From Chthoniobacterales bacterium (GTDB taxonomy: Bacteria; Verrucomicrobiota; Verrucomicrobiia; Chthoniobacterales; UBA10450): a stretch of 64,000 nt of DNA. The position numbers were made by a program, and so were the translations under genes. The DNA is taken from positions 59,085 to 123,084 of the forward strand of contig JBBRNL010000003.1 of assembly GCA_038230335.1 (NCBI GenBank), in the 5' to 3' direction. Numbering within the stretch: position 1 is the stretch's first letter; each line of letters starts with the position of its first letter. Below are positions 1 to 64,000 of the stretch, piece after piece. The notes below the pieces were generated by a model. It saw only the letters and a list, made by a program, of their open reading frames with translations. It was not told the DNA's origin and searched no databases.

Positions 1-422
1 AGCTGATGCCGGTGACCACGAATGACGTTTTAACGGAAGAGAACTTCCTCCCCGTGGCGGTAGCGAAACGAAACATTGAATCGAAATACGGCAGTTTGAT
101 TCCCGAGCCCGGCTTTCGCACGAACGGGCCGGCTACCTACTACCAGGTCCCCGGACGGTCTCAGCGCGTTGGGTTCATCGGCGCCATGACCAATCTGCAT
201 TTCTGCGAGAACTGCAACAAGCTGCGTCTGACCTGCGACGGCAAATTGCGGCCCTGCCTCGGCAGCGCGCTCGAATTTGATATCATGCAGCCGCTGCGCG
301 CGGGCGCAAGTGACGATGAGTTACGTAATTTGTTTCTCGACGTGGTCGATCGAAAACCGGCCCAGCACGATTTTCGGGATAATTATCAGCCGGGGCGAAA
401 GATGATCGCCATCGGTGGCTAG
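1..422 (+). CDS. moaA: GTP 3',8-cyclase MoaA, C-terminal part (gene probably continues beyond the 5' window edge)
   Basis: ORF 6..422. It carries the C-terminal MoaA Cys motif FCENCNKLRLTCDGKLRPCL and is followed directly by moaC and mog. Confidence 0.85.
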   Translation, partial: LMPVTTNDVLTEENFLPVAVAKRNIESKYGSLIPEPGFRTNGPATYYQVPGRSQRVGFIGAMTNLHFCENCNKLRLTCDGKLRPCLGSALEFDIMQPLRAGASDDELRNLFLDVVDRKPAQHDFRDNYQPGRKMIAIGG

Positions 423-424
423 GG

Positions 425-892
425 ATGAAGGCGCTCTCGCACGTCGGCGCGGATGGCCGCGCGCAAATGGTTGATGTGTCGGCCAAGCCGTCCGTGACGC
501 GGACCGCGCTGGCCTCGGGCAAAATTCAACTCCAGCCGGAGACCATTCAACTCATCGCGGACAAGCAGAATGCAAAGGGTGATGTGTTTGCGGTCGCGCG
601 GATCGCGGGAATTCAAGCCGCCAAACAAACGGCCCTGCTCATTCCGCTTTGCCACACCCTGCCGCTGAGCGACGTCAAGATTCATATCACCGCTTCCGCC
701 GACTGCGCCGAGGTGCAATGCACCGCGCGAACGGTCGCCCAAACCGGAGTGGAGATGGAGGCTCTGACCGGAGTCGCCGTCGCGCTGTTGACGATTTATG
801 ACATGTGCAAAGCCGTCGATAAGGAGATGCGCATCTCCGACATCCGCCTCATCGAAAAAACAAAGAGTGCAGCCGACTCAAGGAATGATTGA
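425..892 (+). CDS. moaC: cyclic pyranopterin monophosphate synthase MoaC
   Basis: ORF 425..892. MVDVSAKP..TRTA at the N-terminus and GVEMEALTGVAVALLTIYDMCKA are typical of MoaC. The gene starts 3 nt after the moaA stop. Confidence 0.9.
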   Translation: MKALSHVGADGRAQMVDVSAKPSVTRTALASGKIQLQPETIQLIADKQNAKGDVFAVARIAGIQAAKQTALLIPLCHTLPLSDVKIHITASADCAEVQCTARTVAQTGVEMEALTGVAVALLTIYDMCKAVDKEMRISDIRLIEKTKSAADSRND

Positions 893-903
893 GTGATGGA
901 GTA

Positions 904-1431
904 ATGGCAAAAGAGGACTACCCCACCACTCCATTACTCCAGTCTTTGCCGTCCATCACCGTCGGCATTATTACCATCTCCGATCGCGCGGCGGCCGGCG
1001 ATTATGCAGATCTTGGGGGCCCCGCCTTGAAAAAAGTGGCGATCGATTCTGCCTGGAGTGTCTTGTGCGAAGCGGTCGTGCCGGACGACTCCGCCCGGAT
1101 TCAGGAAACAATTCGTTCCTTCGCCAATCAGGGATGCGGCCTGATTCTAACCACGGGCGGGACCGGCATCGCGGCTCGGGATATCACACCGGAGGCCATT
1201 CGCGCCATCATGCGCGTCGAGATCCCCGGGTTTGGCGAAGTCATGCGCGCCGCGTCGATGAAGATCACGCCCAACTCAATCCTATCCCGCAGTCTCGCCG
1301 CCATTGTCGACCGCGCGCTTGTCATTGCCCTACCCGGTAAACCGAGCGGCGCCGTCGAGTGCCTCGGATTTGTCATGGGCGCCGTCCCTCACGGCGTTGC
1401 CCTCGCTCAGCGAGTCCCTACCTCCTGCTAA
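904..1431 (+). CDS. mog: molybdopterin adenylyltransferase / MoaB-MogA family
   Basis: ORF 889..1431 (TTG), with the first ATG at 904. LILTTGGTGIAARDITPEA is the MoCF-biosynthesis domain motif, and the gene sits in an operon context with moaA/moaC. Confidence 0.85.
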   Translation: MAKEDYPTTPLLQSLPSITVGIITISDRAAAGDYADLGGPALKKVAIDSAWSVLCEAVVPDDSARIQETIRSFANQGCGLILTTGGTGIAARDITPEAIRAIMRVEIPGFGEVMRAASMKITPNSILSRSLAAIVDRALVIALPGKPSGAVECLGFVMGAVPHGVALAQRVPTSC

Positions 1432-1609
1432 TCTTCAGAGACATCCGGTAAATTCCTGATGCACGATGTCCGCCGACGGCGAGACGCTGACCGAGCAGCT
1501 CCGCTTGCTCCACTGGCGAGGAAAGCCTGCGATCTCGCTACGACCGACTTTCTAACATCTCAATTTACTCTATGCTGGGGGCCGGAGAACTTAAGAAGAT
1601 GCGACAGAA

Positions 1610-2221
1610 ATGGCCAGAAGGTCCGCAACCTCAACTATCCCAGTAAGAGATGAGTTAGTGGCGATCGCTAAAGATCGGAATGGACTTGCGCCCAAGCAAA
1701 CCTTCTCGGACGTTTTCGCACGGACGCAGAGACTTTCTCGTGATCGGCGAGAGCAACTGTGCCAATGGTGTCAACACGCGATGTCCAGCCGTAGCTTCCT
1801 GGGGGATGAACAGTGCCGTGCGTTTTTGGCTAAGGTGATTGTTGCTCTGATTCCGTGTTCTTTCGGCCTTATCGAAGCCGCTTTGGGAAGTCCAAGAGGA
1901 AGTTATTGTCGGGAACTGCAGTTCTCGCTTTTTTGCTTTCTCGACGAGGTCCAAGGACGTTCAGCGCTCACTCTTTACAAAAGGAGAGTGCTCAAAATGA
2001 TTTTTGACTACTTAATTAATGTGAAATCTAATCAGGCAATGGCGGCTTGGATGGCGGGCGACCTGTTGGGCGACCACTGGAATCTGAAGGAAGCCACATT
2101 CGTGCTGCGGAAGGCAACCAGATTAGCTCGCTATAAGGCAGGCAGAGACGCGTTAGCGCATGCAGCTTCAAAGATAGGCAGTCGCATCGCGGCGGAGATA
2201 AGAAAAAGCCGAGGTAGTTGA
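1610..2221 (+). CDS. hypothetical protein (helical, no recognisable motif)
   Basis: 203-aa ORF with no competing ORF of similar length. I recognised no family signature. Confidence 0.4.
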   Translation: MARRSATSTIPVRDELVAIAKDRNGLAPKQTFSDVFARTQRLSRDRREQLCQWCQHAMSSRSFLGDEQCRAFLAKVIVALIPCSFGLIEAALGSPRGSYCRELQFSLFCFLDEVQGRSALTLYKRRVLKMIFDYLINVKSNQAMAAWMAGDLLGDHWNLKEATFVLRKATRLARYKAGRDALAHAASKIGSRIAAEIRKSRGS

Positions 2222-2554
2222 TCAACAACTCTTGAAGACGTTGCGTAGGAGAATTGGGGTCAGTCAACAAAGCTGCCTCTGCGCTATTTCAGGTGGGAAA
2301 CAGGATCGGGAGGGGGGGCAGATTAGGGTCAGAGCTAACTATCGACACTGATCTCGCCTAACGATGATAGATCGGGAGCAGCGGAGCCGCTCATTTTTTA
2401 GCGCCCAGGGGCGCGGGCACTGTTAACAACGCCTTCGGAGCGGTCGTTACACCACGGAGAATATGAACCAGGCCCGGCGTCGGTGGCGTCAGCCCAACCT
2501 GAAGAATTTCTGAATTAGAACATGCAATTCAGGGTTTCTATCCGAATAACTAGG

Positions 2555-2932
2555 ATGAAGACGTTCTCCCAAGTCCTGTTAGGCCTCATGTTTCTGCTGC
2601 TCGCCGGGACCGGCTACACGGCGGCCCCGAAAATCGACCAGGATGATTACGCGCGTTACCTCGTCTCGAATCCGGAGCCCGTCATTCCCATGGTCGCCTT
2701 ACGCAAAGGGTGGGGTGGCCACATCATCTGCATACTGACAATTAACCCGAAGAACGGGGTGGTGGATGAGGTCAAGGTCGTTAAGCATACCGGATACCCG
2801 AAGCTGGACGCTGAAACGGTGATGACGCTTTTTAAATGGCGCTTTCGCCCGGGCACCATCACTCAGGCTAGAATCAGCTATGAACTAGGCGTCTATGGGC
2901 GGTCCCATGACTATCATTCCGGTGGCTATTGA
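2555..2932 (+). CDS. TonB C-terminal-domain (energy transducer-like) protein with signal/anchor
   Basis: ORF 2522..2932, with internal start MKTFSQVLLGLMFLLLAG. The C-terminal GVVDEVKVVKHTGYPKLDAETVMTLFKWRFRPG resembles the TonB_C fold motif. Confidence 0.6.
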   Translation: MKTFSQVLLGLMFLLLAGTGYTAAPKIDQDDYARYLVSNPEPVIPMVALRKGWGGHIICILTINPKNGVVDEVKVVKHTGYPKLDAETVMTLFKWRFRPGTITQARISYELGVYGRSHDYHSGGY

Positions 2933-2991
2933 GAGTCATCGGCCTTGTCGATAACGGCGCTCCCGCTATCCGGCGAGGGCACGCCTCGAAC

Positions 2992-3411
2992 TTACTTAAC
3001 GGTTGCCGTCGCGCGTTCTATCCAGCCGGCTGCGAATGGAGTATTGGGTTGGTAGATTCGCTGTTTGGTCAGATAGGTCATCCGTTGGTTAACGTAGTAG
3101 GTGCGCGCACTGCCATCCTCGCCCGAAACTGATTCATAGTGACCATCAGCGTCGCGGAAACCCGTCCAAGCTCTCTGCGAGGCGATGAGAGCCTCCCGCG
3201 ATGCGGGTAATCCTTCTGCCTTGAGCCGTTCCTCAAAGATTTTGGTGAGTAACGCATCAACCCGCTTGAATTCGTCGTACGCGCGTTGGTTCTGTTCGGC
3301 TTGACTGAGGTTTGTGTGATCTTTGGTCGTACTCTCTCCCACGCCGGACGGCAGGAATGCTAAAACTCCCAGGGCGCACAGGAGAAATAAAAAAGAAGCA
3401 TTGGTTTTCAT
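2992..3411 (-). CDS. DUF1311 / LprI-like (lysozyme-inhibitor family) secreted protein
   Basis: ORF 2992..3435, with probable start MKTNASFLFLLCALGVLA (signal peptide). The motif ...VDALLTKIF...QRAWTGFRDA... is typical of DUF1311. Confidence 0.65.
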   Translation of the reverse strand: MKTNASFLFLLCALGVLAFLPSGVGESTTKDHTNLSQAEQNQRAYDEFKRVDALLTKIFEERLKAEGLPASREALIASQRAWTGFRDADGHYESVSGEDGSARTYYVNQRMTYLTKQRIYQPNTPFAAGWIERATATVK

Positions 3412-3745
3412 GACACTCCGTCGTGCATACCGCACCGATCCAAGGCGGCAGCGGCTGGCCAGGTAGGAGCATTTAAGGGCGCGAGGGCGGCAAAACAGGC
3501 GGATGTGCTTACTGTCCAGCCGGTAACTTTCAAGGATGTAACGCGCTGAAGGTCGAGAGCGTTGCGCCGATCGGTTGCCGGTGGATTTAAAGGGATGTCA
3601 TTCATGTCGCGTTTCCTTATATGCCACCGCTACTTTGCTTGGTTAGGCTGGATGATGGAAGAGCGATCAAGAGAGTTTTTTGGACCCGGATGAGGGCGAA
3701 CCCATCGCGTTGACCAGCCGAAGCCTCGGGCGTACTCTCCGCGCT

Positions 3746-4747
3746 ATGAACGACAAGGTTTCGACGGTGCAGCAGGGGGATGCGGAAGAGGGCGTCACGC
3801 GCCGAAGATTTCTTGGGGCGACTCTCGGAACCGGCGCCGCGCTTTTGGCGGGGGGATCGGCCGCAATCTTGCATGCCGCCTCATCGCTGGCGGCAGGTAA
3901 GAACACTTTCTCAACATGGTCGCTAGGCGGCGACCTCCCGGTCAATCGCCTCGGCTTTGGCGCGATGCGTATCACCGGCGATGGCGTGTGGGGTTGGCCG
4001 CCTGATCGGGGGAACGCGCTAAAAGTGCTACGCCGGGCCGTTGAGCTCGGGGTCAATCTGATGGACACGGCCGACGCCTACGGACCGGAAGTGAGCGAGC
4101 TACTGATCGCGGAAGCGCTCCATCCTTACCCGGCTGGCCTCGTTATTGCGACCAAGGGCGGCCTAACCCGGCCCGGGCCCGGCCAGTGGGTGCCTAACGG
4201 GCGCCCTGAATACCTAACCGAATGTGTCGAGAAAAGTCTCAAGCGCCTACGGCTCGAGCGGATTGATCTGTACCAATTGCACCGCATTGATTCAAAAGTG
4301 CCGGTGGAGGAATCACTGGGCGCTCTCAAGAAAATGCAGGACACGGGAAAAATTCGGCACGTCGGATTATCCGAAGTCACACCGGAGGAGATCGAGCGGG
4401 CGAAAAAAGTTATTCCGATCGTGAGCGTTCAGAATCAGTACAATATTTGGAACCGCAAGTCGGAGAAAACCCTTCTCTATTGCGAGAAAGAGCGCCTTGC
4501 CTTTATCCCATGGTCGCCGATCGGGGCGGGCAAATCCGCGAAGCTTGGCCGGGCTTTGGAAGATGAGGCGAAGCGTCGCGGAACCAGCGTTGTACAACTT
4601 GCCCTTGCCTGGCTTCTGCAGCGATCTCCCGTCATGCTGCCGATTCCCGGTACGTCGTCGGTCGCGCACTTGGAGGAAAACGTCGCCGCCGCGGCGCTTA
4701 AGTTAAGTCCTGCGGAATGGAAGGCGATTGAAGCTTTGGCGGCCTGA
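3746..4747 (+). CDS. aldo/keto reductase with twin-arginine signal peptide
   Basis: ORF 3680..4747, with start taken at [24 protein letters not shown] is a Tat motif. The AKR core shows [16 protein letters not shown] and [15 protein letters not shown]. Confidence 0.85.
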
Positions 4748-4804
4748 CGCGACTCGGCAACTTCCACCGGCATTTGCGGGGGTTGTTGGTTAGGCGTCAC
4801 TCGA

Positions 4805-5110
4805 TCAATCAGAAAGCGCGTGGGTGGCATGGGTCACGGCTGCTCCCGCGCGGAGGGCTGCTGCTACCATCGCGGCCTCGACAAGTTCCGCGTCGGTCGC
4901 GCCGGCCTTGCGTGCATTCGCCGCATGGATGTCGATGCAGTAGGGGCATTGTGTCGTGTGAGCGACGCCGACCGCGATCAACTCCTTGTACTTCACGGGA
5001 ATCGCCCCGTCGGCCAGCGCTGCCTTGTCGAACGCCCAAAACGCCTTCATCACGTCGGGTGCAAGAGTGTCCATCTTCTTTAGTTTGGCCAGGTTGTCTT
5101 TGTTATACAT
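4805..5110 (-). CDS. carboxymuconolactone decarboxylase (AhpD-like) family protein
   Basis: 101-aa ORF. KELIAVGVAHTTQCPYCIDIH carries the CxxC motif characteristic of the CMD/AhpD family. Confidence 0.8.
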   Translation of the reverse strand: MYNKDNLAKLKKMDTLAPDVMKAFWAFDKAALADGAIPVKYKELIAVGVAHTTQCPYCIDIHAANARKAGATDAELVEAAMVAAALRAGAAVTHATHALSD

Positions 5111-5393
5111 AATTTGTGTCGGTCGAGGGTTCGGTGTTCGGGAAAGTCGATCGTCAGTGCAATTTGCGTCGCGCGTGCGCTAACCGACGAAAAGATACTT
5201 CACGGCGGTAATCGCCAGGATAATGAACGCGATCAACGCGGCGACCGGCCACAGTCGACGAAGCTCCCGGTCGGTCACCCAAAGCTTGAAGAGCGAAAGA
5301 TTCTTCAGGCGCTGCCAGTTGTCTTTAGTCATCTGAGGATGTCCACGCACGCCTCGATCATATTCAACTGATCGAAATGGAAAAAGGTTGGGC

Positions 5394-6008
5394 TCATGGG
5401 TTCTCGTCTCCCGCGCGTAAGTCCGATCGTCGGTCTGCCAGCAGATTCGTGAGCTCTCGCTCCAAATCGTCGAACTCCTCATGATAGGCATGCCGGTGAG
5501 CAAAAGCTAAAGAAAGCCCAGACGTGGTTTTGTAGCCGAAAGAGATGAGCAGCGCTTCGAATCTCTCGAGCGGCCCGTACGCATAAATGAGATTGTGACG
5601 GTCGTACACAAGCGTGGCATCGTCAGCGTGTGACCGCAGCCAAATGGAATGACGCCCGTCGTTATCCCAGAAGCGGCCGAATCGCTCAAACATTTCAGCT
5701 AGCTCAATTGGCGAAATTTGATCGCTTTGATAGCGACCCTCCCGGCTGCCTCCGCGCGGAACCACCAGCACATAAAGCAGTAGGAACGGCTCGCTTAGGA
5801 TCTGTGATAAGTCGCAGAGGAGGCGAGAACCGTGATGAGACGCGCCAATCGCAAGACGCGGTGTCGAGGATGTGTTTTCGAGCGCATAGACGTCTCCATG
5901 GTCGTGCGGCAGCCACTGTCCGCCTTTTTCCGAGGCGAACTTGTGATTATCGCGCGACATAGGCCTAACGAAAGAGATTAGATATTTGGATTGGGAACGG
6001 GATGGCAA
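5394..6008 (-). CDS. hypothetical protein
   Basis: 204-aa ORF (the start could be the internal MSRDNHKF at 5960). No recognisable motif. Confidence 0.4.
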   Translation of the reverse strand: MPSRSQSKYLISFVRPMSRDNHKFASEKGGQWLPHDHGDVYALENTSSTPRLAIGASHHGSRLLCDLSQILSEPFLLLYVLVVPRGGSREGRYQSDQISPIELAEMFERFGRFWDNDGRHSIWLRSHADDATLVYDRHNLIYAYGPLERFEALLISFGYKTTSGLSLAFAHRHAYHEEFDDLERELTNLLADRRSDLRAGDENP

Positions 6009-6074
6009 GCGGCGCGCTCGCCCTACAACAGGAGATTGCAGATTCGATCATGATCAGGAGCATGATCGAAGAGG

Positions 6075-6839
6075 CTAAATGGTGACGACGGTGATTTCGG
6101 GGCGGCAGTTGAAGCGCCACGGGATGCGATAGGTGCCGATGCCGGCGTTAACATATAACGGCCCCGCCGCGGTTTTGAAGTAGCCGAGGTCGTAACGACC
6201 AACTCCCCACGGCAAAGCAATTGCGCCGTAGCCAGGGATCCGGACCTGGCCACCGTGCGAATGCCCGGCCATGATCCAGTCGAAGCTCTGAGCGCCCAGA
6301 TCCTCGACCGACTTGGGATAATGGGTGAGGAGGAAACGGCGCGTGGCCTGGCGCGGTTTGAGCATGGGCACGCCTTCGCGTCCTAGGCCGACTAATTCGA
6401 GGTCGCGTTCGGGCAAGACAAGACTGGCGTCGACGAGCCAGCGGCCGCCGGTTGCGGAAAAAACACGCTCGTATGCGGAGAAGGGAGCGCGGCACCAGTA
6501 ATCGTGATTGCCCGGGCTTCCGTAAACCGGTGCTTGAATCTTTGCGATGAAGTGGAGCGCTTCGTCCAGGTACCTCGTGTCTTCCACGAGGTCGCCGGTG
6601 AAACAGACGAACTCAGGTTTGAGCTCGTTGATTGTGCGAACCACTTTGTCGGCATAGGCGGTATCGCCTTTGTGATGGAAATCGGTGAAATGGATGAAGC
6701 GTGTCGTTCCATTTGGGTTCGGTTGCAGATGCGTGACACGAAGGTTGGTCGGCTCGATCAGACGGGTGTCGATGATGACCGCGGCGGGCAAAGCCATGGC
6801 GGTCATTTTTAGAAATTGGCGGCGGCTGAGGGCGGACAT
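6075..6839 (-). CDS. metallophosphoesterase (calcineurin-like) with Tat signal
   Basis: MSALSRRQFLKMTAMALPAAV is a Tat motif. The metallophosphoesterase motifs are HFTDFH, GDLVE, GNHD and GHSHGG. Confidence 0.85.
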   Translation of the reverse strand: MSALSRRQFLKMTAMALPAAVIIDTRLIEPTNLRVTHLQPNPNGTTRFIHFTDFHHKGDTAYADKVVRTINELKPEFVCFTGDLVEDTRYLDEALHFIAKIQAPVYGSPGNHDYWCRAPFSAYERVFSATGGRWLVDASLVLPERDLELVGLGREGVPMLKPRQATRRFLLTHYPKSVEDLGAQSFDWIMAGHSHGGQVRIPGYGAIALPWGVGRYDLGYFKTAAGPLYVNAGIGTYRIPWRFNCRPEITVVTI

Positions 6840-7003
6840 GGAGGACTGGAGCGGGCTTTAGAATAGCACACGGTGCGCCGCAATTAGCAGGCACGAGAGG
6901 GGAGCGGGCAAACTTCCGAGAGCGAATGGAGGGGAATTGAGAAAACGCCGAATGCCTAACGCCCAACGCCGAAGTCAGATCGCGTTGAGCATTCCCGGTC
7001 TTT

Positions 7004-7043
7004 AATCTGTGGGGATTAAGGGCGCTCAAATCTGTGGCTGAAA
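7004..7043 (+). repeat. dispersed intergenic repeat, core copy 1 (two ATCTGTGG half-sites)
   Basis: The core is aatctgtggggattaagggcgctcaaatctgtggctgaaa. The copy extends leftwards to about 6944 (aaaacgccgaa...gtcagatcgcg..attcccggtctttaat), and that extension is shared with copy 3. Confidence 0.85.
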
Positions 7044-7102
7044 TCTTTCGGCATCGGGGAATCGATTACGATTACGAGCACGAGCAAAGTGAGGAAAGGG
7101 GA

Positions 7103-8143
7103 TCAATCGGGAAAGATCAGGAGGCGCATGAGTTGTTTGCCGGAGGGCGTGAGGAGGCCGTGGCCGTTCCGACCGGTGACGTTGCCGCGTGTTAGATGCG
7201 AATACTCGATTGGACTTTTCTTGACGTAACTCAGCTCGGGCTCTTTCACTTGTTTATCACTCGGCTGAATCTGCAGAGGTACCCCGGAGCGGTTGAATGA
7301 AACTTCCCATGATACAGTCTGCAGACCGGCACGACTGCGGAGCATCCATGGATAGAGCTTGGGCAATTCGAAGTAGGAGGAGCGCGGGATCGTCACTTTA
7401 TAAAATGTTTCTTCCCGTTCGAAAAATTTCGGAATGGTGAGCGCCGGGTTTTTGCGCAAGGCCTGATAGAGGCGCGCAATATCCAATCCGGTCAGGTTAA
7501 TGCCGTTGTAGAGGCCATTGTGATTCGGGTCGTTCTTATAATTGGCATCGTGCCAGGCTTCGAAGTGATGGCTGAGTAGAAGGTTTAGCTCGAGGTGAAC
7601 GTGGGCGCGCTCGCGATTGATGCCGACCCCCGTGTAGCCCATCACGGCGATCGGATCTCCCTTTTGCACGGCTTGTCCGGGTTTGACCCGAATCGTGCTG
7701 AGATGCCCGTACAAGCTGTAATAATTTGAGCCGTCCCAGCGGTGCTCAACCACGATGTAGCGGCCGTAGTTAGAGTAGCCAGGCACTGGATTAACGTGCA
7801 CAACCCGGCCATCGGCGATGGCGTGTATCTCGTCGGTGGGGTCGCCTTGCGCATCGCGCTGGAGCGGGCGGATGTCCATGCCCTCGTGAAAACGCGTGTA
7901 GACGAGGCCGGCGCCGGTCTCGATCGGGTCGCGCACAAAACCGTACTGCCCGCCTTCCCACGGCGTCGACTTCACGCCTTTGTAATCGCGTTCTATATAT
8001 TGATAGAAGGCGGGGCCGTCGTCGCGGAAAAGGGCGTCGTTGTCGGTCGGTAGACCCAGATCGAGTGGCCCCGGGTCCGTTTGCGCGGTCATGATGATGA
8101 CGGGCAAGATCCACACGGACAGTGCCCCGAGAAAGAGCCTCAT
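7103..8143 (-). CDS. M23 family (LytM-type) metallopeptidase, secreted
   Basis: Signal peptide MRLFLGALSVWILPVIIMTAQ. The M23 motifs are HEGMDIRP, YGHLS, GDPIAVMGYTG and HVHLELN. Confidence 0.85.
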   Translation of the reverse strand: MRLFLGALSVWILPVIIMTAQTDPGPLDLGLPTDNDALFRDDGPAFYQYIERDYKGVKSTPWEGGQYGFVRDPIETGAGLVYTRFHEGMDIRPLQRDAQGDPTDEIHAIADGRVVHVNPVPGYSNYGRYIVVEHRWDGSNYYSLYGHLSTIRVKPGQAVQKGDPIAVMGYTGVGINRERAHVHLELNLLLSHHFEAWHDANYKNDPNHNGLYNGINLTGLDIARLYQALRKNPALTIPKFFEREETFYKVTIPRSSYFELPKLYPWMLRSRAGLQTVSWEVSFNRSGVPLQIQPSDKQVKEPELSYVKKSPIEYSHLTRGNVTGRNGHGLLTPSGKQLMRLLIFPD

Positions 8144-8147
8144 GCGA

Positions 8148-8618
8148 CTAGGGACGACGCTTTTTCGGGCCGATCAGACGCCAGGCTTTTTTCATCAGTT
8201 GCAGGTCGGCGGCGGTCAACCCGGAGGCGATGTAAATTTTTCCGTCGGAAACGCGTTTGTCGATTTGCAGTTCGGTGATGGCACGGCCGTTCATGAAGAT
8301 GAAGAGATAGCCGCCGCGATGTTCCATGCTCAGCGAATCGAGGGTGATGCGTCCGTGATCGTCGAGTTGGATGAGGGCGCCGAAATTGCCATCGCCCGCC
8401 TGATAAGCGGAAAAACCGACGACGTCCTGTTCGCTAATACTGGCCACTTTTTGGATGGCGACCTGTTTGCCCGATACCTTCGCGTGGATAGCCGAGGAGA
8501 AGACCTCGGTGTCCTGGGCATTGGCCTCGGCATGGACACGGAACATGCAGCGCGTTTTGCCCTCGACCGGGAGGAGCGAGAGGAAAATTAAGATCGCGCT
8601 CGCGGATAGCGGCTTCAT
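8148..8618 (-). CDS. hypothetical secreted protein
   Basis: ORF 8148..8810. The plausible start is at 8618 (MKPLSASAILIFLSLLPVEG, a signal peptide). The upstream extension is Ala/Gly-rich junk that overlaps the next gene's region. Confidence 0.5.
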   Translation of the reverse strand: MKPLSASAILIFLSLLPVEGKTRCMFRVHAEANAQDTEVFSSAIHAKVSGKQVAIQKVASISEQDVVGFSAYQAGDGNFGALIQLDDHGRITLDSLSMEHRGGYLFIFMNGRAITELQIDKRVSDGKIYIASGLTAADLQLMKKAWRLIGPKKRRP

Positions 8619-8673
8619 GGCGGATTGATAAAGGGTTTGACAGATTTTGCAACGTTTGCTGATTAACCGGCTC

Positions 8674-9303
8674 ATGAAATGCGCCTTTAGCTTGCTGGCT
8701 GCGGTCTGCCTGCCGTTCGCCCAAGGGTGGGCGCAGGGAGAATCGCCCGCACCTGCACCCGAGGCGGCTTCACGCACTCCAGCGGGTGAGCCGGCGGCGG
8801 CCCCGGTCACTACCCACGAATCCGCCAGCCTTCCAGCGCCTCAACCAACCACGCGAAGTATGTGGAACCGGGTGCTGCATCCGTTTTCTTCCGGCTCGAA
8901 GGCGGACGCGCCGCCAAAATACAAGGATGCGAAGCTGCGCGGGCTGACTTTGACCATGCAGATTTCGCCGCAACCAGTGAAGCTCTCGGAGGTGCGTCAG
9001 CTCGATATCAGGGCCACGCTGACGAACAAGGGCAAAAAGGAAATTGAAATGACGTTCGGGAGCGACCAGCGGATCGAAATTTATCTGATGAATTCGGCCG
9101 AGGTCGTGCTGACGAAATGGTCGGATAACCACGCGGTGGCGGACAAGCCGGGCACGGTGCTGATCAATCCGCAGGAGCACATCGAGTACAACGAGAAGAT
9201 TTCGACGCGGGAATTGACGCGGGACAAGGTGTTTGTGGCGGAGGTTTTCTTTCCGCAGTATCCGGAGATCAGGGTGCGGCAGAAGTTTCTGACTGCGCCG
9301 TAG
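8674..9303 (+). CDS. hypothetical secreted protein (possible BsuPI-like beta-sandwich, weak)
   Basis: ORF 8647..9303, with start taken at MKCAFSLLAAVCLPFAQG. A Pro/Ala-rich linker is followed by a beta-rich domain. The family call is a guess. Confidence 0.5.
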   Translation: MKCAFSLLAAVCLPFAQGWAQGESPAPAPEAASRTPAGEPAAAPVTTHESASLPAPQPTTRSMWNRVLHPFSSGSKADAPPKYKDAKLRGLTLTMQISPQPVKLSEVRQLDIRATLTNKGKKEIEMTFGSDQRIEIYLMNSAEVVLTKWSDNHAVADKPGTVLINPQEHIEYNEKISTRELTRDKVFVAEVFFPQYPEIRVRQKFLTAP

Positions 9304-9419
9304 GAGGAAAGCAGGGCTGGTTAACGGGTCGTTCTTATTGGTTCATGGGAAGCGGCGAATTGGAGAAGCAAACGTCCAAGGCCGAAGGAGAGCAGTCCGC
9401 CGCATTCTTATCTGTTTTT

Positions 9420-9457
9420 AATCGGTGGGGATTTAGGGCTCTTAAATCTGTGGCTAA
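9420..9457 (+). repeat. dispersed intergenic repeat, core copy 2
   Basis: aatcggtggggatttagggctcttaaatctgtggctaa. Confidence 0.85.
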
Positions 9458-9533
9458 TTCTGATTCCGGATTCGGATTGCGGAATGGGAGTCGATAGTCA
9501 TTAACAGGATCATGAGGATGAGGAATTGAAGTG

Positions 9534-10346
9534 ATGCAGCGCTCTAACGCTCCGGCGGTTCTTTTCTCGGATTATCATTCGCACCCGCAGGGACACTGCG
9601 TGCAGCCTTACACGCATGAACTGCTGCAGCCCTGGGTGGACAGCGCACGGGCCCGCGGCCTGACCGATATTGCTTTTACGGATCATGATCGCTACCGCGC
9701 CGGAGTTGTGTTTGATGAGATCGACCGGTTGCGCGAAAAAAATCCGGACATCAAAATCCGGGCCGGTATTGAACTGGATAATGATCCGCGGAACGGGGCG
9801 GCTGGACGGAAATGGGTAGAGGAACACTGGACGCAGCTCGACTTCGTTCTCGGGTCGGTCCATTTCCTGGAGCGCGATGATGAAATGTTCGACTCAGTCC
9901 CGGCCGGAGCGGCCCAGTTCGAAGGAAAAAATATCGATGCAATTTACGTCGATTATTTGCGGCGGGTGCGCGAGATGGCGGCAAGCGGTTTGATCGATTG
10001 TCTGGCCCACATCGATTTAATCAAGATCCATGGGCATCGCGCGGGCGGTGACGTGAAGGCGATGTTCGATGAGACCCTCGACTTTGTTCAGTCGCGTCAT
10101 CTGGCCATCGAGCTGTCCACGGCGGGCTGGCGCAAGCCGGCGGGGGAGCTGTACCCGGCGGACGGAATTATCGAACTCGCGATGGAGAAGAGGATTCCGT
10201 TTACGACTGCGTCCGATGCGCATTCGCATGCGCAATGGGCGGATGGTTTCGAGCGGCTGGCCGAGAAGATGTCAGGGTTGGGCATTCATGAGATTTCCGT
10301 ATTCGAAAAGCACAAGCGGCAGACGCGTGTTTTGTGCACGCTTTGA
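9534..10346 (+). CDS. histidinol-phosphatase HisJ family / PHP-domain phosphoesterase
   Basis: The N-terminal DYHSHPQGH, DIAFTDHD, GSVH, AHIDLIK and C-terminal TASDAHS form the PHP metal-ligand pattern. Confidence 0.8.
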   Translation: MQRSNAPAVLFSDYHSHPQGHCVQPYTHELLQPWVDSARARGLTDIAFTDHDRYRAGVVFDEIDRLREKNPDIKIRAGIELDNDPRNGAAGRKWVEEHWTQLDFVLGSVHFLERDDEMFDSVPAGAAQFEGKNIDAIYVDYLRRVREMAASGLIDCLAHIDLIKIHGHRAGGDVKAMFDETLDFVQSRHLAIELSTAGWRKPAGELYPADGIIELAMEKRIPFTTASDAHSHAQWADGFERLAEKMSGLGIHEISVFEKHKRQTRVLCTL

Positions 10347-10420
10347 AAAGGTGCGGACCAGGTTGCCTCCATTTCTACGAGCCCAAGGAGGTTTGCCGGG
10401 TTTTGGACAGGGGGATGAGC

Positions 10421-10507
10421 AAACGCCGAACGCCGGAGTCAGATCGCGCTAACCATTCCCGGTCTTTAATCGGTGGGGATTAAGGGCTCTTAAATCTGTG
10501 GCTGAAA
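10421..10507 (+). repeat. dispersed intergenic repeat, long copy 3
   Basis: aaacgccgaacgccggagtcagatcgcgctaaccattcccggtctttaatcggtggggattaagggctcttaaatctgtggctgaaa, which is nearly collinear with 6944..7043. Confidence 0.85.
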
Positions 10508-10593
10508 CTGAGTTTCGGATCCGTGTTGGAATTCGAAATCTTAAACCTGAAAAGTCGTGTTGGATTTTCGGGATGCCTCGCAGAGCGAGGCGG

Positions 10594-10905
10594 CTACAGC
10601 CCCATCCCGGGCAGGCTGAGGCCGCCGGTGATTTTCGTCATCTCGGATTGGGCCAGTGCTTTGCCCTGTTCGATCGCGCTTCTGACTCCGGTCAGCACGG
10701 CTTCCTCGAGGAAGTCCACGTCATTGGGATCCACGATTTCCTTATCGATCTTGATCGAAAGGACGTCGCCCGCGCCGTTCGCCGTCACTTTGACTTTTCC
10801 TCCGGCGGCGCTGACCTCGACCGTTTTGTCCTCGAGCTCGGCCTGAGTTTTGGCCATCTGCTCCTGCATCTTCTGCGCCTGCTTCATTAGCTTGTTCAGA
10901 TTCAT
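10594..10905 (-). CDS. ybaB: nucleoid-associated protein YbaB/EbfC
   Basis: 103 aa. MNLNKLMKQAQKMQEQM...VSAAGGKVKVTANG... is the classic YbaB pattern, and the gene lies immediately downstream of dnaX as in most bacteria. Confidence 0.92.
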   Translation of the reverse strand: MNLNKLMKQAQKMQEQMAKTQAELEDKTVEVSAAGGKVKVTANGAGDVLSIKIDKEIVDPNDVDFLEEAVLTGVRSAIEQGKALAQSEMTKITGGLSLPGMGL

Positions 10906-10921
10906 GATGGTGCTTTTTGCC

Positions 10922-12604
10922 TTAGGACTTGATTTGGCCTTTGAACATCTCGAGCGCCTGCTGGATGAGCGGGTCGTCTTTGAAGTTGTCTTTCAAATCC
11001 GTCTCCGCGTTCGTTTTTTTTGTCTCGAGCCCTTCCCTGACTTCCAGCTTGAGCGTCCATTCGTGGCCGCTCACCTCTTTAAGAAGATGCTCGAGCTGCT
11101 TGCGGTTGCTTGTCGTGGCCAATGTTTCAATGGCCGACTTTTGATCGGGCGGGTAACCGAGCACGAAGCTTCGACCGTCCACTCCGATGACTGCGAGAGA
11201 ATCCACAAGCGTGCGGAGAAAGCCGCGTGGCGAAACCTTTGTACAAACAGCGGCCCAGGTCGCGGCGGGATCGACGGAGCGCGGCGCCTCGATCGGCGGT
11301 GCCGGCGGCGGCGCCTTTTCAGCGATGCGCGCGGCCGGCTTACTTTCCATGGCAGGACGAATCACTCCTTTGGCGGAAGGCGCTTTCGCAAGATTCGGCT
11401 CCACTTTCTTCACAGGCAGCGTCCGGGCGGGCGTCGCCGGTGTGGATGCCCTGGCCGGACCCTCCTTGCCATCGCGCAAGGCGTTCAGATTTTCGATGAC
11501 CTGGTTTAACGTAACCTGGCTGAGGCTCTGGATGGCTTTGATCAGGGCCACCTCGAAATGCAGTTTCTTGTTTGGCGCCCATTTCATGCGCGCTTCCGCT
11601 TCGGCGAATTGATCGATCAATTCGAGAAGCCGGTCGGTTTCAATCAACTGGGCGTGGGCGGCGAGCGCAGTTTGTATTTCGGAGTCAACATCCTCGTTGA
11701 GCGCGTCCGGTTTTACCTTAAAGATGAGCAGATCGCGCGAGTAACTGATGAGGTCCGACATCAGCCGCATCATGTCCTTACCCGATTCAGATTCGTCGTG
11801 CAAAAGCTGGACTGCTTCGGCCGTGGCGCTGCTCAGGATCTTCTCCGTGAAATTGGCGACGGTCTGCTGGCTGGTAAATCCGAAGACCTTGAGCACATCG
11901 GTTTCCGCGATATTTTCGCCGCAGAAAGCGACCAGCTGGTCGAGCATTGATTCAGCATCGCGCAGGCCGCCCTCGGCGCCACGAGCGATGGCATGCGCAG
12001 CGGCCGGTTCCAAAGTAATTTTCTCCTGGCCCGCGATAAACTGGAGGTGGTTGGCGATCAGGTTTGTCGGGATACGATGGAGATCGAAGCGCTGGCAGCG
12101 GCTCAGGATGGTCGAAAGCACCTTCTGCGGTTCGGTCGTGGCGAAGATAAATTTCACATGCGGGGGCGGCTCTTCCAGAGTTTTGAGCAAGGCGTTGAAG
12201 GCGGCCGAGGAAAGCATGTGCACCTCGTCGATGAGGTAGATTTTGTATTTCCCCTTGGCTGGCGCGTACCTGACGTTGTCGCGCAGCTCGCGCACATCCT
12301 CGACGCTGTTGTTGCTCGCCCCGTCGATTTCGATGACGTCGAGACTATTGCCTCCCGTTATTTCCTTGCAATTATCGCATACGCCGCAGGGCGTGATGGT
12401 CGGTCCGTGAATGCAATTAAGCGCCTTGGCCAGGATGCGCGCGGTAGAAGTTTTGCCGACGCCGCGGGGACCGACGAAAAGGTAGGCATGCGCGAGCCGG
12501 TTTTGGGAGACGGCGTTTTTGAGAGTCTGCGCAACGTGAGCCTGCCCCACGAGGTCATCGAACGTTTGAGGGCGGTATTTGCGGGCGAAGACCTGATAAG
12601 TCAC
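10922..12604 (-). CDS. dnaX: DNA polymerase III subunit gamma/tau
   Basis: 560 aa. KYRPQTFDDLVGQ, Walker A GPRGVGKTS, the zinc module CGVCDNC, YLIDEVHMLS and SRCQRF are all present. Confidence 0.95.
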   Translation of the reverse strand: MTYQVFARKYRPQTFDDLVGQAHVAQTLKNAVSQNRLAHAYLFVGPRGVGKTSTARILAKALNCIHGPTITPCGVCDNCKEITGGNSLDVIEIDGASNNSVEDVRELRDNVRYAPAKGKYKIYLIDEVHMLSSAAFNALLKTLEEPPPHVKFIFATTEPQKVLSTILSRCQRFDLHRIPTNLIANHLQFIAGQEKITLEPAAAHAIARGAEGGLRDAESMLDQLVAFCGENIAETDVLKVFGFTSQQTVANFTEKILSSATAEAVQLLHDESESGKDMMRLMSDLISYSRDLLIFKVKPDALNEDVDSEIQTALAAHAQLIETDRLLELIDQFAEAEARMKWAPNKKLHFEVALIKAIQSLSQVTLNQVIENLNALRDGKEGPARASTPATPARTLPVKKVEPNLAKAPSAKGVIRPAMESKPAARIAEKAPPPAPPIEAPRSVDPAATWAAVCTKVSPRGFLRTLVDSLAVIGVDGRSFVLGYPPDQKSAIETLATTSNRKQLEHLLKEVSGHEWTLKLEVREGLETKKTNAETDLKDNFKDDPLIQQALEMFKGQIKS

Positions 12605-12750
12605 GACAAAACCTTAGCGTGTCCGGAATGCGGCGAAAGGCGAAAGATGGGATTGGAGGAGGGAAGCGGGGAAAATTGAGGAAACGCCGACGGCGAACGC
12701 TGAACAACGAACGCTGAATTGCGGAAGCTGAAGTCGGAGACGCGGGGATT

Positions 12751-12778
12751 CGGCGGTCATAGACCGCCGCTACAGAAG
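12751..12778 (+). repeat. hairpin repeat module (CGGCGGTC-ata-GACCGCCG + CTACAGAAG), copy a
   Basis: cggcggtcatagaccgccgctacagaag. It has an 8-bp stem and a 3-nt loop. Confidence 0.8.
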
Positions 12779-12802
12779 AGGATAATGCGGGATTTGCTCT
12801 CT

Positions 12803-12841
12803 AATCTGTGGGGATTTCGGGCTCTTAAATCTGTGGCTAAA
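12803..12841 (+). repeat. dispersed intergenic repeat, core copy 4
   Basis: aatctgtggggatttcgggctcttaaatctgtggctaaa, in the dnaX upstream spacer. Confidence 0.85.
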
Positions 12842-13075
12842 GATTCTGGTTCCAGGGGATCGAAGGCGATTACGAGCATAAGCATGCGCACGAGTTTGTC
12901 CTCACATTGGGAAGTTGAAAGCTTCCCATACAGGGCCGCGGGGATTTAGCATTGCTCTTGTAACGGAACCAAAAAGTTTGTCGCGGGTGATTTGGATTTT
13001 GGGGCGCGAAGGTTATGTCGATCAGCCGCCGCTCATCGCATTCGTCGCCTGGAGGGACTGACAGAACATGAGAGA

Positions 13076-14164
13076 ATGGAATTGATGGAAACAAATTCAC
13101 AGGAGCAACTTTCCGTATTCTTTCTCTCGCAAGGAGAGCAAACGGCCGATTCGGTCATGGCCCGTTTGACCCATTTCATAGGGAGCGCGCAGCGAAGCCT
13201 GGACTTTGCTCTTTACGACCTGCGTCTGAGCGATGTCTTGAAAAACGCGCTGGCCGGGGCTTTGCGGGAGCGGGCCAGCCAGGGCGTGCATATCCGCATT
13301 TGCTTTGATGGGGACAAGCCGCTCCATCCCGATCTCGCTCTTGGGCAGGATCCAGCCGCCCCTGGAACGAGCGCTGCCGTCGAGTCGTTAGGCTATCCGT
13401 GGCGTCGCATTGCCGGGATGAAGCTGATGCATCACAAGTTTATCGTGCGCGATGCAGCCTCTGTCTGGACCGGTTCGCTCAATCTGACGGACGATGCCTT
13501 TACCCTGATGGAAAACAACGTCGTGGAAATCGCGTCGCCGCAAGTGGCCGGGTATTACGCGGTGGATTTCGAGCAGTTATGGGAGAAGCAGAATTTCGAG
13601 AACACCGGTGACATCAAGACGGTGGCGGTACCTCTAACCTTCTCCGGTCAGCCGGCCACCTTGCAGGTGATGTTCTCACCCGGATATGGTCTCGCCATCG
13701 ACGAAGAGATCGCCCGACGCGTGCGCAGCGCGCAACGCCGGGTTCGCATCTGCAGTTTACTCCTCAATTCGGGCACGTTGATCAGCGCCCTGCAATCTGT
13801 GCTCACGGCCGGGCGCGTCAAAGTAGACGGCATTTACGATCGAACGCAGATGAGTGATGTCTACCGGCAATGGCAGACTGTGCCGCAAAACCATTGGAAG
13901 GTGCCAGCGCTGCGCGACGTGATCGCGCGGGCTGGTTTGGCCGGCAAAGACTCGACGCCGTACACCCCGACGGGACGGCACGATTTCATGCACAACAAGG
14001 TTTTGCTGATCGACGACACAGTGATTACGGGGTCGTATAATTTCTCGCGCAGTGCGCAATTCAACGCCGAGAACATTCTCTTCATCGAGAGTGCGGCCTT
14101 GGCGGAAAAGTACAGCGCTTACATCGATCATCTCATCGAGAAATATGGCCACGTGCAAAAGTGA
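13076..14164 (+). CDS. phospholipase D-family (two HKD motifs) protein
   Basis: ORF 12992..14164 (start uncertain; MELMETN at 13076). HKD motif 1 is HHKFIVRDAASVWTGSLNLTDD and HKD motif 2 is MHNKVLLIDDTVITGSYNFSRSA. Confidence 0.85.
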   Translation: MELMETNSQEQLSVFFLSQGEQTADSVMARLTHFIGSAQRSLDFALYDLRLSDVLKNALAGALRERASQGVHIRICFDGDKPLHPDLALGQDPAAPGTSAAVESLGYPWRRIAGMKLMHHKFIVRDAASVWTGSLNLTDDAFTLMENNVVEIASPQVAGYYAVDFEQLWEKQNFENTGDIKTVAVPLTFSGQPATLQVMFSPGYGLAIDEEIARRVRSAQRRVRICSLLLNSGTLISALQSVLTAGRVKVDGIYDRTQMSDVYRQWQTVPQNHWKVPALRDVIARAGLAGKDSTPYTPTGRHDFMHNKVLLIDDTVITGSYNFSRSAQFNAENILFIESAALAEKYSAYIDHLIEKYGHVQK

Positions 14165-14241
14165 AGCGGCTCGCACGCAGCTAGCCTCTGAATTGAGGGT
14201 TGGACGTTGAGCATTGGGCGTTGGACGGTTGCTTCGCTTCT

Positions 14242-15456
14242 ATGAAAAGAATTGTGCTCCTGCTCGCCGGCATCGCAGTGGTCGATGCCTGGGCGCGTGA
14301 GCCCATCACGTCGCCTCCTCCGAAAGTCCAACCGTCTCCCGCGCTCACCGATAAACCGGTGCGCGCCCGTGATCTTGGTATCCCCTTCGATGGCTTGCCC
14401 GGTGCATGGAACTCGATCACCGATGTGTCCGGTGTCGAGGTTGGCTACACCACGCTGATTCGTGGCGAAGGAAAACTCGAAGCGGGCAAGGGCCCGGTCC
14501 GAACCGGAGTGACGGCCGTGATCCCGCGCGGGCACGCGTCGCTCAACGACCCGGTTTATGGCGGCGTCTTCAGCCTGAATGGAAACGGCGAAATGACCGG
14601 GACGGCCTGGTTGGAGGAAAGCGGGTTCCTGGAAGGGCCGGTTGTCATTACGAATACGCACAGCGTTGGAGTAGCGCGGGACGCGGTGATCGCATGGCGT
14701 GTCAACCATGGCGCCGCCGACAACACCGGCTACTGGTGGAGCCTGCCCGTGGTGGCGGAGACGTGGGATGGTTATCTGAACGACATCAACGGATTTCATG
14801 TCAAGCCGGACGATGTCTTTCATGCGCTCGATTCGGCGCACAGCGGCCCGATCGAGGAGGGAAGCGTGGGAGGCGGCACTGCCATGATCTGTTATGAATT
14901 CAAAGGTGGCACAGGCACGGCCTCACGAAAGATCGACGTCAGGTCGGATAAGAAATCTCCGGCGCAAACTTATACGGTGGGCGTCCTGGTGCAGGCCAAC
15001 TGCGGCCGTCGTCCCAGTCTAACGATTGCAGGAGTTCCGGTGGGCCGGGAGATTCCGGAGAACTCCGTATTCAGCCGGGAGAACGGATCCATCATCATCG
15101 TGGTGGCGACGGACGCTCCGCTCCTGCCTCATCAGCTGAAGCGGCTGGCCCGGCGCGCGACGCTCGGACTGGCGCGCACAGGCAGTTATTCGGGGAATGG
15201 ATCCGGTGATCTGTTCATCGCTTTTTCCACGGCTAACCCAAAGGTGGCCAATCCAGATCGTGGGACGCATGCCGTCGAAACCATCCCGAATGATCTGCTC
15301 GATCCCATTTTCGAAGGCGTCGTGCAAGCCACGGAGGAAGCGATCTTGAACGCGCTGGTGGATAATCACGACATGACCGGCGCGGACAATCATCATGTCA
15401 CGGCGCTGCCGCACGACAAGGTGCGGGAATTATTGCAAAAATATAATCGTCGTTAG
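14242..15456 (+). CDS. P1/S58 family peptidase (DmpA-like L-aminopeptidase/D-esterase), secreted
   Basis: ORF 14200..15456, with start taken at MKRIVLLLAGIAVVDA. NSITDVSGVEVGYTT and GSIIIVVATDAPLLPHQLKRLARRA are typical of DmpA/S58. Confidence 0.85.
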   Translation: MKRIVLLLAGIAVVDAWAREPITSPPPKVQPSPALTDKPVRARDLGIPFDGLPGAWNSITDVSGVEVGYTTLIRGEGKLEAGKGPVRTGVTAVIPRGHASLNDPVYGGVFSLNGNGEMTGTAWLEESGFLEGPVVITNTHSVGVARDAVIAWRVNHGAADNTGYWWSLPVVAETWDGYLNDINGFHVKPDDVFHALDSAHSGPIEEGSVGGGTAMICYEFKGGTGTASRKIDVRSDKKSPAQTYTVGVLVQANCGRRPSLTIAGVPVGREIPENSVFSRENGSIIIVVATDAPLLPHQLKRLARRATLGLARTGSYSGNGSGDLFIAFSTANPKVANPDRGTHAVETIPNDLLDPIFEGVVQATEEAILNALVDNHDMTGADNHHVTALPHDKVRELLQKYNRR

Positions 15457-15473
15457 GCGTAATACGCGTGGAA

Positions 15474-15503
15474 ACGGCGGTCCTAGACCGCCGCTACAGA
15501 AGT
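15474..15503 (+). repeat. hairpin repeat module, copy b
   Basis: acggcggtcctagaccgccgctacagaagt, near-identical to 12751..12778. Confidence 0.8.
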
Positions 15504-15586
15504 CCAGGATCGGGATAACTCTTCCGAGCGGCGCTCTTCTCAGATCAATGGTTTGATCAGTGTGAGAAATTCCAAATCTGTTCTTT

Positions 15587-15625
15587 ATCTGTGGGGACTC
15601 AGGGCGCCTAAATCTGTGGCCGAAA
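15587..15625 (+). repeat. dispersed intergenic repeat, core copy 5
   Basis: atctgtggggactcagggcgcctaaatctgtggccgaaa. Confidence 0.8.
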
Positions 15626-15718
15626 TCTAAATGCTGAAATGGGAGTCGATCATGATTAGGAGCATGAGCATAGAGCGGAAAGCGGCCGCGGGGCGGGCCT
15701 ACCGAGTGAAGGCGCCGA

Positions 15719-15982
15719 TCACTGCGCGTAGCGAGGCAGGGAGATGTTTGAGCGTTGCTCGAATTTTTTCGTGAGCTTCACGAAGCCTGATCCGCGCACC
15801 GGCTTGAGCTCGGCTACAGCATCCGCCGGGACGACATGGACGCTGACGCAAGCGTCGCTCGGGTCGTTATCCGAAAATCGGCGTTCCCACTCCCTTCGCG
15901 CATGTTCGATCAAGTGGCTGAAATTGTTGTCGACGGCGCGAGGGAGGGCTTCGGTTGTTTCAATAACCGTTAGGTCCGTCAT
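15719..15982 (-). CDS. hypothetical small protein
   Basis: ORF 15719..16054, with internal start MTDLTVIE. No motif recognised. It lies next to a repeat-rich spacer. Confidence 0.3.
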   Translation of the reverse strand: MTDLTVIETTEALPRAVDNNFSHLIEHARREWERRFSDNDPSDACVSVHVVPADAVAELKPVRGSGFVKLTKKFEQRSNISLPRYAQ

Positions 15983-16194
15983 CGTTAGTCCGAGCTTTTT
16001 CACTTGAATGTAGTAACCAGCAGGATTTAAGCCGCCCTGATTTGCCGAAACCATTGCGGCTGTGACCTGCAGCCAACTTCTTGATTGAGAGTTGGTTGCG
16101 CGGCGCTGGGATTTGATCGGAAAGCGGGCCTCCGTCTCGGGCTATGGGGTCGCGAGTTGCGTGGCGACTCCTATTTGAGCTAAGTTGGAGGCTG

Positions 16195-18129
16195 ATGAAG
16201 AGGGTCATCCTGGTTCTTTGGGCAATTCGGTTGGTTCCGCGTCTGGTGCTGGCCCAGCAGACGCAGGCAACACCGGCGCGGTTTTTCGAGGTCGACCACA
16301 GCCAATTGCCGCCCGCCTTGCGCACGGTTCCGCTGGACCATCTCTCCTCGGGTGCCCTCATGTTGCTCGATCGCAACGGAACTCTCGTCCGACCGCCGAA
16401 ATCGGCCGGGACGAGCCCGGTCGGGGTGATGGCACCGCAAATGGACGTTGCGCTTGATCCACGCGTCGGCGCCAACATTCGACTGGGTGACGATCCGCCA
16501 GCACTCCCCGCGGACATGCGCGCCCAGGCCGAGCCGCACATCGCGCGGTCTCCGATCAATGCCGACTTTCTGGCCGCGACTTTTCAGGAAGGACGATTTA
16601 CTGACGGCGGTTCGGTCGATTGCGGATACTCCATCAGCAGCGATGGGGGCCTGAGCTGGAGTCGCGCTTTGATTCCAAATCTTACGCTAGCGAGTGGCGG
16701 TCCGTATTATCGCGACACCGATCCGGTGGCCGGCGTCGATTTGAACGGCTACGTGTATTTGAACACGGAAGGGGCGACGGATCCCAACTTCAACAACGGA
16801 ATCGTGCTGCTGAGCCGTTCCACGGACGGGGGTGCGACCTTCGGCTCGCCGGTTGTGGTTTACCAGCCGCCAGGCACCGGTGGTGTCTTTCCGGACAAGA
16901 ACTGGTTCGCCATCAATACATTTGCCGGGACACCGACCGTGGGACGACTCGTGGTCACTTTCACAAGATTCACGTCGAGTGCTTCCCCCATTGTCCGCGC
17001 CTACAGCGACAACGGCGGCGTGACCTGGAGCGCGATCGCGTTCGTCCATTCCTCGGGCACGAGCGCACAAGGATCGCAGCCGGTTTATCTCCCGAACGGA
17101 AAACTCGTGATTGTCTATTGGAATTTCGGCAATAGCAGTCTGGAGCTGGTCAATTCCAACGATGGCGGTGCGACTTTCGGCAATGCAAAACTGGTTACGC
17201 CAGTGAGCCAATACGCCGAGCCGTCCATTCGCAGTGGCGGCTTCCTGCCCTCGGCCGTGGCCGATCGCACGACCAATAATCTTTATGTGGTTTACCAGGC
17301 GCTCTTGTCGGGTCATCCGAGGATCGCATTCGTTAAATCTACCGACGGCGGAAACACGTGGAGCTCCCCGATCGCAATCAGTGATAACCCGACCACCGCG
17401 GGAGTGTTCAATCCGGCGATTGCCGCTTCGCCGAACGGCCAAACATTAACGACCGTCTTCTACGACCATCGCAATAACCCGGGCTCGAACACGCTGGTGG
17501 ATCTTTATCTTGCACAATCTTTCGACGGAGGCGCGACCTGGCAGCCAAACATTCGAGTGACCTCGACTTCGACGGATGCATCGCTCGCGCCGCTAACTCC
17601 AGACGGTTACATGCTGGGCGATTATCAGGGCGTCGCCGAGTCGACCAATGCCAATGTGCCGGCCGTTCCAGTGTGGATCGACACGCGCACGGGCAACCCC
17701 GATCCATTCGTCGCCCGGATCGGAATATCGCCGCAGTTAAATTTCGCGAGTTGGCAGGCCGGGCGTTTGTCGTTAGCCCAGATCGGTAACCCTCTTCTCG
17801 GTGGCGTCAATGGGGACGCAGACTTTGACGGCAAGGCAAACTTGCTGGAGTACGTGTTGGGAACTCCCCCTCTGGTGGCAGATCCCGTTGGTGTTACGAT
17901 CGAGTCAGTTGGCAGCATCTTCAATGTGACCTATCCGCGGCTGAAGGCTGTGACGGACGCGAGCGTGCATGCTTACCGTTCGACTGTTCTTTCGCCAAAC
18001 AGTTGGACTCGGACCGGCGTCACGGAAGCGATGTTCGCGGATGACGGCACGATTCAAAGCTGGCGCGCCTCCACCCCGGTCAATGGGGCGCCGGCTCTGT
18101 TCATGCGGTTGCAGGCGACTCAGCCCTGA
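16195..18129 (+). CDS. BNR/Asp-box repeat (sialidase-fold beta-propeller) secreted protein
   Basis: ORF 16144..18129, with start taken at MKRVILVLWAIRLV. It has six Asp-boxes: SSDGGLSWS, STDGGATFG, SDNGGVTWS, SNDGGATFG, STDGGNTWS and SFDGGATWQ. Confidence 0.85.
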   Translation: MKRVILVLWAIRLVPRLVLAQQTQATPARFFEVDHSQLPPALRTVPLDHLSSGALMLLDRNGTLVRPPKSAGTSPVGVMAPQMDVALDPRVGANIRLGDDPPALPADMRAQAEPHIARSPINADFLAATFQEGRFTDGGSVDCGYSISSDGGLSWSRALIPNLTLASGGPYYRDTDPVAGVDLNGYVYLNTEGATDPNFNNGIVLLSRSTDGGATFGSPVVVYQPPGTGGVFPDKNWFAINTFAGTPTVGRLVVTFTRFTSSASPIVRAYSDNGGVTWSAIAFVHSSGTSAQGSQPVYLPNGKLVIVYWNFGNSSLELVNSNDGGATFGNAKLVTPVSQYAEPSIRSGGFLPSAVADRTTNNLYVVYQALLSGHPRIAFVKSTDGGNTWSSPIAISDNPTTAGVFNPAIAASPNGQTLTTVFYDHRNNPGSNTLVDLYLAQSFDGGATWQPNIRVTSTSTDASLAPLTPDGYMLGDYQGVAESTNANVPAVPVWIDTRTGNPDPFVARIGISPQLNFASWQAGRLSLAQIGNPLLGGVNGDADFDGKANLLEYVLGTPPLVADPVGVTIESVGSIFNVTYPRLKAVTDASVHAYRSTVLSPNSWTRTGVTEAMFADDGTIQSWRASTPVNGAPALFMRLQATQP

Positions 18130-18273
18130 CAAGTAGAGTTCGGGGCAGAATTCGACGACGGCCTGCGCTCTCCGGTTATGCTGGAGCCGCCTCACTCTGT
18201 TGAGGCGTCCTGACTTTTTCGGCTTGCCCTAAGAACACGGCAACCGAGTGCCGTTGTTACAAAAGTTTCGCGA

Positions 18274-18678
18274 TTAATCGCGAAACTCGTAGTGAGCGCG
18301 GGTGAGATTCCCAAACTGCGTGATCCCGCCCGCCATATAGACATAGGCGCGGAGTTTCTTTGGAGACTGATTGCTCACGTAAATTCCACCGTCATGAAAA
18401 ACGGAATTGCCTCCGGTGTGTTCGAGAATCTTTCGAGGAGCCCTGTAGTAGCAGCCCAGATCATCGACGGCATAGAAGGAGTAGGGGCCGGGCGGAAAGT
18501 GCAGGGTGGCTACCTGAGTCCCGGCGAAGAGCTCGACGTAGTGAGGGACGTTTCCGGGCGGACCCTCCGCTACGACCTCAAAATGTCGATTCGCGCACGA
18601 GGTTAAAAGGAAATAGGAGAGCCCAAGAAACAGGAAGAGACAAAAGGATTTTCGCCACAGATAAACACAGAGTTTCAC
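18274..18678 (-). CDS. hypothetical lipoprotein
   Basis: 134 aa. The signal ...LGLSYFLLTSC looks like a lipobox. No other motif. Confidence 0.5.
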   Translation of the reverse strand: MKLCVYLWRKSFCLFLFLGLSYFLLTSCANRHFEVVAEGPPGNVPHYVELFAGTQVATLHFPPGPYSFYAVDDLGCYYRAPRKILEHTGGNSVFHDGGIYVSNQSPKKLRAYVYMAGGITQFGNLTRAHYEFRD

Positions 18679-18757
18679 AGACTGTGAAGAGGGAAATGCA
18701 TTTCTGAATCTGTGTCTATCTGTGTAAATCTATGGAGACCTCCCGTGCTTTAATCGT

Positions 18758-20566
18758 CTACTTCTCACTCAACACCTTCTGGATTGAAGTGGGATCATCC
18801 AAAAGAATCCATTCAATGACAGACAGAGGCAGGCTGCCGTTCTTGATCAGATCGTCATGAAACTGGCCGAGCCGGAAGTTTTCTCCCTGTTTGTCCTTGT
18901 AGCGGCCAAGCAGATTCATGATCTGCCATTTGCCGACGATGTAGCTGATTTTTTGGTGAGGTGATGCCGCGGCCCCAGCCGCTTCGCCTTCGGCCGCCTC
19001 GCGATCCAAGCCGCCCGCTTCCATGAAGTAATTGATGGCCTGTTCGAAAGTCCACCGGCCGGTGTGAAGGTTTACGTCGACCCCGATGCGCGCACCGCGG
19101 TAGCGGGAAAGACGGAGGATCTGTCCCTGAGCGGCCGAGTTGTCCGGATACAGACCCGTCCGCATCAGCATTTCTTCTCCATAAAGGGCCCAGCCTTCCA
19201 CAAAAACTCCATCCTGATTCTGACGGCGAATTTCATCCGTCAGGTGATTCGCAATGCAAAGCTGCATGAAGTGACCTGGAATTCCCTCGTGGCCCAGGAT
19301 GGGGCGCGGGTCTTCGATGGCGGCGCGAATGTAGAAATTCTTCGATTGCGGATTGTAGGTTGGAATGAAAAAGAAACCGGCTGGATCCTTATCGTAAACA
19401 CCCGGTGGATTCATGAAGCCGCCAGGGCTGGTCGGCTTGAACGCCTCCGGCAGTTGCCGAATCTCGAAGCGGCCGAGATAATCGGGAATGGTGACAAGAT
19501 TGTGCTCCTTGAGGAACGTGATCATTTCCTGCTCGCGACTTTCGTAAGCCTTGAGAAATGAGACTTGGTCGGGCGGAATGTTCGCGCTGCGCGCCGGATC
19601 GGGATCAGCCAGCTTCGGGTCCTTGAGCAAAGCTTCGAGCGCCCGATACCGCGCATTCTCGACCCGCCCGATCATCTCCACTTCCGCGGCGTTCAGGGGC
19701 AGGAGAAGGACATGCTTGAGATAGTAATTGTAATTGGCTTCGCCCATGGGGGCGAAGTCCACCATTTTCGGTAGGCGTTTTTCCAACTCGTCGGCAAAGC
19801 CGTGCAGGGCGACCAGCGCTTCGTCGCGTGCTTTGACCAGCGCTGCATGTTCGTTAGGGGGAAGTCCCGCATCCAGCGTCATGAGGCTGCCCGTGAAAAG
19901 CGTGTCGATCGAGCGGGCCGATTGCACGGCCAGTTGGGCGTAGAGTTTCACCGGGCTTTCCAGGTTGCTCAGTCCTTGTTGCAAAAGCGCCGGCATTTGC
20001 TGAAGCCGCGCGGTGGCCGAGCGGGCTCGCTGCGCCGGCGTGTCGTATTCCTTTTTCAGGAGGGAAAAGATCGCGCTCGTGCATTCGCCCACGTAAACCA
20101 ACGGATTGTTGTGTTCGAATTTCAGAACGCGACTTCCGAAATCGGCGCTTTCCAATTGAGAGCGAAAGAGGATCCAGTCGATGCGCTGGTCTTTCGACCA
20201 GTTATCCGTGCGCATGGCCCGGACTTTCTCGAGCAGGGCGTGCTCGTGCTGGGCGCGTTCGTTTATTTTCGCGGGCGAATAATCAGTCAGCCGATTATCC
20301 CAGGTGTGGAGGCCGAATTCGCTGCTCTGGACCGGATTATTTTCATTGCGCCAGGCGTAATAATCTTTGGCCAGCTTCATCAGGGCGGCCGGAGCCATCA
20401 CCTGGTCGTCGTTCGATTTCGTGATGAGCGCCTTGTTCGCCACGTCATTGCGACCATCGGAGGAGCCCGTCACCGGCGCCGGGCTGCCCGAGCTAGTTTG
20501 TGCGATAGCTTCACCGAGACCGATCGTGATGAGGAGCAGGCTGAGCAAAAAATTGATCGTTTTCAC
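18758..20566 (-). CDS. DUF885 family (putative metallopeptidase-like) secreted protein
   Basis: 602 aa with a signal peptide. The length and the C-terminal ILGHEGIPGHFMQ ... EGWALYGE pattern are characteristic of DUF885. Confidence 0.8.
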   Translation of the reverse strand: MKTINFLLSLLLITIGLGEAIAQTSSGSPAPVTGSSDGRNDVANKALITKSNDDQVMAPAALMKLAKDYYAWRNENNPVQSSEFGLHTWDNRLTDYSPAKINERAQHEHALLEKVRAMRTDNWSKDQRIDWILFRSQLESADFGSRVLKFEHNNPLVYVGECTSAIFSLLKKEYDTPAQRARSATARLQQMPALLQQGLSNLESPVKLYAQLAVQSARSIDTLFTGSLMTLDAGLPPNEHAALVKARDEALVALHGFADELEKRLPKMVDFAPMGEANYNYYLKHVLLLPLNAAEVEMIGRVENARYRALEALLKDPKLADPDPARSANIPPDQVSFLKAYESREQEMITFLKEHNLVTIPDYLGRFEIRQLPEAFKPTSPGGFMNPPGVYDKDPAGFFFIPTYNPQSKNFYIRAAIEDPRPILGHEGIPGHFMQLCIANHLTDEIRRQNQDGVFVEGWALYGEEMLMRTGLYPDNSAAQGQILRLSRYRGARIGVDVNLHTGRWTFEQAINYFMEAGGLDREAAEGEAAGAAASPHQKISYIVGKWQIMNLLGRYKDKQGENFRLGQFHDDLIKNGSLPLSVIEWILLDDPTSIQKVLSEK

Positions 20567-20639
20567 GGCCGCGATTGTAATAGCTTCCCGGCGATGAGGA
20601 AGCGCAAAGGGGCGACGAGGGCGTTACGGGAAATTTGAT

Positions 20640-21335
20640 TTGAAGACATTGGGAATCATTGGCGGTCTCGGTCCCGAAAGCACGATCGAGTACTACAGCA
20701 CGATTATTGAGCTTTACCGGGAACGAGTGCAGGACGGAAGTTATCCGCAGTTCATGATCAACAGCGTCGACCTGAAGAAAGGGGTCGATTTGATCACGGC
20801 CAACGATCTGACCGGCGTCGCGAGTTACCTGGCGGACGAGATTCAGAAGTTGGCCCGGGCCGGTGCGCAGTTTGGTTTAATCGCCGCCAATACGCCACAT
20901 ATCGTGTTTGACGAGGTGGCTGTGGCTTCGCCCATCCCGCTGATCAGCATCGTCGAGGCCGCGCTGGCAGAGGTAAAGGCGCGTAGCTGGACGCGCCCGG
21001 CCTTGTTTGGAACACGCTTCACGATGCAGGGATCGTTTTATCGAAAGGTGTTCTCGGGCGGAGGAATCGAGCTCATTGTTCCAGAGGCGAGCGACGCGGA
21101 ATACATTCATGAAAAATATATGGGCGAGTTGGTGCTCGGAAAATTTCTGCCCGAAACGCGAGCCGGGTTGCTTGAGATTGTGGATCGATTGCGGGAGAAA
21201 CGCAGTATCGACGTAGTCATTCTGGCCGGAACGGAGCTGCCGCTGACCTTGCGCGAATCGGCCCATCAAGGCATTCCGTTTCTGGACACGATGAGGGTCC
21301 ACGCCGAAGCGGCGGTGGACGAAATGCTTTCGTGA
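20640..21335 (+). CDS. aspartate/glutamate racemase family protein
   Basis: TTG start. MKTLGIIGGLGPESTIEYY and ILAGTELP are conserved Asp/Glu racemase motifs. Confidence 0.85.
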   Translation: MKTLGIIGGLGPESTIEYYSTIIELYRERVQDGSYPQFMINSVDLKKGVDLITANDLTGVASYLADEIQKLARAGAQFGLIAANTPHIVFDEVAVASPIPLISIVEAALAEVKARSWTRPALFGTRFTMQGSFYRKVFSGGGIELIVPEASDAEYIHEKYMGELVLGKFLPETRAGLLEIVDRLREKRSIDVVILAGTELPLTLRESAHQGIPFLDTMRVHAEAAVDEMLS

Positions 21336-21423
21336 TTGGAGGCGCGAGCTCCCTCGTCCCCCTGAGCGGTTACTTACTTGTTGGGCCGGACCCGCTGGGA
21401 GGATTTGGGCACCAGGAATTTTT

Positions 21424-21459
21424 CGCCACAGATTTGAGAGCCCCTAATCCCCACAGATG
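21424..21459 (-). repeat. dispersed intergenic repeat, core copy 6 (inverted)
   Basis: The plus strand reads cgccacagatttgagagcccctaatccccacagatg, which is the reverse complement of the core. A further half-site-like aatctgtgttcatctggggctaaaa follows at about 21485-21510. Confidence 0.8.
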
Positions 21460-21764
21460 GAGAGACAGGAAAAGTCTTCCTGCAAAATCTGTGTTCATCT
21501 GGGGCTAAAACTCTTTTCCGATTGGACGGCCCAACATCGTCGAGATGCCCCAGTTGAGCGCGTTATGGTGTGTCAGGTGGACGTCGCTTCGGGCTTAGTC
21601 TACACGGCCAGGTTGATGTGGGTTGACTTGGCGAACGTAATTACCTAGAAACTTCCCCGACTCGATTGGGTCCGACGTTTTGATCAGATCTTGGGCAGGC
21701 GGAAGAAATTCGCGCAGGCCGGGTTCTTGCCGCAGCGCCGCTCGACGAGCTTTCCCGCCCGCTT

Positions 21765-22757
21765 ATGAAACAAAATATTACACTGTTGTTCCCCCTGAAG
21801 AATCACGCTGTTTTTCTGATGGCGCTGGGCGCGGCGGCTGGACTCTCTTTCTTCGCGTCGCCCAGTGCGAACGCCCAGGTATCCGACAGGCGTCGTCCCC
21901 GTCCCGACTTTGGACCGACCGGACCTACGGGCGCGACAGGTCCAGCGGGCGTCATGGGCAACACCGGAGCCACCGGCTCCACTGGAGCGGCTGGCGCCAT
22001 GGGGACGGCGGGTGCTAACGGAGCGACCGGACCTTCCGGAGCAACCGGGCAGAATGGCGCGACTGGCGCGCAGGGTCCAATGGGCACAACGGGTACGACT
22101 GGCATGATCGGTGCAACCGGAGTCACCGGCGCGACGGGAGCATTAGGCGCGACCGGAGCCACTGGTCCGACCGGACCCGAGGTTTCTTCAGCATTCGCTT
22201 ACGTTTACAACGTCGCTGCGGAAACGGTCGCCACTGGTGTTTCGGTTGCGTTCAGCAACAGTGGGCCGGCTCAAAACATAACACTCACAGGCACGACAGG
22301 TTTAGTCTTGGGCACGGACGGGACATACCTTCTGGAGTTTCACGTCCGCGGCAGTTCTTCGAGTTCCGGTGCGATCGTATTTCAACTCGATGCCGATGGT
22401 ATTCAAATTCCCGGATCGGAATATTCCAGCCAACTCCCGCCGGCCGCCGCGATTTCTTTTCAAAAATTGCCCGAGGTCCAAGCCGTCTCCAACAGCTCCA
22501 CGGTCGCGGTCAACGGTATTGTCACGGCTGGATTGACGGCTGGAACGCTTGTCAGCCTGCAAAATGCGACTCCGCTGTTGGCCAGCGTCACTCTCCCCGC
22601 GGATGTAAACAGCCCGGTGAACGCTTCTCTGCGCATCGAGCGAATTGGGCCATTGACTGGTGCCACTGGGGCGACCGGTCCCACTGGTTTCACTGGTCCA
22701 ACTGGCCCGACCGGGATCACTGGCCCGACGGGGATCACTGGCCCGACCGGTCCTTAA
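21765..22757 (+). CDS. collagen-like triple-helix-repeat protein (G-x-T repeats flanking a globular domain), secreted
   Basis: A signal peptide is followed by about 90 aa of [22 protein letters not shown]..., then a globular region of about 150 aa, then a second [32 protein letters not shown] tract running to the C-terminus. Confidence 0.8.
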
Positions 22758-22907
22758 TCTGTTAACACGCGCAACCGTCCTCTTGATCTGGCCTGGAACG
22801 ATCGGAGTATGGCAGCTCGGGCTGGATCATGGATTCGGTTGTCACCGCCTTGAATCATGGGAGCCGCCGCCTCCCGCATCGTGAATAAATCCGAGGTCGT
22901 ATTTCCG

Positions 22908-24248
22908 ATGCGTCTTAGATTTCCGCACGCGCTGACTCTTCTGGTCGGAGGAATTGTCATTGCCGCCGTGCTGAGCCACGTCCTGCCGGCGGGCGAATAT
23001 GACCGACGCGACGATCCTTCCACTGGCCGCAAGGTGGTGGTGGCCGGGACCTATCATGCGGTCCCGTCTCAGCCGGTTGGTTTTTTCCAGATGCTGGTGA
23101 GTATTCCGAAGGGAATGGCCGATGCCGGATCGGTCATTTTTATGGTGTTCATCAGTGGCGGGGCCTTCACCGTTATCGACCAAACGGGCGCATTGCGAAA
23201 TGCGGTCGGATGGCTGGTGCGAAAGCTGGAGCGACGCCGAGTCCTGGTCATCCCGATCACCTGCCTGTTGTTTGCGCTGGGTGGTGCCATTGAAAATACG
23301 CAGGAGGAAATCATCGCGCTTGTCCCGGTGCTGTTGTTGCTGACCCGCCGGCTTGGCTACGATCCGTTGACGGCAGTCGCCATGAGCCTTGGCGCGGCCG
23401 CGGTCGGATCCTCCTTCAGTCCGGTCAATCCCTTTCAGGTCATCATTGCGCAGAAGCTGGCGCAGTTGCCCCTCGTCTCCGGAGCGGTTTTCCGGATTGT
23501 GTTCCTTCTCCTCGCCATCGCCATCTGGATCGCATGGACGATTCGTTATGCTTCGCGCCACGCAAGCGCGGCCGATACGCGCGATGGTGAAGATGGTGAA
23601 CGTTTCGATTTGCGCAAGATTCTGGTCCTCGCGGTCGTGATCGTCTCATTCAGTATCTTCGTTTACGGCGTCGTTCAATTGGGCTGGGATTTTGACCAGA
23701 TGTCCGCCCTGTTTTTCGTTATGGGCGTGGCGGCCGGGTTGATTGGGCGTCTCGGCCTCGACGGAACAGCGCGCGCGCTCGTGGAAGGTTTTCGATCGAT
23801 GGCGTTCGCGGCTCTGCTCATTGGCTTTGCCCGCGCGATTTTTGTGGTGATGGGCGACGGAAAGATCGTCGACACGGCGGTCAACGCCCTCGTCACGCCG
23901 CTCGGCCATTTGCCGGTCGCGCTCTCTGCCTTCGGCATGATGATTGTGCAAACTTTGATTCATTTTCCGGTCCCAAGTGTGAGCGGGCAGGCTGTGCTTA
24001 CGCTGCCGGTTCTGGTACCGCTTTCGGATCTCCTTGGACTTTCCCGGCAAGTGACGGTGCTGGCCTATCAATATGGCGCGGGCATGTGCGAGCTTCTCAC
24101 TCCGACGAACGGCGCGCTCATGGCCGTGGTGGCGGCGGCCGGAGTGCGTTTCGAGCAGTGGTTGAAATTTGTCGTGCCGGTTTATCTGATGATTGTTGCA
24201 CTCGGTGCGCTGGCCGTGTTTGTGGCGATTGCGACGGGACTGAAATAG
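22908..24248 (+). CDS. YfcC/DcuC-like (C4-dicarboxylate anaerobic carrier family) integral membrane transporter
   Basis: ORF 22857..24248, with start taken at MRLRFPHALTLLVGG. It is polytopic and hydrophobic throughout. The N-terminal pattern (FPH..TLL...GEYDR) resembles YfcC-family proteins. Confidence 0.65.
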   Translation: MRLRFPHALTLLVGGIVIAAVLSHVLPAGEYDRRDDPSTGRKVVVAGTYHAVPSQPVGFFQMLVSIPKGMADAGSVIFMVFISGGAFTVIDQTGALRNAVGWLVRKLERRRVLVIPITCLLFALGGAIENTQEEIIALVPVLLLLTRRLGYDPLTAVAMSLGAAAVGSSFSPVNPFQVIIAQKLAQLPLVSGAVFRIVFLLLAIAIWIAWTIRYASRHASAADTRDGEDGERFDLRKILVLAVVIVSFSIFVYGVVQLGWDFDQMSALFFVMGVAAGLIGRLGLDGTARALVEGFRSMAFAALLIGFARAIFVVMGDGKIVDTAVNALVTPLGHLPVALSAFGMMIVQTLIHFPVPSVSGQAVLTLPVLVPLSDLLGLSRQVTVLAYQYGAGMCELLTPTNGALMAVVAAAGVRFEQWLKFVVPVYLMIVALGALAVFVAIATGLK

Positions 24249-24251
24249 AAA

Positions 24252-25019
24252 ATGATTCAACGAAAAGAATTTTTGGTCGATCCGTGTTCATCTGTGGCTC
24301 GAATTCTTTTGCAGTCGCCCCTGAGGCCCGCGCTCGAGCGTGCCTTGCTCGTTACGTGTCTCGCGGCCTCAGCCATGGCGGGCGAGCCCAACAGGGTTCG
24401 TTATGTCGCTATTGGTGACTCCTATTCCATCGGGGAAGGAGCTTCTCCTAACGAATCGTGGCCGGCCTTACTGACCCGCCACCTGAACGAGCAAGGCTTG
24501 CGCGTCGACCTCGTGGCCAATCCATCGCGCACGGGTTGGACGACGCAACAGGCGATCGATCGCGAACTTCCTGTCATGGTCAACGCCGGCCCGAACTTTG
24601 CGACACTCCAGATCGGTGTGAATGATTGGGTGCAGGGCGTGACGGCCGAAGACTTCCGCAAACGCTTTATTCTGCTCGTCGATCGAATGCTTGAGGTGCT
24701 TGGAAACAAAGATCACTTGCTCGTCGTAACCATCCCCGACTTCGGGGTCACGCCAACCGGTGCGCATTACGCGCGTGGACGCGACATTTCCGCCGGCCTC
24801 ACCGCATTCAACCAGGTGATTATGGAAGAGGCGAGAAAACGCGGCCTCCGCACAGTCGATGTTTTCGACCTGAGCAAGCGGATGCATGAGGACCTGTCCT
24901 TGCGGGCCTCCGACGGATTGCATCCTTCGGCCAAAGAGTACGCGAAATGGGAGAAAGTAATTTTCCCGGTTACGCTCGAATTGATCAAGAATGAGCGATC
25001 GATTGAGACCAATCACTGA
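24252..25019 (+). CDS. SGNH/GDSL hydrolase, exported
   Basis: Block I is YVAIGDSYSIGEG, followed by GVNDW and a DGLHPS catalytic block. The start is uncertain: a dispersed-repeat half-site lies in the first 60 nt, and an in-frame TTG sits at 24345. Confidence 0.8.
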   Translation: MIQRKEFLVDPCSSVARILLQSPLRPALERALLVTCLAASAMAGEPNRVRYVAIGDSYSIGEGASPNESWPALLTRHLNEQGLRVDLVANPSRTGWTTQQAIDRELPVMVNAGPNFATLQIGVNDWVQGVTAEDFRKRFILLVDRMLEVLGNKDHLLVVTIPDFGVTPTGAHYARGRDISAGLTAFNQVIMEEARKRGLRTVDVFDLSKRMHEDLSLRASDGLHPSAKEYAKWEKVIFPVTLELIKNERSIETNH

Positions 25020-25050
25020 TCACCGATCACTATTCACCTTCTCTAAAGAA

Positions 25051-25122
25051 TGGGCGGTGAGGGTTTCGAACCCCCGACCCTCTCGGTGTAAACGAGACGC
25101 TCTACCGCTGAGCTAACCGCCC
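25051..25122 (-). tRNA. tRNA-Val (anticodon TAC)
   Basis: The reverse complement folds by hand into a cloverleaf: acceptor GGGCGGT/ACCGCCC, D-arm GCTC-AGCGGTA-GAGC, anticodon arm TCTCG-TTTACAC-CGAGA and T-arm GGGGG-TTCGAAA-CCCTC. The discriminator is A and no CCA is encoded. Confidence 0.9.
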
Positions 25123-25584
25123 GCATGAGGTAATCGGAGAAGTGATAGGTGATTCGCGGCCCTGACAAGAGGAAGTTCCGCGACTGCGTTCCAAATTAGC
25201 GCTTCCGGTCTGCAGGTCTGAAGTTCGGTGGTTGGCGTCGAAACCGGCTTTTGGCTGCCAGTCCAGACACATCCAGTTGCCGCAGGGACCTGCCCAACTT
25301 GTCGGGCCGAACCTAGCACAGGAGGACTCATTTTGAGCCCGTTCCTTGGCCATGATTTGCAGCAAGGTGGCGCCAATTCGAGGCCAAGAAAACCAAGGAT
25401 TATTTTCCTTTCGAACATTTTTCACGAACAACTGAGGGCAGGTACACCTAGGTAAAACGGCAGATGCAGGCGCGATTAGCGACAACCCGGAAGACTCCCT
25501 GGCGTAACGGATGCTTAGAGGGGTTCGAAATGGTGGGAGACTGCCTGAGCCGGCCAGAATAGCGCTGGCAAGTCGGTCACCGCT

Positions 25585-25779
25585 TTGGTAAAACTAACGA
25601 AGGACATCAAACCCATGACTAACCAATCCAAAAAAAGCAAGAAACTCCGGTTGAATAAAGAAACATTGAAAGACCTGGGTGATCGAAACGCGGGGCAAGT
25701 TAAAGCGGGAAATAAGGCCGCTAATGCGGTGGCCCCGGGAGCTTCAAACAGAGGAACCGCAGTACAGACGATGTGTTAA
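25585..25779 (+). CDS. lanthipeptide-type RiPP precursor peptide, copy 1 (core ends ...NRGTAVQTMC)
   Basis: ORF 25585..25779 (TTG), with an alternative ATG at 25615 (54 aa). The leader KLRLNKETLKDLGDRNAGQVKAG is followed by a Ser/Thr-containing core with a single C-terminal Cys. It lies directly upstream of the LanD-LanC and LanB genes. Confidence 0.75.
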   Translation: MVKLTKDIKPMTNQSKKSKKLRLNKETLKDLGDRNAGQVKAGNKAANAVAPGASNRGTAVQTMC

Positions 25780-25852
25780 GCATGGTCGCGACTTAACATC
25801 CAAACGATAATCAATTCTCTGTTAACAAAAACTAACTAACGAATAGACCCAC

Positions 25853-26017
25853 ATGACAAAGTTGACCAAAAAAAGCCCAAAACTCCGGTTGAATAAAGAA
25901 ACATTGAAAGACCTGGGTGATCGAAACGCGGGGCAAGTTAAAGCGGGTAATAAGGCCGCTAATGCGGTGGCCAGGGGAGGTTCAAACGGAGCGACCGCAG
26001 TACAGACGATGTGTTAA
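25853..26017 (+). CDS. lanthipeptide-type RiPP precursor peptide, copy 2 (54 aa, not in the ORF track)
   Basis: Hand translation gives MTKLTKKSPKLRLNKETLKDLGDRNAGQVKAGNKAANAVARGGSNGATAVQTMC*. It is a tandem paralogue of copy 1 with a 238-bp period. The leader DNA is nearly identical and the core diverges. Confidence 0.75.
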   Translation: MTKLTKKSPKLRLNKETLKDLGDRNAGQVKAGNKAANAVARGGSNGATAVQTMC

Positions 26018-26301
26018 GCATGGTCGCGACTTAATATCCAAACGATCAGCAATTCTCTGTTATCGGAAGGCCGACCGCTGGAGGTAAATCCACAAACGTG
26101 CCGATGATGTCCCGAGGCGGCGACGGCGCACAGGTTTTGTGCTAAGACGATTAGCATTAGGCGAACTTCATGCGGGGGTTTCCCGTCGCCACCAACCGAT
26201 GAGTTGCTAGCGGTGCGGTGAGTACACAACTGCACCGCCAGAGTGCGGGGCAGATTAAATAGCCAAACCGGGTTGGATGGCGTTAGGCTTTGGCCGTATC
26301 A

Positions 26302-28467
26302 ATGCCATCGCGGTCTGACTCCATACGTTACCTGCGCAACCCGACGACGGTTGCGATCGGACAGCGCGATCGGTTCATCTTCATTCGCGAGGATGGCCAC
26401 GTCGTTGTCGACGAGGCAGGAAAACCGGATTTTGTTTCGGCGATTCTAGGCGCGCTCGGCGAGCCCCGTTCCGTGGCTGAGGTGGCACGGGCTGTTCGTC
26501 ACCCAAACGGCCGAGTTCGCTCGATTGTCCGGCAACTGGTCCGCGCGAAAGCCGTCGCCGTCGGATCGGAAAAGCTCCTTTTTACCGACGGTCCGGGAAT
26601 CTCCCGTCGGGCAAAGCCATGTCGGTGTTTGGTGCTCGGCATTTCCGGAGCTGCGCAAGCCATGTCCATCCTCTCTTTGGTGGCGAAACTGCACGAGGTT
26701 TTCGCGGAGCAGATTGATATCATCCTGACCGATGCGGCGCGGCAATTTGTGCAGCGAGAGGCCTTTTCGGCTCTTGGCGTCGAAGTCTGGCAGGATTTAT
26801 TCGAGCGGAGAGAACTCGTCAAAGTCCCGCACATGTATCTGGCCAAACGAGCCGATTTGGTCGCGATCATTCCTGCCAGCGCCCATACAATTCATCGGCT
26901 GGCGGCGGGCGAATGCTCTGATTTGTTATCGGTGGTGGTAGCGGCAACCCGGGCGCCCGTCGTGGTGGCCCCGAGCATGAATCCCAACATGCGGCACCAT
27001 CCCTCCGTGCAGCGTAATATTGCGCAGCTCCGCGCGGATGGCGTTTACGTGATTGAGCCCGCCTGGGGAATCGAGTTGAGTCGCGGCGAGAGCAGGCACA
27101 CTTCTCTGGGCAGCATCGGGGTCAACGAAAAGAATGCGCCACTTGCGTTCGAGACGGTGATGAGATTTGCCGGGCAAATAAAACGTTCTCGATCCACCTC
27201 CGCCGCGGAGTGCTGGCAGCCAATTTTAGAAAAGAATGCGCGCAGCGCGGCGCTCGAGGCGATTCAAGCGATCGCTCACCAACTGCGAAGGGTGCGGCTG
27301 AAAGACGCAAGCCTTGGCTTCGGCCACGCTGGGGTAGCCCTCTTTTTCGCCTACTTGCGTCGGGCGCGTCTGGACATCGGCGGGAACGATAGTGCGCAAA
27401 GATGGATCAACCGCGCCACCGAAACCGTCGGTTCGACCAGAATGTCTGCTTCCCTCTTCGGTGGGTTTACCGGGGTGGCGTGGGTTATGGAGCACCTTTA
27501 CGGCTGGCCTGGAGATACGGAAAAATCCGATCCGAACGGAGCCATCGACGAAGCCTTGAAAGGCTATCTTCGGTTATCCCCCTGGCGAAGAGATTACGAT
27601 CTGATCGAAGGATTGGTTGGTTTCGGAGTATACGCTTTGGAACGAATGCCGCGGCCCAGCGCCATTGATTGCTTGAACCTGGTGGTGGAACGCTTGAATG
27701 AAATTGCCGTGCGGACCGGTGAAAAAGTCACATGGTTTACTCCCCCCAAATTACTTCCGCCCTGGCAGCGAAAGGTTTGTCCCGAAGGCTATTTTAATCT
27801 GGGCGTGGCCCACGGCGTGCCCGGCGTAATCGCTTTCCTTGGTCAAGTTTCTGCGATTAACGACCAGCGTCTGACCACTCGCGTTCTCGCTCGCTCGCTC
27901 CTTAACGGAGCCGTGGCATGGCTGCTCGAGCAAAGGTCTAGCGAAGGTTCCGGCGTGGTGTTTCCCAACTGGATTGGTCCCAAAGTTCACGACATGCCAC
28001 CTCGCCTTGCCTGGTGTTACGGCGATTTTGGCGTTGCGTGCGCTTTGCTGGCAGCCGCGCGTTGCGCGGGGAAGAAGACGTGGGAAGACGCCGCCCTCGT
28101 GATTGCTCACCGTGTCGACCGGCGCCACAGAGAGGTGTCCGATATCCCCTACTGCGGGCTCTGTCACGGTGTGGCGGGCGGGGGACATATGTTTAATCGT
28201 CTCTTTCAAGCCACGGGCGAGCGCGCTTTCAAAAAGGCGGCGCAGAATTGGTTTTCTCGGACATTGGAATTGCGCCGGCCTAACGGTGGCATCGCGGGCT
28301 TTCACTTTTTGCGCCACGAGGGAAAAGCCGGGACTCGCTGGCTCAATGATCCTGGCCTGGTCGAAGGCGCTGCTGGGGTAGGACTGGCCTTGCTTGCGGC
28401 TGTATCGAGTGTCGAACCGTTGTGGGACCGTACCATGCTCTTGTCGATTCCTCCTCGAAATCAATGA
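26302..28467 (+). CDS. fusion protein: N-terminal ~105-aa domain + HFCD flavoprotein (LanD/EpiD-like Cys decarboxylase) + LanC-like lanthionine cyclase
   Basis: ORF 26290..28467 (TTG), with ATG at 26302. The HFCD motifs are LVLGISGAAQA, VPHMYL, IIPASAHTIHRLAAGECSDLL and VVAPSMNPNMRHHP (compare EpiD PASANT and PxMNxxMW). The LanC motifs are SLFGGFTGVAW, GVAHGVPGV, WCYGDFG and GLCHGVAGG (the Zn ligands Cys and Cys-His). Confidence 0.85.
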   Translation: MPSRSDSIRYLRNPTTVAIGQRDRFIFIREDGHVVVDEAGKPDFVSAILGALGEPRSVAEVARAVRHPNGRVRSIVRQLVRAKAVAVGSEKLLFTDGPGISRRAKPCRCLVLGISGAAQAMSILSLVAKLHEVFAEQIDIILTDAARQFVQREAFSALGVEVWQDLFERRELVKVPHMYLAKRADLVAIIPASAHTIHRLAAGECSDLLSVVVAATRAPVVVAPSMNPNMRHHPSVQRNIAQLRADGVYVIEPAWGIELSRGESRHTSLGSIGVNEKNAPLAFETVMRFAGQIKRSRSTSAAECWQPILEKNARSAALEAIQAIAHQLRRVRLKDASLGFGHAGVALFFAYLRRARLDIGGNDSAQRWINRATETVGSTRMSASLFGGFTGVAWVMEHLYGWPGDTEKSDPNGAIDEALKGYLRLSPWRRDYDLIEGLVGFGVYALERMPRPSAIDCLNLVVERLNEIAVRTGEKVTWFTPPKLLPPWQRKVCPEGYFNLGVAHGVPGVIAFLGQVSAINDQRLTTRVLARSLLNGAVAWLLEQRSSEGSGVVFPNWIGPKVHDMPPRLAWCYGDFGVACALLAAARCAGKKTWEDAALVIAHRVDRRHREVSDIPYCGLCHGVAGGGHMFNRLFQATGERAFKKAAQNWFSRTLELRRPNGGIAGFHFLRHEGKAGTRWLNDPGLVEGAAGVGLALLAAVSSVEPLWDRTMLLSIPPRNQ

Positions 28468-31400
28468 CGAAAACCCGCGATTATTCCGCGTTCCAAGTCG
28501 CGGACTTTTTCGTTCTGCGGACACCGCTGCTCTCTTTCGACGAATTTTTGAAATGGAGCGATGGCTTGAAGGCACCCCAGGCGATGAGCGATCCCGTGAG
28601 TTTGCCCGAAGCGATCTCGGCCGATCGGCAGAAACTTGGGCTCGCCCTGCGCGAAATCATGTCGCGGCCGGAGGTGCGGGAAGCGCTCTTCGTTGCATCG
28701 CCTGAACTGGAAGGAACTTTTTCTTTGTGGAACGGCCAGCCGGAGACCGAGCGAAGCCGTGGCATCGACCTATCGATGGCACGATATTTCTCCCGCATGA
28801 CGGGCCGGGCCACGCCTTTCGGCCTGTGCGCCGGTTGTTCCGTGGGAAAGATCGGTGCAGTCGCAGCTCTTAGGATCGCCGAGCGATCGAGCTGGAAAAA
28901 GCACACCCAGCTGAGTGTGGAATATTTGTCCGCCCTGGCCGATTCGTTAGGGAGCGATGCAACCGTGCGGGACGCTTTCCTCTATTGGCCGAATTCCAGC
29001 CTGTATCACATGGCTGGCCATTTTCGCTATCTGGAGCGATTCAAAAAGGCCGGCAAAGCGCACTCTTATCATCTGGTGGCGGTGGAAGATTCGGAAGCTC
29101 TTACTGAGATTCTTCAACGAGCCGGGAATGGCGCGCTTTTTTCCGATCTGGTTTCCTCCGTGACAACCGCTGAGATCTCTTCCGCCGAGGCCGCGGAATA
29201 TGTGCAGGACCTGATCGACAACCAAATCCTGATTCCAGATATCATCCCACCGGTCACGGGAGAGGAACCAGCCGAAGTTTTCGTGCAGCGCCTAAGAGAG
29301 CATCTTCCCACAAGTCCGGTGGCCGCCAAGATAGCTGCGGTCAACGAGAGTCTGGCCGCCATGGACCGCACGGGAGTGGGCACCTCCCCGCAGGCCTATC
29401 GCGACGTTGCAACTCTTCTTCAGTATCTCCCGGTCGCAGCCGAACTATCGCACTTGTTTCACATCGACATGATCAAGCCGGCGGGTGAGCTGACGTTGAG
29501 CCAGGCTGTCTTGAACGAGTTGCTGCACGGCGTAAGAATTCTTCATTCCCTAGCCCGGCCAGATGCAACTGCCGCTCTTCTGACGCCGTTTCGCCAGGCT
29601 TTCGTTGACCGTTACGACCGGGAGGCGGTGCCGATCCTGGAGGCGCTGGATGAAGAAGCCGGAATTGGATTCCCAGTCTCGCCCACCTTCGATGCAGCTT
29701 CTCCTTTGCTTAAAGGACTTACGTTTTCGAATCCGGTTTCTCCGACTCAGCCGTGGTCTACCCGCGAGAAATTCCTGCTCCATAAGTTAGGGGAGGCGCT
29801 CAGCCAAGGCGCTCAGGAGATCGTTCTCGACGAGCACGAACTGGACGAAATCGCTCACCCGACGCGATTCGATCTGCCGGATGCATTCGCGGTTATGGCC
29901 AGAGTAGCGGCCGCTTCGGAAGCCGCGATGAATGAAGGCGATTTCCGCGTCTTCGTCACCGGTGTCAATGGACCCTCCGGCGCATTCTTTTTCGGTAGAT
30001 TCTGCCATGCGGCGCCCGATCTTAGCGCGCACGTCCGCGAACACCTGCGCGCGGAGGAACAATTGCGCCCGCACGCCATTTTCGCCGAGATTGCATACTT
30101 GCCTGACGGTCCTTTTGGAAATCTGGCCGTGCGACCAGTCCTGCGGGAGCATGAGATTCCCTGCTTCACGCCTTCCGGCGTAAGTCACGATAAGCAAATC
30201 GAGCTGGCTGATTTATTTCTCAGGGTTCGCGGGGATCGTGTAATTCTTTTTTCAAAGAGCAGGGATCGCGAAGTGATTCCGCGGTTGACCAGCGCTCATG
30301 ACTTCGACCGACAAGGCCCGCCTCTGTATCGTTTCCTTTGTGCCCTGCAAGATCAGGGGACAGCGCCGCTCGGATGGGATTGGGGAGATCTGTGGGGCGC
30401 GCCATTCCTTCCCCGGGTCGTTTGCGGGAAAATCGTTTTGGCTCGTGCGCGCTGGTTGGTCACCGCCAAAGAGATCGTTCCGCGTCAACCGGATCCCGCC
30501 GCATCCTTCGCCGCCTTGCAGAAATGGAGGGCCGACCACCGGGTCTGCCGATTTGTCGCCTTGGTAGAGGGCGAAGGCGATCAGGCACTTGCCTTGGATC
30601 TCGACAACGTTATTTGCGTTGAGATTTTGCTCCGAAAACTGAAGCCCGGTGTGGAACTCGCCCTTCTCGAGATGTTTCCCAGTCCGGATCTGCTGCCCGT
30701 GTCTGCACCGGACGGTCGTTACACGCACGAGTTAATTGTCCCTTTCGTGCGGACGCGATTAACCGGTGTCCCGATTGTGCCGTCCTCAGCCAGGATTAAT
30801 CAGGGTCTTACCGTCGGGGCGCGGGTCTTCCCACCCGGTTCCGAATGGCTTTACGCAAAACTCTATTGCGGCCCGGTGACGGTGGATCGTTTGCTCCGCG
30901 GAATGGTCGCTCCGCTCGTAAAGGAATTCGCCGGCGCCGGCGCGATCGACCGCTGGTTTTTCATTCGCTACCGCGATCCGGATTGGCATTTGCGCCTTCG
31001 GTTTCACGGAAAGATTCGCGATTTGCAGGAGACGGTGCGCCCGGCCCTTGAGAAAGCAGCGGAGTCTTTGCTCGATGGCCGCGAAATCAGACGCGTTCAA
31101 TTCGATACCTATGAACGTGAGATTGAGCGATACGGGGGATTGGAGGCGATGCTCTTGAGCGAGCAACTGTTTCAGGCCGACAGCGAGGCGATTCTGTCGC
31201 TTCTCGATGGACTCGCACAATCTGGCGCAGATGCGGATCAGCGTTGGCGGGTAGCCTTGCTCGGCTTAGACAGATTATTGTCTGACTTTGAATTCAATCT
31301 CCCAACCAAGCGCGCGATCGTCGAAAATTGGAGGTTGGATCTGGCTCGGGAGTTCCAGGTGAATGCCGGGATGAAAAAAGAATTAAGCGATCGATTCCGC

Positions 31401-31694
31401 CAGGAGCGCAAAGCCCTCGAAGGGTGGCTTTCAAAACCATCAGAGGCGAGCGAGGCGTCCGCCATGAGCGAAAAAGTATTTCGACAACGATCGGGAGAGA
31501 TTATTCCGATCGTCGCGAGCCTGAAGACAATTGAAAAAACGAATGGGTTGACCTCCCCGCTCTCAATGCTGGCCGCTTCCTACCTGCACATGCACGTCAA
31601 CCGCCTCCTTATCTCTACTCATCGGGCACACGAATTGGTTTTGTACGACTTCCTTGTGCGCCTCTATGATTCGAAGATCGCTCTTGCTCGTTGA
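28464..31694 (+). CDS. lanB: full-length class I lanthipeptide dehydratase (LanB: glutamylation + elimination domains)
   Basis: ORF 28422..31694. The ATG at 28464 overlaps the upstream stop (ATGA). The N-terminus FQVADFFVLRTPLLSFDEF is typical of Lant_dehydr_N. The C-terminal WLYAKLYCG...IDRWFFIRYRDPDWHLRLRFHG is typical of the SpaB_C/elimination domain. The product is 1076 aa. Confidence 0.9.
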   Translation: MTKTRDYSAFQVADFFVLRTPLLSFDEFLKWSDGLKAPQAMSDPVSLPEAISADRQKLGLALREIMSRPEVREALFVASPELEGTFSLWNGQPETERSRGIDLSMARYFSRMTGRATPFGLCAGCSVGKIGAVAALRIAERSSWKKHTQLSVEYLSALADSLGSDATVRDAFLYWPNSSLYHMAGHFRYLERFKKAGKAHSYHLVAVEDSEALTEILQRAGNGALFSDLVSSVTTAEISSAEAAEYVQDLIDNQILIPDIIPPVTGEEPAEVFVQRLREHLPTSPVAAKIAAVNESLAAMDRTGVGTSPQAYRDVATLLQYLPVAAELSHLFHIDMIKPAGELTLSQAVLNELLHGVRILHSLARPDATAALLTPFRQAFVDRYDREAVPILEALDEEAGIGFPVSPTFDAASPLLKGLTFSNPVSPTQPWSTREKFLLHKLGEALSQGAQEIVLDEHELDEIAHPTRFDLPDAFAVMARVAAASEAAMNEGDFRVFVTGVNGPSGAFFFGRFCHAAPDLSAHVREHLRAEEQLRPHAIFAEIAYLPDGPFGNLAVRPVLREHEIPCFTPSGVSHDKQIELADLFLRVRGDRVILFSKSRDREVIPRLTSAHDFDRQGPPLYRFLCALQDQGTAPLGWDWGDLWGAPFLPRVVCGKIVLARARWLVTAKEIVPRQPDPAASFAALQKWRADHRVCRFVALVEGEGDQALALDLDNVICVEILLRKLKPGVELALLEMFPSPDLLPVSAPDGRYTHELIVPFVRTRLTGVPIVPSSARINQGLTVGARVFPPGSEWLYAKLYCGPVTVDRLLRGMVAPLVKEFAGAGAIDRWFFIRYRDPDWHLRLRFHGKIRDLQETVRPALEKAAESLLDGREIRRVQFDTYEREIERYGGLEAMLLSEQLFQADSEAILSLLDGLAQSGADADQRWRVALLGLDRLLSDFEFNLPTKRAIVENWRLDLAREFQVNAGMKKELSDRFRQERKALEGWLSKPSEASEASAMSEKVFRQRSGEIIPIVASLKTIEKTNGLTSPLSMLAASYLHMHVNRLLISTHRAHELVLYDFLVRLYDSKIALAR

Positions 31695-31958
31695 GCATTC
31701 TCACGCAGTAGGCGCCGTGCCTGATGACGCAACTACCGCGTGCGCCTGCTGCCTTGAGGGCAAAAGGAACTAACGAGTATCATGATTGCCGGCGGCAACG
31801 GCTGAGCCTGTTCAATCTTCGAGAACACCCGGTTATTATCATCTTGTATTTTGGCCGAGTGGGCGGTATTTGCATAACTAATCACCGCAGGGTCTGTCGC
31901 TGTTCTCGAGCCTTTGCCCCTGTATTAATCGAAAGAGAAAGAGAAAGAGAAGGTAAGT

Positions 31959-32117
31959 ATGAAAAAGCCAATCAAATCCCCGAAAGGGACGAAGATCAAA
32001 GATATGGTGCCGAGGAAAGATGCCAAAGGTGGCGGCTCCAAGGCTCCCGGCGGCGTGGTCTCACCGAGCGGAATCCAAGCGAATCACAACGAAACCTTCG
32101 TTTGCGACGGTTGCTGA
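31959..32117 (+). CDS. candidate third precursor peptide (52 aa, ends ...NHNETFVCDGC), conflicts with the 5' end of the TPR ORF
   Basis: Hand translation gives MKKPIKSPKGTKIKDMVPRKDAKGGGSKAPGGVVSPSGIQANHNETFVCDGC*. A purine-rich SD-like gagaagg lies 6 nt upstream. It has a KGG-type leader end and a C-terminal Cys. It overlaps ORF 32020..33108 by 98 nt in another frame. Confidence 0.4.
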   Translation: MKKPIKSPKGTKIKDMVPRKDAKGGGSKAPGGVVSPSGIQANHNETFVCDGC

Positions 32118-33108
32118 GCGGAAGGCGGAAAATTTACGGCGCTGCGCCGATCGTGCGTGGGAGGGTGGGCAGTTCGCAAAAGCGGAGGCTTTTTACAATC
32201 GCAGCATTGGTGAGCTGAAGATATGCGTCGCGGGCTCCTGTCACGTTCGCACCTATTCAGGGTTGGGGAATCTGTACCGCTTTCTCGGGCGGTATCGTGG
32301 GGCGGAGTTGTCCCTGAGAACGGCTCTTCGCGCAGCGCTTGGCACTTTCGGCGATAGGGCGCAGGAGACCTGTGCTGTCCGCAACGACTTGGCGGTCTTA
32401 TTTAAGTATACGGGCCGCTTCCGTGAAGCAGCGGCTATTTTCCATCGTTTGTTGAAACTATCCACTTCGCCGAGGGCTGTGGAATTTTTAGAGGTCGCGA
32501 CCATTTATCATAATCTCGGTGGCCTCGAGCATGCCCGTGGCTCGTTCGAGCGGGCCGAGCGGTTCGCGCGTCAGGCAATCGAACTTCGCAAGCAGTCGCA
32601 TGGGCCGAATCACCACGCTGTGGCAGAGGACGCGGTGGCGCTCGGTGCGATCCTGGTCGAGCGCGGGAAATATCCCGAGGCGGAGCGTCTTTATAAAATG
32701 GCACTTCGCACTTTTCGGAGAAAGATCGGTTCCCACCGTTACAATATTGCCGTCGCTTTAAACAACCTGGCTGCTCTTCATCAGGCGCGCGGGGAACTCG
32801 CGACAGCTAAGCGATTCTACATGAAAGCCCTTGCCCTGAAGACGCAGCTCTTTGGTCGGAAACACGTGGATGTCGCGTTAACGCTCAACAACCTCGCTGT
32901 CCTACAGAAAACTCGCGGGGAATGGACGGCAGCGATCAGTTATTACAAGGAGGCGCGCGCAATCTTTGAAGCCGTTCTGCCTCCAGATCATCCGAAGCTC
33001 ATCAAGTGCCGCGCAAACCTGGCCAAGCTTCTGCATGAACAGGCATTGCGAAACATTCGGCCGCCGGCAAGGAAAGACAAAAAAGAGAGAGCCTGCGCCA
33101 TGCGATGA
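32020..33108 (+). CDS. tetratricopeptide-repeat protein (TPR_12 / kinesin-light-chain-like repeats)
   Basis: The repeats include YSGLGNLYRFLGRYRGAE, YHNLGGLEHARGSFERAERFARQAIEL, LNNLAALHQARGELATAKRFYMKALAL and LNNLAVLQKTRGEWTAAISYY. The first ~30 aa (Pro/Ala/Arg-rich) may not be translated, so the true start is uncertain. Confidence 0.8.
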   Translation: MPKVAAPRLPAAWSHRAESKRITTKPSFATVAERKAENLRRCADRAWEGGQFAKAEAFYNRSIGELKICVAGSCHVRTYSGLGNLYRFLGRYRGAELSLRTALRAALGTFGDRAQETCAVRNDLAVLFKYTGRFREAAAIFHRLLKLSTSPRAVEFLEVATIYHNLGGLEHARGSFERAERFARQAIELRKQSHGPNHHAVAEDAVALGAILVERGKYPEAERLYKMALRTFRRKIGSHRYNIAVALNNLAALHQARGELATAKRFYMKALALKTQLFGRKHVDVALTLNNLAVLQKTRGEWTAAISYYKEARAIFEAVLPPDHPKLIKCRANLAKLLHEQALRNIRPPARKDKKERACAMR

Positions 33109-33390
33109 TTCACGCCTAGCGATTTGATGACGACTTTCTGCGCGCGTGTCCTTCTTCCAGATACCGGATCGCATCAGGAACCTCACATTCGGACGGTAAT
33201 GAGCGAGCGTCTTGCTGCTCTGAAAGCGCAGAAGGACCTTGCCTTCTCAACCGACGCCACCATTTCGGCTTTGGCCTAGATGGCTTATGCAGCCCTCTCA
33301 GAGTAATTTATCCAGCCCGTTGCGTACTCGACTTCGTATTAGGGCCACCCGTTTTGCCCCCCTGGCATCTGAAAACCAGTCCACTCGTGT

Positions 33391-33440
33391 CCTTACTAGT
33401 CCAGTCGATTGCGTCGGACTAAGTAGGTGGTTTTTCTTTT
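33391..33440 (+). terminator. possible rho-independent terminator downstream of the TPR gene
   Basis: The hairpin is ccttactagtcc ... ggactaagtagg (about 11 bp with one bulge), followed by tggtttttctttt. Confidence 0.4.
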
Positions 33441-33500
33441 AGCGACCACCCCCGTCGCGACCTGTCCACATCTGTCCTAACGAGTCACAAAACGCAAAAA

Positions 33501-33542
33501 CTCGGTGTAAACGAGACGCTCTACCACTGAGCTAACCGCCCG
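33501..33542 (-). repeat. orphan copy of the 5' half (positions ~1-41 plus 1 upstream nt) of tRNA-Val(TAC); att-like direct repeat
   Basis: It is 42 nt and matches 25082..25123 at 41 of 42 positions (ctcggtgtaaacgagacgctctaccRctgagctaaccgcccg). No T-arm or 3' acceptor strand follows. Confidence 0.85.
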
Positions 33543-33742
33543 AAGCTTTTCTGCTGAAGAGATTTAACGTGCTTCAGCGGCTGATGCATTAAGGGGAGGG
33601 TCGACCGTTTTGCCCCCCTGAGCGTGTCCGAGAGTCCACTCCTGGCCAGAAAAGTCTGGGCTGAACGATCCGAGAATCGGCGAGCGCGTCACCTAAAATC
33701 GCCCAACTACCAGGGAAAGATACGGCGGCTAAATCGCCGACC

Positions 33743-34276
33743 TCAGTTGATGACGCGGTAAAATCGCCGCGAAAAACCCGTTACGAGCACCTTGCCGTTT
33801 GCCAAAAGGGTCGCCGTGTGACCGATGCGGACCTGCATCAGAGCGCCGGTCGTCGCCCAAGTCCCCGTCGCCGGGTTGTATCGTTCCGCGGTGTTGAGCA
33901 AAGCGGAAAAATCGGTTTGTCCGCCAGCGACCAGCACCTTCCCATCCGCCAGCAGGGTAGCGGTGTGGAAGGCGCGCGGAGCGCTCAGCGGGCCAGTTGG
34001 GCTCCCGATTGCCGTCGTGGAATCGAACAGTTCGACGCTGTCCAGATAACCACCGGCGGGCGGTTGGCCGCCAGCGAGCAGGACCCTGCCATTTTGCAGC
34101 AAGCTGGCGGTGTGCCCGGAGCGCCTCTCCGCCAGCAGGCCGGTCGATCGAAACGAAGCGGCGCTGGCGGATCGTTGGATGGCCAGTCCGAGAATCAATG
34201 CGGCGAACGCGACAAAGAGAACGCGAATCTTGAGTTTCATGCTGAGGGCCGAGATTTTTGTAGATAGAGTTGTCAC
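33743..34276 (-). CDS. Kelch-repeat protein, apparently 3'-truncated (only ~3 blades)
   Basis: A signal peptide is followed by the repeats GHTASLLQNGRVLLAGG, FHTATLLADGKVLVAGG and GHTATLLANGKVLVTG. The sequence then degenerates (FSRRFYRVIN*) in the middle of a blade. Confidence 0.6.
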   Translation of the reverse strand: MTTLSTKISALSMKLKIRVLFVAFAALILGLAIQRSASAASFRSTGLLAERRSGHTASLLQNGRVLLAGGQPPAGGYLDSVELFDSTTAIGSPTGPLSAPRAFHTATLLADGKVLVAGGQTDFSALLNTAERYNPATGTWATTGALMQVRIGHTATLLANGKVLVTGFSRRFYRVIN

Positions 34277-34773
34277 TTAGCGAGGTCCAAAGTTCCGGCG
34301 CATCGGGCTGAATATATAGTTTCGCCGGAGACTTGTCGCACTTTTCGACTTCAAACTTCCAAATCCTGGGCGGGGCCAGCTACATCGCGTAACCAGCAAA
34401 GGTTCCGCGCTCGCCTGGCCTTACCCGCCATGCTGTCGGCCAGTGCGCACGTTGGTTTCGACGTGTTTCCTACGCCCGCAGCTACCACGGGCTCACTCGG
34501 TTTTTCCCCTTTCCAGTGCGGCGCGGCTTCAGTCCATTACCCATGTTCACCTTCGAGTCCGTTCAAGTCACATTGCAGTCTCGCGTCCGCGCTACCGCAC
34601 CTTCACGAAAGATATCGACCGCGCAGCTCAAGACTTCCCATGCGACGTTCACCTCCAGCCCAGCCAGTGATATGATCAATACGCCTGACCAGGCGGTCGG
34701 CTTCAATTTCGGCGGGTAGAGGGTTGTAACCGGAGCCGGATGTACGCTAGGGAATGTCGAGGATGATTGGTCA

Positions 34774-36861
34774 ATGAAAACTAGCAATGTTTTTTGCGCG
34801 AGCACAGTTCTCCTGCCTGCGTTGCTTTTTATTCCCTGTCATCTTTTGCTTGCGAAAGATAAGCCGATCCATCCGCCGGGCGACCATTTGACCCCTTCGC
34901 CGCTGTGCGCCTGGACGGATCAAGGCGTGATGAGAGGTGAAAAGCCGGACACGCAAATAATCGTGTCGAAGACCCATGTTGTACTCGTAACGACTGGTAG
35001 CTTGGGTTTCTTTGACAAGAAAGGAAACCGACTGGCGGTCGCATCGACTACGGATTTCTTCACTAACAACAAAACAAGAATGCCCGACGGCACGTTGATG
35101 TCGGATTTCCTCGTCGCGCATAAAGGTGAAAAACCGGTGTGGGGTTTTGGCGATTGCAAGGCCCTGTACGATCCGTATCGCAACCGTTTTTGGTTCCTCG
35201 CCACTTTTAACAACGCTTATCCAGGAGATGGCCAGATGTTCTGGGCCGTTGGTGTTTCAGATAGCAGTGATCCGACCCAGGGCTGGCGTACTTTTGTTCT
35301 GCCGGCTCATCGACGCGACGACAAACGCTATACCAATTCCGATTTTCCGATGCTCGGACTGGATAAGGAAGCGTTTTACGTTTCGGTCTGCGTTCTGATT
35401 GGCAATCCGGAGGTTCGCGCCCAGAACTACTGGTATGTGCTCGCCTTGAACGCCGACGACGTGGCCGCCGGAAAGGATCTGGCTTCAGTAAAAACAGCTG
35501 AACTCGATCACTGGCCCGATCCCGAAACTCATAAACCACTCGCGCGCGGAATTCTAATGCCAGCGATTCCAACCGGACTCAAAGAGACAAAGTCGGGAAT
35601 GAAGTTCGCCGGCGCTCTGGGTAAAAACACCGGCATTTGGTCGTTACGAAATCCGTTCAGTCTGCATCCGGAGATCCGAACGTGGACAGTGCCGATCAGC
35701 TCCCGCGGCCCGGGTTCAGCCGGCGTAAAACAACGACAGAAAGGAACGCCGGAACTCGCGCCGATTGCGTTGGGCGGTGCGATTGTGAGCGTGACCCAAT
35801 CGGGCGACGATCTGTATCTCGTTTCGCAAGACGTCATCCAAGGCGCAGATAAACACCCTCATACCGCCGTTCGCTTCAGTCAGGTGATATGTCCTGGGCC
35901 ATTCGGTCAGCCTCCCCGCGTCACCAAGGACATTAAGTATGGCGCCCAATCGCCCGAGGAACGGGACGCGAACCTGAACTACACCATTCCTTCCGCCATG
36001 ATTAACAAAAACGGCGATGCCATCGTCGTCGAAAACAGTGTAGGCCCGAGCGTCCATCAGGAAGCGCGCGCTTCGGCGATTTATCACGACAGCAGCTCGG
36101 CTGATTGGAGCGCACTAATTAAGACGGGCGAGGGCGCGAATACCGGCGGATGGGGCGATATTGCGAAGGCATCTCTGGATCCTTCCGATAACATCGGCAT
36201 CTGGGTTGCCACCCAATACGGCGCCGGTCATCACGCGCACCTCGCCATCGGCAAATTTTTGTCGGGACAAACAAGCCGCATCTCCGATGGCTGGCCCGGA
36301 TTATGGGCCAACACTGTCCAGGCCGCCACGGTGTGGCCTAACGGCAAACTTTATTTTTTCCGTGGCAGCGAATACATCCGCTACGACGTCGCGAGTAGCA
36401 AAGCAGATCCCGGATATCCGCAAACGATCGCAAAGGCATGGCCCGGGATTTGGCCGGAGGGATTCGATGCTGTGGCGGCCTGGCCTAACGGGAAGGCCTA
36501 CTTCTTTCGCGGCGATCAATATCTCCGCTACGACATCAGAACGGATAAAGTGGACGATGGCTATCCCAAGCCAATCACTTACGCCTGGTCCGGAGTATGG
36601 AAGGATGGAAAGATCGACGCGGTCGTTGTCTGGCCTAACGGGAAGGCCTATTTTTTCCGCGGCGATCAATACATTAGTTACGATATCAAGGCGGACAAGG
36701 CGGACGCGGGGTTCCCCAGGCCGATCGCGAATGATTGGCCCGGGCTTTGGGTCGATGGAGTCGATGCCGGAGTCGCTCTTCCGAGCGGAGCCGTCTATTT
36801 CTTTAAACGAAGCGATGTTTTCCGCGGCAAAGCAGCGGAGCTGCCCGCTGCCGCCCCTTAA
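34774..36861 (+). CDS. secreted protein with unknown N-terminal region and C-terminal four-blade hemopexin-like repeat domain
   Basis: Signal peptide. From about nt 36285 to 36830 there are four repeats of W-P-N-G-K-x-Y-F-F-R-G-x-x-Y-x-x-Y-D ... D-x-G-Y-P-x-x-I ... W-x-G-x-W, which is the hemopexin/MMP-type blade motif. Confidence 0.8.
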   Translation: MKTSNVFCASTVLLPALLFIPCHLLLAKDKPIHPPGDHLTPSPLCAWTDQGVMRGEKPDTQIIVSKTHVVLVTTGSLGFFDKKGNRLAVASTTDFFTNNKTRMPDGTLMSDFLVAHKGEKPVWGFGDCKALYDPYRNRFWFLATFNNAYPGDGQMFWAVGVSDSSDPTQGWRTFVLPAHRRDDKRYTNSDFPMLGLDKEAFYVSVCVLIGNPEVRAQNYWYVLALNADDVAAGKDLASVKTAELDHWPDPETHKPLARGILMPAIPTGLKETKSGMKFAGALGKNTGIWSLRNPFSLHPEIRTWTVPISSRGPGSAGVKQRQKGTPELAPIALGGAIVSVTQSGDDLYLVSQDVIQGADKHPHTAVRFSQVICPGPFGQPPRVTKDIKYGAQSPEERDANLNYTIPSAMINKNGDAIVVENSVGPSVHQEARASAIYHDSSSADWSALIKTGEGANTGGWGDIAKASLDPSDNIGIWVATQYGAGHHAHLAIGKFLSGQTSRISDGWPGLWANTVQAATVWPNGKLYFFRGSEYIRYDVASSKADPGYPQTIAKAWPGIWPEGFDAVAAWPNGKAYFFRGDQYLRYDIRTDKVDDGYPKPITYAWSGVWKDGKIDAVVVWPNGKAYFFRGDQYISYDIKADKADAGFPRPIANDWPGLWVDGVDAGVALPSGAVYFFKRSDVFRGKAAELPAAAP

Positions 36862-36884
36862 GGCGAGTTAGAACTGTTGTAACC

Positions 36885-37166
36885 GTGGCGCGATGTGCTG
36901 TAAGTAAGGCGGCGATGAAAGATCGACATCCGGAAACAGCCAAAGTCATGGGCCGGCTGGCCGGCGTGTTTGTCTATCTACTTTGGGCGAACCTTTCGTT
37001 AGCGCGTGTCCCGATCGCCCAACCTCTCGCGCCGGAAAGAGTCGCCGCCGTGGATGCTGCGGTGCAGGCGGAGATGCAGAAGGAGCAAGTTGTTGGGATG
37101 GCGGTCGGTATCATCGATCCGGGAAAATTTTCGACGCTGATTTACGCAGTCCCGGTGAAGAAGTGA
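36885..37166 (+). pseudogene. N-terminal fragment of a serine hydrolase (beta-lactamase-fold) gene
   Basis: A signal-like MGRLAGVFVYLLWANLSLA is followed by VAAVDAAVQAEMQKEQVVGMAVGIIDPGK. This resembles the first ~60 aa of class-C beta-lactamase-fold proteins, but the ORF stops before the SxxK region. Confidence 0.35.
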
Positions 37167-37600
37167 TGAGAGTTGTTCCGGCCTCTCTAATTTTCGGGAT
37201 AATGATCGCGGCCGCGGCCATTGGGCAGGAGGTGCAGCAACCCGCGGCCGGTTCGCCCGCGCGCAAAGCCATCCTGGATGGATTGCGCGAGAACGAAGTG
37301 GTGCGGAAACTTAGCGCGGAATGGAAGGCAAGAATTGTCTTCAGCCATGTCGCCGTCCGCCAGGCAAAAGATTGGGCGTGGGTCGTCGCTTCTCCGCAAA
37401 GCGAGGATGAGAAACACATCATCGAACCGCTTACCAGCGTCATGCGCGAAAAGGTCGGCCACTGGCAGGTGGTGGAATTTATCTCGGACGAAGTTGCGCC
37501 GGCCGACAATCCGGAAGTAGCTTATCGCAGTTGGCGCTCGCAATTCATCGGGCGGCATCCCGACTGCCCGGCGAGGATATTTCCCGAGAAATTCGATTAG
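37166..37600 (+). CDS. hypothetical secreted protein
   Basis: ORF 36983..37600. The ATG at 37166 (MRVVPASLIFGIMIAAAAIG) overlaps the preceding stop (TGATG). Confidence 0.5.
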   Translation: MRVVPASLIFGIMIAAAAIGQEVQQPAAGSPARKAILDGLRENEVVRKLSAEWKARIVFSHVAVRQAKDWAWVVASPQSEDEKHIIEPLTSVMREKVGHWQVVEFISDEVAPADNPEVAYRSWRSQFIGRHPDCPARIFPEKFD

Positions 37601-37602
37601 CA

Positions 37603-38616
37603 ATGAGTCACCCAACCAACCTGAATAATATGTCGATCCAAAAGATCATTCCGCTCCTCTTCGTCCTCGGTGGCTTATCCACCGCATTCGGTTCCGATCC
37701 CATCACCGTCGACATCCCCGGTGCCAAAGACAATCCGTTGCTGAAGCGCTATGAGGGCTCAGTTATCTTCCAGTATTCGCAAAAGGAGTTCGATGAGTAC
37801 TCGATGGCGCTGGGGAAGGGATTGAATCCTTCCGGCGGCGGCAAGTCGAATGAGAAAGAACAAACGGTCGAAGGCAAAGTCACCCGTATCTCCTATTTTG
37901 CTCCGAACGGGCGCTCCACCCTGGAGGTTTTCCGGAACTATGAGAACGACCTGAAGGCCAAGGGATTTCAAACCCTCTTCAGCGCCAGCAAGGAAGACTT
38001 GGGCTACGATTTTCAAGGCCGTTACGCCGGCATCTACTCTCAGATCTTCGAATACTCCGACTTCAACTCCCGCTATGTCGCAGCCAAGCTTTCCCGTCCG
38101 GAAGGCGATGTTTACGCGACGGTGTTTGTTACTGGCTACACCAACGGGACCACCGCCGATGTTAAGTTGGAGAAAAATCAAACCATCGTGCAGGTGGACA
38201 TCGTCGAATCCAAGCCGATGGAAGAAAAAATGGTCAGCGTGACCGCCGAGAAAATGGCCTCGAGCCTGCAGGACACCGGCCGCGTCGCGCTCTACGGGAT
38301 TTATTTCGACTTCAGCAAGGACGAAGTAAAACCGGAATCCGCCGCCACCTTGGAGCAAATCGCGAAATTGCTCGGCTCGGATGCGACCATGAAGCTTCTT
38401 GTCACTGGCCATACCGATAACGTCGGCAGCTTTGAATCCAATCGCACGCTGTCCGAACGCCGCGCCCAATCGGTCGTGCGCCAGCTGGTATCGCACTACA
38501 GTATTTCCACCGAGCGGCTGTTTCCGTTCGGGGTCAGCTTTGCCGCGCCCGCCGCGCCTAACGATAGCGAAGAAAATCGCGCCAAGAATCGACGGGTCGA
38601 ACTCGTCCGCATGTAA
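37603..38616 (+). CDS. OmpA-family (peptidoglycan-binding C-terminal domain) protein
   Basis: ORF 37531..38616, with start MSHPTN or MSIQKIIPLLFVLGG. The C-terminal LLVTGHTDNVGSFESNRTLSERRAQSV...NRRVELV is the OmpA_C motif. Confidence 0.85.
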   Translation: MSHPTNLNNMSIQKIIPLLFVLGGLSTAFGSDPITVDIPGAKDNPLLKRYEGSVIFQYSQKEFDEYSMALGKGLNPSGGGKSNEKEQTVEGKVTRISYFAPNGRSTLEVFRNYENDLKAKGFQTLFSASKEDLGYDFQGRYAGIYSQIFEYSDFNSRYVAAKLSRPEGDVYATVFVTGYTNGTTADVKLEKNQTIVQVDIVESKPMEEKMVSVTAEKMASSLQDTGRVALYGIYFDFSKDEVKPESAATLEQIAKLLGSDATMKLLVTGHTDNVGSFESNRTLSERRAQSVVRQLVSHYSISTERLFPFGVSFAAPAAPNDSEENRAKNRRVELVRM

Positions 38617-38620
38617 CCTT

Positions 38621-39100
38621 ATGAAACTATGCTGCTTTATCCTCACCTTGCTCGTTATTCTGGCCACGTTCGTCCGGGCCGACGACCAAAACCGCGCCGG
38701 CAAAATCCTCACGGTCGATCTTGCGCAGAAGATCCTCGGATCTCCGCCGGAATCGAATGCGATGCCTGCCATGCCCGATACCGAAATCGGTAAAACGTGG
38801 GTCAGCCGGATGTCCTACTCGTCGAAAGCGGGCGGCGCGGCCTCCACCGAGATCAGTCTGCTCATTCGTCACGGGGACAGCGCCGACCAGGCGAAGGTCA
38901 TCTTCGAGTCCAGCAAAGCCACCTTCAAGGGCGTCGACGTCGCCGGTCTGGGCGACGCGGCCTACCGCACGCAAACTCCCGCCCAGCTCGACATCCTCAA
39001 GGGTCCAAACTGGCTCATCATTTCCGCCGGAACCGTGCGCGAGCCCAATCCTGCTCTGCAGGAAAAAGCCGCCCGCGAAATTCTTACCAGGCTGCCGTGA
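38621..39100 (+). CDS. hypothetical secreted protein
   Basis: ORF 38399..39100. The realistic start is ATG 38621 (MKLCCFILTLLVILATFVRA). Confidence 0.5.
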   Translation: MKLCCFILTLLVILATFVRADDQNRAGKILTVDLAQKILGSPPESNAMPAMPDTEIGKTWVSRMSYSSKAGGAASTEISLLIRHGDSADQAKVIFESSKATFKGVDVAGLGDAAYRTQTPAQLDILKGPNWLIISAGTVREPNPALQEKAAREILTRLP

Positions 39101-39248
39101 GCGGCGCGCCCATGCGCTTGCCTAACGACTCTTCGCCATTGGACGTTGTGTATGAACTCGAACATTTACTAGAGCGATTAAGCCGGCCCAAGCCAAGGGC
39201 AGGACCGGCCTGGCCGGCTTGTATCTAACAAGCAGGAGTGGCACAACA

Positions 39249-39400
39249 ATGAGCAAGGAAATTGTCTATGTCGGAATGGATGTGGCCAAAGCGTCTCTGG
39301 ATGTGGCCTGGGCGCACAAAAGGTAGCAGGTGCCTAACGATACCGCCGGGAAGAAAGCAGCTCGTGCGGTGGGTAAAATAGATCGACGGTGCGGACGAGC
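39249..39400 (+). mobile_element. decayed IS110-family transposase N-terminal remnant
   Basis: Hand translation gives MSKEIVYVGMDVAKASLDVAWAHKR*, which is the DEDD-transposase N-terminus pattern VG(I/M)DV(A/S)K..LDVA. It continues after the stop and a frameshift as QVPNDTAGKK / QLVRWVK (N-D-x-x-G ... L-x-x-W). The rest of the gene is absent. Confidence 0.6.
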
Positions 39401-39586
39401 CGGCTGAGGCGAAGGATGCGGGCGAGGACGAAGGTTCTGATATCCCTTCGGTCGAACAGATCTCAGTGCAGGCGTCGCCGCAGAGCGGCTGGAGATTTCG
39501 CACAGTCTTGATCTGAGACAGAGCCTCCTCGCGGGGGGGGCGCACGATAAAATTTCTCCTTGAGCCAAGACTGCGAAATTTGAGTT

Positions 39587-40600
39587 CTACGGAGGAGTAT
39601 CCGCTTCCGCTGCGGGTTTGACTCGAACGCTATCGTCTTCTCCGACTTCCACGTTCACTTTGCTAGCGCCGGCCTCCTTGGCCTCGATGAACTGATTGGC
39701 AAAGAGGTCCGAGAGGATCCGCTCCAGTTCGCGGATGCCGAAGCGGCTCACTTTTTCGTTTGCCATGAGCGCGCGCAAGATGAGTTCAGGCGCGACAAAA
39801 TGCACTTGGAGGCCATATTCGCCCGCGAGTTTGGCGATTTTCAGGAGCGCAATTTCCGCCACCACCATGCCTTTGAGCGGTTTGAACACGTAAACTTTGT
39901 CGATGCGCCCGAGAATTTCCGGCCGGAAAACCTTGCCTTCGGCCAGCTCGCCCTTTACGGCGTTGACCATCTCGTGGTAATCCGTCATTTCGGCTTGGAT
40001 TTTTCCGATTGCCTCCGCGTGCGCGTTGCTTGTGAGAATAAAAATGCATTGCGTGTAATCGACTGCTTTGCCACTGCCCTGCTCGGTCAGGCGCCCTTCT
40101 CCGAGAAGTTGCAGGAAGAGATCAAAGACCGGCGGGTAAGCTTTTTCGATCTCATCGAAGAGAATCAGGCGGCGGGGATTGGCCATTACCGGGCGCGTCA
40201 GCTGTCCGCCCAAATCGCTCCCCACGTAACCGACGGGCATGCCGATGAGGCGCGCTTTCGCTTCCACGTTGCTGAATTCGGAACAGTCGAAACGCAGCAT
40301 CGCTTTCTCATCCTTGAACAAATACTCAGCGATCGCTTTCGCCAGTTCGGTCTTGCCGGTACCAGTTGGTCCCAGGAAAAGCAGGTTCGCGATTGGTTTG
40401 TCTTTTTGCTTTTTTGCGGCCTGCAGACGAATCAGCTTGGCAACATCTTCAAGGATTGGGTCCTGGCCCTTGACGCGTGAGCGAAGGTGCGCAAGCAAGG
40501 CTGCCTCGTCGATCTTCGTGCCCAGGGTTTTATTCTCTCTGTCATCTATCATGGCTTTGAGCTGTTCCCAGTCGGTCATGCCTTGGATTGGATCGGCCAT
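39587..40600 (-). CDS. stand-alone ClpB-D2-like AAA+ ATPase (AAA_2 + small D2 domain), soluble
   Basis: Walker A is LLFLGPTGTGKTELAKAIA, the pore loop is GMPVGYVGSDLGG, Walker B is LILFDEIEKAY and the sensor region is FILTSN. The C-terminal small domain contains FGIRELERIL. Confidence 0.85.
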   Translation of the reverse strand: MADPIQGMTDWEQLKAMIDDRENKTLGTKIDEAALLAHLRSRVKGQDPILEDVAKLIRLQAAKKQKDKPIANLLFLGPTGTGKTELAKAIAEYLFKDEKAMLRFDCSEFSNVEAKARLIGMPVGYVGSDLGGQLTRPVMANPRRLILFDEIEKAYPPVFDLFLQLLGEGRLTEQGSGKAVDYTQCIFILTSNAHAEAIGKIQAEMTDYHEMVNAVKGELAEGKVFRPEILGRIDKVYVFKPLKGMVVAEIALLKIAKLAGEYGLQVHFVAPELILRALMANEKVSRFGIRELERILSDLFANQFIEAKEAGASKVNVEVGEDDSVRVKPAAEADTPP

Positions 40601-40710
40601 ATGTTCGTTAGTGCTTCGGCTGGCTCATTATCTTAAATGAAGCAGGATTTCGCCGCTTCGCAGCAGGATTGCGGTTGGGGCGAGATCAGACATTCTGGCA
40701 TCGCCACTTG

Positions 40711-42432
40711 TTACGGCTCCACATTCACGTCGCCGCCCCCGTGCACAGTGTCCGCGTGATTCATCCCGAGGGAGCCTCCCTTCATGGTCAGTCTCCCTCC
40801 CGGGTAAGCGGCTATGCCAAAAATCGTATTTTGCTGGACGGTGCAATCGTTCAAAGTGATCGTCCCGCCGCTGCTGGGATCGGTGCCGACTCCGGCCTGC
40901 GCACCGCGCGCGTTTTCTTTCATTGTGCAACCGGTCGCGGAAATATTTGCTCCGAGGAGCGCCACCAGGCCGTTGCCGCTACAGCCTATGATTGTGGTTC
41001 TGGTCAGATCGATATTCGTGCTGGCGTCCCGGCTCTGAATTCCGGCCCTGCTCATATCGGAAATCTTACAGTCGTTCATCGTCAACTGACTGCCGGCAGC
41101 GGCCGCTGCGCCATCCTGCTTGGCGCCGAGGAATTTAACCTTGTCGAGTTCGCCCCTGGCGCTCGGTGTTTTGGCGAACCCGAGAATCAGGCCGCACGCC
41201 CCCGAATCGCTGATCGTGCTTTTCGATGCCTTCAAATGTGCACCAGCGCCAACGAAGAGCCCATTTTGGAGCGATTCGGCAATGGTACAATCGGTCAGGG
41301 TAAGGGTCCCCTTGTCATAGGCGATCACCGCATGGGAGAACCCCGAGATCTTCTTATTGTCGGTGATCAATCCGGTTCGATGCATCGCGACCTTTTCCAA
41401 GGTGAGCTGGCCCTCCTGGCACGCGACCAATCCCTGCTTGTTATCGTAGAACTTATCGTCTTGCAAAAAGGCTTTCGCCTTACTTTTGACGGAAATCATG
41501 CCGCTACTGGTATTGCTGGTTTCGCCGGTGACGCCGTTCTCTCTAAAGGTGCTTCCAATGATGTTTAATGTCGCCCCTTCCTCGGCGACGATGACGGCGG
41601 TGTTCCCATGGAACTGGCAGGCTTTCAGGGAGGCCGAAGCAGGCCCGCCAATTACGCCGACCGTAATGCCCTGCCCGTTAGGCAGTCCCAGCTTCTGAAA
41701 AACGCAATTGTCCGCCTGCAACTGGACTCCGCCAAGGGCCTCAATACCCCAGTGTGCATCGGACAAATTACACTGGCTGAGAGCGACGTGAGCAGTCCCC
41801 TCGCATTTTAGGCAACAGCCAGTCCCGGAGGTCTGAAAAGACGAGCCCTGCGCGCGGAGCGAGGCCTTTTCAGTGAGATAGACATCGAATTTACTTTTCG
41901 TGGCGGTCGAGCAATTTGTCATCTCGACGCTTGAATCGCCCGCGATCCGGATGGCGGGACCTTCCCCTGCCACATCGAAATTGATCGTCAGATTTTCGAG
42001 CGACACTTTTTTTCCCGAAATGGAAAGGCCCACGCGTTTTGGGTCGTTAAAGCGCATGGTGGCGACCCCTTTGTCCGCCGGGGGTCCGATGAAGCGGGCG
42101 CTGACGTTTATTTCGCAATTTCCGGTGTAATCGCCCGGTCGCAGGGTGACGACATCGCCATCCGTTAGGCTGGCGACGACTGCCGCCAAATCAGCGCCGT
42201 CGGCGTCGCGCGCGCCGGAGGCGTCGAGGATCCATTCTCCGCGCATTTTTGGAGTGATCCTGCGGGGAGCAGGCTGAGCTGTTCGCGCCGGAGATTCCAC
42301 CTTGTTCGTGCCAGTGCCCGAGGGCGGTCCCGTCTTGTTCGTCGCGTTGTAGACGATTGTTCCGGCGGAAAGCAGCGCAACCAGCAGGCAAAGCTGAAAC
42401 CACTGGTCTTGCAGGAGGGCCCGCCAATTCAT
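40711..42432 (-). CDS. membrane-anchored right-handed parallel beta-helix repeat protein
   Basis: An N-terminal TM (WFQLCLLVALLSAGTIVY) is followed by about 20 repeats of 22-25 aa of the type x-L-x-(L/M)-x-(D/N)-C-x-(I/F) (e.g. LTLTDCTIAES, LTMNDCKISDM, ITLNDCTVQQN). This is typical of PbH1/pectate-lyase-fold coils. Confidence 0.75.
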   Translation of the reverse strand: MNWRALLQDQWFQLCLLVALLSAGTIVYNATNKTGPPSGTGTNKVESPARTAQPAPRRITPKMRGEWILDASGARDADGADLAAVVASLTDGDVVTLRPGDYTGNCEINVSARFIGPPADKGVATMRFNDPKRVGLSISGKKVSLENLTINFDVAGEGPAIRIAGDSSVEMTNCSTATKSKFDVYLTEKASLRAQGSSFQTSGTGCCLKCEGTAHVALSQCNLSDAHWGIEALGGVQLQADNCVFQKLGLPNGQGITVGVIGGPASASLKACQFHGNTAVIVAEEGATLNIIGSTFRENGVTGETSNTSSGMISVKSKAKAFLQDDKFYDNKQGLVACQEGQLTLEKVAMHRTGLITDNKKISGFSHAVIAYDKGTLTLTDCTIAESLQNGLFVGAGAHLKASKSTISDSGACGLILGFAKTPSARGELDKVKFLGAKQDGAAAAAGSQLTMNDCKISDMSRAGIQSRDASTNIDLTRTTIIGCSGNGLVALLGANISATGCTMKENARGAQAGVGTDPSSGGTITLNDCTVQQNTIFGIAAYPGGRLTMKGGSLGMNHADTVHGGGDVNVEP

Positions 42433-43601
42433 TTTTCTTCGCTCGGAGAGATTTCGAGTTCGCCGGTCGGTCCGACAGCGAGATCGAGTCTTTTTATACC
42501 GCGGGCCCGAGCCCGACCGATGGCCGGGCTGGTTTTCATTTGCACGTAGGCGCCGAGTTGGCGCACGCCATATTGCTTGAACTCCTCGTTGCGCTGCACG
42601 GCCTCGAAAATCAACTCCGGTGCGGCATGTCGAACTTCAATTCCGTAGGTCCGCCAGTGACGCGCCAGCTGTAGGCAGGCGACTTCTGCCACATGCAGGG
42701 GCGAAAGTTCATCCATCAGAATTACGGACGACCAGCGCGCAAGAAAGGCCCGGTCGAATCCAGCTCCTTCCACGAGCGCGTCGCGGCTCCGTCCCATCCA
42801 GGCGACCGCATCGTTTCCCGTTTCCGCGCGGATTTTTCGCAGCGCTTCCACTCCCGCGTTGCAGGTGGCGAAGAAGACGCAGCCGCTGAAATCGACCATC
42901 CGGCCCGAGCTTTTTTCGCGGCATTCGGCAGTATCCAGGATATCGTAGAGACAATGCTGCAAATCGCGATGCGCCTTTTCTAATTCGTCCAAAATGATGA
43001 CGCGTCGGGGATTTTGTAGCACAGGTCGGGTGAGGGTGCCGCCTACTTCATAACCGGCCCGGCCCGGCGGCGGTCCGATCAAGGTGAAGACGTCGTCGGG
43101 GTGCTTGTATTGGTTCATGCGCAGGAGGACGGCTTCGGAATCCGGATAGAGCGCGTCGGCGATCAATTGGCCAAGAAAAGTTTTTCCCGTTCCCGTGGGA
43201 CCAATGAGGAAGAATGCGCCGAGCGTGCGGCCAGGCGTGGCCAGGGCCAGATTGGCCTGCAGTTGGGCGAGGATGGAGTCGATTGCTTCATCCTGGCCGC
43301 GAACATTTTCTTTTAGCCACGGACCGTAAGGGGAAAGATCGAGCGCGGCCAGTTTTGTATAGTCGAGTGCTTCGGCCGTTGCCCGGTCGACGCGCCGTTG
43401 TCGCCAAACCAGGCATCCCATTCCGACTAACGACACCGCCAGAAGTGATGGTGCGAAAAAATGATTAACTTTATTGAGCCCTAAAATCGCTCCCGCGACC
43501 ATGACCAGGAGCATGGCGAAGAAGAGGGGGCTCTGCGCCGCTTCCTGGGATTGGCCTGCCTGATCCGCAATTCTGGCGCTCCGCCCGGGACCTGGATTCA
43601 C
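42429..43601 (-). CDS. membrane-anchored ClpB-D2-like AAA+ ATPase (two N-terminal TM helices)
   Basis: The TM helices are LFFAMLLVMVAGAILGL and LLAVSLVGMGCLVW. Walker A is FFLIGPTGTGKTFLGQLIA and Walker B is VIILDELEKAH. The pore-loop position reads PPGRAGYEVGG, so the first Tyr-Val of GYVG is replaced. The stop overlaps the start of the beta-helix gene. Confidence 0.8.
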   Translation of the reverse strand: MNPGPGRSARIADQAGQSQEAAQSPLFFAMLLVMVAGAILGLNKVNHFFAPSLLAVSLVGMGCLVWRQRRVDRATAEALDYTKLAALDLSPYGPWLKENVRGQDEAIDSILAQLQANLALATPGRTLGAFFLIGPTGTGKTFLGQLIADALYPDSEAVLLRMNQYKHPDDVFTLIGPPPGRAGYEVGGTLTRPVLQNPRRVIILDELEKAHRDLQHCLYDILDTAECREKSSGRMVDFSGCVFFATCNAGVEALRKIRAETGNDAVAWMGRSRDALVEGAGFDRAFLARWSSVILMDELSPLHVAEVACLQLARHWRTYGIEVRHAAPELIFEAVQRNEEFKQYGVRQLGAYVQMKTSPAIGRARARGIKRLDLAVGPTGELEISPSEEK

Positions 43602-44329
43602 TTGACGACAGTTTCAACGTCGCCGCTCTGGCCCGTAGCCAGTGGTCCCGTGCGCGCGGAATTGCCGCTGGCTGAATGAACGCCCGGTGTCACGAAACCT
43701 TTTGGGCCGGCATTCTCCACCGTGAAATGGAAATGAGTGGCCACTCCGGGCGTACCGGGGATCGGGGAACCGATATGTCGTTCGGGTGTCAGAACATCTT
43801 CAGCGATAACGACGCCAGCCTTTGAAACCTGCACGTGGATAATGTGTCCCTGCTGTTGGTTCTCTTCTGTCAGGCGCTGCGTGTAAAGTTTGGTTTCGCC
43901 GGAAAGAATCTGGCTGCGCGTTGCCGCGTCTACCTTCGCGAGGGACGGTGGAATCTCGCCGCGGGCCAGGGCGGCACGCGCGGCCGCGGTGGCAGGGTAA
44001 TCAACGTCGGCTTCAGTCAGGGTGAGCGTTTGTTCCTGTTGGACGTTTTGAGCTGTCGACGAGGGATGTGTCCAATGGGAAAGCGAATTCTGTTGCCAAG
44101 CCACTCCGGAAACCGCCAGCGCCGCGGCCAGAGCGGCGGCCAGCAGCCACCGCGACCGCTTTTTGCGAATTCGCCCGTGTTGCTCATCGGTTCGCCCCGG
44201 TTTTTCCGTGTACGATTTTTGAAGCGCGCTGGCGCCAGTCATGGCCGGTCTGTCCCGACCCGCGACCGGGCCCAAATCTTTAGCTGCACCGCGCGATTCC
44301 GGTCCCTGCGGATCTGGCTTCGAGTCCAT
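43598..44329 (-). CDS. single-pass membrane protein, unknown function (first gene of the cassette)
   Basis: 243 aa. A basic cytoplasmic N-terminus, the TM WLLAAALAAALAVSGVAW and an extracytoplasmic domain of about 150 aa. The stop overlaps the start of the next gene by 4 nt. Confidence 0.6.
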   Translation of the reverse strand: MDSKPDPQGPESRGAAKDLGPVAGRDRPAMTGASALQKSYTEKPGRTDEQHGRIRKKRSRWLLAAALAAALAVSGVAWQQNSLSHWTHPSSTAQNVQQEQTLTLTEADVDYPATAAARAALARGEIPPSLAKVDAATRSQILSGETKLYTQRLTEENQQQGHIIHVQVSKAGVVIAEDVLTPERHIGSPIPGTPGVATHFHFTVENAGPKGFVTPGVHSASGNSARTGPLATGQSGDVETVVK

Positions 44330-44480
44330 GATTCAACCTATTGGAGATATCCGGCAGCGCCGCGAAATCCAACACTTATTTATCCCGGCCAGATGGACAA
44401 ACCCGCACCAAAGGTCCCATTCTGGAACGCAGCAAATACCACATGCCTCGCCGGCGGATTAATCCCGGCCCTTCGCAACG

Positions 44481-44516
44481 GCGCGCGCACTCCTACGACT
44501 GAGCTAACCGGCTGCC
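44481..44516 (-). other. tRNA-like fragment (acceptor 5' strand + D-arm only)
   Basis: The reverse complement reads GGCAGCCGGTTAGCTCAGTCGTAGGAGTGCGCGC, with a canonical U8-A9 / GCTC-AG...-GAG(T) D-arm. I could fold no proper anticodon arm or T-arm downstream of it. Confidence 0.3.
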
Positions 44517-44568
44517 TACAAGCCGATCTGACCGGCGCGATGGCCCATTACGGATGTGCGGTCAAACT

Positions 44569-44964
44569 CTACGCTGCGGCCAGCGCTGAGGCTTTCTTGT
44601 TTAGAATGGCCATGGCTTGTTGCAGCTCGTCAAAATCAAACGGTTTGGACATCATCATGTCCACATTCAGCTCTTCGTAAGCGCGAATATCCTCGTCCGA
44701 GAGATGGGCCGACAGAACGAGGATCTTGCCCCCAAAGCTTTTCTCTTTTAGTCGACGCACGAGCTGGAGACCCGTCATGCGCGGCATACGATGGTCCGTA
44801 ATAACAACGTCAAAAGGTCGGGCCGTAGCGCCGATCTTAATGAGTGCCTCCCAGCCATTCACCGCCCTGACTACTTTGGCTGCTGGACCTCCCAGCACCA
44901 TGGCAATCATGTGCGCCAGGGCTTTTTCATCCTCCGCAACCAAGATCCGTAAAGGGTCACTCAT
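44569..44964 (-). CDS. single-domain response regulator (CheY-like receiver)
   Basis: 131 aa. ILVAEDE, the phospho-acceptor region VVITDHRMPRMTG and ILVLSAH are present. Confidence 0.85.
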   Translation of the reverse strand: MSDPLRILVAEDEKALAHMIAMVLGGPAAKVVRAVNGWEALIKIGATARPFDVVITDHRMPRMTGLQLVRRLKEKSFGGKILVLSAHLSDEDIRAYEELNVDMMMSKPFDFDELQQAMAILNKKASALAAA

Positions 44965-45171
44965 AATCCCAAGGAATCAGCAGGACGCGGGCCGCAGGTT
45001 GCGCCCGATGGCTGCTTGTTGAAGGGGCGGGTGCCGAGTTTGTCACACCCTCCGTATCGCGCCGCGCGTTAGCGCTCCGTACGGCATTTTTCTGCGCGCC
45101 CCTTCCTATGCGGTCGTTTTTGCCTCTCCATAAGGCTGAAAGACTTCCACGAAACGAATCTTACTTTCGTG

Positions 45172-46986
45172 ATGAGAATCTTGTTAACGAGCTTATTTGG
45201 ATTCGTCGCGCTGACCGCAACACTTCAGGCGAATTCTCCCAAGCATCGTGAATCGGGGAAATTGGACCAACCAACCATAACTAAGCCGGTGTCGGTGGCA
45301 GCGCCACCACTGGGACCGGTTAATGTGGGGGCGAAAGGCAACGAACCACTTATCGCAACGTCACCAGACGGGACCCTTTACATCAGCGCTCTCCAACATA
45401 TCTACCGTTCGACCGACGCAGGGGCGACTTGGACGGAGCTGCCCGGGCCTATTTACGCCTCAACTCTGAATCTAGCCTCCGATAGTTCCATTTCGGTTGA
45501 TTCGGCGAACCGACTCTACTTCACTTTCGATTATCCCTACGCGGGCACGACTGCCGTATGTACGAGCGACGATCATGGTGACACATTCACCTGCGATCCG
45601 GCGGTCGTTCCAGGCGGCACCGATCGGATGTGGGTCCTGGCGCCGACGACCACGGCGGCGTACGAGGTAACCAATCAGGGTTTATACGAAACCGCTTTTC
45701 TACAAAGTACAGACCGGGGCGCGACCTGGATTGCGAAGTCGGTTGGAAGCGGGCTTTTGGAACCGCAATCAGGTCCGCTTCTACAAAAGAACTGCAGCGG
45801 GGATGTTCTCCAACCGGTCAAAGTTTACGGCACGACGCCCCAGGAAGTGCCCGAACTCAAGCTTTACGTTTACCATCCTGCGGCCACGGGTTCGGTTATT
45901 TCGGATATTCGGTCGACGGGTCTTCCGCTTCCCTACGCTCTTCCCAGCGCGGCGATTGGGCAGGATGGCGAGCTTTGGGTTTCAACCGAGGAAACGAACC
46001 CCGCCGGGGGAAGACAAATCGTGGTGGCCCGCTCCACGAACGAGGGCGCCACTTGGGCGCAGCTGCCTCCTATTCCAGAAACCACGACGGGCACGGCAAT
46101 TTTTTCCTGGGTGGCGGCGGGATCGCCTCACCATGTGGGAGTCCTTTTCTATTACACGTCGGATAACGGGGACCCAGGCGTGCTCACAAATGCCACCTGG
46201 TCGACGGTGTGGGCAGAAACCTTCAACGCGGACAGTGCGGTTCCTGTTTGGGCTGTGAGTACGATCGAGAGCCCGATTCATGTCGGTCCCCTGTGCATCG
46301 CTGCCAGTTGTATGGGAACAAACAGATTCGCCGGCGACTTCATCAGTTCTGTGATCGATTCGAGCGACACCGCCCATCTCACCTGGATGAGCCAGGCGAA
46401 CGGCACGGGCGCTGTCTCGATTCGTTATGCCAAAGTGCAGGCGGGTTTACCTTCGACCTTTGCCACTATTCCATGTGCGCTTACACCGACGGTTATTTCA
46501 CGAAAAATGCACGGCGCTTTTGGCCCGTTTGATATTCCTCTTCCGCAGATTGGACGGAACGGAAGCGAGTGTCGCGCCGGTGGATCGGCCGGGAATTATC
46601 AAATGATCGCCACGTTTCCAACGGCCGTAACGGTCGACCATGCCGCGGTCGTCTCAGGCACGGGTCGTGTCGACAGCACGAGCGTGAGTGGCAACGACGT
46701 CATCGTGAACCTGAGCGGAGTGGCGAATCAACAGACGATTAACGTTACTTTGTTTGGGGTACACGGCGGATCGACTGCGGCGGATATTACCCTGGGGATG
46801 AGTATCCTGGTCGGTGACACGAATGGCGACGGTGTCGTCAACTCGGCTGATATCAGCCAAACAAAGTCGCAATCAGGAACGGTGGCCACCAATTCGAATT
46901 TTCGCGAAGATCTGAACGTCGATGGCGGCATTAATAGCGGCGATATTTCCCTGGTAAAATCGAAGTCCGGCACCGCGCTTCCGTAA
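45172..46986 (+). CDS. BNR/Asp-box beta-propeller protein with C-terminal dockerin-type repeats, secreted
   Basis: The Asp-boxes are STDAGATWT, STDRGATWI and STNEGATWA. The C-terminal pair of Ca-binding loops is GDTNGDGVVNSADI and DLNVDGGINSGDI (dockerin type I pattern). Confidence 0.8.
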   Translation: MRILLTSLFGFVALTATLQANSPKHRESGKLDQPTITKPVSVAAPPLGPVNVGAKGNEPLIATSPDGTLYISALQHIYRSTDAGATWTELPGPIYASTLNLASDSSISVDSANRLYFTFDYPYAGTTAVCTSDDHGDTFTCDPAVVPGGTDRMWVLAPTTTAAYEVTNQGLYETAFLQSTDRGATWIAKSVGSGLLEPQSGPLLQKNCSGDVLQPVKVYGTTPQEVPELKLYVYHPAATGSVISDIRSTGLPLPYALPSAAIGQDGELWVSTEETNPAGGRQIVVARSTNEGATWAQLPPIPETTTGTAIFSWVAAGSPHHVGVLFYYTSDNGDPGVLTNATWSTVWAETFNADSAVPVWAVSTIESPIHVGPLCIAASCMGTNRFAGDFISSVIDSSDTAHLTWMSQANGTGAVSIRYAKVQAGLPSTFATIPCALTPTVISRKMHGAFGPFDIPLPQIGRNGSECRAGGSAGNYQMIATFPTAVTVDHAAVVSGTGRVDSTSVSGNDVIVNLSGVANQQTINVTLFGVHGGSTAADITLGMSILVGDTNGDGVVNSADISQTKSQSGTVATNSNFREDLNVDGGINSGDISLVKSKSGTALP

Positions 46987-47197
46987 AAGATATCGGATCG
47001 GGGTGTAAAGACCGTTTGTTACGCGGTTGGTTTTGCACCTGGTGATTTTTGGAATCCCCCCCGAAAAGTTACCGCTCTTGGGTGGAACGGGTGTTTGCAC
47101 GGATGCCATCGCTGAGCCATGCATTGCTGAGGTGTTCGATGCAAGGATAAGATTCTCGACCAATTTACGGCCCGAACTATCGTGAGAGCAGATATAA

Positions 47198-48010
47198 ATG
47201 ATTGTTTTACACTCGTTAGAAGGCAAAACGGCCATCGTCACCGGATCCGGAAATGGGATTGGCCGGGCCATCGCCAAGGCCATGGCTGAGGCGGGAGCCA
47301 GACTGACCGTGTCGGACGTTCTGGTGGAAGATGGCGAGCGAACGGTAAAGGAAATTGTCGATCGTGGCGGTGAAGCCATTTTTGTTCCGGCGGATGTCTC
47401 ACAGGAAAGTGATGTCAGGAACTTGGTGGATGCCGCTGCCGACACTTTTGGTTCGATTGATATTCTGGTTAACAACGCCGGCGTGGGCGGCCGTCCCGGT
47501 CGAATTCACGAAACGGACCCGAGCGACTTTGACCGGGTGATCGGTGTCAATCTGCGAGGCACTTTTCTTTGCACCAGGTTTGTCATCCCGCACTTCCTGC
47601 GGAAAGGCGGCGGATGCGTCGTGAACATCGCGTCGACCTACGGGCTGGTCGGCGCTCCCAACGCGCCGGCCTACTGCGCATCGAAGGGCGGGATCATCAA
47701 TCTGACCCGACAATTAGCGATCGATTACGGTCCGGATCACATTCGCGTGAATGCCATTTGTCCCGGTTACATCGATACCGGTCTGAGACGGCGGCGCGCG
47801 ACCATGAGCGAGACAGAGCTGGCGGACGCAATCGCTCGCCGCGAAAAAGCCGCGAAGATGCAGCCGCTCGGCCGACAGGCGCAACCGGCCGAAGTGGCCA
47901 ATGTCGCTGTCTTTCTCTGCTCAGACGGTGCCTCTTTCATGACAGGCTCGATTGTCACTGTGGATGGCGGGTGCGTGACGACTTTTAATTACGGCGAAGC
48001 CAGCAACTAA
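47198..48010 (+). CDS. SDR family oxidoreductase (classical short-chain dehydrogenase)
   Basis: The cofactor motif is TGSGNGIGRAIA, followed by NNAG, the catalytic YCASKGG, and PG.IDT. Confidence 0.9.
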   Translation: MIVLHSLEGKTAIVTGSGNGIGRAIAKAMAEAGARLTVSDVLVEDGERTVKEIVDRGGEAIFVPADVSQESDVRNLVDAAADTFGSIDILVNNAGVGGRPGRIHETDPSDFDRVIGVNLRGTFLCTRFVIPHFLRKGGGCVVNIASTYGLVGAPNAPAYCASKGGIINLTRQLAIDYGPDHIRVNAICPGYIDTGLRRRRATMSETELADAIARREKAAKMQPLGRQAQPAEVANVAVFLCSDGASFMTGSIVTVDGGCVTTFNYGEASN

Positions 48011-48236
48011 CAGGCTGATCTGGTCAGAGAAGCGATGCGGCTTGATTGCCGGTTCTATCTTGGCGTCGACTTAATCGAGGTAGGGACGTCTCTCCGAGAT
48101 GATGGTGTAGTGATAGTCGCGCCACCAACGGTCACGGCGTCAAGCTGAGGTCGCTCATAAAAATACTTCCTGAGACAGCCATCGGGGCTTGTCCTGCGCC
48201 CGGCCTTGGATATTAAGAGTCTCGATTTCGAACCTT

Positions 48237-48665
48237 ATGAAAAAATTACTCTTCACCGCTCTCTCCCTCAGCGCCGTATTGGCCGTCCATGCATCCGAAG
48301 TTCCGGAGGAAGCGGATATCAAGTCGATGACAGAAGCCTCGCTCATCTCTTTCGGCCGGGCGGTGAAGAAGCAGGATTTTTCCAGTTTTTACGAAGACAT
48401 CGCGACCGTCTGGCAGAAACAGACGACGGCGGAAAAGTTGCAGGAATCGTTCAAAGACTTTCTCGACAAGAAAATCGACATCCCGTCGGTGGTGAAGGAA
48501 ATGGATCCTGTTTTCAATCACCCTGCGGAGATTGGTTCTAACGACGTGCTGGTCATCAAAGGTTATTATCCGACGAAGCCAAACAGGGTTGTCTTTCAAC
48601 TGAAATACCTGGAAGAAGAAGGCGAGTGGAAACTCGTCGGTATTGACGTGAATCTGAAGGAGTAG
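48237..48665 (+). CDS. hypothetical secreted protein
   Basis: ORF 48189..48665, with start taken at MKKLLFTALSLSAVLAVHA. Confidence 0.5.
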   Translation: MKKLLFTALSLSAVLAVHASEVPEEADIKSMTEASLISFGRAVKKQDFSSFYEDIATVWQKQTTAEKLQESFKDFLDKKIDIPSVVKEMDPVFNHPAEIGSNDVLVIKGYYPTKPNRVVFQLKYLEEEGEWKLVGIDVNLKE

Positions 48666-48711
48666 GCCTTCAGAGGACAGAGCCGAGTGCCGAATAACGA
48701 GCCAGGCGGCG

Positions 48712-49857
48712 CTAGGGAATGATCACGTGGTAGAACCGCTGAATCGACGGGACGGTGCCGGTTTGCGTTCCGTCATCGGTCCAGGAAAGAATGCCGCCTG
48801 TGCCCGTTTTATCCGGGGTAATCGATTGCCATGTGGCTCCGATGAGATTGTCCTTCCATTGCACTCGATAGGCCAGGCCGGGTTGACTTTGCCACGTGAT
48901 CGTCACCGTGGTGGGGGTTTGCGTAACGCTGGTTACGACAATCTGCGAATCCGCATTGGGGATCGCATTCAGAACGAACAAATCACTCAAATCAATGGCG
49001 GTGGCCGCTCCTCCCAGGAGAGGTCCGACGTTGAATATCTTTTGCAAGGTGCGCAGGGTCGAGCTGTGGGTGTAGCGAATCGCATTATGATGGCCGCCGC
49101 CCTTGGCCAGCGGTGAAAGCACGATCATTCCGATCGGACCGTCGCCGCTTGTTCCCTCGTCCCAGGTGATGAGAACAAGTCCGTTATTTTGGTAAGCGGT
49201 TGAATTCAAAATAGCGGGCACATTTTGCGAAAGCCAGGTGTCTCCCTGTTTGACCGGATTGTTCAGGGGCGCTGCGGAATCGTGCATGTCGTTGATGAGA
49301 TTCGGCGTGATGAAATTGTAGTGTGCGGTCGTGTGATTAGTGAGGTCGCCGGCCAACTCGGTAAACGGGCGCATCGTGACGGTGCAACCGGCGTTGATCA
49401 CGTCATCGAAGAAGACGAACGGATTATGCTTGGGCGCGTAGGGATAAGCATCGGCCGTCGGGCAGGTGGTTCCGGTGATGTTTTCCTGATACGTCTTCCA
49501 GGTAACGCCGGCATTTTTGAGAAGGGTGACGAAATGAGCGGTGGTGGACTGATGATTGATGGCCGGGAGCTTGTCGTTCGTGATGCCGAAGCCGGTGCCG
49601 GCCTCGAGCCAGAGATAATTCGGCTCGCTCGGGTGAATGCCGGGCGGGTTGTAGTAGGCGTCGGTGTAGGAAGCGATGGGCAGGAGCGTGTTGTTAATAT
49701 AGGGGGCGTCGTTGCTGCCTTTGATGGTGGACCAGTTGTGGTTCTCCATCAGGATGATGAAGACCGTGCTGGAAGAATCGATTCCAGCGGCGGGAAGATT
49801 GGCTACGGCGCTCAGCCCACCAAGAATGGCGATAACAGCCAGAAGCCTTGTGTACAT
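48712..49857 (-). CDS. phosphoesterase family protein (AcpA / non-haemolytic phospholipase C-like), secreted
   Basis: ORF 48712..49968, with probable start MYTRLLAVIAILGG. VFIILMENHNWSTIKG is the hallmark N-terminal motif of the Phosphoesterase (PF04185-type) family. A C-terminal beta-sandwich tail of about 80 aa follows. Confidence 0.7.
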   Translation of the reverse strand: MYTRLLAVIAILGGLSAVANLPAAGIDSSSTVFIILMENHNWSTIKGSNDAPYINNTLLPIASYTDAYYNPPGIHPSEPNYLWLEAGTGFGITNDKLPAINHQSTTAHFVTLLKNAGVTWKTYQENITGTTCPTADAYPYAPKHNPFVFFDDVINAGCTVTMRPFTELAGDLTNHTTAHYNFITPNLINDMHDSAAPLNNPVKQGDTWLSQNVPAILNSTAYQNNGLVLITWDEGTSGDGPIGMIVLSPLAKGGGHHNAIRYTHSSTLRTLQKIFNVGPLLGGAATAIDLSDLFVLNAIPNADSQIVVTSVTQTPTTVTITWQSQPGLAYRVQWKDNLIGATWQSITPDKTGTGGILSWTDDGTQTGTVPSIQRFYHVIIP

Positions 49858-50066
49858 TGATACCACTACAACGAGGATGGCTTTGATGCTATGGAAAATG
49901 GTCATAGCAGTAGCGGAGGGTCGCGGCGAATCAATGGCGGATCGAGCGGGGAAGGCGATTGGGGTCAATCTCCCCTACCTGCGCGCGATGCGGGTGGACC
50001 GACCTTGGGTGGAATTACACGTTGCTGAATGCGGATCAATGCCTCATCAAGGAAGTCGCAATCTCC

Positions 50067-50519
50067 ATGAACGAGCGTTACTTCGAAGATCTCAAGCCGG
50101 GCGCGCGCTTTGAGTCCGAGTGGCTGCCCGTGAGCGAACAGCAGCTGGTGGAGTTCGCGCACAAGTTCGATCCGCAAATGTTTCATCTCGACCGAGCCAG
50201 CGCGGAGCGGAGTATTTTTAAAGGGCTCGTCGCGAGTGGCTGGCACACCGCCGCGATGACGATGCGTCTCTTTGTGCAGACAATGAACTTCGCCCAGGGC
50301 GCGATCGGGCTCGGGGTGGACGAACTGCGATGGCCACAGGCCGTGCGGCCCGGCGATAAGCTGCGCGTCGTGACGGAAATCATAGAAGCGCGACTTTCCC
50401 GCTCGAAACCGAAGCACGGAATTATTCGGCTACGCAACATCACGACCAATCAACGCGAAGAGATCGTGCAAAGCATGTTTGCGCATGCTCTCGTGCCGCG
50501 TCGCTCTCTTACGCCTTAA
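50067..50519 (+). CDS. MaoC-like (R)-hydratase / hot-dog fold protein
   Basis: ORF 49959..50519, with start taken at MNERYFEDLKPG. FAHKFDPQMFHLD and GLVASGWHT fit the MaoC dehydratase pattern. Confidence 0.8.
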   Translation: MNERYFEDLKPGARFESEWLPVSEQQLVEFAHKFDPQMFHLDRASAERSIFKGLVASGWHTAAMTMRLFVQTMNFAQGAIGLGVDELRWPQAVRPGDKLRVVTEIIEARLSRSKPKHGIIRLRNITTNQREEIVQSMFAHALVPRRSLTP

Positions 50520-51916
50520 CCTTCGGCGCGCGCGAAACGGTCGAGGCGTTCGATGGTCTGTTCGATGTCGGAGTGAGTCGTGCGCGGATTAATCGTGCAA
50601 AGGCGCAACGCGACCGCGTCGCGCAGCTTAGTCGAGGTGAGGAGGGCGAATCCATCCTGCATCATTTTCTCAACCAGTCTGGTTTGCTGGGCGTCATCCT
50701 GGCCAAATCGAAAACAAACCGTGGCCATGCACGCGGGCGACAGGATTTGCCAGTCGGAACGCGCCCGCAATTGCTCTTCGGCGTAATCAGCCAACTCAAA
50801 TCCGCGGTCGATGGCGCCCCGAAAGGCGCTCAGCCCGAAAGTCTGAAACGACAGCCAAACCTTGAGCGCGCGAAAGCTTCGCGTGAGCTGAATGCCGTAA
50901 TCGCAGAAATGAATTTCTTCTGTGGCCCGATGAACATCGCGCAAATAGTCCGGCATTATCTGGAATGCGGCCTTCAGGTGAGCGGCATCCCGCACGAGCA
51001 CGCAACCACATTCGAATGATTGGAAGAGCCATTTGTGCGGATCGAGCGATATGGAATCGGCGCGCTCCAAACCGCGCAGGGCGATCCGGCCGCGATCCGA
51101 TAAAATGGCGGCGGCGCCGAAGGCGCCGTCCGCGTGCAGCCACATTTTTTCCTGAACACAGAGTTCGCTGAGCGCGGTCAACGGATCGACCGCTCCGGTA
51201 TTGGTCGTGCCGGCATTGGCGATAATACAAAATGGACGCAACCCGGCGGCGCGATCGGCCGCGATGGCGCTGGCCACGGCGTCGACGGGTAAGCGAAACT
51301 CACGGTCGGCCGGAAGGATTCGCATTTGTCCCGGGGCAAACCCGATAATGCGCAGGGCGCGTTCGACCGATGAATGCGTCTGATCGGAAAAATAAACCGT
51401 CGCGCCTTCGATGCGATCATGCAAAAGGGCGTGTCGTGCGGCAAGAAGACCGGTCATGTTGGCGACGGAACCGCCGCTGACGAAAAGGCCTCCCGCCGCA
51501 GCCGGGAGCTCGCACCATTGGCAGAACCAGCGGATGACTTCGAGTTCGAGCGCAGCGGCGGCCGATCCGCCGAACCAGGTGCCATTGAAGACGTTGAATC
51601 CGGAGGCAAGTGCATCCGCCATGGCGCTGATGAAATTATTCGGTCCGGGGACGAACGCGAAAAAACGCGGATGATCCACATGGAGGTTATTAGGAAAGAC
51701 ATCGCGCTGCAGCCGGATGAGAAGTTCGTGTGGATCAGCGGGGCTATCGGCTGGCATCCCGGAGAGAAGGGCGCGGAGGACGTCGGGATCTGCTTTCGCT
51801 CCGACCGGGCCGTCTCCGACGCGGGCGAAGTGTTCGGTCAGCACATCGACCACGCGGTAGCCGAACTTGCGCATTTCCTCAGGCGATAATTCCAGTCGCG
51901 ACGGATCCGTTTCCAT
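50516..51916 (-). CDS. PLP-dependent group II decarboxylase (aromatic-L-amino-acid/glutamate decarboxylase family)
   Basis: ORF 50516..51973 (start METDPS at 51916 or MSRLAP at 51973). HPRFFAFVPG and the PLP-lysine motif SLDPHKWL are present. Confidence 0.85.
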   Translation of the reverse strand: METDPSRLELSPEEMRKFGYRVVDVLTEHFARVGDGPVGAKADPDVLRALLSGMPADSPADPHELLIRLQRDVFPNNLHVDHPRFFAFVPGPNNFISAMADALASGFNVFNGTWFGGSAAAALELEVIRWFCQWCELPAAAGGLFVSGGSVANMTGLLAARHALLHDRIEGATVYFSDQTHSSVERALRIIGFAPGQMRILPADREFRLPVDAVASAIAADRAAGLRPFCIIANAGTTNTGAVDPLTALSELCVQEKMWLHADGAFGAAAILSDRGRIALRGLERADSISLDPHKWLFQSFECGCVLVRDAAHLKAAFQIMPDYLRDVHRATEEIHFCDYGIQLTRSFRALKVWLSFQTFGLSAFRGAIDRGFELADYAEEQLRARSDWQILSPACMATVCFRFGQDDAQQTRLVEKMMQDGFALLTSTKLRDAVALRLCTINPRTTHSDIEQTIERLDRFARAEG

Positions 51917-52136
51917 GCGCGAAGAATAGCATTCACTTAGTGCGACGCGAATGGACGGTGCGAGTCGCGACAAAGGTGGAACGGTATCTCCGAGTGCGTT
52001 GCTATTAATGGCGGCTAAGCCGCCAATATTAGCATCGAGCTACGGAGAGCTCGATCCACCACAAGTTGCGCGATTGGGATGGGTAATGCCATGCGATACG
52101 ATATCGGGAAACCGGTCGATCGATCTTCATCTCGCC

Positions 52137-53122
<986 letters not shown>

Positions 53123-53141
<19 letters not shown>

Positions 53142-54037
53142 ATTCGCGGCGCGACATCTTCCCAGCGGTCCCGTATGGCCTGGAACTCGTTATCCGGAAG
53201 AGGGCCGGCCTGCAACATCCCGGCATTTTCCTTCCAACGGTCTGGCTTGCTTGTGCCCACAATGGCGGTGTGCACGCCAGGCACGCTAAGAGTAAAGCGC
53301 AGCGCGGCCGAGATCGTGATGGCCAGGTTGGCGGCCTGATCGGCGTGGTGGAGAAATCCGTAATTCAGTTTTTTTAAGCGCTGCCAGTACTCGTGCTGAT
53401 AAGAGTCCATCGGTTTATGGCCGGTCTTCCAGGCCGCGTTGGCCACCGGGCGTTTCGCGATGACACCGACTTGTCGCTCGCGGGCGAGGGGAAGAGTGAG
53501 GTCAATCGCTTCCTGGTCGGCGATATTGATCGACGTTTGCAGCGTGTCGAAGGCGCCGCACTCGACCGCGTAATGGGCGGCGCGACTGTCGCCACTGTAT
53601 CCGATATAACGCGTGTGGCCGCGGGCGCGGGCGGTTTGCAGGGCCGCGATGGCGTCGCCTTTCCGCAACTCGGACTCGGAACAGCTGTGCAACTGGACGA
53701 TGTCCAAGTGGTCGGTCTTCAACTTCTGCAGGCTCCGTTCAATGCTGGTCAGGATCGAATCAGCGGACCAGTTCGCGCCGCTCTCGGCTCCATTGGGATG
53801 GCCGCATTTGGTGAACAAATAAAAGTCGGCGCGCCGATTGCTCACGGCCTGGCCGATTAATTCCTCACTCCCGCGATAACATTCGGCCGTATCGATGACG
53901 TTTAGGCCGGCGTCGAGCGCACCTTTTAACAATTTCTCGACGGTTTCGGCGGAAGCGCTTTCGAATCCAATCTCAGCGCCGCCAAATCCAAGGACTGACA
54001 CGTCCATGTCTGTCTTGCCGAGACGCCGTTTTTCCAT
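53123..54037 (-). CDS. aldo/keto reductase
   Basis: [25 protein letters not shown] and a C-terminal [12 protein letters not shown] are present. It overlaps the downstream AKR gene by 19 nt. Confidence 0.85.
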
Positions 54038-54093
54038 TGAACCAAAAACGTAGGAGAGAATCGAAGGCGTGTCATCTCTTAGGTAGAGAATCC

Positions 54094-55116
54094 CTACCTG
54101 AAGACGAGGCGCGTTTTGCCGGTGCCGCGCTCGATCTTGCCGATGCGTTTTGCGCGCAAGATTGTGGCGGTGCGTTTGGCGTGTTGCGCGGCGACGATGG
54201 CCACCATGCCGATGCCCATATTGAAGACCTGATACATCTCCTCAGGGTTGACCTTTCCATTTTCTTGCAGCACTTCAAAAAGGCGTGGCACACGCCAGCT
54301 GCCTGTCTGGATCACGGCGTCGCATCTTTTTGGCAGGATGCGCGGAAGATTATCGATGAGGCCGCCGCCGGTGATGTGGGCGAGGCCCTTCAACACGCCG
54401 GGAGCAATCCGGGCAAGCAACGGCTGGTAGTTTTTATGTACGCGCAGCAACTCCTGGCCAAGGCTCACGCGAGATCCGGGCCATCGTGACGATGGCCGGA
54501 GCCCCATCTTCTGGAACAAGATTTTCCGGGCGAGGGAATAGCCATTGGTGTGCAAACCGTTGGAGGCGAGGCCAAGAACGACGTCGCCGGGTTTGATCTT
54601 CCGGCCGTCGATAATTTTCGACCGATCGACCACACCCACGATGGATCCGGCAAGGTCGTATTCGCCTTTCCGGTACAGGCCTGGCATTTGGGCCGTCTCA
54701 CCCCCGAGGAGCGCGCAGCCGGCCGCAAGGCAGGCTCGCGAGAATCCGTGCATTAACTGATGGAAGACGCGCGGAGACAGCTTTGCGCAGCCGATGTAAT
54801 CGAGAAAAAAAAGCGGACGCGCTCCGACGACGGCAATGTCGTTGACGCAATGATTGACGAGGTCAGCGCCCATCGTGTCGTGCTGATCGAGCGCGAATGC
54901 GATTTTGAGCTTGGTCCCGACGCCATCAACACTCGCGACCAGGACTGGATCGCGCATATCGCTAAAGTGCGCCTGGAAGAGACCGCCGAAACCCCCGATC
55001 TTTCCCAGAACCCGAGGTCCATGTGTTTGCCTAACGAGTTTCTGGATCCCCCCCTTGAGACGATTACCCAGGTCGACGTCCACGCCCGCGGCGGCATATG
55101 CCTTTTTCTTTGTCAT
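54094..55116 (-). CDS. purM: phosphoribosylformylglycinamidine cyclo-ligase (AIR synthetase)
   Basis: YAAAGVDVDLGN, DGVGTKL, GGETAQMPG and HITGGG are present. It lies downstream of purF/purL. Confidence 0.95.
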   Translation of the reverse strand: MTKKKAYAAAGVDVDLGNRLKGGIQKLVRQTHGPRVLGKIGGFGGLFQAHFSDMRDPVLVASVDGVGTKLKIAFALDQHDTMGADLVNHCVNDIAVVGARPLFFLDYIGCAKLSPRVFHQLMHGFSRACLAAGCALLGGETAQMPGLYRKGEYDLAGSIVGVVDRSKIIDGRKIKPGDVVLGLASNGLHTNGYSLARKILFQKMGLRPSSRWPGSRVSLGQELLRVHKNYQPLLARIAPGVLKGLAHITGGGLIDNLPRILPKRCDAVIQTGSWRVPRLFEVLQENGKVNPEEMYQVFNMGIGMVAIVAAQHAKRTATILRAKRIGKIERGTGKTRLVFR

Positions 55117-55187
55117 GTCGGGGCTGGCAGGGGCGGCTCACTCCGGCAGCTGCCGGACCCGGGCGATTGGGTCATTCGCCCCTACCT

Positions 55188-56786
55188 TCATTTTAAATCC
55201 CCGAACAAGCTGGGGTGCGCTTCTTCGGCGGCCAGGGCGCGCGCTCGTTGGTCCCGTTTTTCCATGATGAACTTGTCGAGCGCTGGGTCCACCGGCAGCG
55301 GATAATTTCCAGTGAAACAAGCCAGGCAAAATTCATTCACATCCCGACCGGTCGCCCGCACCATGCCTTCGACATCCAGATAACCAAGGCTATCCACCCC
55401 GAGATATTTGCAGATATCTTCCATGGTCATTTGATTGGCGATCAATTTGTCCGGATCGGGGAAGTCGATGCCGTAATGACAGGCAAAACGATGGGGTGGG
55501 CAGCTCACGCGCATATGCACTTCGCGCGCGCCGGCTTCGCGCAGATTGACCACGCGCGCGCGCGCCGTCGTGCCTCGGACGATGGAATCGTCCACTACGA
55601 CCACCCGTTTCCCCGCGACCATCTCCTTAATCAGATTTAGTTTTACCCGCACATCGAAGTCGCGGATGAGTTGGCTCGGCTGTAAAAACGTGCGCCCGAT
55701 GTAGTGATTGCGAACGAAGGCGTGCTCGTAGGGGATCTTGAGTTCCTCAGCAAATCCATGCGCGGCGTAATTGCCGGAGTCCGGCACGGGCACGACAATG
55801 TCGGCTTCGACCGGAAACTTACGGGCCAGTGCACGGCCCATCTCGGTGCGAACTTTCGCCACGTTGACGCCGCCGATAATGCTGTCGGGGCGCGAGAAGT
55901 AAACGTATTCAAACATGCAGAAGGCGGGCTGCTCCTGGCGGAAGGGATATTCCGAACGCAGGCCGTTTTCGTCGATGATGAGGACCTCACCCGGCTCAAT
56001 CTCGCGGATGAACTCGGCATGGATCAGATCGAAGGCGCAGGTTTCGGAGGCGAGAATATAGGCGCCGTCCAGTTTTCCGAGGGCCAACGGTCGCCAGCCA
56101 AACGGATCACGCACGGCGATGAGCTCGCGTTCGCTCATGATGAGCAGGGAAAACGCGCCCTGGATGCGGCGCAGCGCTCCCAGCACGTTACTGCCATTAT
56201 CGGAAGGCTGGGCGAGAAGATGTAAAATGATCTCGCTATCGGCGGTGGTTTGGAAAATGGAGCCTTTGCGTTCCAACTCATCGCGCAAGACATCGGCATT
56301 CGTTAGGTTGCCATTGTGGGCGATGCCCATCTGGCCGCGCACGCAATCGACCACGAATGGTTGCGCATTCTTGATCGTGCTCGCGCCCGTCGTGGAGTAA
56401 CGCGTGTGACCGAGCGCGCGCGTGCCTTTCAGTTTCTCCAACTCTTCCTGGCCGAAAACCTGAGAGACCAGTCCCATATCCTTGTGCATGGCAAACGTGC
56501 TACCGGGCCCGTTGCTCGTGACGATGCCAGCGCTCTCCTGGCCGCGATGTTGCAGCGCAAACAGTCCGTAATAGGTGAGGACCGCCGCATTGGGATGCCC
56601 GAACACGCCGAACAAACCGCATTCATGCTGGGGGAAGGCAGCCCGCTCGGGTAAGGCGTCGCCGTCTATCGGGTCGGAAGGAGGCACACGGAATGATCCA
56701 CCAGTTTGCCAGCCATTCAATTCATCAGATTGCGCGTGGGTGTGGCAAGGGCGGTTCACGATCCGCCATTCAATTCTCGGACGCAT
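55188..56786 (-). CDS. purF: amidophosphoribosyltransferase
   Basis: ORF 55188..56921. The catalytic N-terminal Cys lies in the context ECGLFGVFGH, followed by LQHRGQESAG and the PRPP motif VVVVDDSIVRGTT. The true start is uncertain (M at 56786 or nearer the Cys), and the long N-terminal extension overlaps purL. Confidence 0.9.
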   Translation of the reverse strand: MRPRIEWRIVNRPCHTHAQSDELNGWQTGGSFRVPPSDPIDGDALPERAAFPQHECGLFGVFGHPNAAVLTYYGLFALQHRGQESAGIVTSNGPGSTFAMHKDMGLVSQVFGQEELEKLKGTRALGHTRYSTTGASTIKNAQPFVVDCVRGQMGIAHNGNLTNADVLRDELERKGSIFQTTADSEIILHLLAQPSDNGSNVLGALRRIQGAFSLLIMSERELIAVRDPFGWRPLALGKLDGAYILASETCAFDLIHAEFIREIEPGEVLIIDENGLRSEYPFRQEQPAFCMFEYVYFSRPDSIIGGVNVAKVRTEMGRALARKFPVEADIVVPVPDSGNYAAHGFAEELKIPYEHAFVRNHYIGRTFLQPSQLIRDFDVRVKLNLIKEMVAGKRVVVVDDSIVRGTTARARVVNLREAGAREVHMRVSCPPHRFACHYGIDFPDPDKLIANQMTMEDICKYLGVDSLGYLDVEGMVRATGRDVNEFCLACFTGNYPLPVDPALDKFIMEKRDQRARALAAEEAHPSLFGDLK

Positions 56787-56835
56787 GGCTAAGGCGATTG
56801 AGGTCAATCGCCCCGACCTGGCCCGACGGGAACAA

Positions 56836-59196
56836 TTACAAACTGGGGAGGCGATCCGCCGATGAATCGCTCGCGAGGGCCAGGCTGATGGCATTCCACC
56901 ATTGGCCGTGCAGATCCTCAACCGGCCACCTGAAACACTCCCCGTCCGTGCGGACGATCAAATCGACTCCTCCAACCCAGCCGAGTTGCGATGCGCTTAC
57001 GTCGGACGAGCGCAAGGTTTCCAAAGCTTTTTCCGCGTCGCCCGAAGCAATCGAAAGGATGATGCGCGACTGAGATTCATTGAAAAGGGAAACTGCGGCG
57101 CCGGGTGAGTCCTCCGCGTCGGCCGGAGCGCGACGGCTACAGGCATCGAGATCGATCTCGGCGCCGACCGGTCCCTTCGGGTTGAAGCAGCATTCGGCCA
57201 GGGCCACAGCGATTCCGCCTTCGCTGCAGTCGTGCGCACTTTTGACCCACCCGGAGAGGATCAATTTGCGCACGGCTTGGTGGACCGCGATTTCCCGGGG
57301 GAGATCGATCTTCGGCACCGGACCTTGCTTTAGGCCGTGACAGACTTTCAGAAATCTTGAGGCGCCCAACCCGGGGTCATCCATTGCTGCGGCCGAGTGG
57401 ACGAGGATGATGACGTCTCCCGTTTGCTTGAACCATTGCGTGGTGATGTGTCGCTCGTCGTCGATTAAGCCGACCATGCCGACAGTGGGCGTGGGATCGA
57501 CCACTCCGGCGGGGCTCTCATTATATAGAGAGACATTTCCGCCAACCACCGGAGTGCCAAAGGCCCGGCAGGCTTCGGCCACGCCCTCGACCGATTCACG
57601 TAGCTGCCAGAAATTTTCCGGCTTATATGGATTCCCGAAATTCAGATTGTCCGTGACGGCGAGGGGACGGGCGCCCGAGCAGGTTAGATTCCGGGCTGCT
57701 TCGGCCACGGCGATTTTGCCGCCGGCGCGTGGATCGAGAGAACAGTAGAGCGAATTACAATCGGTCGTGGCCGCCAGAATCTTGTTCGCATATTTGACAT
57801 GGAAGACAGCAGCGTCAGATCCGGGCTTAACGATGGTACCGGTTCGCACGGTATGATCGTACTGGCGGTAGACCCAATTTTTGGAAGCGATGGTCGGATC
57901 GCGCAGCAACTGCCGAAGAGATTCCACCACAGATGAGGCAGAAATCGCCGAGATTTTGTTCAGTAACTCGGCGTTCTCCGCGATCGCTCCGGTTGGCTTC
58001 GTCGCTTCGCGCGAATAGAGAGGGGCTTCATCGGCCAGCGGCTTGGCTGGAATTTCAGCTGCGATCACTCCGTGGTTAAGGACCCGCATCATGCCGTCGT
58101 CCGTGACGCGACCGATCTCGGCGCAAGGGACATCCCATTTCTCGAAAATTTCGCGCACGATCGTTTCGCAACCCTGCTTCGCGATGATCAACATCCGCTC
58201 CTGCGATTCGCTCAACAGGATCTCGTAGGGAGTCATTTCCGTCTCCCGTTTCGGCACTTTGGCCAGGTCGATCTCCACTCCGCTGTTTCCGCGACTGGCC
58301 GTTTCGCAGGTCGAGCAGGTTAAGCCGGCCGCGCCCATGTCTTGAATTCCGGCGACGGCGTCGCGGGCGAGGAGTTCGAGACAGGCCTCGAGCAAAAGCT
58401 TTTCCTTGAACGGATCACCCACCTGGACAGCGGGCCGGTCTTCGCGGGATTCTTCGGTCAGTTCGCGCGAAGCGAAGGCGGCGCCGGCGAGGCCATCGCG
58501 TCCGGTTTCAGCGCCAACGTAAAAGACCGGGTTGCCCACGCCGCGGGCGGCGCCGCGCGCGAGTTGATCGTGCCGAAGGACTCCGAGACAAAAGACATTG
58601 ACGAGAGGATTTCCTTCGAAACTTTCGTCGAAATAAATCTCTCCACCGATCGTCGGAATTCCGATGCAGTTCCCGTAGTGGGCGATGCCAGAGACGACGC
58701 CGGTGAACAAGCGGCGGTTGTTAGGAATGTCGGATTTCGGATTTCGGATTTCGGATTTGGCGGGGGCTACGATCGGTCCGAAGCGCAATGAGTTGAGGCA
58801 AAACTCCGGGCGGGCGCCCATCGTGAAGATGTCCCGAATGATTCCGCCGACGCCGGTGGCTGCGCCCTGGAAGGGTTCGATCGCGCTGGGGTGATTGTGA
58901 CTTTCGATCTTGAACGCGATGGCCCAGCCATCGCCGATGTCGACCACGCCGGCATTTTCTTCGCCGGCCTTGACCAGAACATTAGGTCCCGTGGTGGGAA
59001 ATTTTTTGAGCTCTTTGCGCGAATTCTTGTAGGAACAGTGCTCACTCCACATGACCGAGAAAATCCCGAGCTCGGTAAAGTTCGGGTCGCGCCCGAGGAT
59101 GGTTTTGATGCGTTCGAATTCGTCCGGGGTGAGCCCGTGCCTGGCCACAAGGTCGGGAGTTACGGTGGGCGCGGCGATTGGATTGGGCATCGTCAC
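56836..59196 (-). CDS. purL: phosphoribosylformylglycinamidine synthase subunit PurL (FGAM synthase II)
   Basis: 786 aa. GIFSVMWSEHCSYKNS, ESHNHPS and NFGNP are present. Confidence 0.95.
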   Translation of the reverse strand: MTMPNPIAAPTVTPDLVARHGLTPDEFERIKTILGRDPNFTELGIFSVMWSEHCSYKNSRKELKKFPTTGPNVLVKAGEENAGVVDIGDGWAIAFKIESHNHPSAIEPFQGAATGVGGIIRDIFTMGARPEFCLNSLRFGPIVAPAKSEIRNPKSDIPNNRRLFTGVVSGIAHYGNCIGIPTIGGEIYFDESFEGNPLVNVFCLGVLRHDQLARGAARGVGNPVFYVGAETGRDGLAGAAFASRELTEESREDRPAVQVGDPFKEKLLLEACLELLARDAVAGIQDMGAAGLTCSTCETASRGNSGVEIDLAKVPKRETEMTPYEILLSESQERMLIIAKQGCETIVREIFEKWDVPCAEIGRVTDDGMMRVLNHGVIAAEIPAKPLADEAPLYSREATKPTGAIAENAELLNKISAISASSVVESLRQLLRDPTIASKNWVYRQYDHTVRTGTIVKPGSDAAVFHVKYANKILAATTDCNSLYCSLDPRAGGKIAVAEAARNLTCSGARPLAVTDNLNFGNPYKPENFWQLRESVEGVAEACRAFGTPVVGGNVSLYNESPAGVVDPTPTVGMVGLIDDERHITTQWFKQTGDVIILVHSAAAMDDPGLGASRFLKVCHGLKQGPVPKIDLPREIAVHQAVRKLILSGWVKSAHDCSEGGIAVALAECCFNPKGPVGAEIDLDACSRRAPADAEDSPGAAVSLFNESQSRIILSIASGDAEKALETLRSSDVSASQLGWVGGVDLIVRTDGECFRWPVEDLHGQWWNAISLALASDSSADRLPSL

Positions 59197-59376
59197 GGGA
59201 CGGTAGCGAATCCGGTCGGCCCCTCAATCGGACAAATCAACAAATTGGCTCGAATAAGATTGGAAGCGGGGAGTCCAAGTATTTCCCAGAGCGACGATTT
59301 AAAGACACAGCCGCACTCTTTGCGAATTTCGAATCGTAAAAGCAGAGTAATAAACAAACACAAAAACAGAGGGACT

Positions 59377-59853
59377 ATGATGAAGAATATAATGATCGCG
59401 CTGGCGTGCGCACTGACCGCGCCGTTGGCCTTCGGACAGACAAGTACCACGACGGAGCAAACGACCACGACCGTTCCGGTTACGACAACCGTGCCGGTTA
59501 CCCGCACCACCGAAACGACGACCACGGCGGTCGAGCCGGTTGCGCGCACCAGCGAAACCACCACGACGACGACGGCAGCCGTGCCAGTCGCGCGGACCAG
59601 TGAAAGCACTACGACCACGACGTACACCGATGGAACGGTGTCCACCTTCGAACCCGGTAAGACCATCGTGGTTCGCCGAGTCGGCGTCACGGATCCCATC
59701 AGTTATACGCTGGGCAAGACCGTTCACTTTGTGAACAAGGCCGGCCACGAGATCAAAGAACATATGATTCGTCCAGGCGCGCGCGTGCATGTCTATTATG
59801 ACGGCGTCGGCCAGACGCAGGTCGTGAATCGGGTCGTTGTCGACGACGACTAG
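59377..59853 (+). CDS. secreted Thr-rich repeat protein, unknown function
   Basis: It lies within ORF 58891..59853, with the realistic start MMKNIMIALACALTAPLAFG at 59377. Imperfect repeats TTTTVPVT / TTTAVEPVARTSE / TTTTTAAVPVARTSES are followed by a beta-rich C-terminal domain of about 80 aa. Confidence 0.6.
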   Translation: MMKNIMIALACALTAPLAFGQTSTTTEQTTTTVPVTTTVPVTRTTETTTTAVEPVARTSETTTTTTAAVPVARTSESTTTTTYTDGTVSTFEPGKTIVVRRVGVTDPISYTLGKTVHFVNKAGHEIKEHMIRPGARVHVYYDGVGQTQVVNRVVVDDD

Positions 59854-59889
59854 AATTTAGGGCGCGGCTCCAGGGCCGTATTTGGGAGC

Positions 59890-59929
59890 GAAGCCGCAGG
59901 CTCACGAGCCTGCGGCTTCCTGTTTTTCT
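59890..59929 (+). terminator. rho-independent terminator
   Basis: It has a perfect 12-bp stem gaagccgcaggc / gcctgcggcttc with a 6-nt loop, followed by ctgtttttct. It lies 37 nt after the stop of the Thr-rich gene. Confidence 0.75.
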
Positions 59930-59930
59930 G

Positions 59931-61412
59931 GTGGGCGCCGTGCGGCATCCCTGCCAGGTTGATTTTCGGTCCCAAATCGGGGACCATGGAAGCGTGGCCT
60001 TTGATCTGAAAGAGGTGATCGCCGCCCGGCTGGGCGAAAATTACGAACTGCACGAGCGGCATATCAACCGGACGCTGGTAGCGGCACAGCGAGTTATCGG
60101 ATTCGACAAGGTCTACGCGCGGGCGGAAGGCGCGTACCTCTACGACATGGATAACGCCGCCTATCTCGATTTTCTGAGCGGCTACAGCGTTTTCAATATT
60201 GGACGCAACCATCCGGTCGTGAAACAAGCGATCCGCGATGTGCTCGACCTTGATTTACCGAACATGGTGCAGATGGATTGCTCGTTGCTCAGTGGGTTGC
60301 TGGCCGAAGCAATCACGAAGAGGACGCCGCATCATCTCGATGCGGTTTTCTTTTGTAACTCGGGAACGGAGGCGACGGAGGGCGCGTTGAAGTTCGCCCG
60401 AGCCGCGACTGGTCGAAAGCGTGTGTTCTCGATGGAGAGCGCGTTTCACGGTCTCAGTCTGGGGTCATTATCGCTCATGGGGTGCGATAGTTTCACAGAA
60501 GGCTTCGGTCCGCTGATGGATGAATGGGACACGCGCATCGCCCTCGACGATCTAGCCACGCTGGAGCGGGAACTTTCCAAACGCGATGTCGCCGCGTTCG
60601 TGATCGAGCCGGTTCAGGGGAAGGGGTGCAAAACGCCGCAGGGCGATTTCTTCATCCGGGCGCAGGAGCTTTGCCGCAAGCACGGGACGTTGCTCATTTC
60701 GGATGAGGTGCAGACGGGCCTGGGGCGAACGGGAAAGATGTTCGGGTTTGAGCATTGGAATCTGGAGCCGGATATCATCACGCTGGCCAAGACACTGAGC
60801 GGTGGATATGTGCCGTGCGGAGCGATTGTGACGCGCCGTGAGATTTATCAGAAAACTTTCAGCCGGATGGATCGTTGTGTCGTCCACTCAACAACTTTTG
60901 GGCGCAACAATCTGGCCATGGCCTGCGGACTGGCTGCGCTGGAGGTGATCGATTCCGAAAATCTGGTGGCGAACTCTGCCCGCATGGGCGCGTTACTCAC
61001 GGAGAAAGTCGACGCCCTGCGTGCGAAGCATTCTTTCATCAAGGAAGTGCGCGGAAAAGGTCTGATGATCGGGATCGAATTTCACGAGCCAACCGAGTTC
61101 AAACTGAAGATGGCCTGGAAGCTCCTGCATAAAGTGGACAAGGTTCTGTTCGCCCAGATGGTCGTCACCCAGATGTTGAGCAAGCATCGCATCCTCACGC
61201 AGGTCGCCGGCCATGCCATGGACGTGGTGAAAATTCTTCCTCCCCTCATGATCGGCCCAACTGAGGTCGACAAGTTCGTGAGCGCGCTCGACGATGTTCT
61301 GTCGGAGTGCCGGAAGTTTCCGGGACCAATGTGGGAAATCGGCAATAACTTCGTGCGGCATGCGCTCGGCTCAAGACGTTCCGCCCCGGCTCGGCCCACC
61401 GTTTCGGCCTAG
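59931..61412 (+). CDS. class III (omega) aminotransferase
   Basis: It starts with GTG (an alternative GTG is at 59994). GSEATEGALKFAR, LISDEVQTGLGRTGKMF and the PLP-Lys region TLAKTLSGGYVP are present. Confidence 0.85.
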   Translation: MGAVRHPCQVDFRSQIGDHGSVAFDLKEVIAARLGENYELHERHINRTLVAAQRVIGFDKVYARAEGAYLYDMDNAAYLDFLSGYSVFNIGRNHPVVKQAIRDVLDLDLPNMVQMDCSLLSGLLAEAITKRTPHHLDAVFFCNSGTEATEGALKFARAATGRKRVFSMESAFHGLSLGSLSLMGCDSFTEGFGPLMDEWDTRIALDDLATLERELSKRDVAAFVIEPVQGKGCKTPQGDFFIRAQELCRKHGTLLISDEVQTGLGRTGKMFGFEHWNLEPDIITLAKTLSGGYVPCGAIVTRREIYQKTFSRMDRCVVHSTTFGRNNLAMACGLAALEVIDSENLVANSARMGALLTEKVDALRAKHSFIKEVRGKGLMIGIEFHEPTEFKLKMAWKLLHKVDKVLFAQMVVTQMLSKHRILTQVAGHAMDVVKILPPLMIGPTEVDKFVSALDDVLSECRKFPGPMWEIGNNFVRHALGSRRSAPARPTVSA

Positions 61413-61415
61413 ACT

Positions 61416-62468
61416 GTGCCCGATCCAATTAAGCGCGCGCTGCCCGGAGTCCGACCGATCCAGCGGGATCGCATCAGCCTTCTCCAATTCTCGGTCGAGG
61501 CGGAACGCTACGAGAAAATGCCGCAGCGTCGCTGCGGTTCGTCCGGACTGAAACTTCCGGCTATCTCGTTAGGGGCCTGGGAGACCTTCGGTGGTTATCG
61601 CGGCCCGGAAATCGCGCGCGATTGTATTTTCGGGGCGTTCAATCTTGGCATCACACATTTCGACCTGGCTAATAATTACGGCCGCCCGCCCGGGCGCGCG
61701 GAAATGATTGTCGGTCGCATTTTGGGCGAGATGCCGCGGGACGAGCTGGTCGTGTCGACCAAGGCTGGATTTCTCATGTGGCCGGGACCCTTCGGTCAGG
61801 GCTGCTCGCGCAAATCACTTCTGGCCAGCATTGATCAATCGTTGCAACGCCTCGGGCTGGATTACGTGGATATCTTCTACGCACACCGGTTCGACGGCGA
61901 AACGCTCCTCGAAGAGACGCTGGGCGCGCTCGATCAAATCGTTAGGCAAGGCAAGGCGCTCTACATTGGCCTGAGCAATTACTCCGGGCCCCAATTCGAA
62001 GAGGCCATGGCGCTGGCGGGAGAGCTTCGACTGGGCCCGATCATCGTCGAGCAGTCGAGCTACAGCATGCTCAACCGGCACATTGAAGCGGATCTGCTGC
62101 CGGCCGTCTCCCGTCTCCGGACCGGGCTCGTGACGTTCTCACCGTTGGCCCAGGGGCTTCTCAGTGAAAAATATCTGGATGGATTTCCGGAAGAGTCGCG
62201 CGCTGCGAAAATGTGGACGCCGGAGCAGCGCGCTGTCGTTGGTCCCGCCGTGCGTGAGCGGATTGCTAAACTAAACGAGGTAGCCCGTGGGCGGGGTCAA
62301 ACTCTGCCGCAAATGGCGCTGGCCTGGATTTTGCGCCGACCTGAGGTCACAAGTGCCTTGATCGGCGCATCGGACGTAAGCCAAATCGAGGAAAATGTGA
62401 AAGCGCTTCAAAACCTGGCCTTTTCCGAGGAAGAGCTGAGTCAGATTGATCAGGTTTGCGCAGGATAG
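61416..62468 (+). CDS. aldo/keto reductase (YghZ-like, L-glyceraldehyde-3-phosphate reductase type)
   Basis: The N-terminus ERYEKMPQRRCGSSGLKLPAISLGAWETFG parallels the YghZ-type N-terminus. FDLANNYG and the C-terminal IGASDVSQIEENV are also present. Confidence 0.85.
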   Translation: MPDPIKRALPGVRPIQRDRISLLQFSVEAERYEKMPQRRCGSSGLKLPAISLGAWETFGGYRGPEIARDCIFGAFNLGITHFDLANNYGRPPGRAEMIVGRILGEMPRDELVVSTKAGFLMWPGPFGQGCSRKSLLASIDQSLQRLGLDYVDIFYAHRFDGETLLEETLGALDQIVRQGKALYIGLSNYSGPQFEEAMALAGELRLGPIIVEQSSYSMLNRHIEADLLPAVSRLRTGLVTFSPLAQGLLSEKYLDGFPEESRAAKMWTPEQRAVVGPAVRERIAKLNEVARGRGQTLPQMALAWILRRPEVTSALIGASDVSQIEENVKALQNLAFSEEELSQIDQVCAG

Positions 62469-62727
62469 CAAAAGGCAGGCGGAGCGCCCGTCCTGCGGCG
62501 GTTTATCGAACAAAGCACGTCATCCTGAGCCAGCGAAGACGACGAAGGATCTCACCCACAGCGCGAGCTTCATATAAGTCTATCCCAGCGTGATCAATAG
62601 CACGCAGGCGGGTCAACACTCCGCCGGTCGAGGAATGTCCTGCGAGTTTCTGATTGTCGGCGCTGCCATTCGGAAATACGCTTAGGCGGGGTCGATGATC
62701 CCACCAGATACCACGGAGGACCGACCT

Positions 62728-63726
62728 ATGAGCACTGCTGTCGCGGACGAGAAAAAAACGGAAGGAAAGCTGACTCAGTTGGATCAGCTGAGAAAATTCA
62801 CCAAAGTCGTGGCTGACACGGGTGACTTTGAATCGATCAAAGATTTCAAGCCGCAGGACGCAACAACCAATCCAAGCCTGATCTACGCGGCCACGCAGAA
62901 CGAAAAATATTTTCATCTGCTTGATGAGGTCTTAGAGAGCCGGAAAAATTCCGGCCTAACCGGAGGAGCAAGGATCGAAGACACGATCGATCATCTGCTC
63001 GTCCAATTTGGCTGTGAGATTTTGAAAATCGTGCCGGGGCGCGTCTCGACCGAGACGGATGCGCGCCTGTCGTTCGATACGGCGGGCTCGATCAGCAAGG
63101 CGCGGCAGTTGATCAAGCTTTACGAGGAGCGCAAGATTCCGCGCGAACGCGTCCTGATTAAGATCGCCGCTACCTGGGAAGGGATCGCGGCGGGCGAGCA
63201 ACTCGAGAAAGAAGGGATTAATTGCAACCTGACTCTTATGTTTTCCCTGCCCCAGGCCGTGCGCTGCGCCGAGGGTGGGATCGAACTGATTTCGCCCTTC
63301 GTCGGGCGTATTTACGATTGGTATAAGGCCGCCAATAAACGGGATTACATCGGCGCGGAGGATCCGGGTGTGCAGTCCGTGCACGAGATTTACACGTACT
63401 ACAAAAAGTTTGGCTACAAAACGGAAGTGATGGGAGCGAGTTTCCGGAACATCAGTCAGATCGTGGAACTGGCCGGATCCGATCTGCTCACCATCAGCCC
63501 TGATTTGCTCGAGAAAATGGCGCAGTCGTACGAGCCGGTCGAACGGAAACTCGATCCGGAGAAGGCGAAGAAAGCCGACATCCAGCGCCTCAATTTGGAC
63601 GAGAAGACCTTCCGTTATCTGCTTAACGACAATGCCATGGCGACGGAGAAATTGGCGGAAGGAATCCGCAAATTCGCGGCCGACATCGTAAAGCTGGAGA
63701 TGTTCGTGGCGGGAAAATTGAGGTAG
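62728..63726 (+). CDS. tal: transaldolase
   Basis: ORF 62695..63726, with start taken at [31 protein letters not shown] and the Schiff-base Lys region [11 protein letters not shown] are present. Confidence 0.9.
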
Positions 63727-63921
63727 GGCGGCTTACCGAACCGCCCTCGGGCCATTTGGTCAATCGTCCCTACCGTTCATCAGACATAGAGAGTTGTGAG
63801 AGGTGCTTGTGTCAGGCACTTGTCTAAATAAGCAGGCGGTTGGCACAACCGCCTCTACAATCCGTGAAGGTAAAATCGGGCGCGATATCTGCCTGCACAA
63901 CGCGATCCTGACACAATCACC

Positions 63922-64000
63922 ATGTTCAACGTCGTCCTGATTGAGCCGGAGATTCCGCCCAACACGGGCAATATCGGTCGGCTTTGCCTAGCCACAAATT
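63922..64000 (+). CDS. trmL: tRNA (cytidine/uridine-2'-O)-methyltransferase TrmL-like, N-terminal fragment (runs off the window)
   Basis: Hand translation [26 protein letters not shown] matches the conserved TrmL/SpoU N-terminus ([13 protein letters not shown]). Confidence 0.65.

Follow-up and report, generated by a model that had tools for sequence, protein, structure and literature searches.

Gene content of the locus

The window, by which we mean the whole stretch of DNA that was analysed (64,000 nucleotides from a Chthoniobacterales bacterium), carries a fused gene flanked by two precursor genes and a full-length LanB gene, with the following features.

25615..25779, + strand: precursor A1, 54 aa from ATG (ORF list and translation)
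25853..26017, + strand: precursor A2, 54 aa (ORF list and translation)
26302..28467, + strand: fused gene RRE-LanD-LanC, 721 aa plus stop (ORF translation and Pfam)
26302..26595, + strand: predicted RiPP recognition element (PqqD-like), aa 1-98 (AF2, Foldseek, hhalign, family conservation)
26596-26625, + strand: low-confidence linker, aa 99-108 (AF2 model)
26626..27159, + strand: putative HFCD / LanD-type flavin-dependent peptidyl-cysteine decarboxylase domain, aa 109-286 (Pfam PF02441, PDB sequence matches)
27160..27162, + strand: fusion point, ATG of Met287 (nucleotide comparison with loci L004 and L005)
27160..28464, + strand: complete class I LanC cyclase domain, aa 287-721 (Pfam PF05147, alignment to MadC)
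28464..31694, + strand: LanB dehydratase, 1076 aa (PF04738 and PF14028; TIGR03891)

Both precursors (A1: MTNQSKKSKKLRLNKETLKDLGDRNAGQVKAG / NKAANAVAPGASNRGTAVQTMC; A2: MTKLTKKSPKLRLNKETLKDLGDRNAGQVKAG / NKAANAVARGGSNGATAVQTMC) finish in TAVQTMC, and their translations bear out the suggestion of a preliminary description, made from the sequence alone, that the C-terminal Cys is the only Cys in each; as there is no other, ordinary (Me)Lan rings cannot form. An alternative TTG start for A1 lies upstream at 25585 and would give a 64-aa product. A1 has the leader motif KLxLNKETLKDL...G-G/A-G, which recurs in the precursors of L002, L004, L005 and L106, and A2 gave a weak match to the NCBIfam class I lanthipeptide leader NF038153 (18.8 bits, under the cutoff of 22).

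LanB is full length, with the glutamylation and elimination domains both present, and along its whole sequence it shares 51% identity with the LanB of L106/L107. It begins at an ATG which overlaps the stop codon of the fused gene as ATGA at 28464, and the two genes are translationally coupled. Genes for a leader protease or an exporter are absent from the surroundings of the cluster. A 164-aa ORF after LanB (31724-32218) was rejected as a cluster member, having no family match, an Arg-rich, low-complexity composition and an overlap with a TPR gene.

Translation of 26302-28467 (+) is free of stops and gives one intact 721-aa ORF, within which Pfam matched both PF02441 and PF05147 in the same polypeptide, and which is made up of three modules: an RRE (aa 1-98), an HFCD/LanD (aa 109-286) and a LanC (aa 287-721). 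The preliminary description of a single polypeptide combining an N-terminal domain, a LanD and a LanC was thus correct, and every HFCD and LanC motif that it named was located in the fused protein. The catalytic motifs of both enzymes are all intact, and there are no signs of decay in the ORF.

The three modules of the fused protein

The N-terminal domain is conserved across 62 family members. An AF2 model built from a 37-sequence alignment (pLDDT 86.8) predicts a beta-sheet and then a three-helix winged-helix bundle, with strands at aa 9-12, 17-20, 25-28, 34-37 and 85-88 and helices at aa 42-51, 58-65 and 69-81. When this model was searched against the PDB with Foldseek, the best 33 matches were all RiPP leader-binding domains (RREs), led by TbiB1 with its leader (5v1v, E 2.2e-3), TigE, ThcOx, MccB (TM up to 0.65), the PbtF RRE (8t19) and TbtB, and hhalign of the family profile against the PF05402-annotated PqqD protein of L007 gave a probability of 91.9% (E 6.9e-7). 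PF05402 (PqqD) itself matched 0 of 37 family members, even at E<=10, with only weak wHTH families appearing, and a PDB sequence search with the domain returned weak generic winged-helix matches and no PqqD match; the domain is called an RRE from the structure search and hhalign. What had been a speculative suggestion for the first ~105 aa therefore holds up, in that the fused protein is modelled as beginning with a PqqD-like leader-recognition domain, for which leader binding is predicted.

In the second module, PF02441 (Flavoprotein) matched aa 110-251 (E 2.8e-22, 79.5 bits against a cutoff of 22.7), and the HFCD motifs were found as LGISG at 112, VPH177MYL, PASAHT at 191-196 and PSMN227PNM at 224-230. 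H177, the active-site His equivalent to His67 of EpiD, is invariant in the 62 family members, and N227, the substrate-clamp Asn of PxMNxxM(W), is nearly so; both align with their counterparts in 6jls, 6tgv and 7cfu. The residue after the second Met of PxMNxxM is R in the window and W, F, L or R across the family. PASAHT is also the family consensus, with His replacing the Asn of canonical PASANT, and 6jls, the closest solved RiPP-type decarboxylase, reads PATAAT at this position, which suggests that it tolerates change. The PDB sequence matches were 6jls (6.8e-20), CoaBC 6tgv, 7cfu, MrsD 1p3y and EpiD 1g63, of which EpiD and MrsD are distant matches only (46-52 bits). These features make the domain a putative peptidyl-cysteine decarboxylase.

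CoaBC (Dfp), the PPC decarboxylase / PPC synthetase, is likewise an HFCD protein with a large C-terminal second domain, and the HFCD part of the fused protein resembles it as strongly as any RiPP decarboxylase (6tgv 72.8 bits; TIGR00521 107 bits). However, the scores against the CoaBC/CoaC equivalogs are far under their cutoffs (TIGR00521 107 bits against 219.7; TIGR02113 79.8 against 261.4), Pfam gave no match to PF04127 (CoaB ligase) in the fused protein, and the window gene, unlike CoaBC, encodes an RRE and belongs to a lanthipeptide cluster. A housekeeping CoaC role was excluded by the lack of a CoaB domain, these low scores and the RiPP context.

The third module matched PF05147 (LANC_like) at aa 335-713 over almost the entire profile (E 6.9e-39, positions 4-350 of 350) and is 52-57% identical to stand-alone LanCs. 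The motif residues are D433 (DYDLIEG), H504 (GVAHGVPG), R568 and C572 (RLAWCYG) and C621-H622 (LCHG); the Zn ligands C572, C621 and H622 and the acid/base residues H504, R568 and D433 all align with those of MadC (8byk, E 4.4e-25, ligands conserved). Zn or acid/base roles belong to C284, C330, H331, H212 and D141 in NisC and to C298, C344, H345, H228 and R294 in MadC (PMC9889658). Such intact sites, alongside precursors with a single C-terminal Cys, argue for a role of LanC on that Cys, and as the precursors of the window, L004 and L005 are all single-Cys, the C-terminal sulfur is the sole possible LanC substrate in this sub-clade. The LanC domain is therefore a candidate for the enzyme that closes an AviCys ring.

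Whether LanC, LanD or no enzyme closes the ring in class I AviCys systems is described as an unsettled question (PMC8549060; bioRxiv 2020.02.13.947028), and two LanD-like enzymes, TvaF and CypD, reportedly carry out both decarboxylation and cyclisation by themselves (bioRxiv 2020.02.13.947028). It could be, then, that LanC is not the AviCys cyclase, with closure carried out by the HFCD or occurring spontaneously while LanC just serves to bind or hold the peptide, or does nothing. Two Myxococcaceae loci, L008 and L013, point the same way, having RRE-LanD and LanB with no LanC within 10 kb, so that ring closure in the RRE-LanD family does not always depend on LanC. Against this, the LanC of the fused protein retains its full Zn and acid/base sites, and the window, L004 and L005 each pair a LanC with precursors having only the C-terminal Cys, and we consider a non-catalytic LanC improbable here.

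Relatives of the fused gene and the origin of the fusion

Stand-alone RRE-HFCD proteins, about 80 in number and including P0094 and P0095, are 35-53% identical to the fused protein over aa 1-296. They share with it the PASAHT, GxCSDLLS and PxMN motifs and the RRE plus HFCD architecture, but end in a 19-22-aa tail and a stop, and LanC, where present, is a separate gene. The RRE-LanD module is a large, widespread family that pre-dates the fusion, and no published description or name for it was found in the literature searched. The precursor-like small ORFs visible beside RRE-LanD genes always end in Cys (L004, L005, L006/L008, L007, L012, L014, L015, L016, L026 and L108), and the RiPP contexts of the family include LanB only, PqqD with DUF455, and NHLP-type precursors. 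Fusions of RRE-HFCD to a methyltransferase (P0178, P0081, P0174-P0177) belong to the same HFCD clade and also have ~100 N-terminal residues before the flavoprotein domain, but their C-terminal partner is a SAM methyltransferase where that of the window protein is LanC. A scan of metagenome contigs with the RRE-HFCD alignment was swamped by CoaBC-type proteins (HFCD match only in 79/80 loci, LanC in 0/80), and a combined full-length alignment of both families was left unused as its RRE-HFCD rows were misaligned (13-19% identity).

In the two nearest relatives, L004 and L005, RRE-LanD lies directly upstream of LanC, and the two are separate, overlapping genes in different frames. LanB is absent from both contigs, which a simple pathway does not explain. 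Comparison of the junctions showed that the window is shorter by exactly 22-23 nt: it reads ATG, 51 nt and TGG, while L004 and L005 read ATG, 20 or 19 nt, a second ATG, 51 nt and TGG. Met287 corresponds both to the Met of the last conserved LanD motif (TVM) and to the ancestral LanC initiator, and exactly 51 nt separate its ATG from the conserved Trp305 codon downstream. By this comparison, a deletion of 22-23 nt removed the short tail and stop of LanD and put LanD in frame with the start of the overlapping LanC. The C-terminal tail that the fused protein lacks is not conserved in the LanD of its relatives; the deletion cost this tail alone, and LanC was left complete. The same nucleotide comparison spoke against a simple 1-nt frameshift having joined the genes, and this origin was rejected.

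Two separate genes in related genomes had been put forward in the preliminary description as a sign that a sequencing or assembly frameshift error had merged two true genes. Separate genes in different frames are indeed what L004 and L005 have, and the fused sequence is known from a single sample, but the remainder of that suggestion fell away: it is a segment of 22-23 nt that differs, cleanly, and not a 1-nt slip, the 51-nt spacing between ATG and TGG is exactly conserved, and the junction has no long homopolymer. Other long genes of the window, PurL and LanB, are complete, which gives no hint of an assembly prone to indels, and an independent Logan assembly (run SRR19962015) matches the window at 100% identity across 5,463 nt (5.5 kb) and encodes the same 721-aa protein. 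An artefact is thus very hard to credit, and the LanD-LanC fusion is genuine.

Two protein searches for further fusions, covering 5.8 billion and 1.84 billion sequences, gave no second protein matching both halves among the matches listed (in the exhaustive one of the two, those of 299 bits or more), and a literature search found neither a LanD-LanC fusion nor an RRE-bearing cysteine decarboxylase, subscription journals being thinly covered in it. The expectation that no such fusion had been described was borne out to that extent, and the fusion would seem to be a singleton, a one-off event in one lineage. As it is known once, from one sample, selection for the fusion cannot be demonstrated.

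This rarity counts in favour of a reading that accepts the fusion but takes it for the incidental outcome of a recent deletion, selectively neutral or mildly harmful, after which the domains work as separate proteins with no channelling. The nearest relatives keep two genes, and the same LanC clade includes a LanC-LanB fusion (P0227) and a locus with an HFCD relic (L105), which suggests that genes packed so tightly are readily joined and broken. The old start codon of LanC has also been kept, with Met287 still in frame, so that a separate LanC could be made as well by internal initiation there. On the other hand, the catalytic residues of both domains are intact in an ORF free of decay, the deletion struck the non-conserved LanD tail and spared LanC, and fusions of LanD to LanX recur in class Va clusters (PMC12291118), suggesting that decarboxylase-cyclase fusions can be useful. 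We regard an incidental fusion as unlikely, although less so than a non-catalytic LanC.

Proposed function and comparison with known systems

Taken together, we favour, at a probability of about 0.65, the reading that a deletion gave rise to a genuine three-module enzyme within a minimal lanthipeptide cluster of class I, which consists of two precursors, RRE-LanD-LanC and LanB and lies in the chromosome of an uncultured soil-type bacterium. Judged from the sequence and its neighbours, its most likely function would be that of a leader-guided, single-polypeptide AviCys synthase partnering LanB. The N-terminal RRE would hold the precursor leader in the KLxLNKETLKDL region and so tether the substrate, LanB would convert core Ser/Thr to Dha/Dhb, the flavin-dependent HFCD would oxidatively decarboxylate the C-terminal Cys to an enethiol(ate), and the Zn-dependent LanC of the same chain would steer the Michael addition of that sulfur onto Dha/Dhb. 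A single AviCys or AviMeCys macrocycle with no further thioether ring is the expected product because the precursors have no other Cys, and a protease whose gene lies elsewhere would cut off the leader at the G-G/A-G site. We infer the order of these steps, the assignment of AviCys cyclisation to LanC, any channelling of the substrate, where the ring lies and how the leader is removed. The fusion would serve to couple enethiolate formation to the Michael addition, as was suggested in the preliminary description. A stronger proposal makes the protein an AviCys synthase that is self-contained and guided by the leader, with a Zn-LanC that has the enethiolate from the neighbouring decarboxylase domain as its sole substrate; it is put forward tentatively, and we would give it somewhat less than even odds.

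The epidermin/gallidermin (EpiD), microbisporicin (MibD) and mutacin 1140 (MutD) systems have the same set of LanB, Zn-type LanC, HFCD and Cys-ended precursor, and the conserved HFCD active-site His and PxMN motif of class I AviCys systems are also present in the fused protein. In these systems, however, LanB, LanC and LanD are separate, whereas in the window LanD and LanC form one chain with an N-terminal RRE. Classical LanDs are stand-alone proteins of about 180 aa which recognise C-terminal residues without a leader; in contrast to such leader-independent enzymes, the decarboxylases described here have a predicted leader-binding domain built in.

The LanD-LanX fusion of class Va clusters is the nearest precedent in the literature; in it, LanX is the AviCys cyclase (PMC12291118, Fig. 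S53), and LanD and LanX are argued to remain bound through biosynthesis (PMC12291118). There, too, a cysteine decarboxylase is fused to the enzyme closing the AviCys ring, a role only proposed for the LanC of the window. It is an analogue rather than the same class, as LanX is a Zn-free, kinase-fold protein working with LanK/LanY dehydration, whereas the window has a Zn-LanC, LanB and an RRE, and Pfam detected no kinase-type domain in the fused protein.

With single-Cys precursors and a cyclase naturally tied to a decarboxylase, the cluster offers a stripped-down test case, as with one Cys per precursor the LanC domain can act solely on the decarboxylated C-terminus. Should the protein be a self-contained synthase, it would provide the first genetic (Rosetta-stone) evidence for LanC as the class I AviCys cyclase. 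The product would then also be a lanthipeptide of a new type, built around one large AviCys/AviMeCys macrocycle and lacking ordinary lanthionine, and the RRE-LanD clade would comprise undescribed leader-dependent peptidyl-cysteine decarboxylases serving several RiPP families. The value of the fusion is limited by its being a single event in one uncultured genome and by class V decarboxylase-cyclase fusions being already known; the RRE-LanD family could serve genome mining and the engineering of C-terminal AviCys caps.

A point that counts against the favoured reading is that LanD-like enzymes are reported to require dodecameric assembly (bioRxiv 2020.02.13.947028), and each fused subunit in any HFCD dodecamer would carry an RRE and a 435-aa LanC.

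Anatomy of the fused gene and its cluster

One unbroken open reading frame of 721 codons was found by translation at 26302-28467 (+), and its product, LanDC, matches both the Pfam Flavoprotein/HFCD (LanD-type flavoprotein cysteine decarboxylase) domain (aa 110-251, E 2.8e-22) and the full-length LANC_like domain (aa 335-713, E 6.9e-39), bearing out the preliminary description of LanD and LanC in a single polypeptide, with every EpiD-like and LanC motif that it listed. Read from the translation, the HFCD part carries LGISG at 112, VPH177MYL, PASAHT at 191-196 and PSMN227PNM, and the LanC part D433, H504, R568, C572 and C621-H622. MadC (PDB 8byk, E 4.4e-25) aligns with identical residues at the LanC catalytic positions, and Zn-ligand and acid/base roles are described for these residues (PMC9889658). 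LanDC is a new domain architecture assembled from known parts, in a pathway of known kind.

Features of the LanDC cluster and its surroundings
21765-22757; 33743-34276 (-); 34774-36861; 45169-46986: genes with surface or eukaryote-type domains (domain annotation)
24252-25019: GDSL lipase gene
25051-25122, -: tRNA-Val (TAC), the cluster's left boundary, directly flanked by the GDSL lipase gene and precursor gene 1
25615-25779, +: precursor gene 1, just upstream of LanDC, product ending ...TAVQTMC
25853-26017, +: precursor gene 2, just upstream of LanDC, product ending ...TAVQTMC
26302-28467, +: LanDC
directly downstream of LanDC, +: full-length LanB (PF04738+PF14028), its ATG overlapping the LanDC stop codon

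The C-terminal Cys is the only Cys in both precursors, and their leader weakly matches the NCBIfam class I lanthipeptide leader model. Domain annotation found no protease or exporter gene near the cluster in the window. A 164-aa open reading frame after LanB (31724-32218, +) is probably spurious, being Arg-rich, lacking a Pfam or NCBIfam match and overlapping a TPR gene by 200 nt, and the ~300-500 nt after LanB are probably non-coding. The window is chromosomal (DnaX, PurL and PurF are encoded), and the lanthipeptide cluster may have inserted beside the tRNA-Val. A protein of a Chthoniobacterales MAG, 77% identical, is the one named close relative of PurL, placing the host tentatively in the Verrucomicrobiota; a scan of GTDB species representatives did not include this genome. 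Collagen triple-helix repeat, Kelch-repeat, 695-aa hemopexin-repeat and dockerin-bearing proteins surround the cluster, with domains more typical of eukaryotes or of the cell surface.

Origin and rarity of the fusion

The nearest relatives of the N-terminal half of LanDC are P0094 (53% identity) and P0095 (49%), encoded at the related loci L004 and L005, where the gene order is precursor, precursor, RRE-HFCD (RRE, RiPP recognition element) and LanC, the last two being separate genes in different frames with a 40-50-nt overlap. The L004 contig is of nanopore type and has a split AIRS/AIRS_C gene upstream, so that less trust can be placed in its reading frames than in those of L005.

Junction between the LanD and LanC coding sequences
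L004: ...GTA ATG + 20 nt + ATG (LanC start) + 51 nt + TGG
L005: ...GTG ATG + 19 nt + ATG (LanC start) + 51 nt + TGG
Window: ...GTG ATG + 51 nt + TGG

The 23- or 22-nt segment that runs in L004 and L005 from the Met codon of the LanD TVM motif to the LanC initiator is absent from the window, so that Met287 of LanDC is at once the Met of this last conserved LanD motif and the LanC initiator. The LanD part has lost its non-conserved 19-22-aa tail and stop, and nothing else, and the LanC part keeps its full length, starting at the ancestral first residue. The preliminary description had associated two genes in related genomes with a sequencing or assembly artefact; separate genes do occur in L004 and L005, but an artefact is very improbable, since a base-calling slip cannot account for a clean 22-23-nt deletion with ATG microhomology on its flanks, and since a Logan assembly of run SRR19962015 gives the identical LanDC protein and agrees with the window throughout the 5,463 nt compared (100% identity). 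The PurL and LanB of the window also align end to end with their homologues, suggesting that the assembly is not indel-prone. The fusion is genuine, a single event in which a 22-23-nt deletion joined two genes that overlapped. The L004 GDSL lipase is 69% identical to that at 24252-25019, which indicates a related organism, and as its LanD and LanC genes are separate, the two-gene state is likely to be ancestral. This lipase lies on the opposite side of the cluster in L004 compared with the window.

Full-length LanDC, searched against 5.8 billion proteins by a word-indexed method, gave 93 matches, in which PF02441 and PF05147 occurred together only in the query; the LanC relatives were at most 56% identical and all stand-alone (400-500 aa). 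No second protein matching both halves was among the best 150 phmmer matches (>=299 bits) from 1.84 billion cluster representatives, within which any fusion from the LanDC sub-clade would rank, and no LanD-LanC fusion was present at the 17 genome loci examined or on 8 other contigs. As far as seen, the fusion is a singleton among the matches listed (>=299 bits in the phmmer scan), and its sequence comes from one sample.

Other fusions were observed in the same LanC clade: P0227 (1540 aa) unites LanC and LanB in one protein (LANC_like 63-442, Lant_dehydr_N 529-1185, Lant_dehydr_C 1257-1530), P0338 (584 aa) joins LanC to the beginning of LanB, and P0275 (803 aa) joins it to a PGA_cap domain. In nine or more cluster representatives (P0178, P0081, P0082, P0174-P0177, P0184, P0185), possibly decarboxylase/methyltransferase tailoring enzymes, a SAM methyltransferase is fused C-terminally to the HFCD clade, and P0178, having ~100 residues before its flavoprotein domain, probably carries an RRE too. 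At L105:3300-3830 (ena:ERZ27311181:k141_7397632), just upstream of the stand-alone LanC P0004 (55% identical to the LanC part of LanDC), lies a frameshifted HFCD relic preceded by stops and retaining only the C-terminal half (...APVVVGPAMN...QLRADGIFMVEPGW...), suggesting ongoing loss of LanD there. At L002:1825-2013 the last ~60 LanC residues occur a second time as an isolated copy (57% identical to LanDC aa 655-715). It lies downstream of both the stand-alone LanC P0003 and the multi-Cys precursor of that locus, and probably arose by duplication of part of the gene. A 651-aa LanC homologue at L108:4956-6911 (LANC_like at 54-402) has ~250 extra C-terminal residues without a Pfam match; its cluster also encodes RRE-HFCD as a separate protein, an S51 peptidase, a split LanB and two Cys-rich precursors ending in Cys.

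The predicted RRE domain and the RRE-HFCD family

LanDC residues 1-310 as query found ~80 stand-alone proteins of 285-340 aa covering 85-94% of it, showing that the N-terminal domain and HFCD form a pre-existing module. In the family alignment the N-terminal pattern YLRNP...P...D...L..L..P...L...LV...L.G is conserved, as are the clade-specific HFCD motifs PASAHT, GxCSDLLS and PxMNxxM, and the active-site His is invariant. An AlphaFold2 model of aa 1-106 from a 37-sequence alignment was confident (pLDDT 86.8), with four short strands, then three helices and a final strand, and its best 33 Foldseek matches in the PDB were all RiPP leader-binding domains, including leader-bound TbiB1, TigE, ThcOx, the MccB peptide clamp, the PbtF RRE and TbtB (probability ~1.0, TM 0.45-0.65). 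The Pfam PqqD model did not match this domain directly, and hhalign matched the family profile to a PF05402-annotated protein of locus L007 (91.9% probability, E 6.9e-7). Together, the modelled fold with its matches and the profile alignment support the PqqD-like RRE about which the preliminary description had speculated.

By bit score the HFCD part lies at a similar distance from the solved RiPP-type decarboxylases 6jls (74.8 bits) and 7cfu (71.8), from CoaBC (72.8), MrsD (52.3) and EpiD (45.7); identity as CoaBC/CoaC was rejected, LanDC scoring far below the equivalog cutoffs and lacking a CoaB domain. Precursor-like small ORFs ending in Cys adjoin the RRE-HFCD genes of L004, L005, L006/L008, L007, L012 (three copies), L014 (two, NHLP-type), L015, L016, L026 and L108, and the contexts vary, marking the family as predicted leader-dependent peptidyl-cysteine decarboxylases serving several RiPP classes. 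LanB was absent from the contigs of L004:1-11521 and L005:1-5459, though their cores hold one Ser or Thr.

Contexts of RRE-HFCD genes
LanC directly downstream: L004, L005
LanC nearby: L012, L016, L108
LanB, no LanC within 10 kb: L008, L013
PqqD and DUF455 genes: L007

At L014:10851-11364 (Gemmatimonadales MAG CAWILD010000010.1) the RRE-HFCD gene directly adjoins two ORFs of 72-73 aa and nitrile-hydratase-leader type (MxVPPDKFxxYRQILERAW..., ending ...FIC), with LanB and LanC absent within 10 kb, possibly representing another RiPP class in which a C-terminal Cys is decarboxylated. At L007:8001-13264 (JGI Ga0074479_10582603) the genes after RRE-HFCD are a stand-alone PqqD-family gene, which brings the RRE-type domains to two, a 49-aa ORF ending ...SWWSC, two unannotated genes and two DUF455 genes; this is not a lanthipeptide cluster. 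The L006/L008 locus (Myxococcaceae MAG JBGART010000035.1, L006:6487-15505) has RRE-HFCD, a convergent LanB, a C39-peptidase ABC exporter and a 51-aa precursor (...GGPTGGYSTQTC), without LanC; the gene immediately upstream encodes a 450-aa protein of protein-kinase fold (Pkinase, with a faint match to APH), which may be a LanX-like cyclase for the C-terminal aminovinyl-cysteine (AviCys) ring.

The literature searched, an incomplete set, contained no account of a LanD-LanC fusion or an RRE-bearing LanD, and LanDC gives an entry point to this RRE-LanD family.

Proposed pathway and the role of LanC

From its genes, the LanDC cluster is predicted to work like a class I AviCys pathway of the epidermin or microbisporicin type, but differs in that LanD is fused to LanC and carries an RRE, and in that the precursors cannot form ordinary lanthionine rings. 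The nearest published precedent for the fusion is in some class Va clusters, where LanD is fused to the kinase-fold AviCys cyclase LanX, read as a persistent complex (PMC12291118).

We propose that the RRE would bind the precursor leader, LanB would dehydrate core Ser/Thr, the HFCD domain would turn the C-terminal Cys into an enethiolate, and the LanC domain would steer its addition to Dha/Dhb, giving a single AviCys/AviMeCys macrocycle. Decarboxylation by HFCD enzymes needs a free thiol and so must precede ring closure. The only hydroxy residue common to the window, L004 and L005 cores is a Ser/Thr after small residues (GGS, GAS, GGT); were this the acceptor, the rings might, speculatively, span 11, 24 and 14 residues respectively.

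The catalyst of class I AviCys ring closure is stated to be unresolved (PMC8549060; bioRxiv 2020.02.13.947028). It can be argued that LanC is not required, given the LanC-free relatives with RRE-HFCD and LanB (L008 and L013, 10 kb searched) and reports of LanD-like enzymes cyclising by themselves (bioRxiv 2020.02.13.947028). Against this, an intact Zn-cyclase is retained, adjoining the decarboxylase in L004 and L005 or fused to it in the window, where the precursors carry a C-terminal Cys only, and by exclusion we infer that the LanC domain closes the AviCys ring in LanDC. As it occurs in nature, the protein offers a minimal system in which this role of LanC can be tested.

LanD-like enzymes are said to need dodecamers (bioRxiv 2020.02.13.947028), and C-terminal additions to HFCD cores exist in CoaBC and the HFCD-methyltransferase fusions. 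As Met287 is retained, free LanC arising by internal initiation at this codon is conceivable.

Follow-up and report, generated by a model that had tools for sequence, protein, structure and literature searches.

A conserved cassette of two ClpB-NBD2-type ATPases, one of them membrane-anchored, and two bitopic proteins in uncultured bacterial lineages

Introduction

Quality control of membrane proteins depends centrally on membrane-tethered AAA+ motors, among them FtsH, Msp1, Bcs1 and Torsin. FtsH(-HflKC), Msp1/ATAD1 and Bcs1 belong to the classical AAA clade (PF00004) and are N-terminally anchored machines that pull on membrane proteins, FtsH carrying an M41 protease as well. Torsin is a lumenal, membrane-associated AAA+ protein related to Clp NBD2 that lacks pore-loop aromatics and has the single-pass partners LAP1/LULL1, its Arg finger being supplied by the partner. 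In NosDFY, ExeAB/GspAB, TonB-ExbBD and the ERAD assembly Hrd3(SEL1L)-Hrd1-Cdc48, cytoplasmic or inner-membrane energy is coupled via bitopic proteins to periplasmic or lumenal domains, namely the NosD beta-helix, the Sel1 repeats of Hrd3/SEL1L and the Pro-rich spacer of TonB. To our knowledge, there is no description of a bacterial Hsp100/Clp-NBD2-type motor that is anchored in the inner membrane. Human CLPB/Skd3 is an NBD2-only Hsp100 disaggregase of the mitochondrial intermembrane space with N-terminal ankyrin repeats (PMC9934407).

Organization of the cassette

The ORF listing contains four minus-strand genes (G1 to G4) at 39587-44329 of the 64,000-nt stretch of DNA analyzed as a whole (hereafter the window), as a first-pass annotation had stated. 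Its claim that the four are co-directional and that 4-nt overlaps join the first three was verified, since a GTGA at 43598-43601 forms the G1/G2 joint and an ATGA at 42429-42432 the G2/G3 joint, both legible in the sequence; 110 bp separate G3 from G4. These junctions indicate that G1, G2 and G3 are translationally coupled. With a combined length of <5 kb, G1-G4 are a real and conserved self-contained unit comprising the following features.

43598..44329, minus strand: G1, 243 aa, bitopic (ORF listing)
44198..44215, minus strand: G1 cytoplasmic motif S-Y-T-E-K-P, ~20 residues N-terminal to the TM helix (alignments)
44093..44149, minus strand: G1 TM helix, residues 61-79 (hydropathy scan; AF2 helix 60-74)
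42429..43601, minus strand: G2, 390-aa membrane-anchored ClpB-NBD2-type AAA+ ATPase (Pfam AAA_2; ClpB alignment)
43404..43532, minus strand: G2 N-terminal two-helix TM hairpin, residues 24-66 (family alignment, hydropathy scan)
43179..43202, minus strand: G2 Walker A GPTGTGKT (sequence; invariant in the G2 family)
43053..43064, minus strand: G2 pore-1 loop position, G-R-A-G where ClpB has G-Y-V-G (ClpB alignment)
40711..42432, minus strand: G3, 573 aa, bitopic, with N-terminal anchor, low-complexity linker and right-handed beta-helix (ORF listing, Pfam, AF2)
42343..42432, minus strand: G3 anchor, residues 1-30, MNWRALLQDQWFQ plus TM helix (family comparison)
40717..42237, minus strand: G3 beta-helix ectodomain, residues 66-572, about 19-20 coils (AF2)
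39587..40600, minus strand: G4, 337-aa soluble ClpB-NBD2-type AAA+ ATPase (Pfam AAA_2; ClpB alignment)
40349..40372, minus strand: G4 Walker A GPTGTGKT (sequence, ClpB D2 alignment)
40220..40231, minus strand: G4 pore-1 loop G-Y-V-G (sequence)

Domain searches of Pfam and PADLOC found no protease, effector or known defense partner in the cassette. Searches of PADLOC, Pfam, NCBIfam, the PDB and the literature found no described system of this composition, in agreement with the first-pass annotation. A new four-component system is proposed, defined by a G2 with a TM hairpin, an adjacent G4, an upstream G1 with the Y-T-P motif and a TM helix, and a downstream DxWFQ-anchored G3; all four features are found in the window.

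The two ATPases

Both ATPases matched Pfam AAA_2 (PF07724; 91.2 bits for G2 and 143.6 bits for G4, cut-off 27). Alignment to ClpB is confined to its residues 563-821 for G2 and 561-848 for G4, which means that the N-domain, D1 and middle domain of ClpB are absent from both, and the earlier description of each as a single ClpB-NBD2-type module holds. Alignment with E. coli ClpB D2, together with invariant columns in the G2 family, showed that Walker A/B, the sensor-1 Asn, the Arg finger and the sensor-2 GxR are conserved in G2 and G4, Walker B reading LDELEKA in G2 and FDEIEKA in G4 and being intact in nearly all members of the two families. Sequence comparison identifies G4 as a soluble paralogue of G2. 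G4 is the most conserved component, with a mean pairwise identity across phyla of 64%, and identity within the G2 family across phyla is 45-83%.

The canonical pore loop, already attributed to the soluble ATPase only (GYVG in G4, GRAG in G2), was followed through both families. An aromatic residue (Y or F) is present at this position in 66/66 G4 members, and the G2 position is non-aromatic in 50/61, the remaining 11 reading YQG and all belonging to one Elusimicrobia subgroup. The ClpP-docking tripeptide [ILMV]-G-[FLM] forms no conserved column in the G2 or G4 alignments. Anchoring of G2 in the membrane was likewise supported, the anchor being not a single helix but a two-helix hairpin (residues 24-42 and 48-66) with an invariant Pro in its short outer loop and a conserved GLN motif. 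Invariant Cys residues were also seen in the G2 family alignment.

The bitopic partners G1 and G3

G1 is predicted to begin with about 55-65 aa of disordered cytoplasmic tail, to cross the membrane with one TM helix, and to end in a periplasmic part made up of a helix and a beta-sandwich; in the AF2 model, pLDDT is <50 for residues 1-57 and 80-93 for the sandwich at residues 147-242. The topology is indicated to be N-in because 3.8 K/R fall in the 15 residues before the TM helix versus 0.75 after it. The cytoplasmic motif has the family consensus x-A-Y-T-P-L/P-P. Its Y40 is invariant in the Udaeobacter-type alignment, the Y and P of Y-T-P are at least 90% conserved across phyla, and the ~105-aa mini-G1 of an Elusimicrobia subgroup still carries the motif, which is thus conserved in a protein that evolves fast (mean identity 32%). 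G1 has no family match in Pfam or PADLOC and neither a fold nor a sequence relative in the PDB, and only 84 representative clusters were retrieved from 1.84 billion proteins; it is a new protein family. An anti-sigma factor was considered and rejected (NF052375 18.1 against a cut-off of 100), and the cassette includes no sigma factor gene.

For G3, the reported N-terminal helix (residues 10-33) and about 20 beta-helix coils were confirmed, the latter by a Pfam Beta_helix match of 143 bits (cut-off 25.9) and an AF2 model of about 56 strands at pLDDT 90.8. Foldseek retrieved PL6 lyases, tailspikes and AlgG at low TM-scores, and these structural neighbors are all extracytoplasmic, glycan-acting or adhesin proteins. 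The anchor has the family consensus [KR]xL[LI][KE][DN]xW[FV]Q, and LLKDxWFQ plus a TM helix occurs in the gene after G2 in every phylum irrespective of the C-terminal domain, which is, depending on lineage, a beta-helix, Sel1 repeats or a Ycf48/BNR (PSII_BNR) propeller. The low-complexity linkers between them span roughly 30 to over 150 residues by a crude measure of length. Since the ectodomain swaps while the ATPases stay 57-94% identical, the conserved partner is the anchor; the N-terminal membrane anchor and not the fold is the conserved element of G3, and this anchor is a new protein family. K/R density in the 10-aa N-tail is about twice that after the TM helix. From this weak charge bias and the domain type, we infer that the C-terminal domain is periplasmic; G3 may instead carry a cleavable signal peptide in place of an anchor, or its ectodomain may be cytoplasmic.

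The exchange of ectodomains bears on whether the ATPases could be a dedicated chaperone pair for G3 biogenesis or quality control, which would insert or hold the large repeat protein, or unfold and clear it. G3 always lies directly after G2 and is translationally coupled to it, its conserved N-terminal tail could serve as a recognition tag, and a lone NBD2 ring is a competent unfoldase or disaggregase in human CLPB/Skd3 (PMC9934407). A fold-specific chaperone is nevertheless unlikely, given that an all-beta helix, an all-alpha Sel1 domain and a beta-propeller replace one another beside conserved ATPases. A periplasmic domain would moreover be out of reach of cytoplasmic ATPases except via its anchor, and the equally conserved G1 is left unexplained, which makes a G3-dedicated pair improbable. 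The first-pass annotation had suggested an unfoldase/extractase pair acting on or assembling the beta-helix protein; two conserved, linked ATPases remain of this suggestion, but with the beta-helix replaceable by Sel1 repeats or a propeller, their partner is the anchor.

Distribution, synteny and co-divergence

A genome scan with the membrane-anchored ATPase G2 as query yielded 79 loci in Verrucomicrobiota, Gemmatimonadota, Planctomycetota, Elusimicrobiota, Binataceae and Bdellovibrionota-like MAGs. A same-strand G4 is adjacent to G2 in 68/71 evaluable loci from at least six phyla, G1 stands ahead of G2, and the G2/G3 junction is a 4-nt overlap in 48/72 loci and lies within -4 to +3 nt in 63/72. 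No fifth conserved gene was found among the neighbors of the relatives' loci. Pairwise identities correlate between G2 and G4 (r=0.90) and between G1 and G2 (r=0.83), indicating at the sequence level that the four components are co-inherited and co-diverging. Chance adjacency of unrelated genes, a possibility that the first-pass annotation had allowed for, or an annotation artefact is hardly conceivable in view of this synteny, the conserved overlaps and the correlated divergence, and was rejected. The main hosts are abundant uncultured soil and groundwater lineages (Udaeobacter-type Verrucomicrobiota, Gemmatimonadota, Elusimicrobiota and Planctomycetota), whose envelope biology is poorly known.

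Relatives are rare (117 among 185,579 species genomes) and full-length ClpB coexists with the cassette, and both observations argue against a general disaggregase or dislocase near the membrane that would act on unrelated clients (misinserted or aggregated membrane proteins, for example), with G1 and G3 only as regulators or adaptors reporting the envelope state. This role would agree with the N-terminal anchor, which would orient the entry of the G2 ring to the membrane, like that of FtsH and Msp1, and with the full catalytic motifs of both ATPases, and a ClpB-like remodeler needs no protease. General quality control would have no need of a swappable periplasmic receptor or of paralogous cassettes, and we consider such a role unlikely.

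The patchy distribution, paralogous cassettes and diversifying ectodomain keep an accessory or conflict role as a live rival. In an envelope-surveillance defense module, the G3 ectodomain would sense a foreign periplasmic cue (such as a bacteriocin, part of a phage or the glycan of a competitor), the signal would pass via G1/G2, and the ATPases would be the effector, unfolding proteins that are essential or belong to an invader, or triggering growth arrest. Similarity is discordant with lineage in that the window G4 shares 72% identity with one from Gemmatimonadota and only 62-67% with those of other Verrucomicrobia. Several MAGs have two paralogous cassettes (L046/L051, L047/L050, L012/L020 and L017/L082), G3 is duplicated in tandem at L046, L047 and L086, the genomic context varies even among close relatives, and the ectodomain and G1 diverge fast beside conserved motors. 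PDC-M37B and Dodola DolB, to which PADLOC matched the AAA core best, also point this way, but these matches are limited to that core and G1 and G3 match nothing, so that the cassette corresponds to no known system. None of the usual effectors (nuclease, protease, NADase, pore-former or others) is present in the cassette. The flanks, from which a defense-type module had been argued, contain lanthipeptide genes alongside genes for hemopexin, OmpA, a response regulator, a dockerin protein and an SDR, and defense genes were found neither there nor among the recurrent neighbors, so that the flanks lend such a module no support. True homologues were absent from 72,556 plasmids and 50,697 phages, only 1 of 2.9 million IMG/VR contigs had one, and the ATPase conservation is unusually high for an arms-race component. 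Weighing both sides, a defense function is doubtful.

Proposed mechanism and significance

The reading that we tentatively favor, on sequence features, is that the cassette uses ATP to pull on the cytoplasmic tails of G1 and G3 or to extract them, the G3 ectodomain being its target-recognition module. G1-G4 would constitute one self-contained inner-membrane AAA+ machine. G2 would form a ring beneath the membrane with its entry face towards it and serve as dock or gate, and G4, the putative threading motor, would join it as a stacked second tier (cf. ClpB D1/D2) or in mixed rings. As clients it would take the cytoplasmic tails of the bitopic proteins that belong to the machine itself, mainly the long tail of G1 and perhaps the short one of G3. 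The ATP-driven pull would then send force across the membrane to a periplasmic G1/G3 assembly, or extract and reset it, and the G3 ectodomain, a beta-helix in the window, would face the periplasm and recognize an envelope glycan or protein. Overall, the cassette would be an ATP-powered trans-membrane puller or dislocase, FtsH- or Msp1-like, without a protease and with a built-in swappable receptor.

This mechanism is consistent with the pore-loop aromatic found in every G4 and in only 11/61 G2, which suggests a division of labor, with the conservation of the short cytoplasmic motifs of G1 and G3 amid fast-evolving proteins, and with a cassette that has neither the ClpP-docking tripeptide nor a protease. 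Further support comes from the synteny, co-divergence and coupling of the genes, the charge bias of G1 and G3, the modular G3 with its low-complexity linkers, and the extracytoplasmic structural neighbors of the beta-helix. The split into dock and motor is not universal because one Elusimicrobia subgroup keeps the G2 pore-loop Tyr. Against pulling, the G3 tail, at 10 aa, is short for a pore to engage, and the cassette has no recognizable output except mechanical work, which several other roles would match equally well; its lack of a multi-pass channel component speaks against true retro-translocation.

A more ambitious reading, to which we give little credence, makes the cassette a new class of trans-envelope energy transducer, in which a split, membrane-docked Clp-NBD2 motor would use ATP instead of proton-motive force to pull bitopic proteins whose swappable heads (Sel1, beta-helix or propeller) would reach envelope targets on long linkers. 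If true, it would either correspond in bacteria to ERAD-type retro-translocation, with a Sel1-repeat receptor and an AAA+ extractor, or generate force in a TonB-like way, driven by ATP. As a Clp system naturally split over two ATPases, the cassette bears on the origin of the double-ring Hsp100 proteins and on the division of labor between their tiers, and one conserved anchor with interchangeable periplasmic heads suggests a general way of coupling cytoplasmic ATP to the periplasm. Being self-contained and <5 kb, the cassette should be directly testable in a heterologous host.

Comparison with known systems

G2 and G4 are clear homologues of NBD2 plus the small domain of ClpB/ClpA/ClpC (Hsp100/Clp), and the GY[VI] pore loop of these proteins is shared by G4. 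In contrast to them, the modules of the cassette lie on two polypeptides, one behind a TM hairpin, and have no ClpP-docking loop. Scores did not come near the family cut-offs for ClpB, ClpA and ClpV. Assignment to ClpB was rejected (NCBIfam 130 for G2 and 222 for G4 against 1232, within residues 561-848 only), as were ClpV/TssH (139 and 166 bits against 885, with no T6SS genes among the neighbors) and ClpA/ClpC/ClpX-type protease partners, in the light of the missing ClpP-docking column and of a cassette without a peptidase domain. Human CLPB/Skd3, found among the PDB sequence matches, is also a single NBD2-type ring working without D1 (PMC9934407). It is one ankyrin protein, whereas the cassette has two paralogous ATPases and two bitopic partners and no ankyrin domain.

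Similar to Torsin, G2 has no pore-loop aromatic and contains invariant Cys residues, but it carries an Arg finger of its own, and its ATPase domain must lie in the cytoplasm; matches to Pfam Torsin (21.6 and 22.2 bits) are below the cut-off of 27. Dodola DolB and PDC-M37B are ClpB-like AAA+ proteins and the best PADLOC matches of G4 (7e-20 and 9e-32, respectively) as well as of G2. Neither system was accepted, since the DolB match covers the AAA core only and G1 and G3 have no PADLOC match at E<=0.1, and the PDC-M37 match is likewise confined to the core (G4 residues 32-202, G2 130-255) with no PDC-M37A match.

NosDFY, ExeAB/GspAB, TonB-ExbBD and Hrd3-Hrd1-Cdc48 resemble the cassette by analogy in their energy-coupling layout, with homology limited to generic repeat folds, and the cassette is without ABC, ExbBD, channel or ubiquitin components. 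NosD itself was rejected for G3 (TIGR04247 16.9 against 300, no nos genes nearby), its Pfam NosD score of 29.8 bits being outscored by the generic Beta_helix model. An FtsH assignment of G2 and G4 was likewise dropped, PF00004 being matched weakly (24-30 bits), well below AAA_2, and no peptidase domain being present. As an analogy of function, FtsH, Msp1 and Bcs1 nonetheless come closest, in that an N-terminal TM anchor would set the ring under the membrane; the M41 protease is absent from the cassette, which alone among them has a second, soluble paralogous ATPase and a swappable periplasmic receptor.

Organization of the cassette

The ORFs and the window sequence bear out, exactly in coordinates, the four co-directional minus-strand genes with start/stop overlaps described in the first-pass annotation:

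43598-44329, minus strand: G1, ORF of 243 aa, bitopic protein with a cytoplasmic Y-T-P motif
42429-43601, minus strand: G2, ORF of 390 aa, membrane-anchored ClpB-NBD2-type AAA+ ATPase
40711-42432, minus strand: G3, ORF of 573 aa, bitopic protein with a conserved N-terminal anchor and a C-terminal head
39587-40600, minus strand: G4, ORF of 337 aa, soluble ClpB-NBD2-type AAA+ ATPase

The G1-G2 junction is a GTGA overlap and the G2-G3 junction an ATGA overlap, and G4 is preceded by a 110-bp gap. The GC content of the cassette (0.56-0.60) matches that of the window (0.54-0.60) and so gives no hint of recent transfer. The cassette region gave no Rfam match, and its promoter and terminator scans scored not above shuffled expectation. 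G1 and a stand-alone response-regulator receiver gene upstream of it (44569-44964, also minus strand) are 240 bp apart, and the sole sigma-70-like site of the region (45158-45187) lies upstream of that gene, which is not found beside the cassette at other loci.

Conservation and distribution

When a G2 alignment was run against 185,579 species genomes, 117 relatives were found and 79 loci returned, all from MAGs, belonging to Chthoniobacterales/Udaeobacter-type Verrucomicrobiota, Gemmatimonadota, Pirellulales/Thermoguttaceae, many Elusimicrobiota and Binataceae, as well as one 'Proteobacteria' MAG and Oligoflexia/Bacteriovoracaceae. G2 homologues are numerous in metagenomes, the best 120 being at least 56% identical. 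Of the 71 loci whose flanks are long enough, 68 have a G4 orthologue (57-94% identical) adjoining G2 on the same strand, 56 of them downstream and 12 upstream, and G4 occurs within 5 kb of G2 in two further loci. In three look-ups, the cassette genes stood together in other Verrucomicrobia and, permuted to the order G4-G1-G2-G3, in Gemmatimonadota. Translational coupling was observed: of 72 loci, 48 have a 4-nt overlap between the G2 stop and the following gene, and in 63 the distance is -4 to +3 nt. Co-inheritance was also observed, as pairwise identities co-vary between G2 and G4 (r=0.90; 1,953 pairs) and between G1 and G2 (r=0.83), while mean identities of 64% for G4, 52% for G2 and 32% for G1 indicate unequal evolutionary rates. 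Given the same-strand synteny of G2 and G4, the cassette is a real conserved unit, and chance adjacency of the four genes, named by the first-pass annotation as the counter-case, is refuted, with a negligible probability left to it.

No fifth conserved gene was found, no neighbour cluster occurring in more than 12 of the 79 loci; the clusters obtained consist of ABC, aminotransferase, TPR, kinase, HlyD and ALAD proteins. The window G4 is 72% identical to one Gemmatimonadota G4 versus 62-67% to some verrucomicrobial G4, and several MAGs carry two cassettes. This patchy, phylogenetically discordant distribution, together with the duplicated cassettes, makes the unit look like an accessory, horizontally mobile module.

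The two ATPases

On domain content, G2 and G4 match Pfam AAA_2 with 91 and 144 bits (cut-off, 27 bits); their alignments to ClpB/ClpA/ClpV are confined to the final third (approximately residues 561-848 of 853), and the nearest solved relatives of both are ClpB and ClpC D2. Both carry the Walker A motif GPTGTGKT, and the Walker B motif reads DELEKA in G2 and DEIEKA in G4, in line with the D2-like assignment made beforehand. By family membership of their sequences, both are thus classed as Hsp100/Clp NBD2-type AAA+ domains. Assignment to ClpB, ClpA, ClpV, Torsin or FtsH was rejected, as the defining features of these proteins were tested and found lacking; scores against ClpB, ClpA and ClpV fell far under the family cut-offs. 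The anchor of G2, previously taken as a single TM helix, proved to be a hairpin of two helices, at residues 24-42 and 48-66.

At the position of the ClpB GYVG pore loop, G4 reads GYVG versus GRAG in G2, so the described alteration of the G2 loop holds. The pore-loop aromatic is kept in 66 of 66 G4 sequences, whereas the G2 position is non-aromatic in 50 of 61, YQG being confined to an Elusimicrobia subgroup with a shortened G1 (mini-G1). The Walker B motif is intact in nearly all sequences of both. This constancy in G4 and frequent loss in G2 suggests that the ATPases divide labour. Neither a conserved ClpP-docking tripeptide in G2 or G4 nor a protease gene in the cassette was detected. A general disaggregase working close to the membrane, for which G1 and G3 would be adaptors, is considered rather improbable.

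In 33 G2 sequences drawn from several phyla, two cysteines, C217 and C227, never vary (HCLYD...C[RH]EKSSG). They lie on either side of the pre-sensor-1 hairpin, are without equivalent in ClpB or G4, and could possibly serve a redox or metal role. The N-terminus of G4 bears a conserved motif, M.D...[ML]T[DN]W..L (window 40556-40600), superficially like the anchor motif [DN]xW[FV]Q[LV] at the N-terminus of G3 (window 42394-42432), which may be coincidence or a shared docking element.

G1, a new protein family

G1 is a new protein family. Nothing in Pfam, PADLOC or PHROG matches it, Pfam was empty for 10 diverse G1 proteins, and only 84 representative clusters among 1.84 billion proteins match it. 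No Foldseek match reached E<0.01, PLAT-like and MmpS5 resemblances being no more than weak, and the sole marginal match of a profile search against PDB sequences (0.02) was an AftD beta-sandwich. The topology is N-in, the K/R count being 3.8 ahead of the TM segment versus 0.75 after it. The cytoplasmic tail of about 55-65 residues, predicted to be disordered by AF2, carries a conserved x-A-Y-T-P-L/P-P motif, and the periplasmic part consists of a conserved helix (ADxDxxAT) and a beta-sandwich, with EDGD and DGGGGVT motifs in most lineages. In the Elusimicrobia subgroup, no more than about 105 aa of G1 remain, made up of the tail, the motif and the TM, which suggests that the cytoplasmic motif and the TM form the core of the protein. 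At the loci of this subgroup (L048, L052, L061 and L075) the motif is P-Y-T-P, an additional single-TM protein of about 310 aa is encoded upstream, and G2 retains the pore-loop Tyr (GYQG).

G3, a conserved anchor with an exchangeable head

The N-terminal helix and roughly 20 beta-helix coils ascribed to the window G3 were recovered: Pfam identifies a right-handed beta-helix (143 bits), and the AF2 model (mean pLDDT 90.8) shows a helix (residues 10-33), disorder over 28-53 and, over 66-572, a beta-helix of about 56 strands, or roughly 19-20 coils. Across all the phyla, the gene that follows G2 opens with [KR]xL[LI][KE][DN]xW[FV]Q, followed by a TM helix with a conserved Ser and a Pro/Ala/Ser/Thr-rich linker. 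Behind this single anchor, the C-terminal domain depends on lineage:

Beta-helix: Udaeobacter-type and other Verrucomicrobia, Elusimicrobia, Oligoflexia
10-22 Sel1 repeats: Planctomycetes and one verrucomicrobial lineage
Ycf48/BNR-type beta-propeller: Gemmatimonadota

Since the N-terminal motif is constant and the head varies, the anchor rather than the beta-helix is the conserved partner of the ATPases, and the proposal that they act on or assemble the beta-helix protein needs revising. A dedicated biogenesis or quality-control chaperone for G3 would suit the linkage of the genes but is weakened by the interchangeable fold, and is quite unlikely.

The structural neighbours of the beta-helix, at low TM-scores, are PL6 lyases, tailspikes, AlgG and Ag43, all extracytoplasmic. 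A NosD-like role was rejected on family scores and neighbours, leaving G3 as a generic beta-helix protein. In some cassettes G3 is doubled in tandem, the anchor being unchanged (L046, ~9.5-11.7 kb; L047, ~9.2-11.9 kb; L086, 7102-10205), each copy with DxW[FI]Q and the heads being two beta-helices or two Sel1 domains. In the Sel1-type cassettes L086 (10196-11113) and L023 (10560-11486), an extra conserved protein of about 305 aa, without an obvious TM segment, lies between G3 and G4.

Genomic context

The window flanks comprise class I lanthipeptide, TPR, hemopexin-repeat, OmpA-family, response-regulator, dockerin-tailed protein, SDR, phosphoesterase and PLP decarboxylase genes, and no defence genes, and so lend no support to the possible defence-type module suggested from them. 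PADLOC matched the AAA core only and nothing in G1 or G3, so no known system fits; membership in Dodola or PDC-M37 was rejected because their partner components are absent. An envelope-sensing conflict system, which the patchy distribution would suit, is unlikely. Phage or plasmid origin was likewise rejected: PHROGs gives just a generic 'ATP-dependent protease' family, tblastn of plasmid and phage collections found only ClpB-like matches of at most 36% identity without the TM part, and among 2.9 million IMG/VR contigs one carries the cassette, as the single true homologue.

The lanthipeptide genes (26290-31694, plus strand; about 8 kb from the cassette) encode a 725-aa LanC-like cyclase fused to a flavoprotein domain and then a 1090-aa LanB dehydratase, with no evident link to the cassette. 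Other plus-strand genes encode a 695-aa protein with C-terminal hemopexin repeats, unusual in bacteria (34774-36861), a DUF4892+OmpA protein (37531-38616) and a 605-aa protein with a terminal dockerin domain (45169-46986). In one verrucomicrobial MAG (L004/L024, 1-16 kb), the cassette is flanked by two gene groups, one encoding an 826-aa Hsp70-like protein, a TPR protein and a Ser/Thr kinase, the other an FHA-GAF-guanylate-cyclase protein and a full-length ClpB. Kinase genes occur near the cassette in about six loci, which is of interest in view of the Y-T-P motif conserved in G1.

Proposed mechanism

In FtsH and Msp1, an N-terminal anchor sets the ring entry face towards the membrane, and the G2 hairpin would, by analogy, do the same. 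G2 most likely docks or gates, as its pore-loop aromatic is usually lost, and G4 would thread, as a stacked tier or within mixed rings. Conserved cytoplasmic features that could serve as handles are limited to two, the Y-T-P-bearing tail of G1 and the short tail of G3, and the motor is therefore proposed to pull its own bitopic partners. Through such pulling, the G1/G3 assembly in the periplasm would either receive force or be extracted and reset, and the exchangeable head may recognise an envelope glycan or protein. This general mechanism, a motor pulling its own bitopic partners with the G3 head as recognition module, is held tentatively, somewhat short of an even chance; that the cassette forms a new class of ATP-driven trans-envelope transducer is a doubtful further step.

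Comparison with known systems

A full-text literature search found no description of the cassette, which does not prove that none exists; with none in PADLOC either, the first-pass statement that no system of such composition is described stands, and the cassette is, as far as could be determined, real, conserved and undescribed. Among the closest working analogies is NBD2-only CLPB/Skd3 (PMC9934407). The others are Torsin, together with its single-pass partners, and the extraction motors with an N-terminal anchor, FtsH, Msp1 and Bcs1. Looser trans-envelope analogies could be drawn with the couplings NosDFY and TonB-ExbBD and with ERAD, which pairs a Sel1-repeat receptor with Cdc48. All of these analogies serve as leads. 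The cassette, whose function we infer, is composed of known parts in a new arrangement and is kin to the membrane-tethered AAA+ remodellers.
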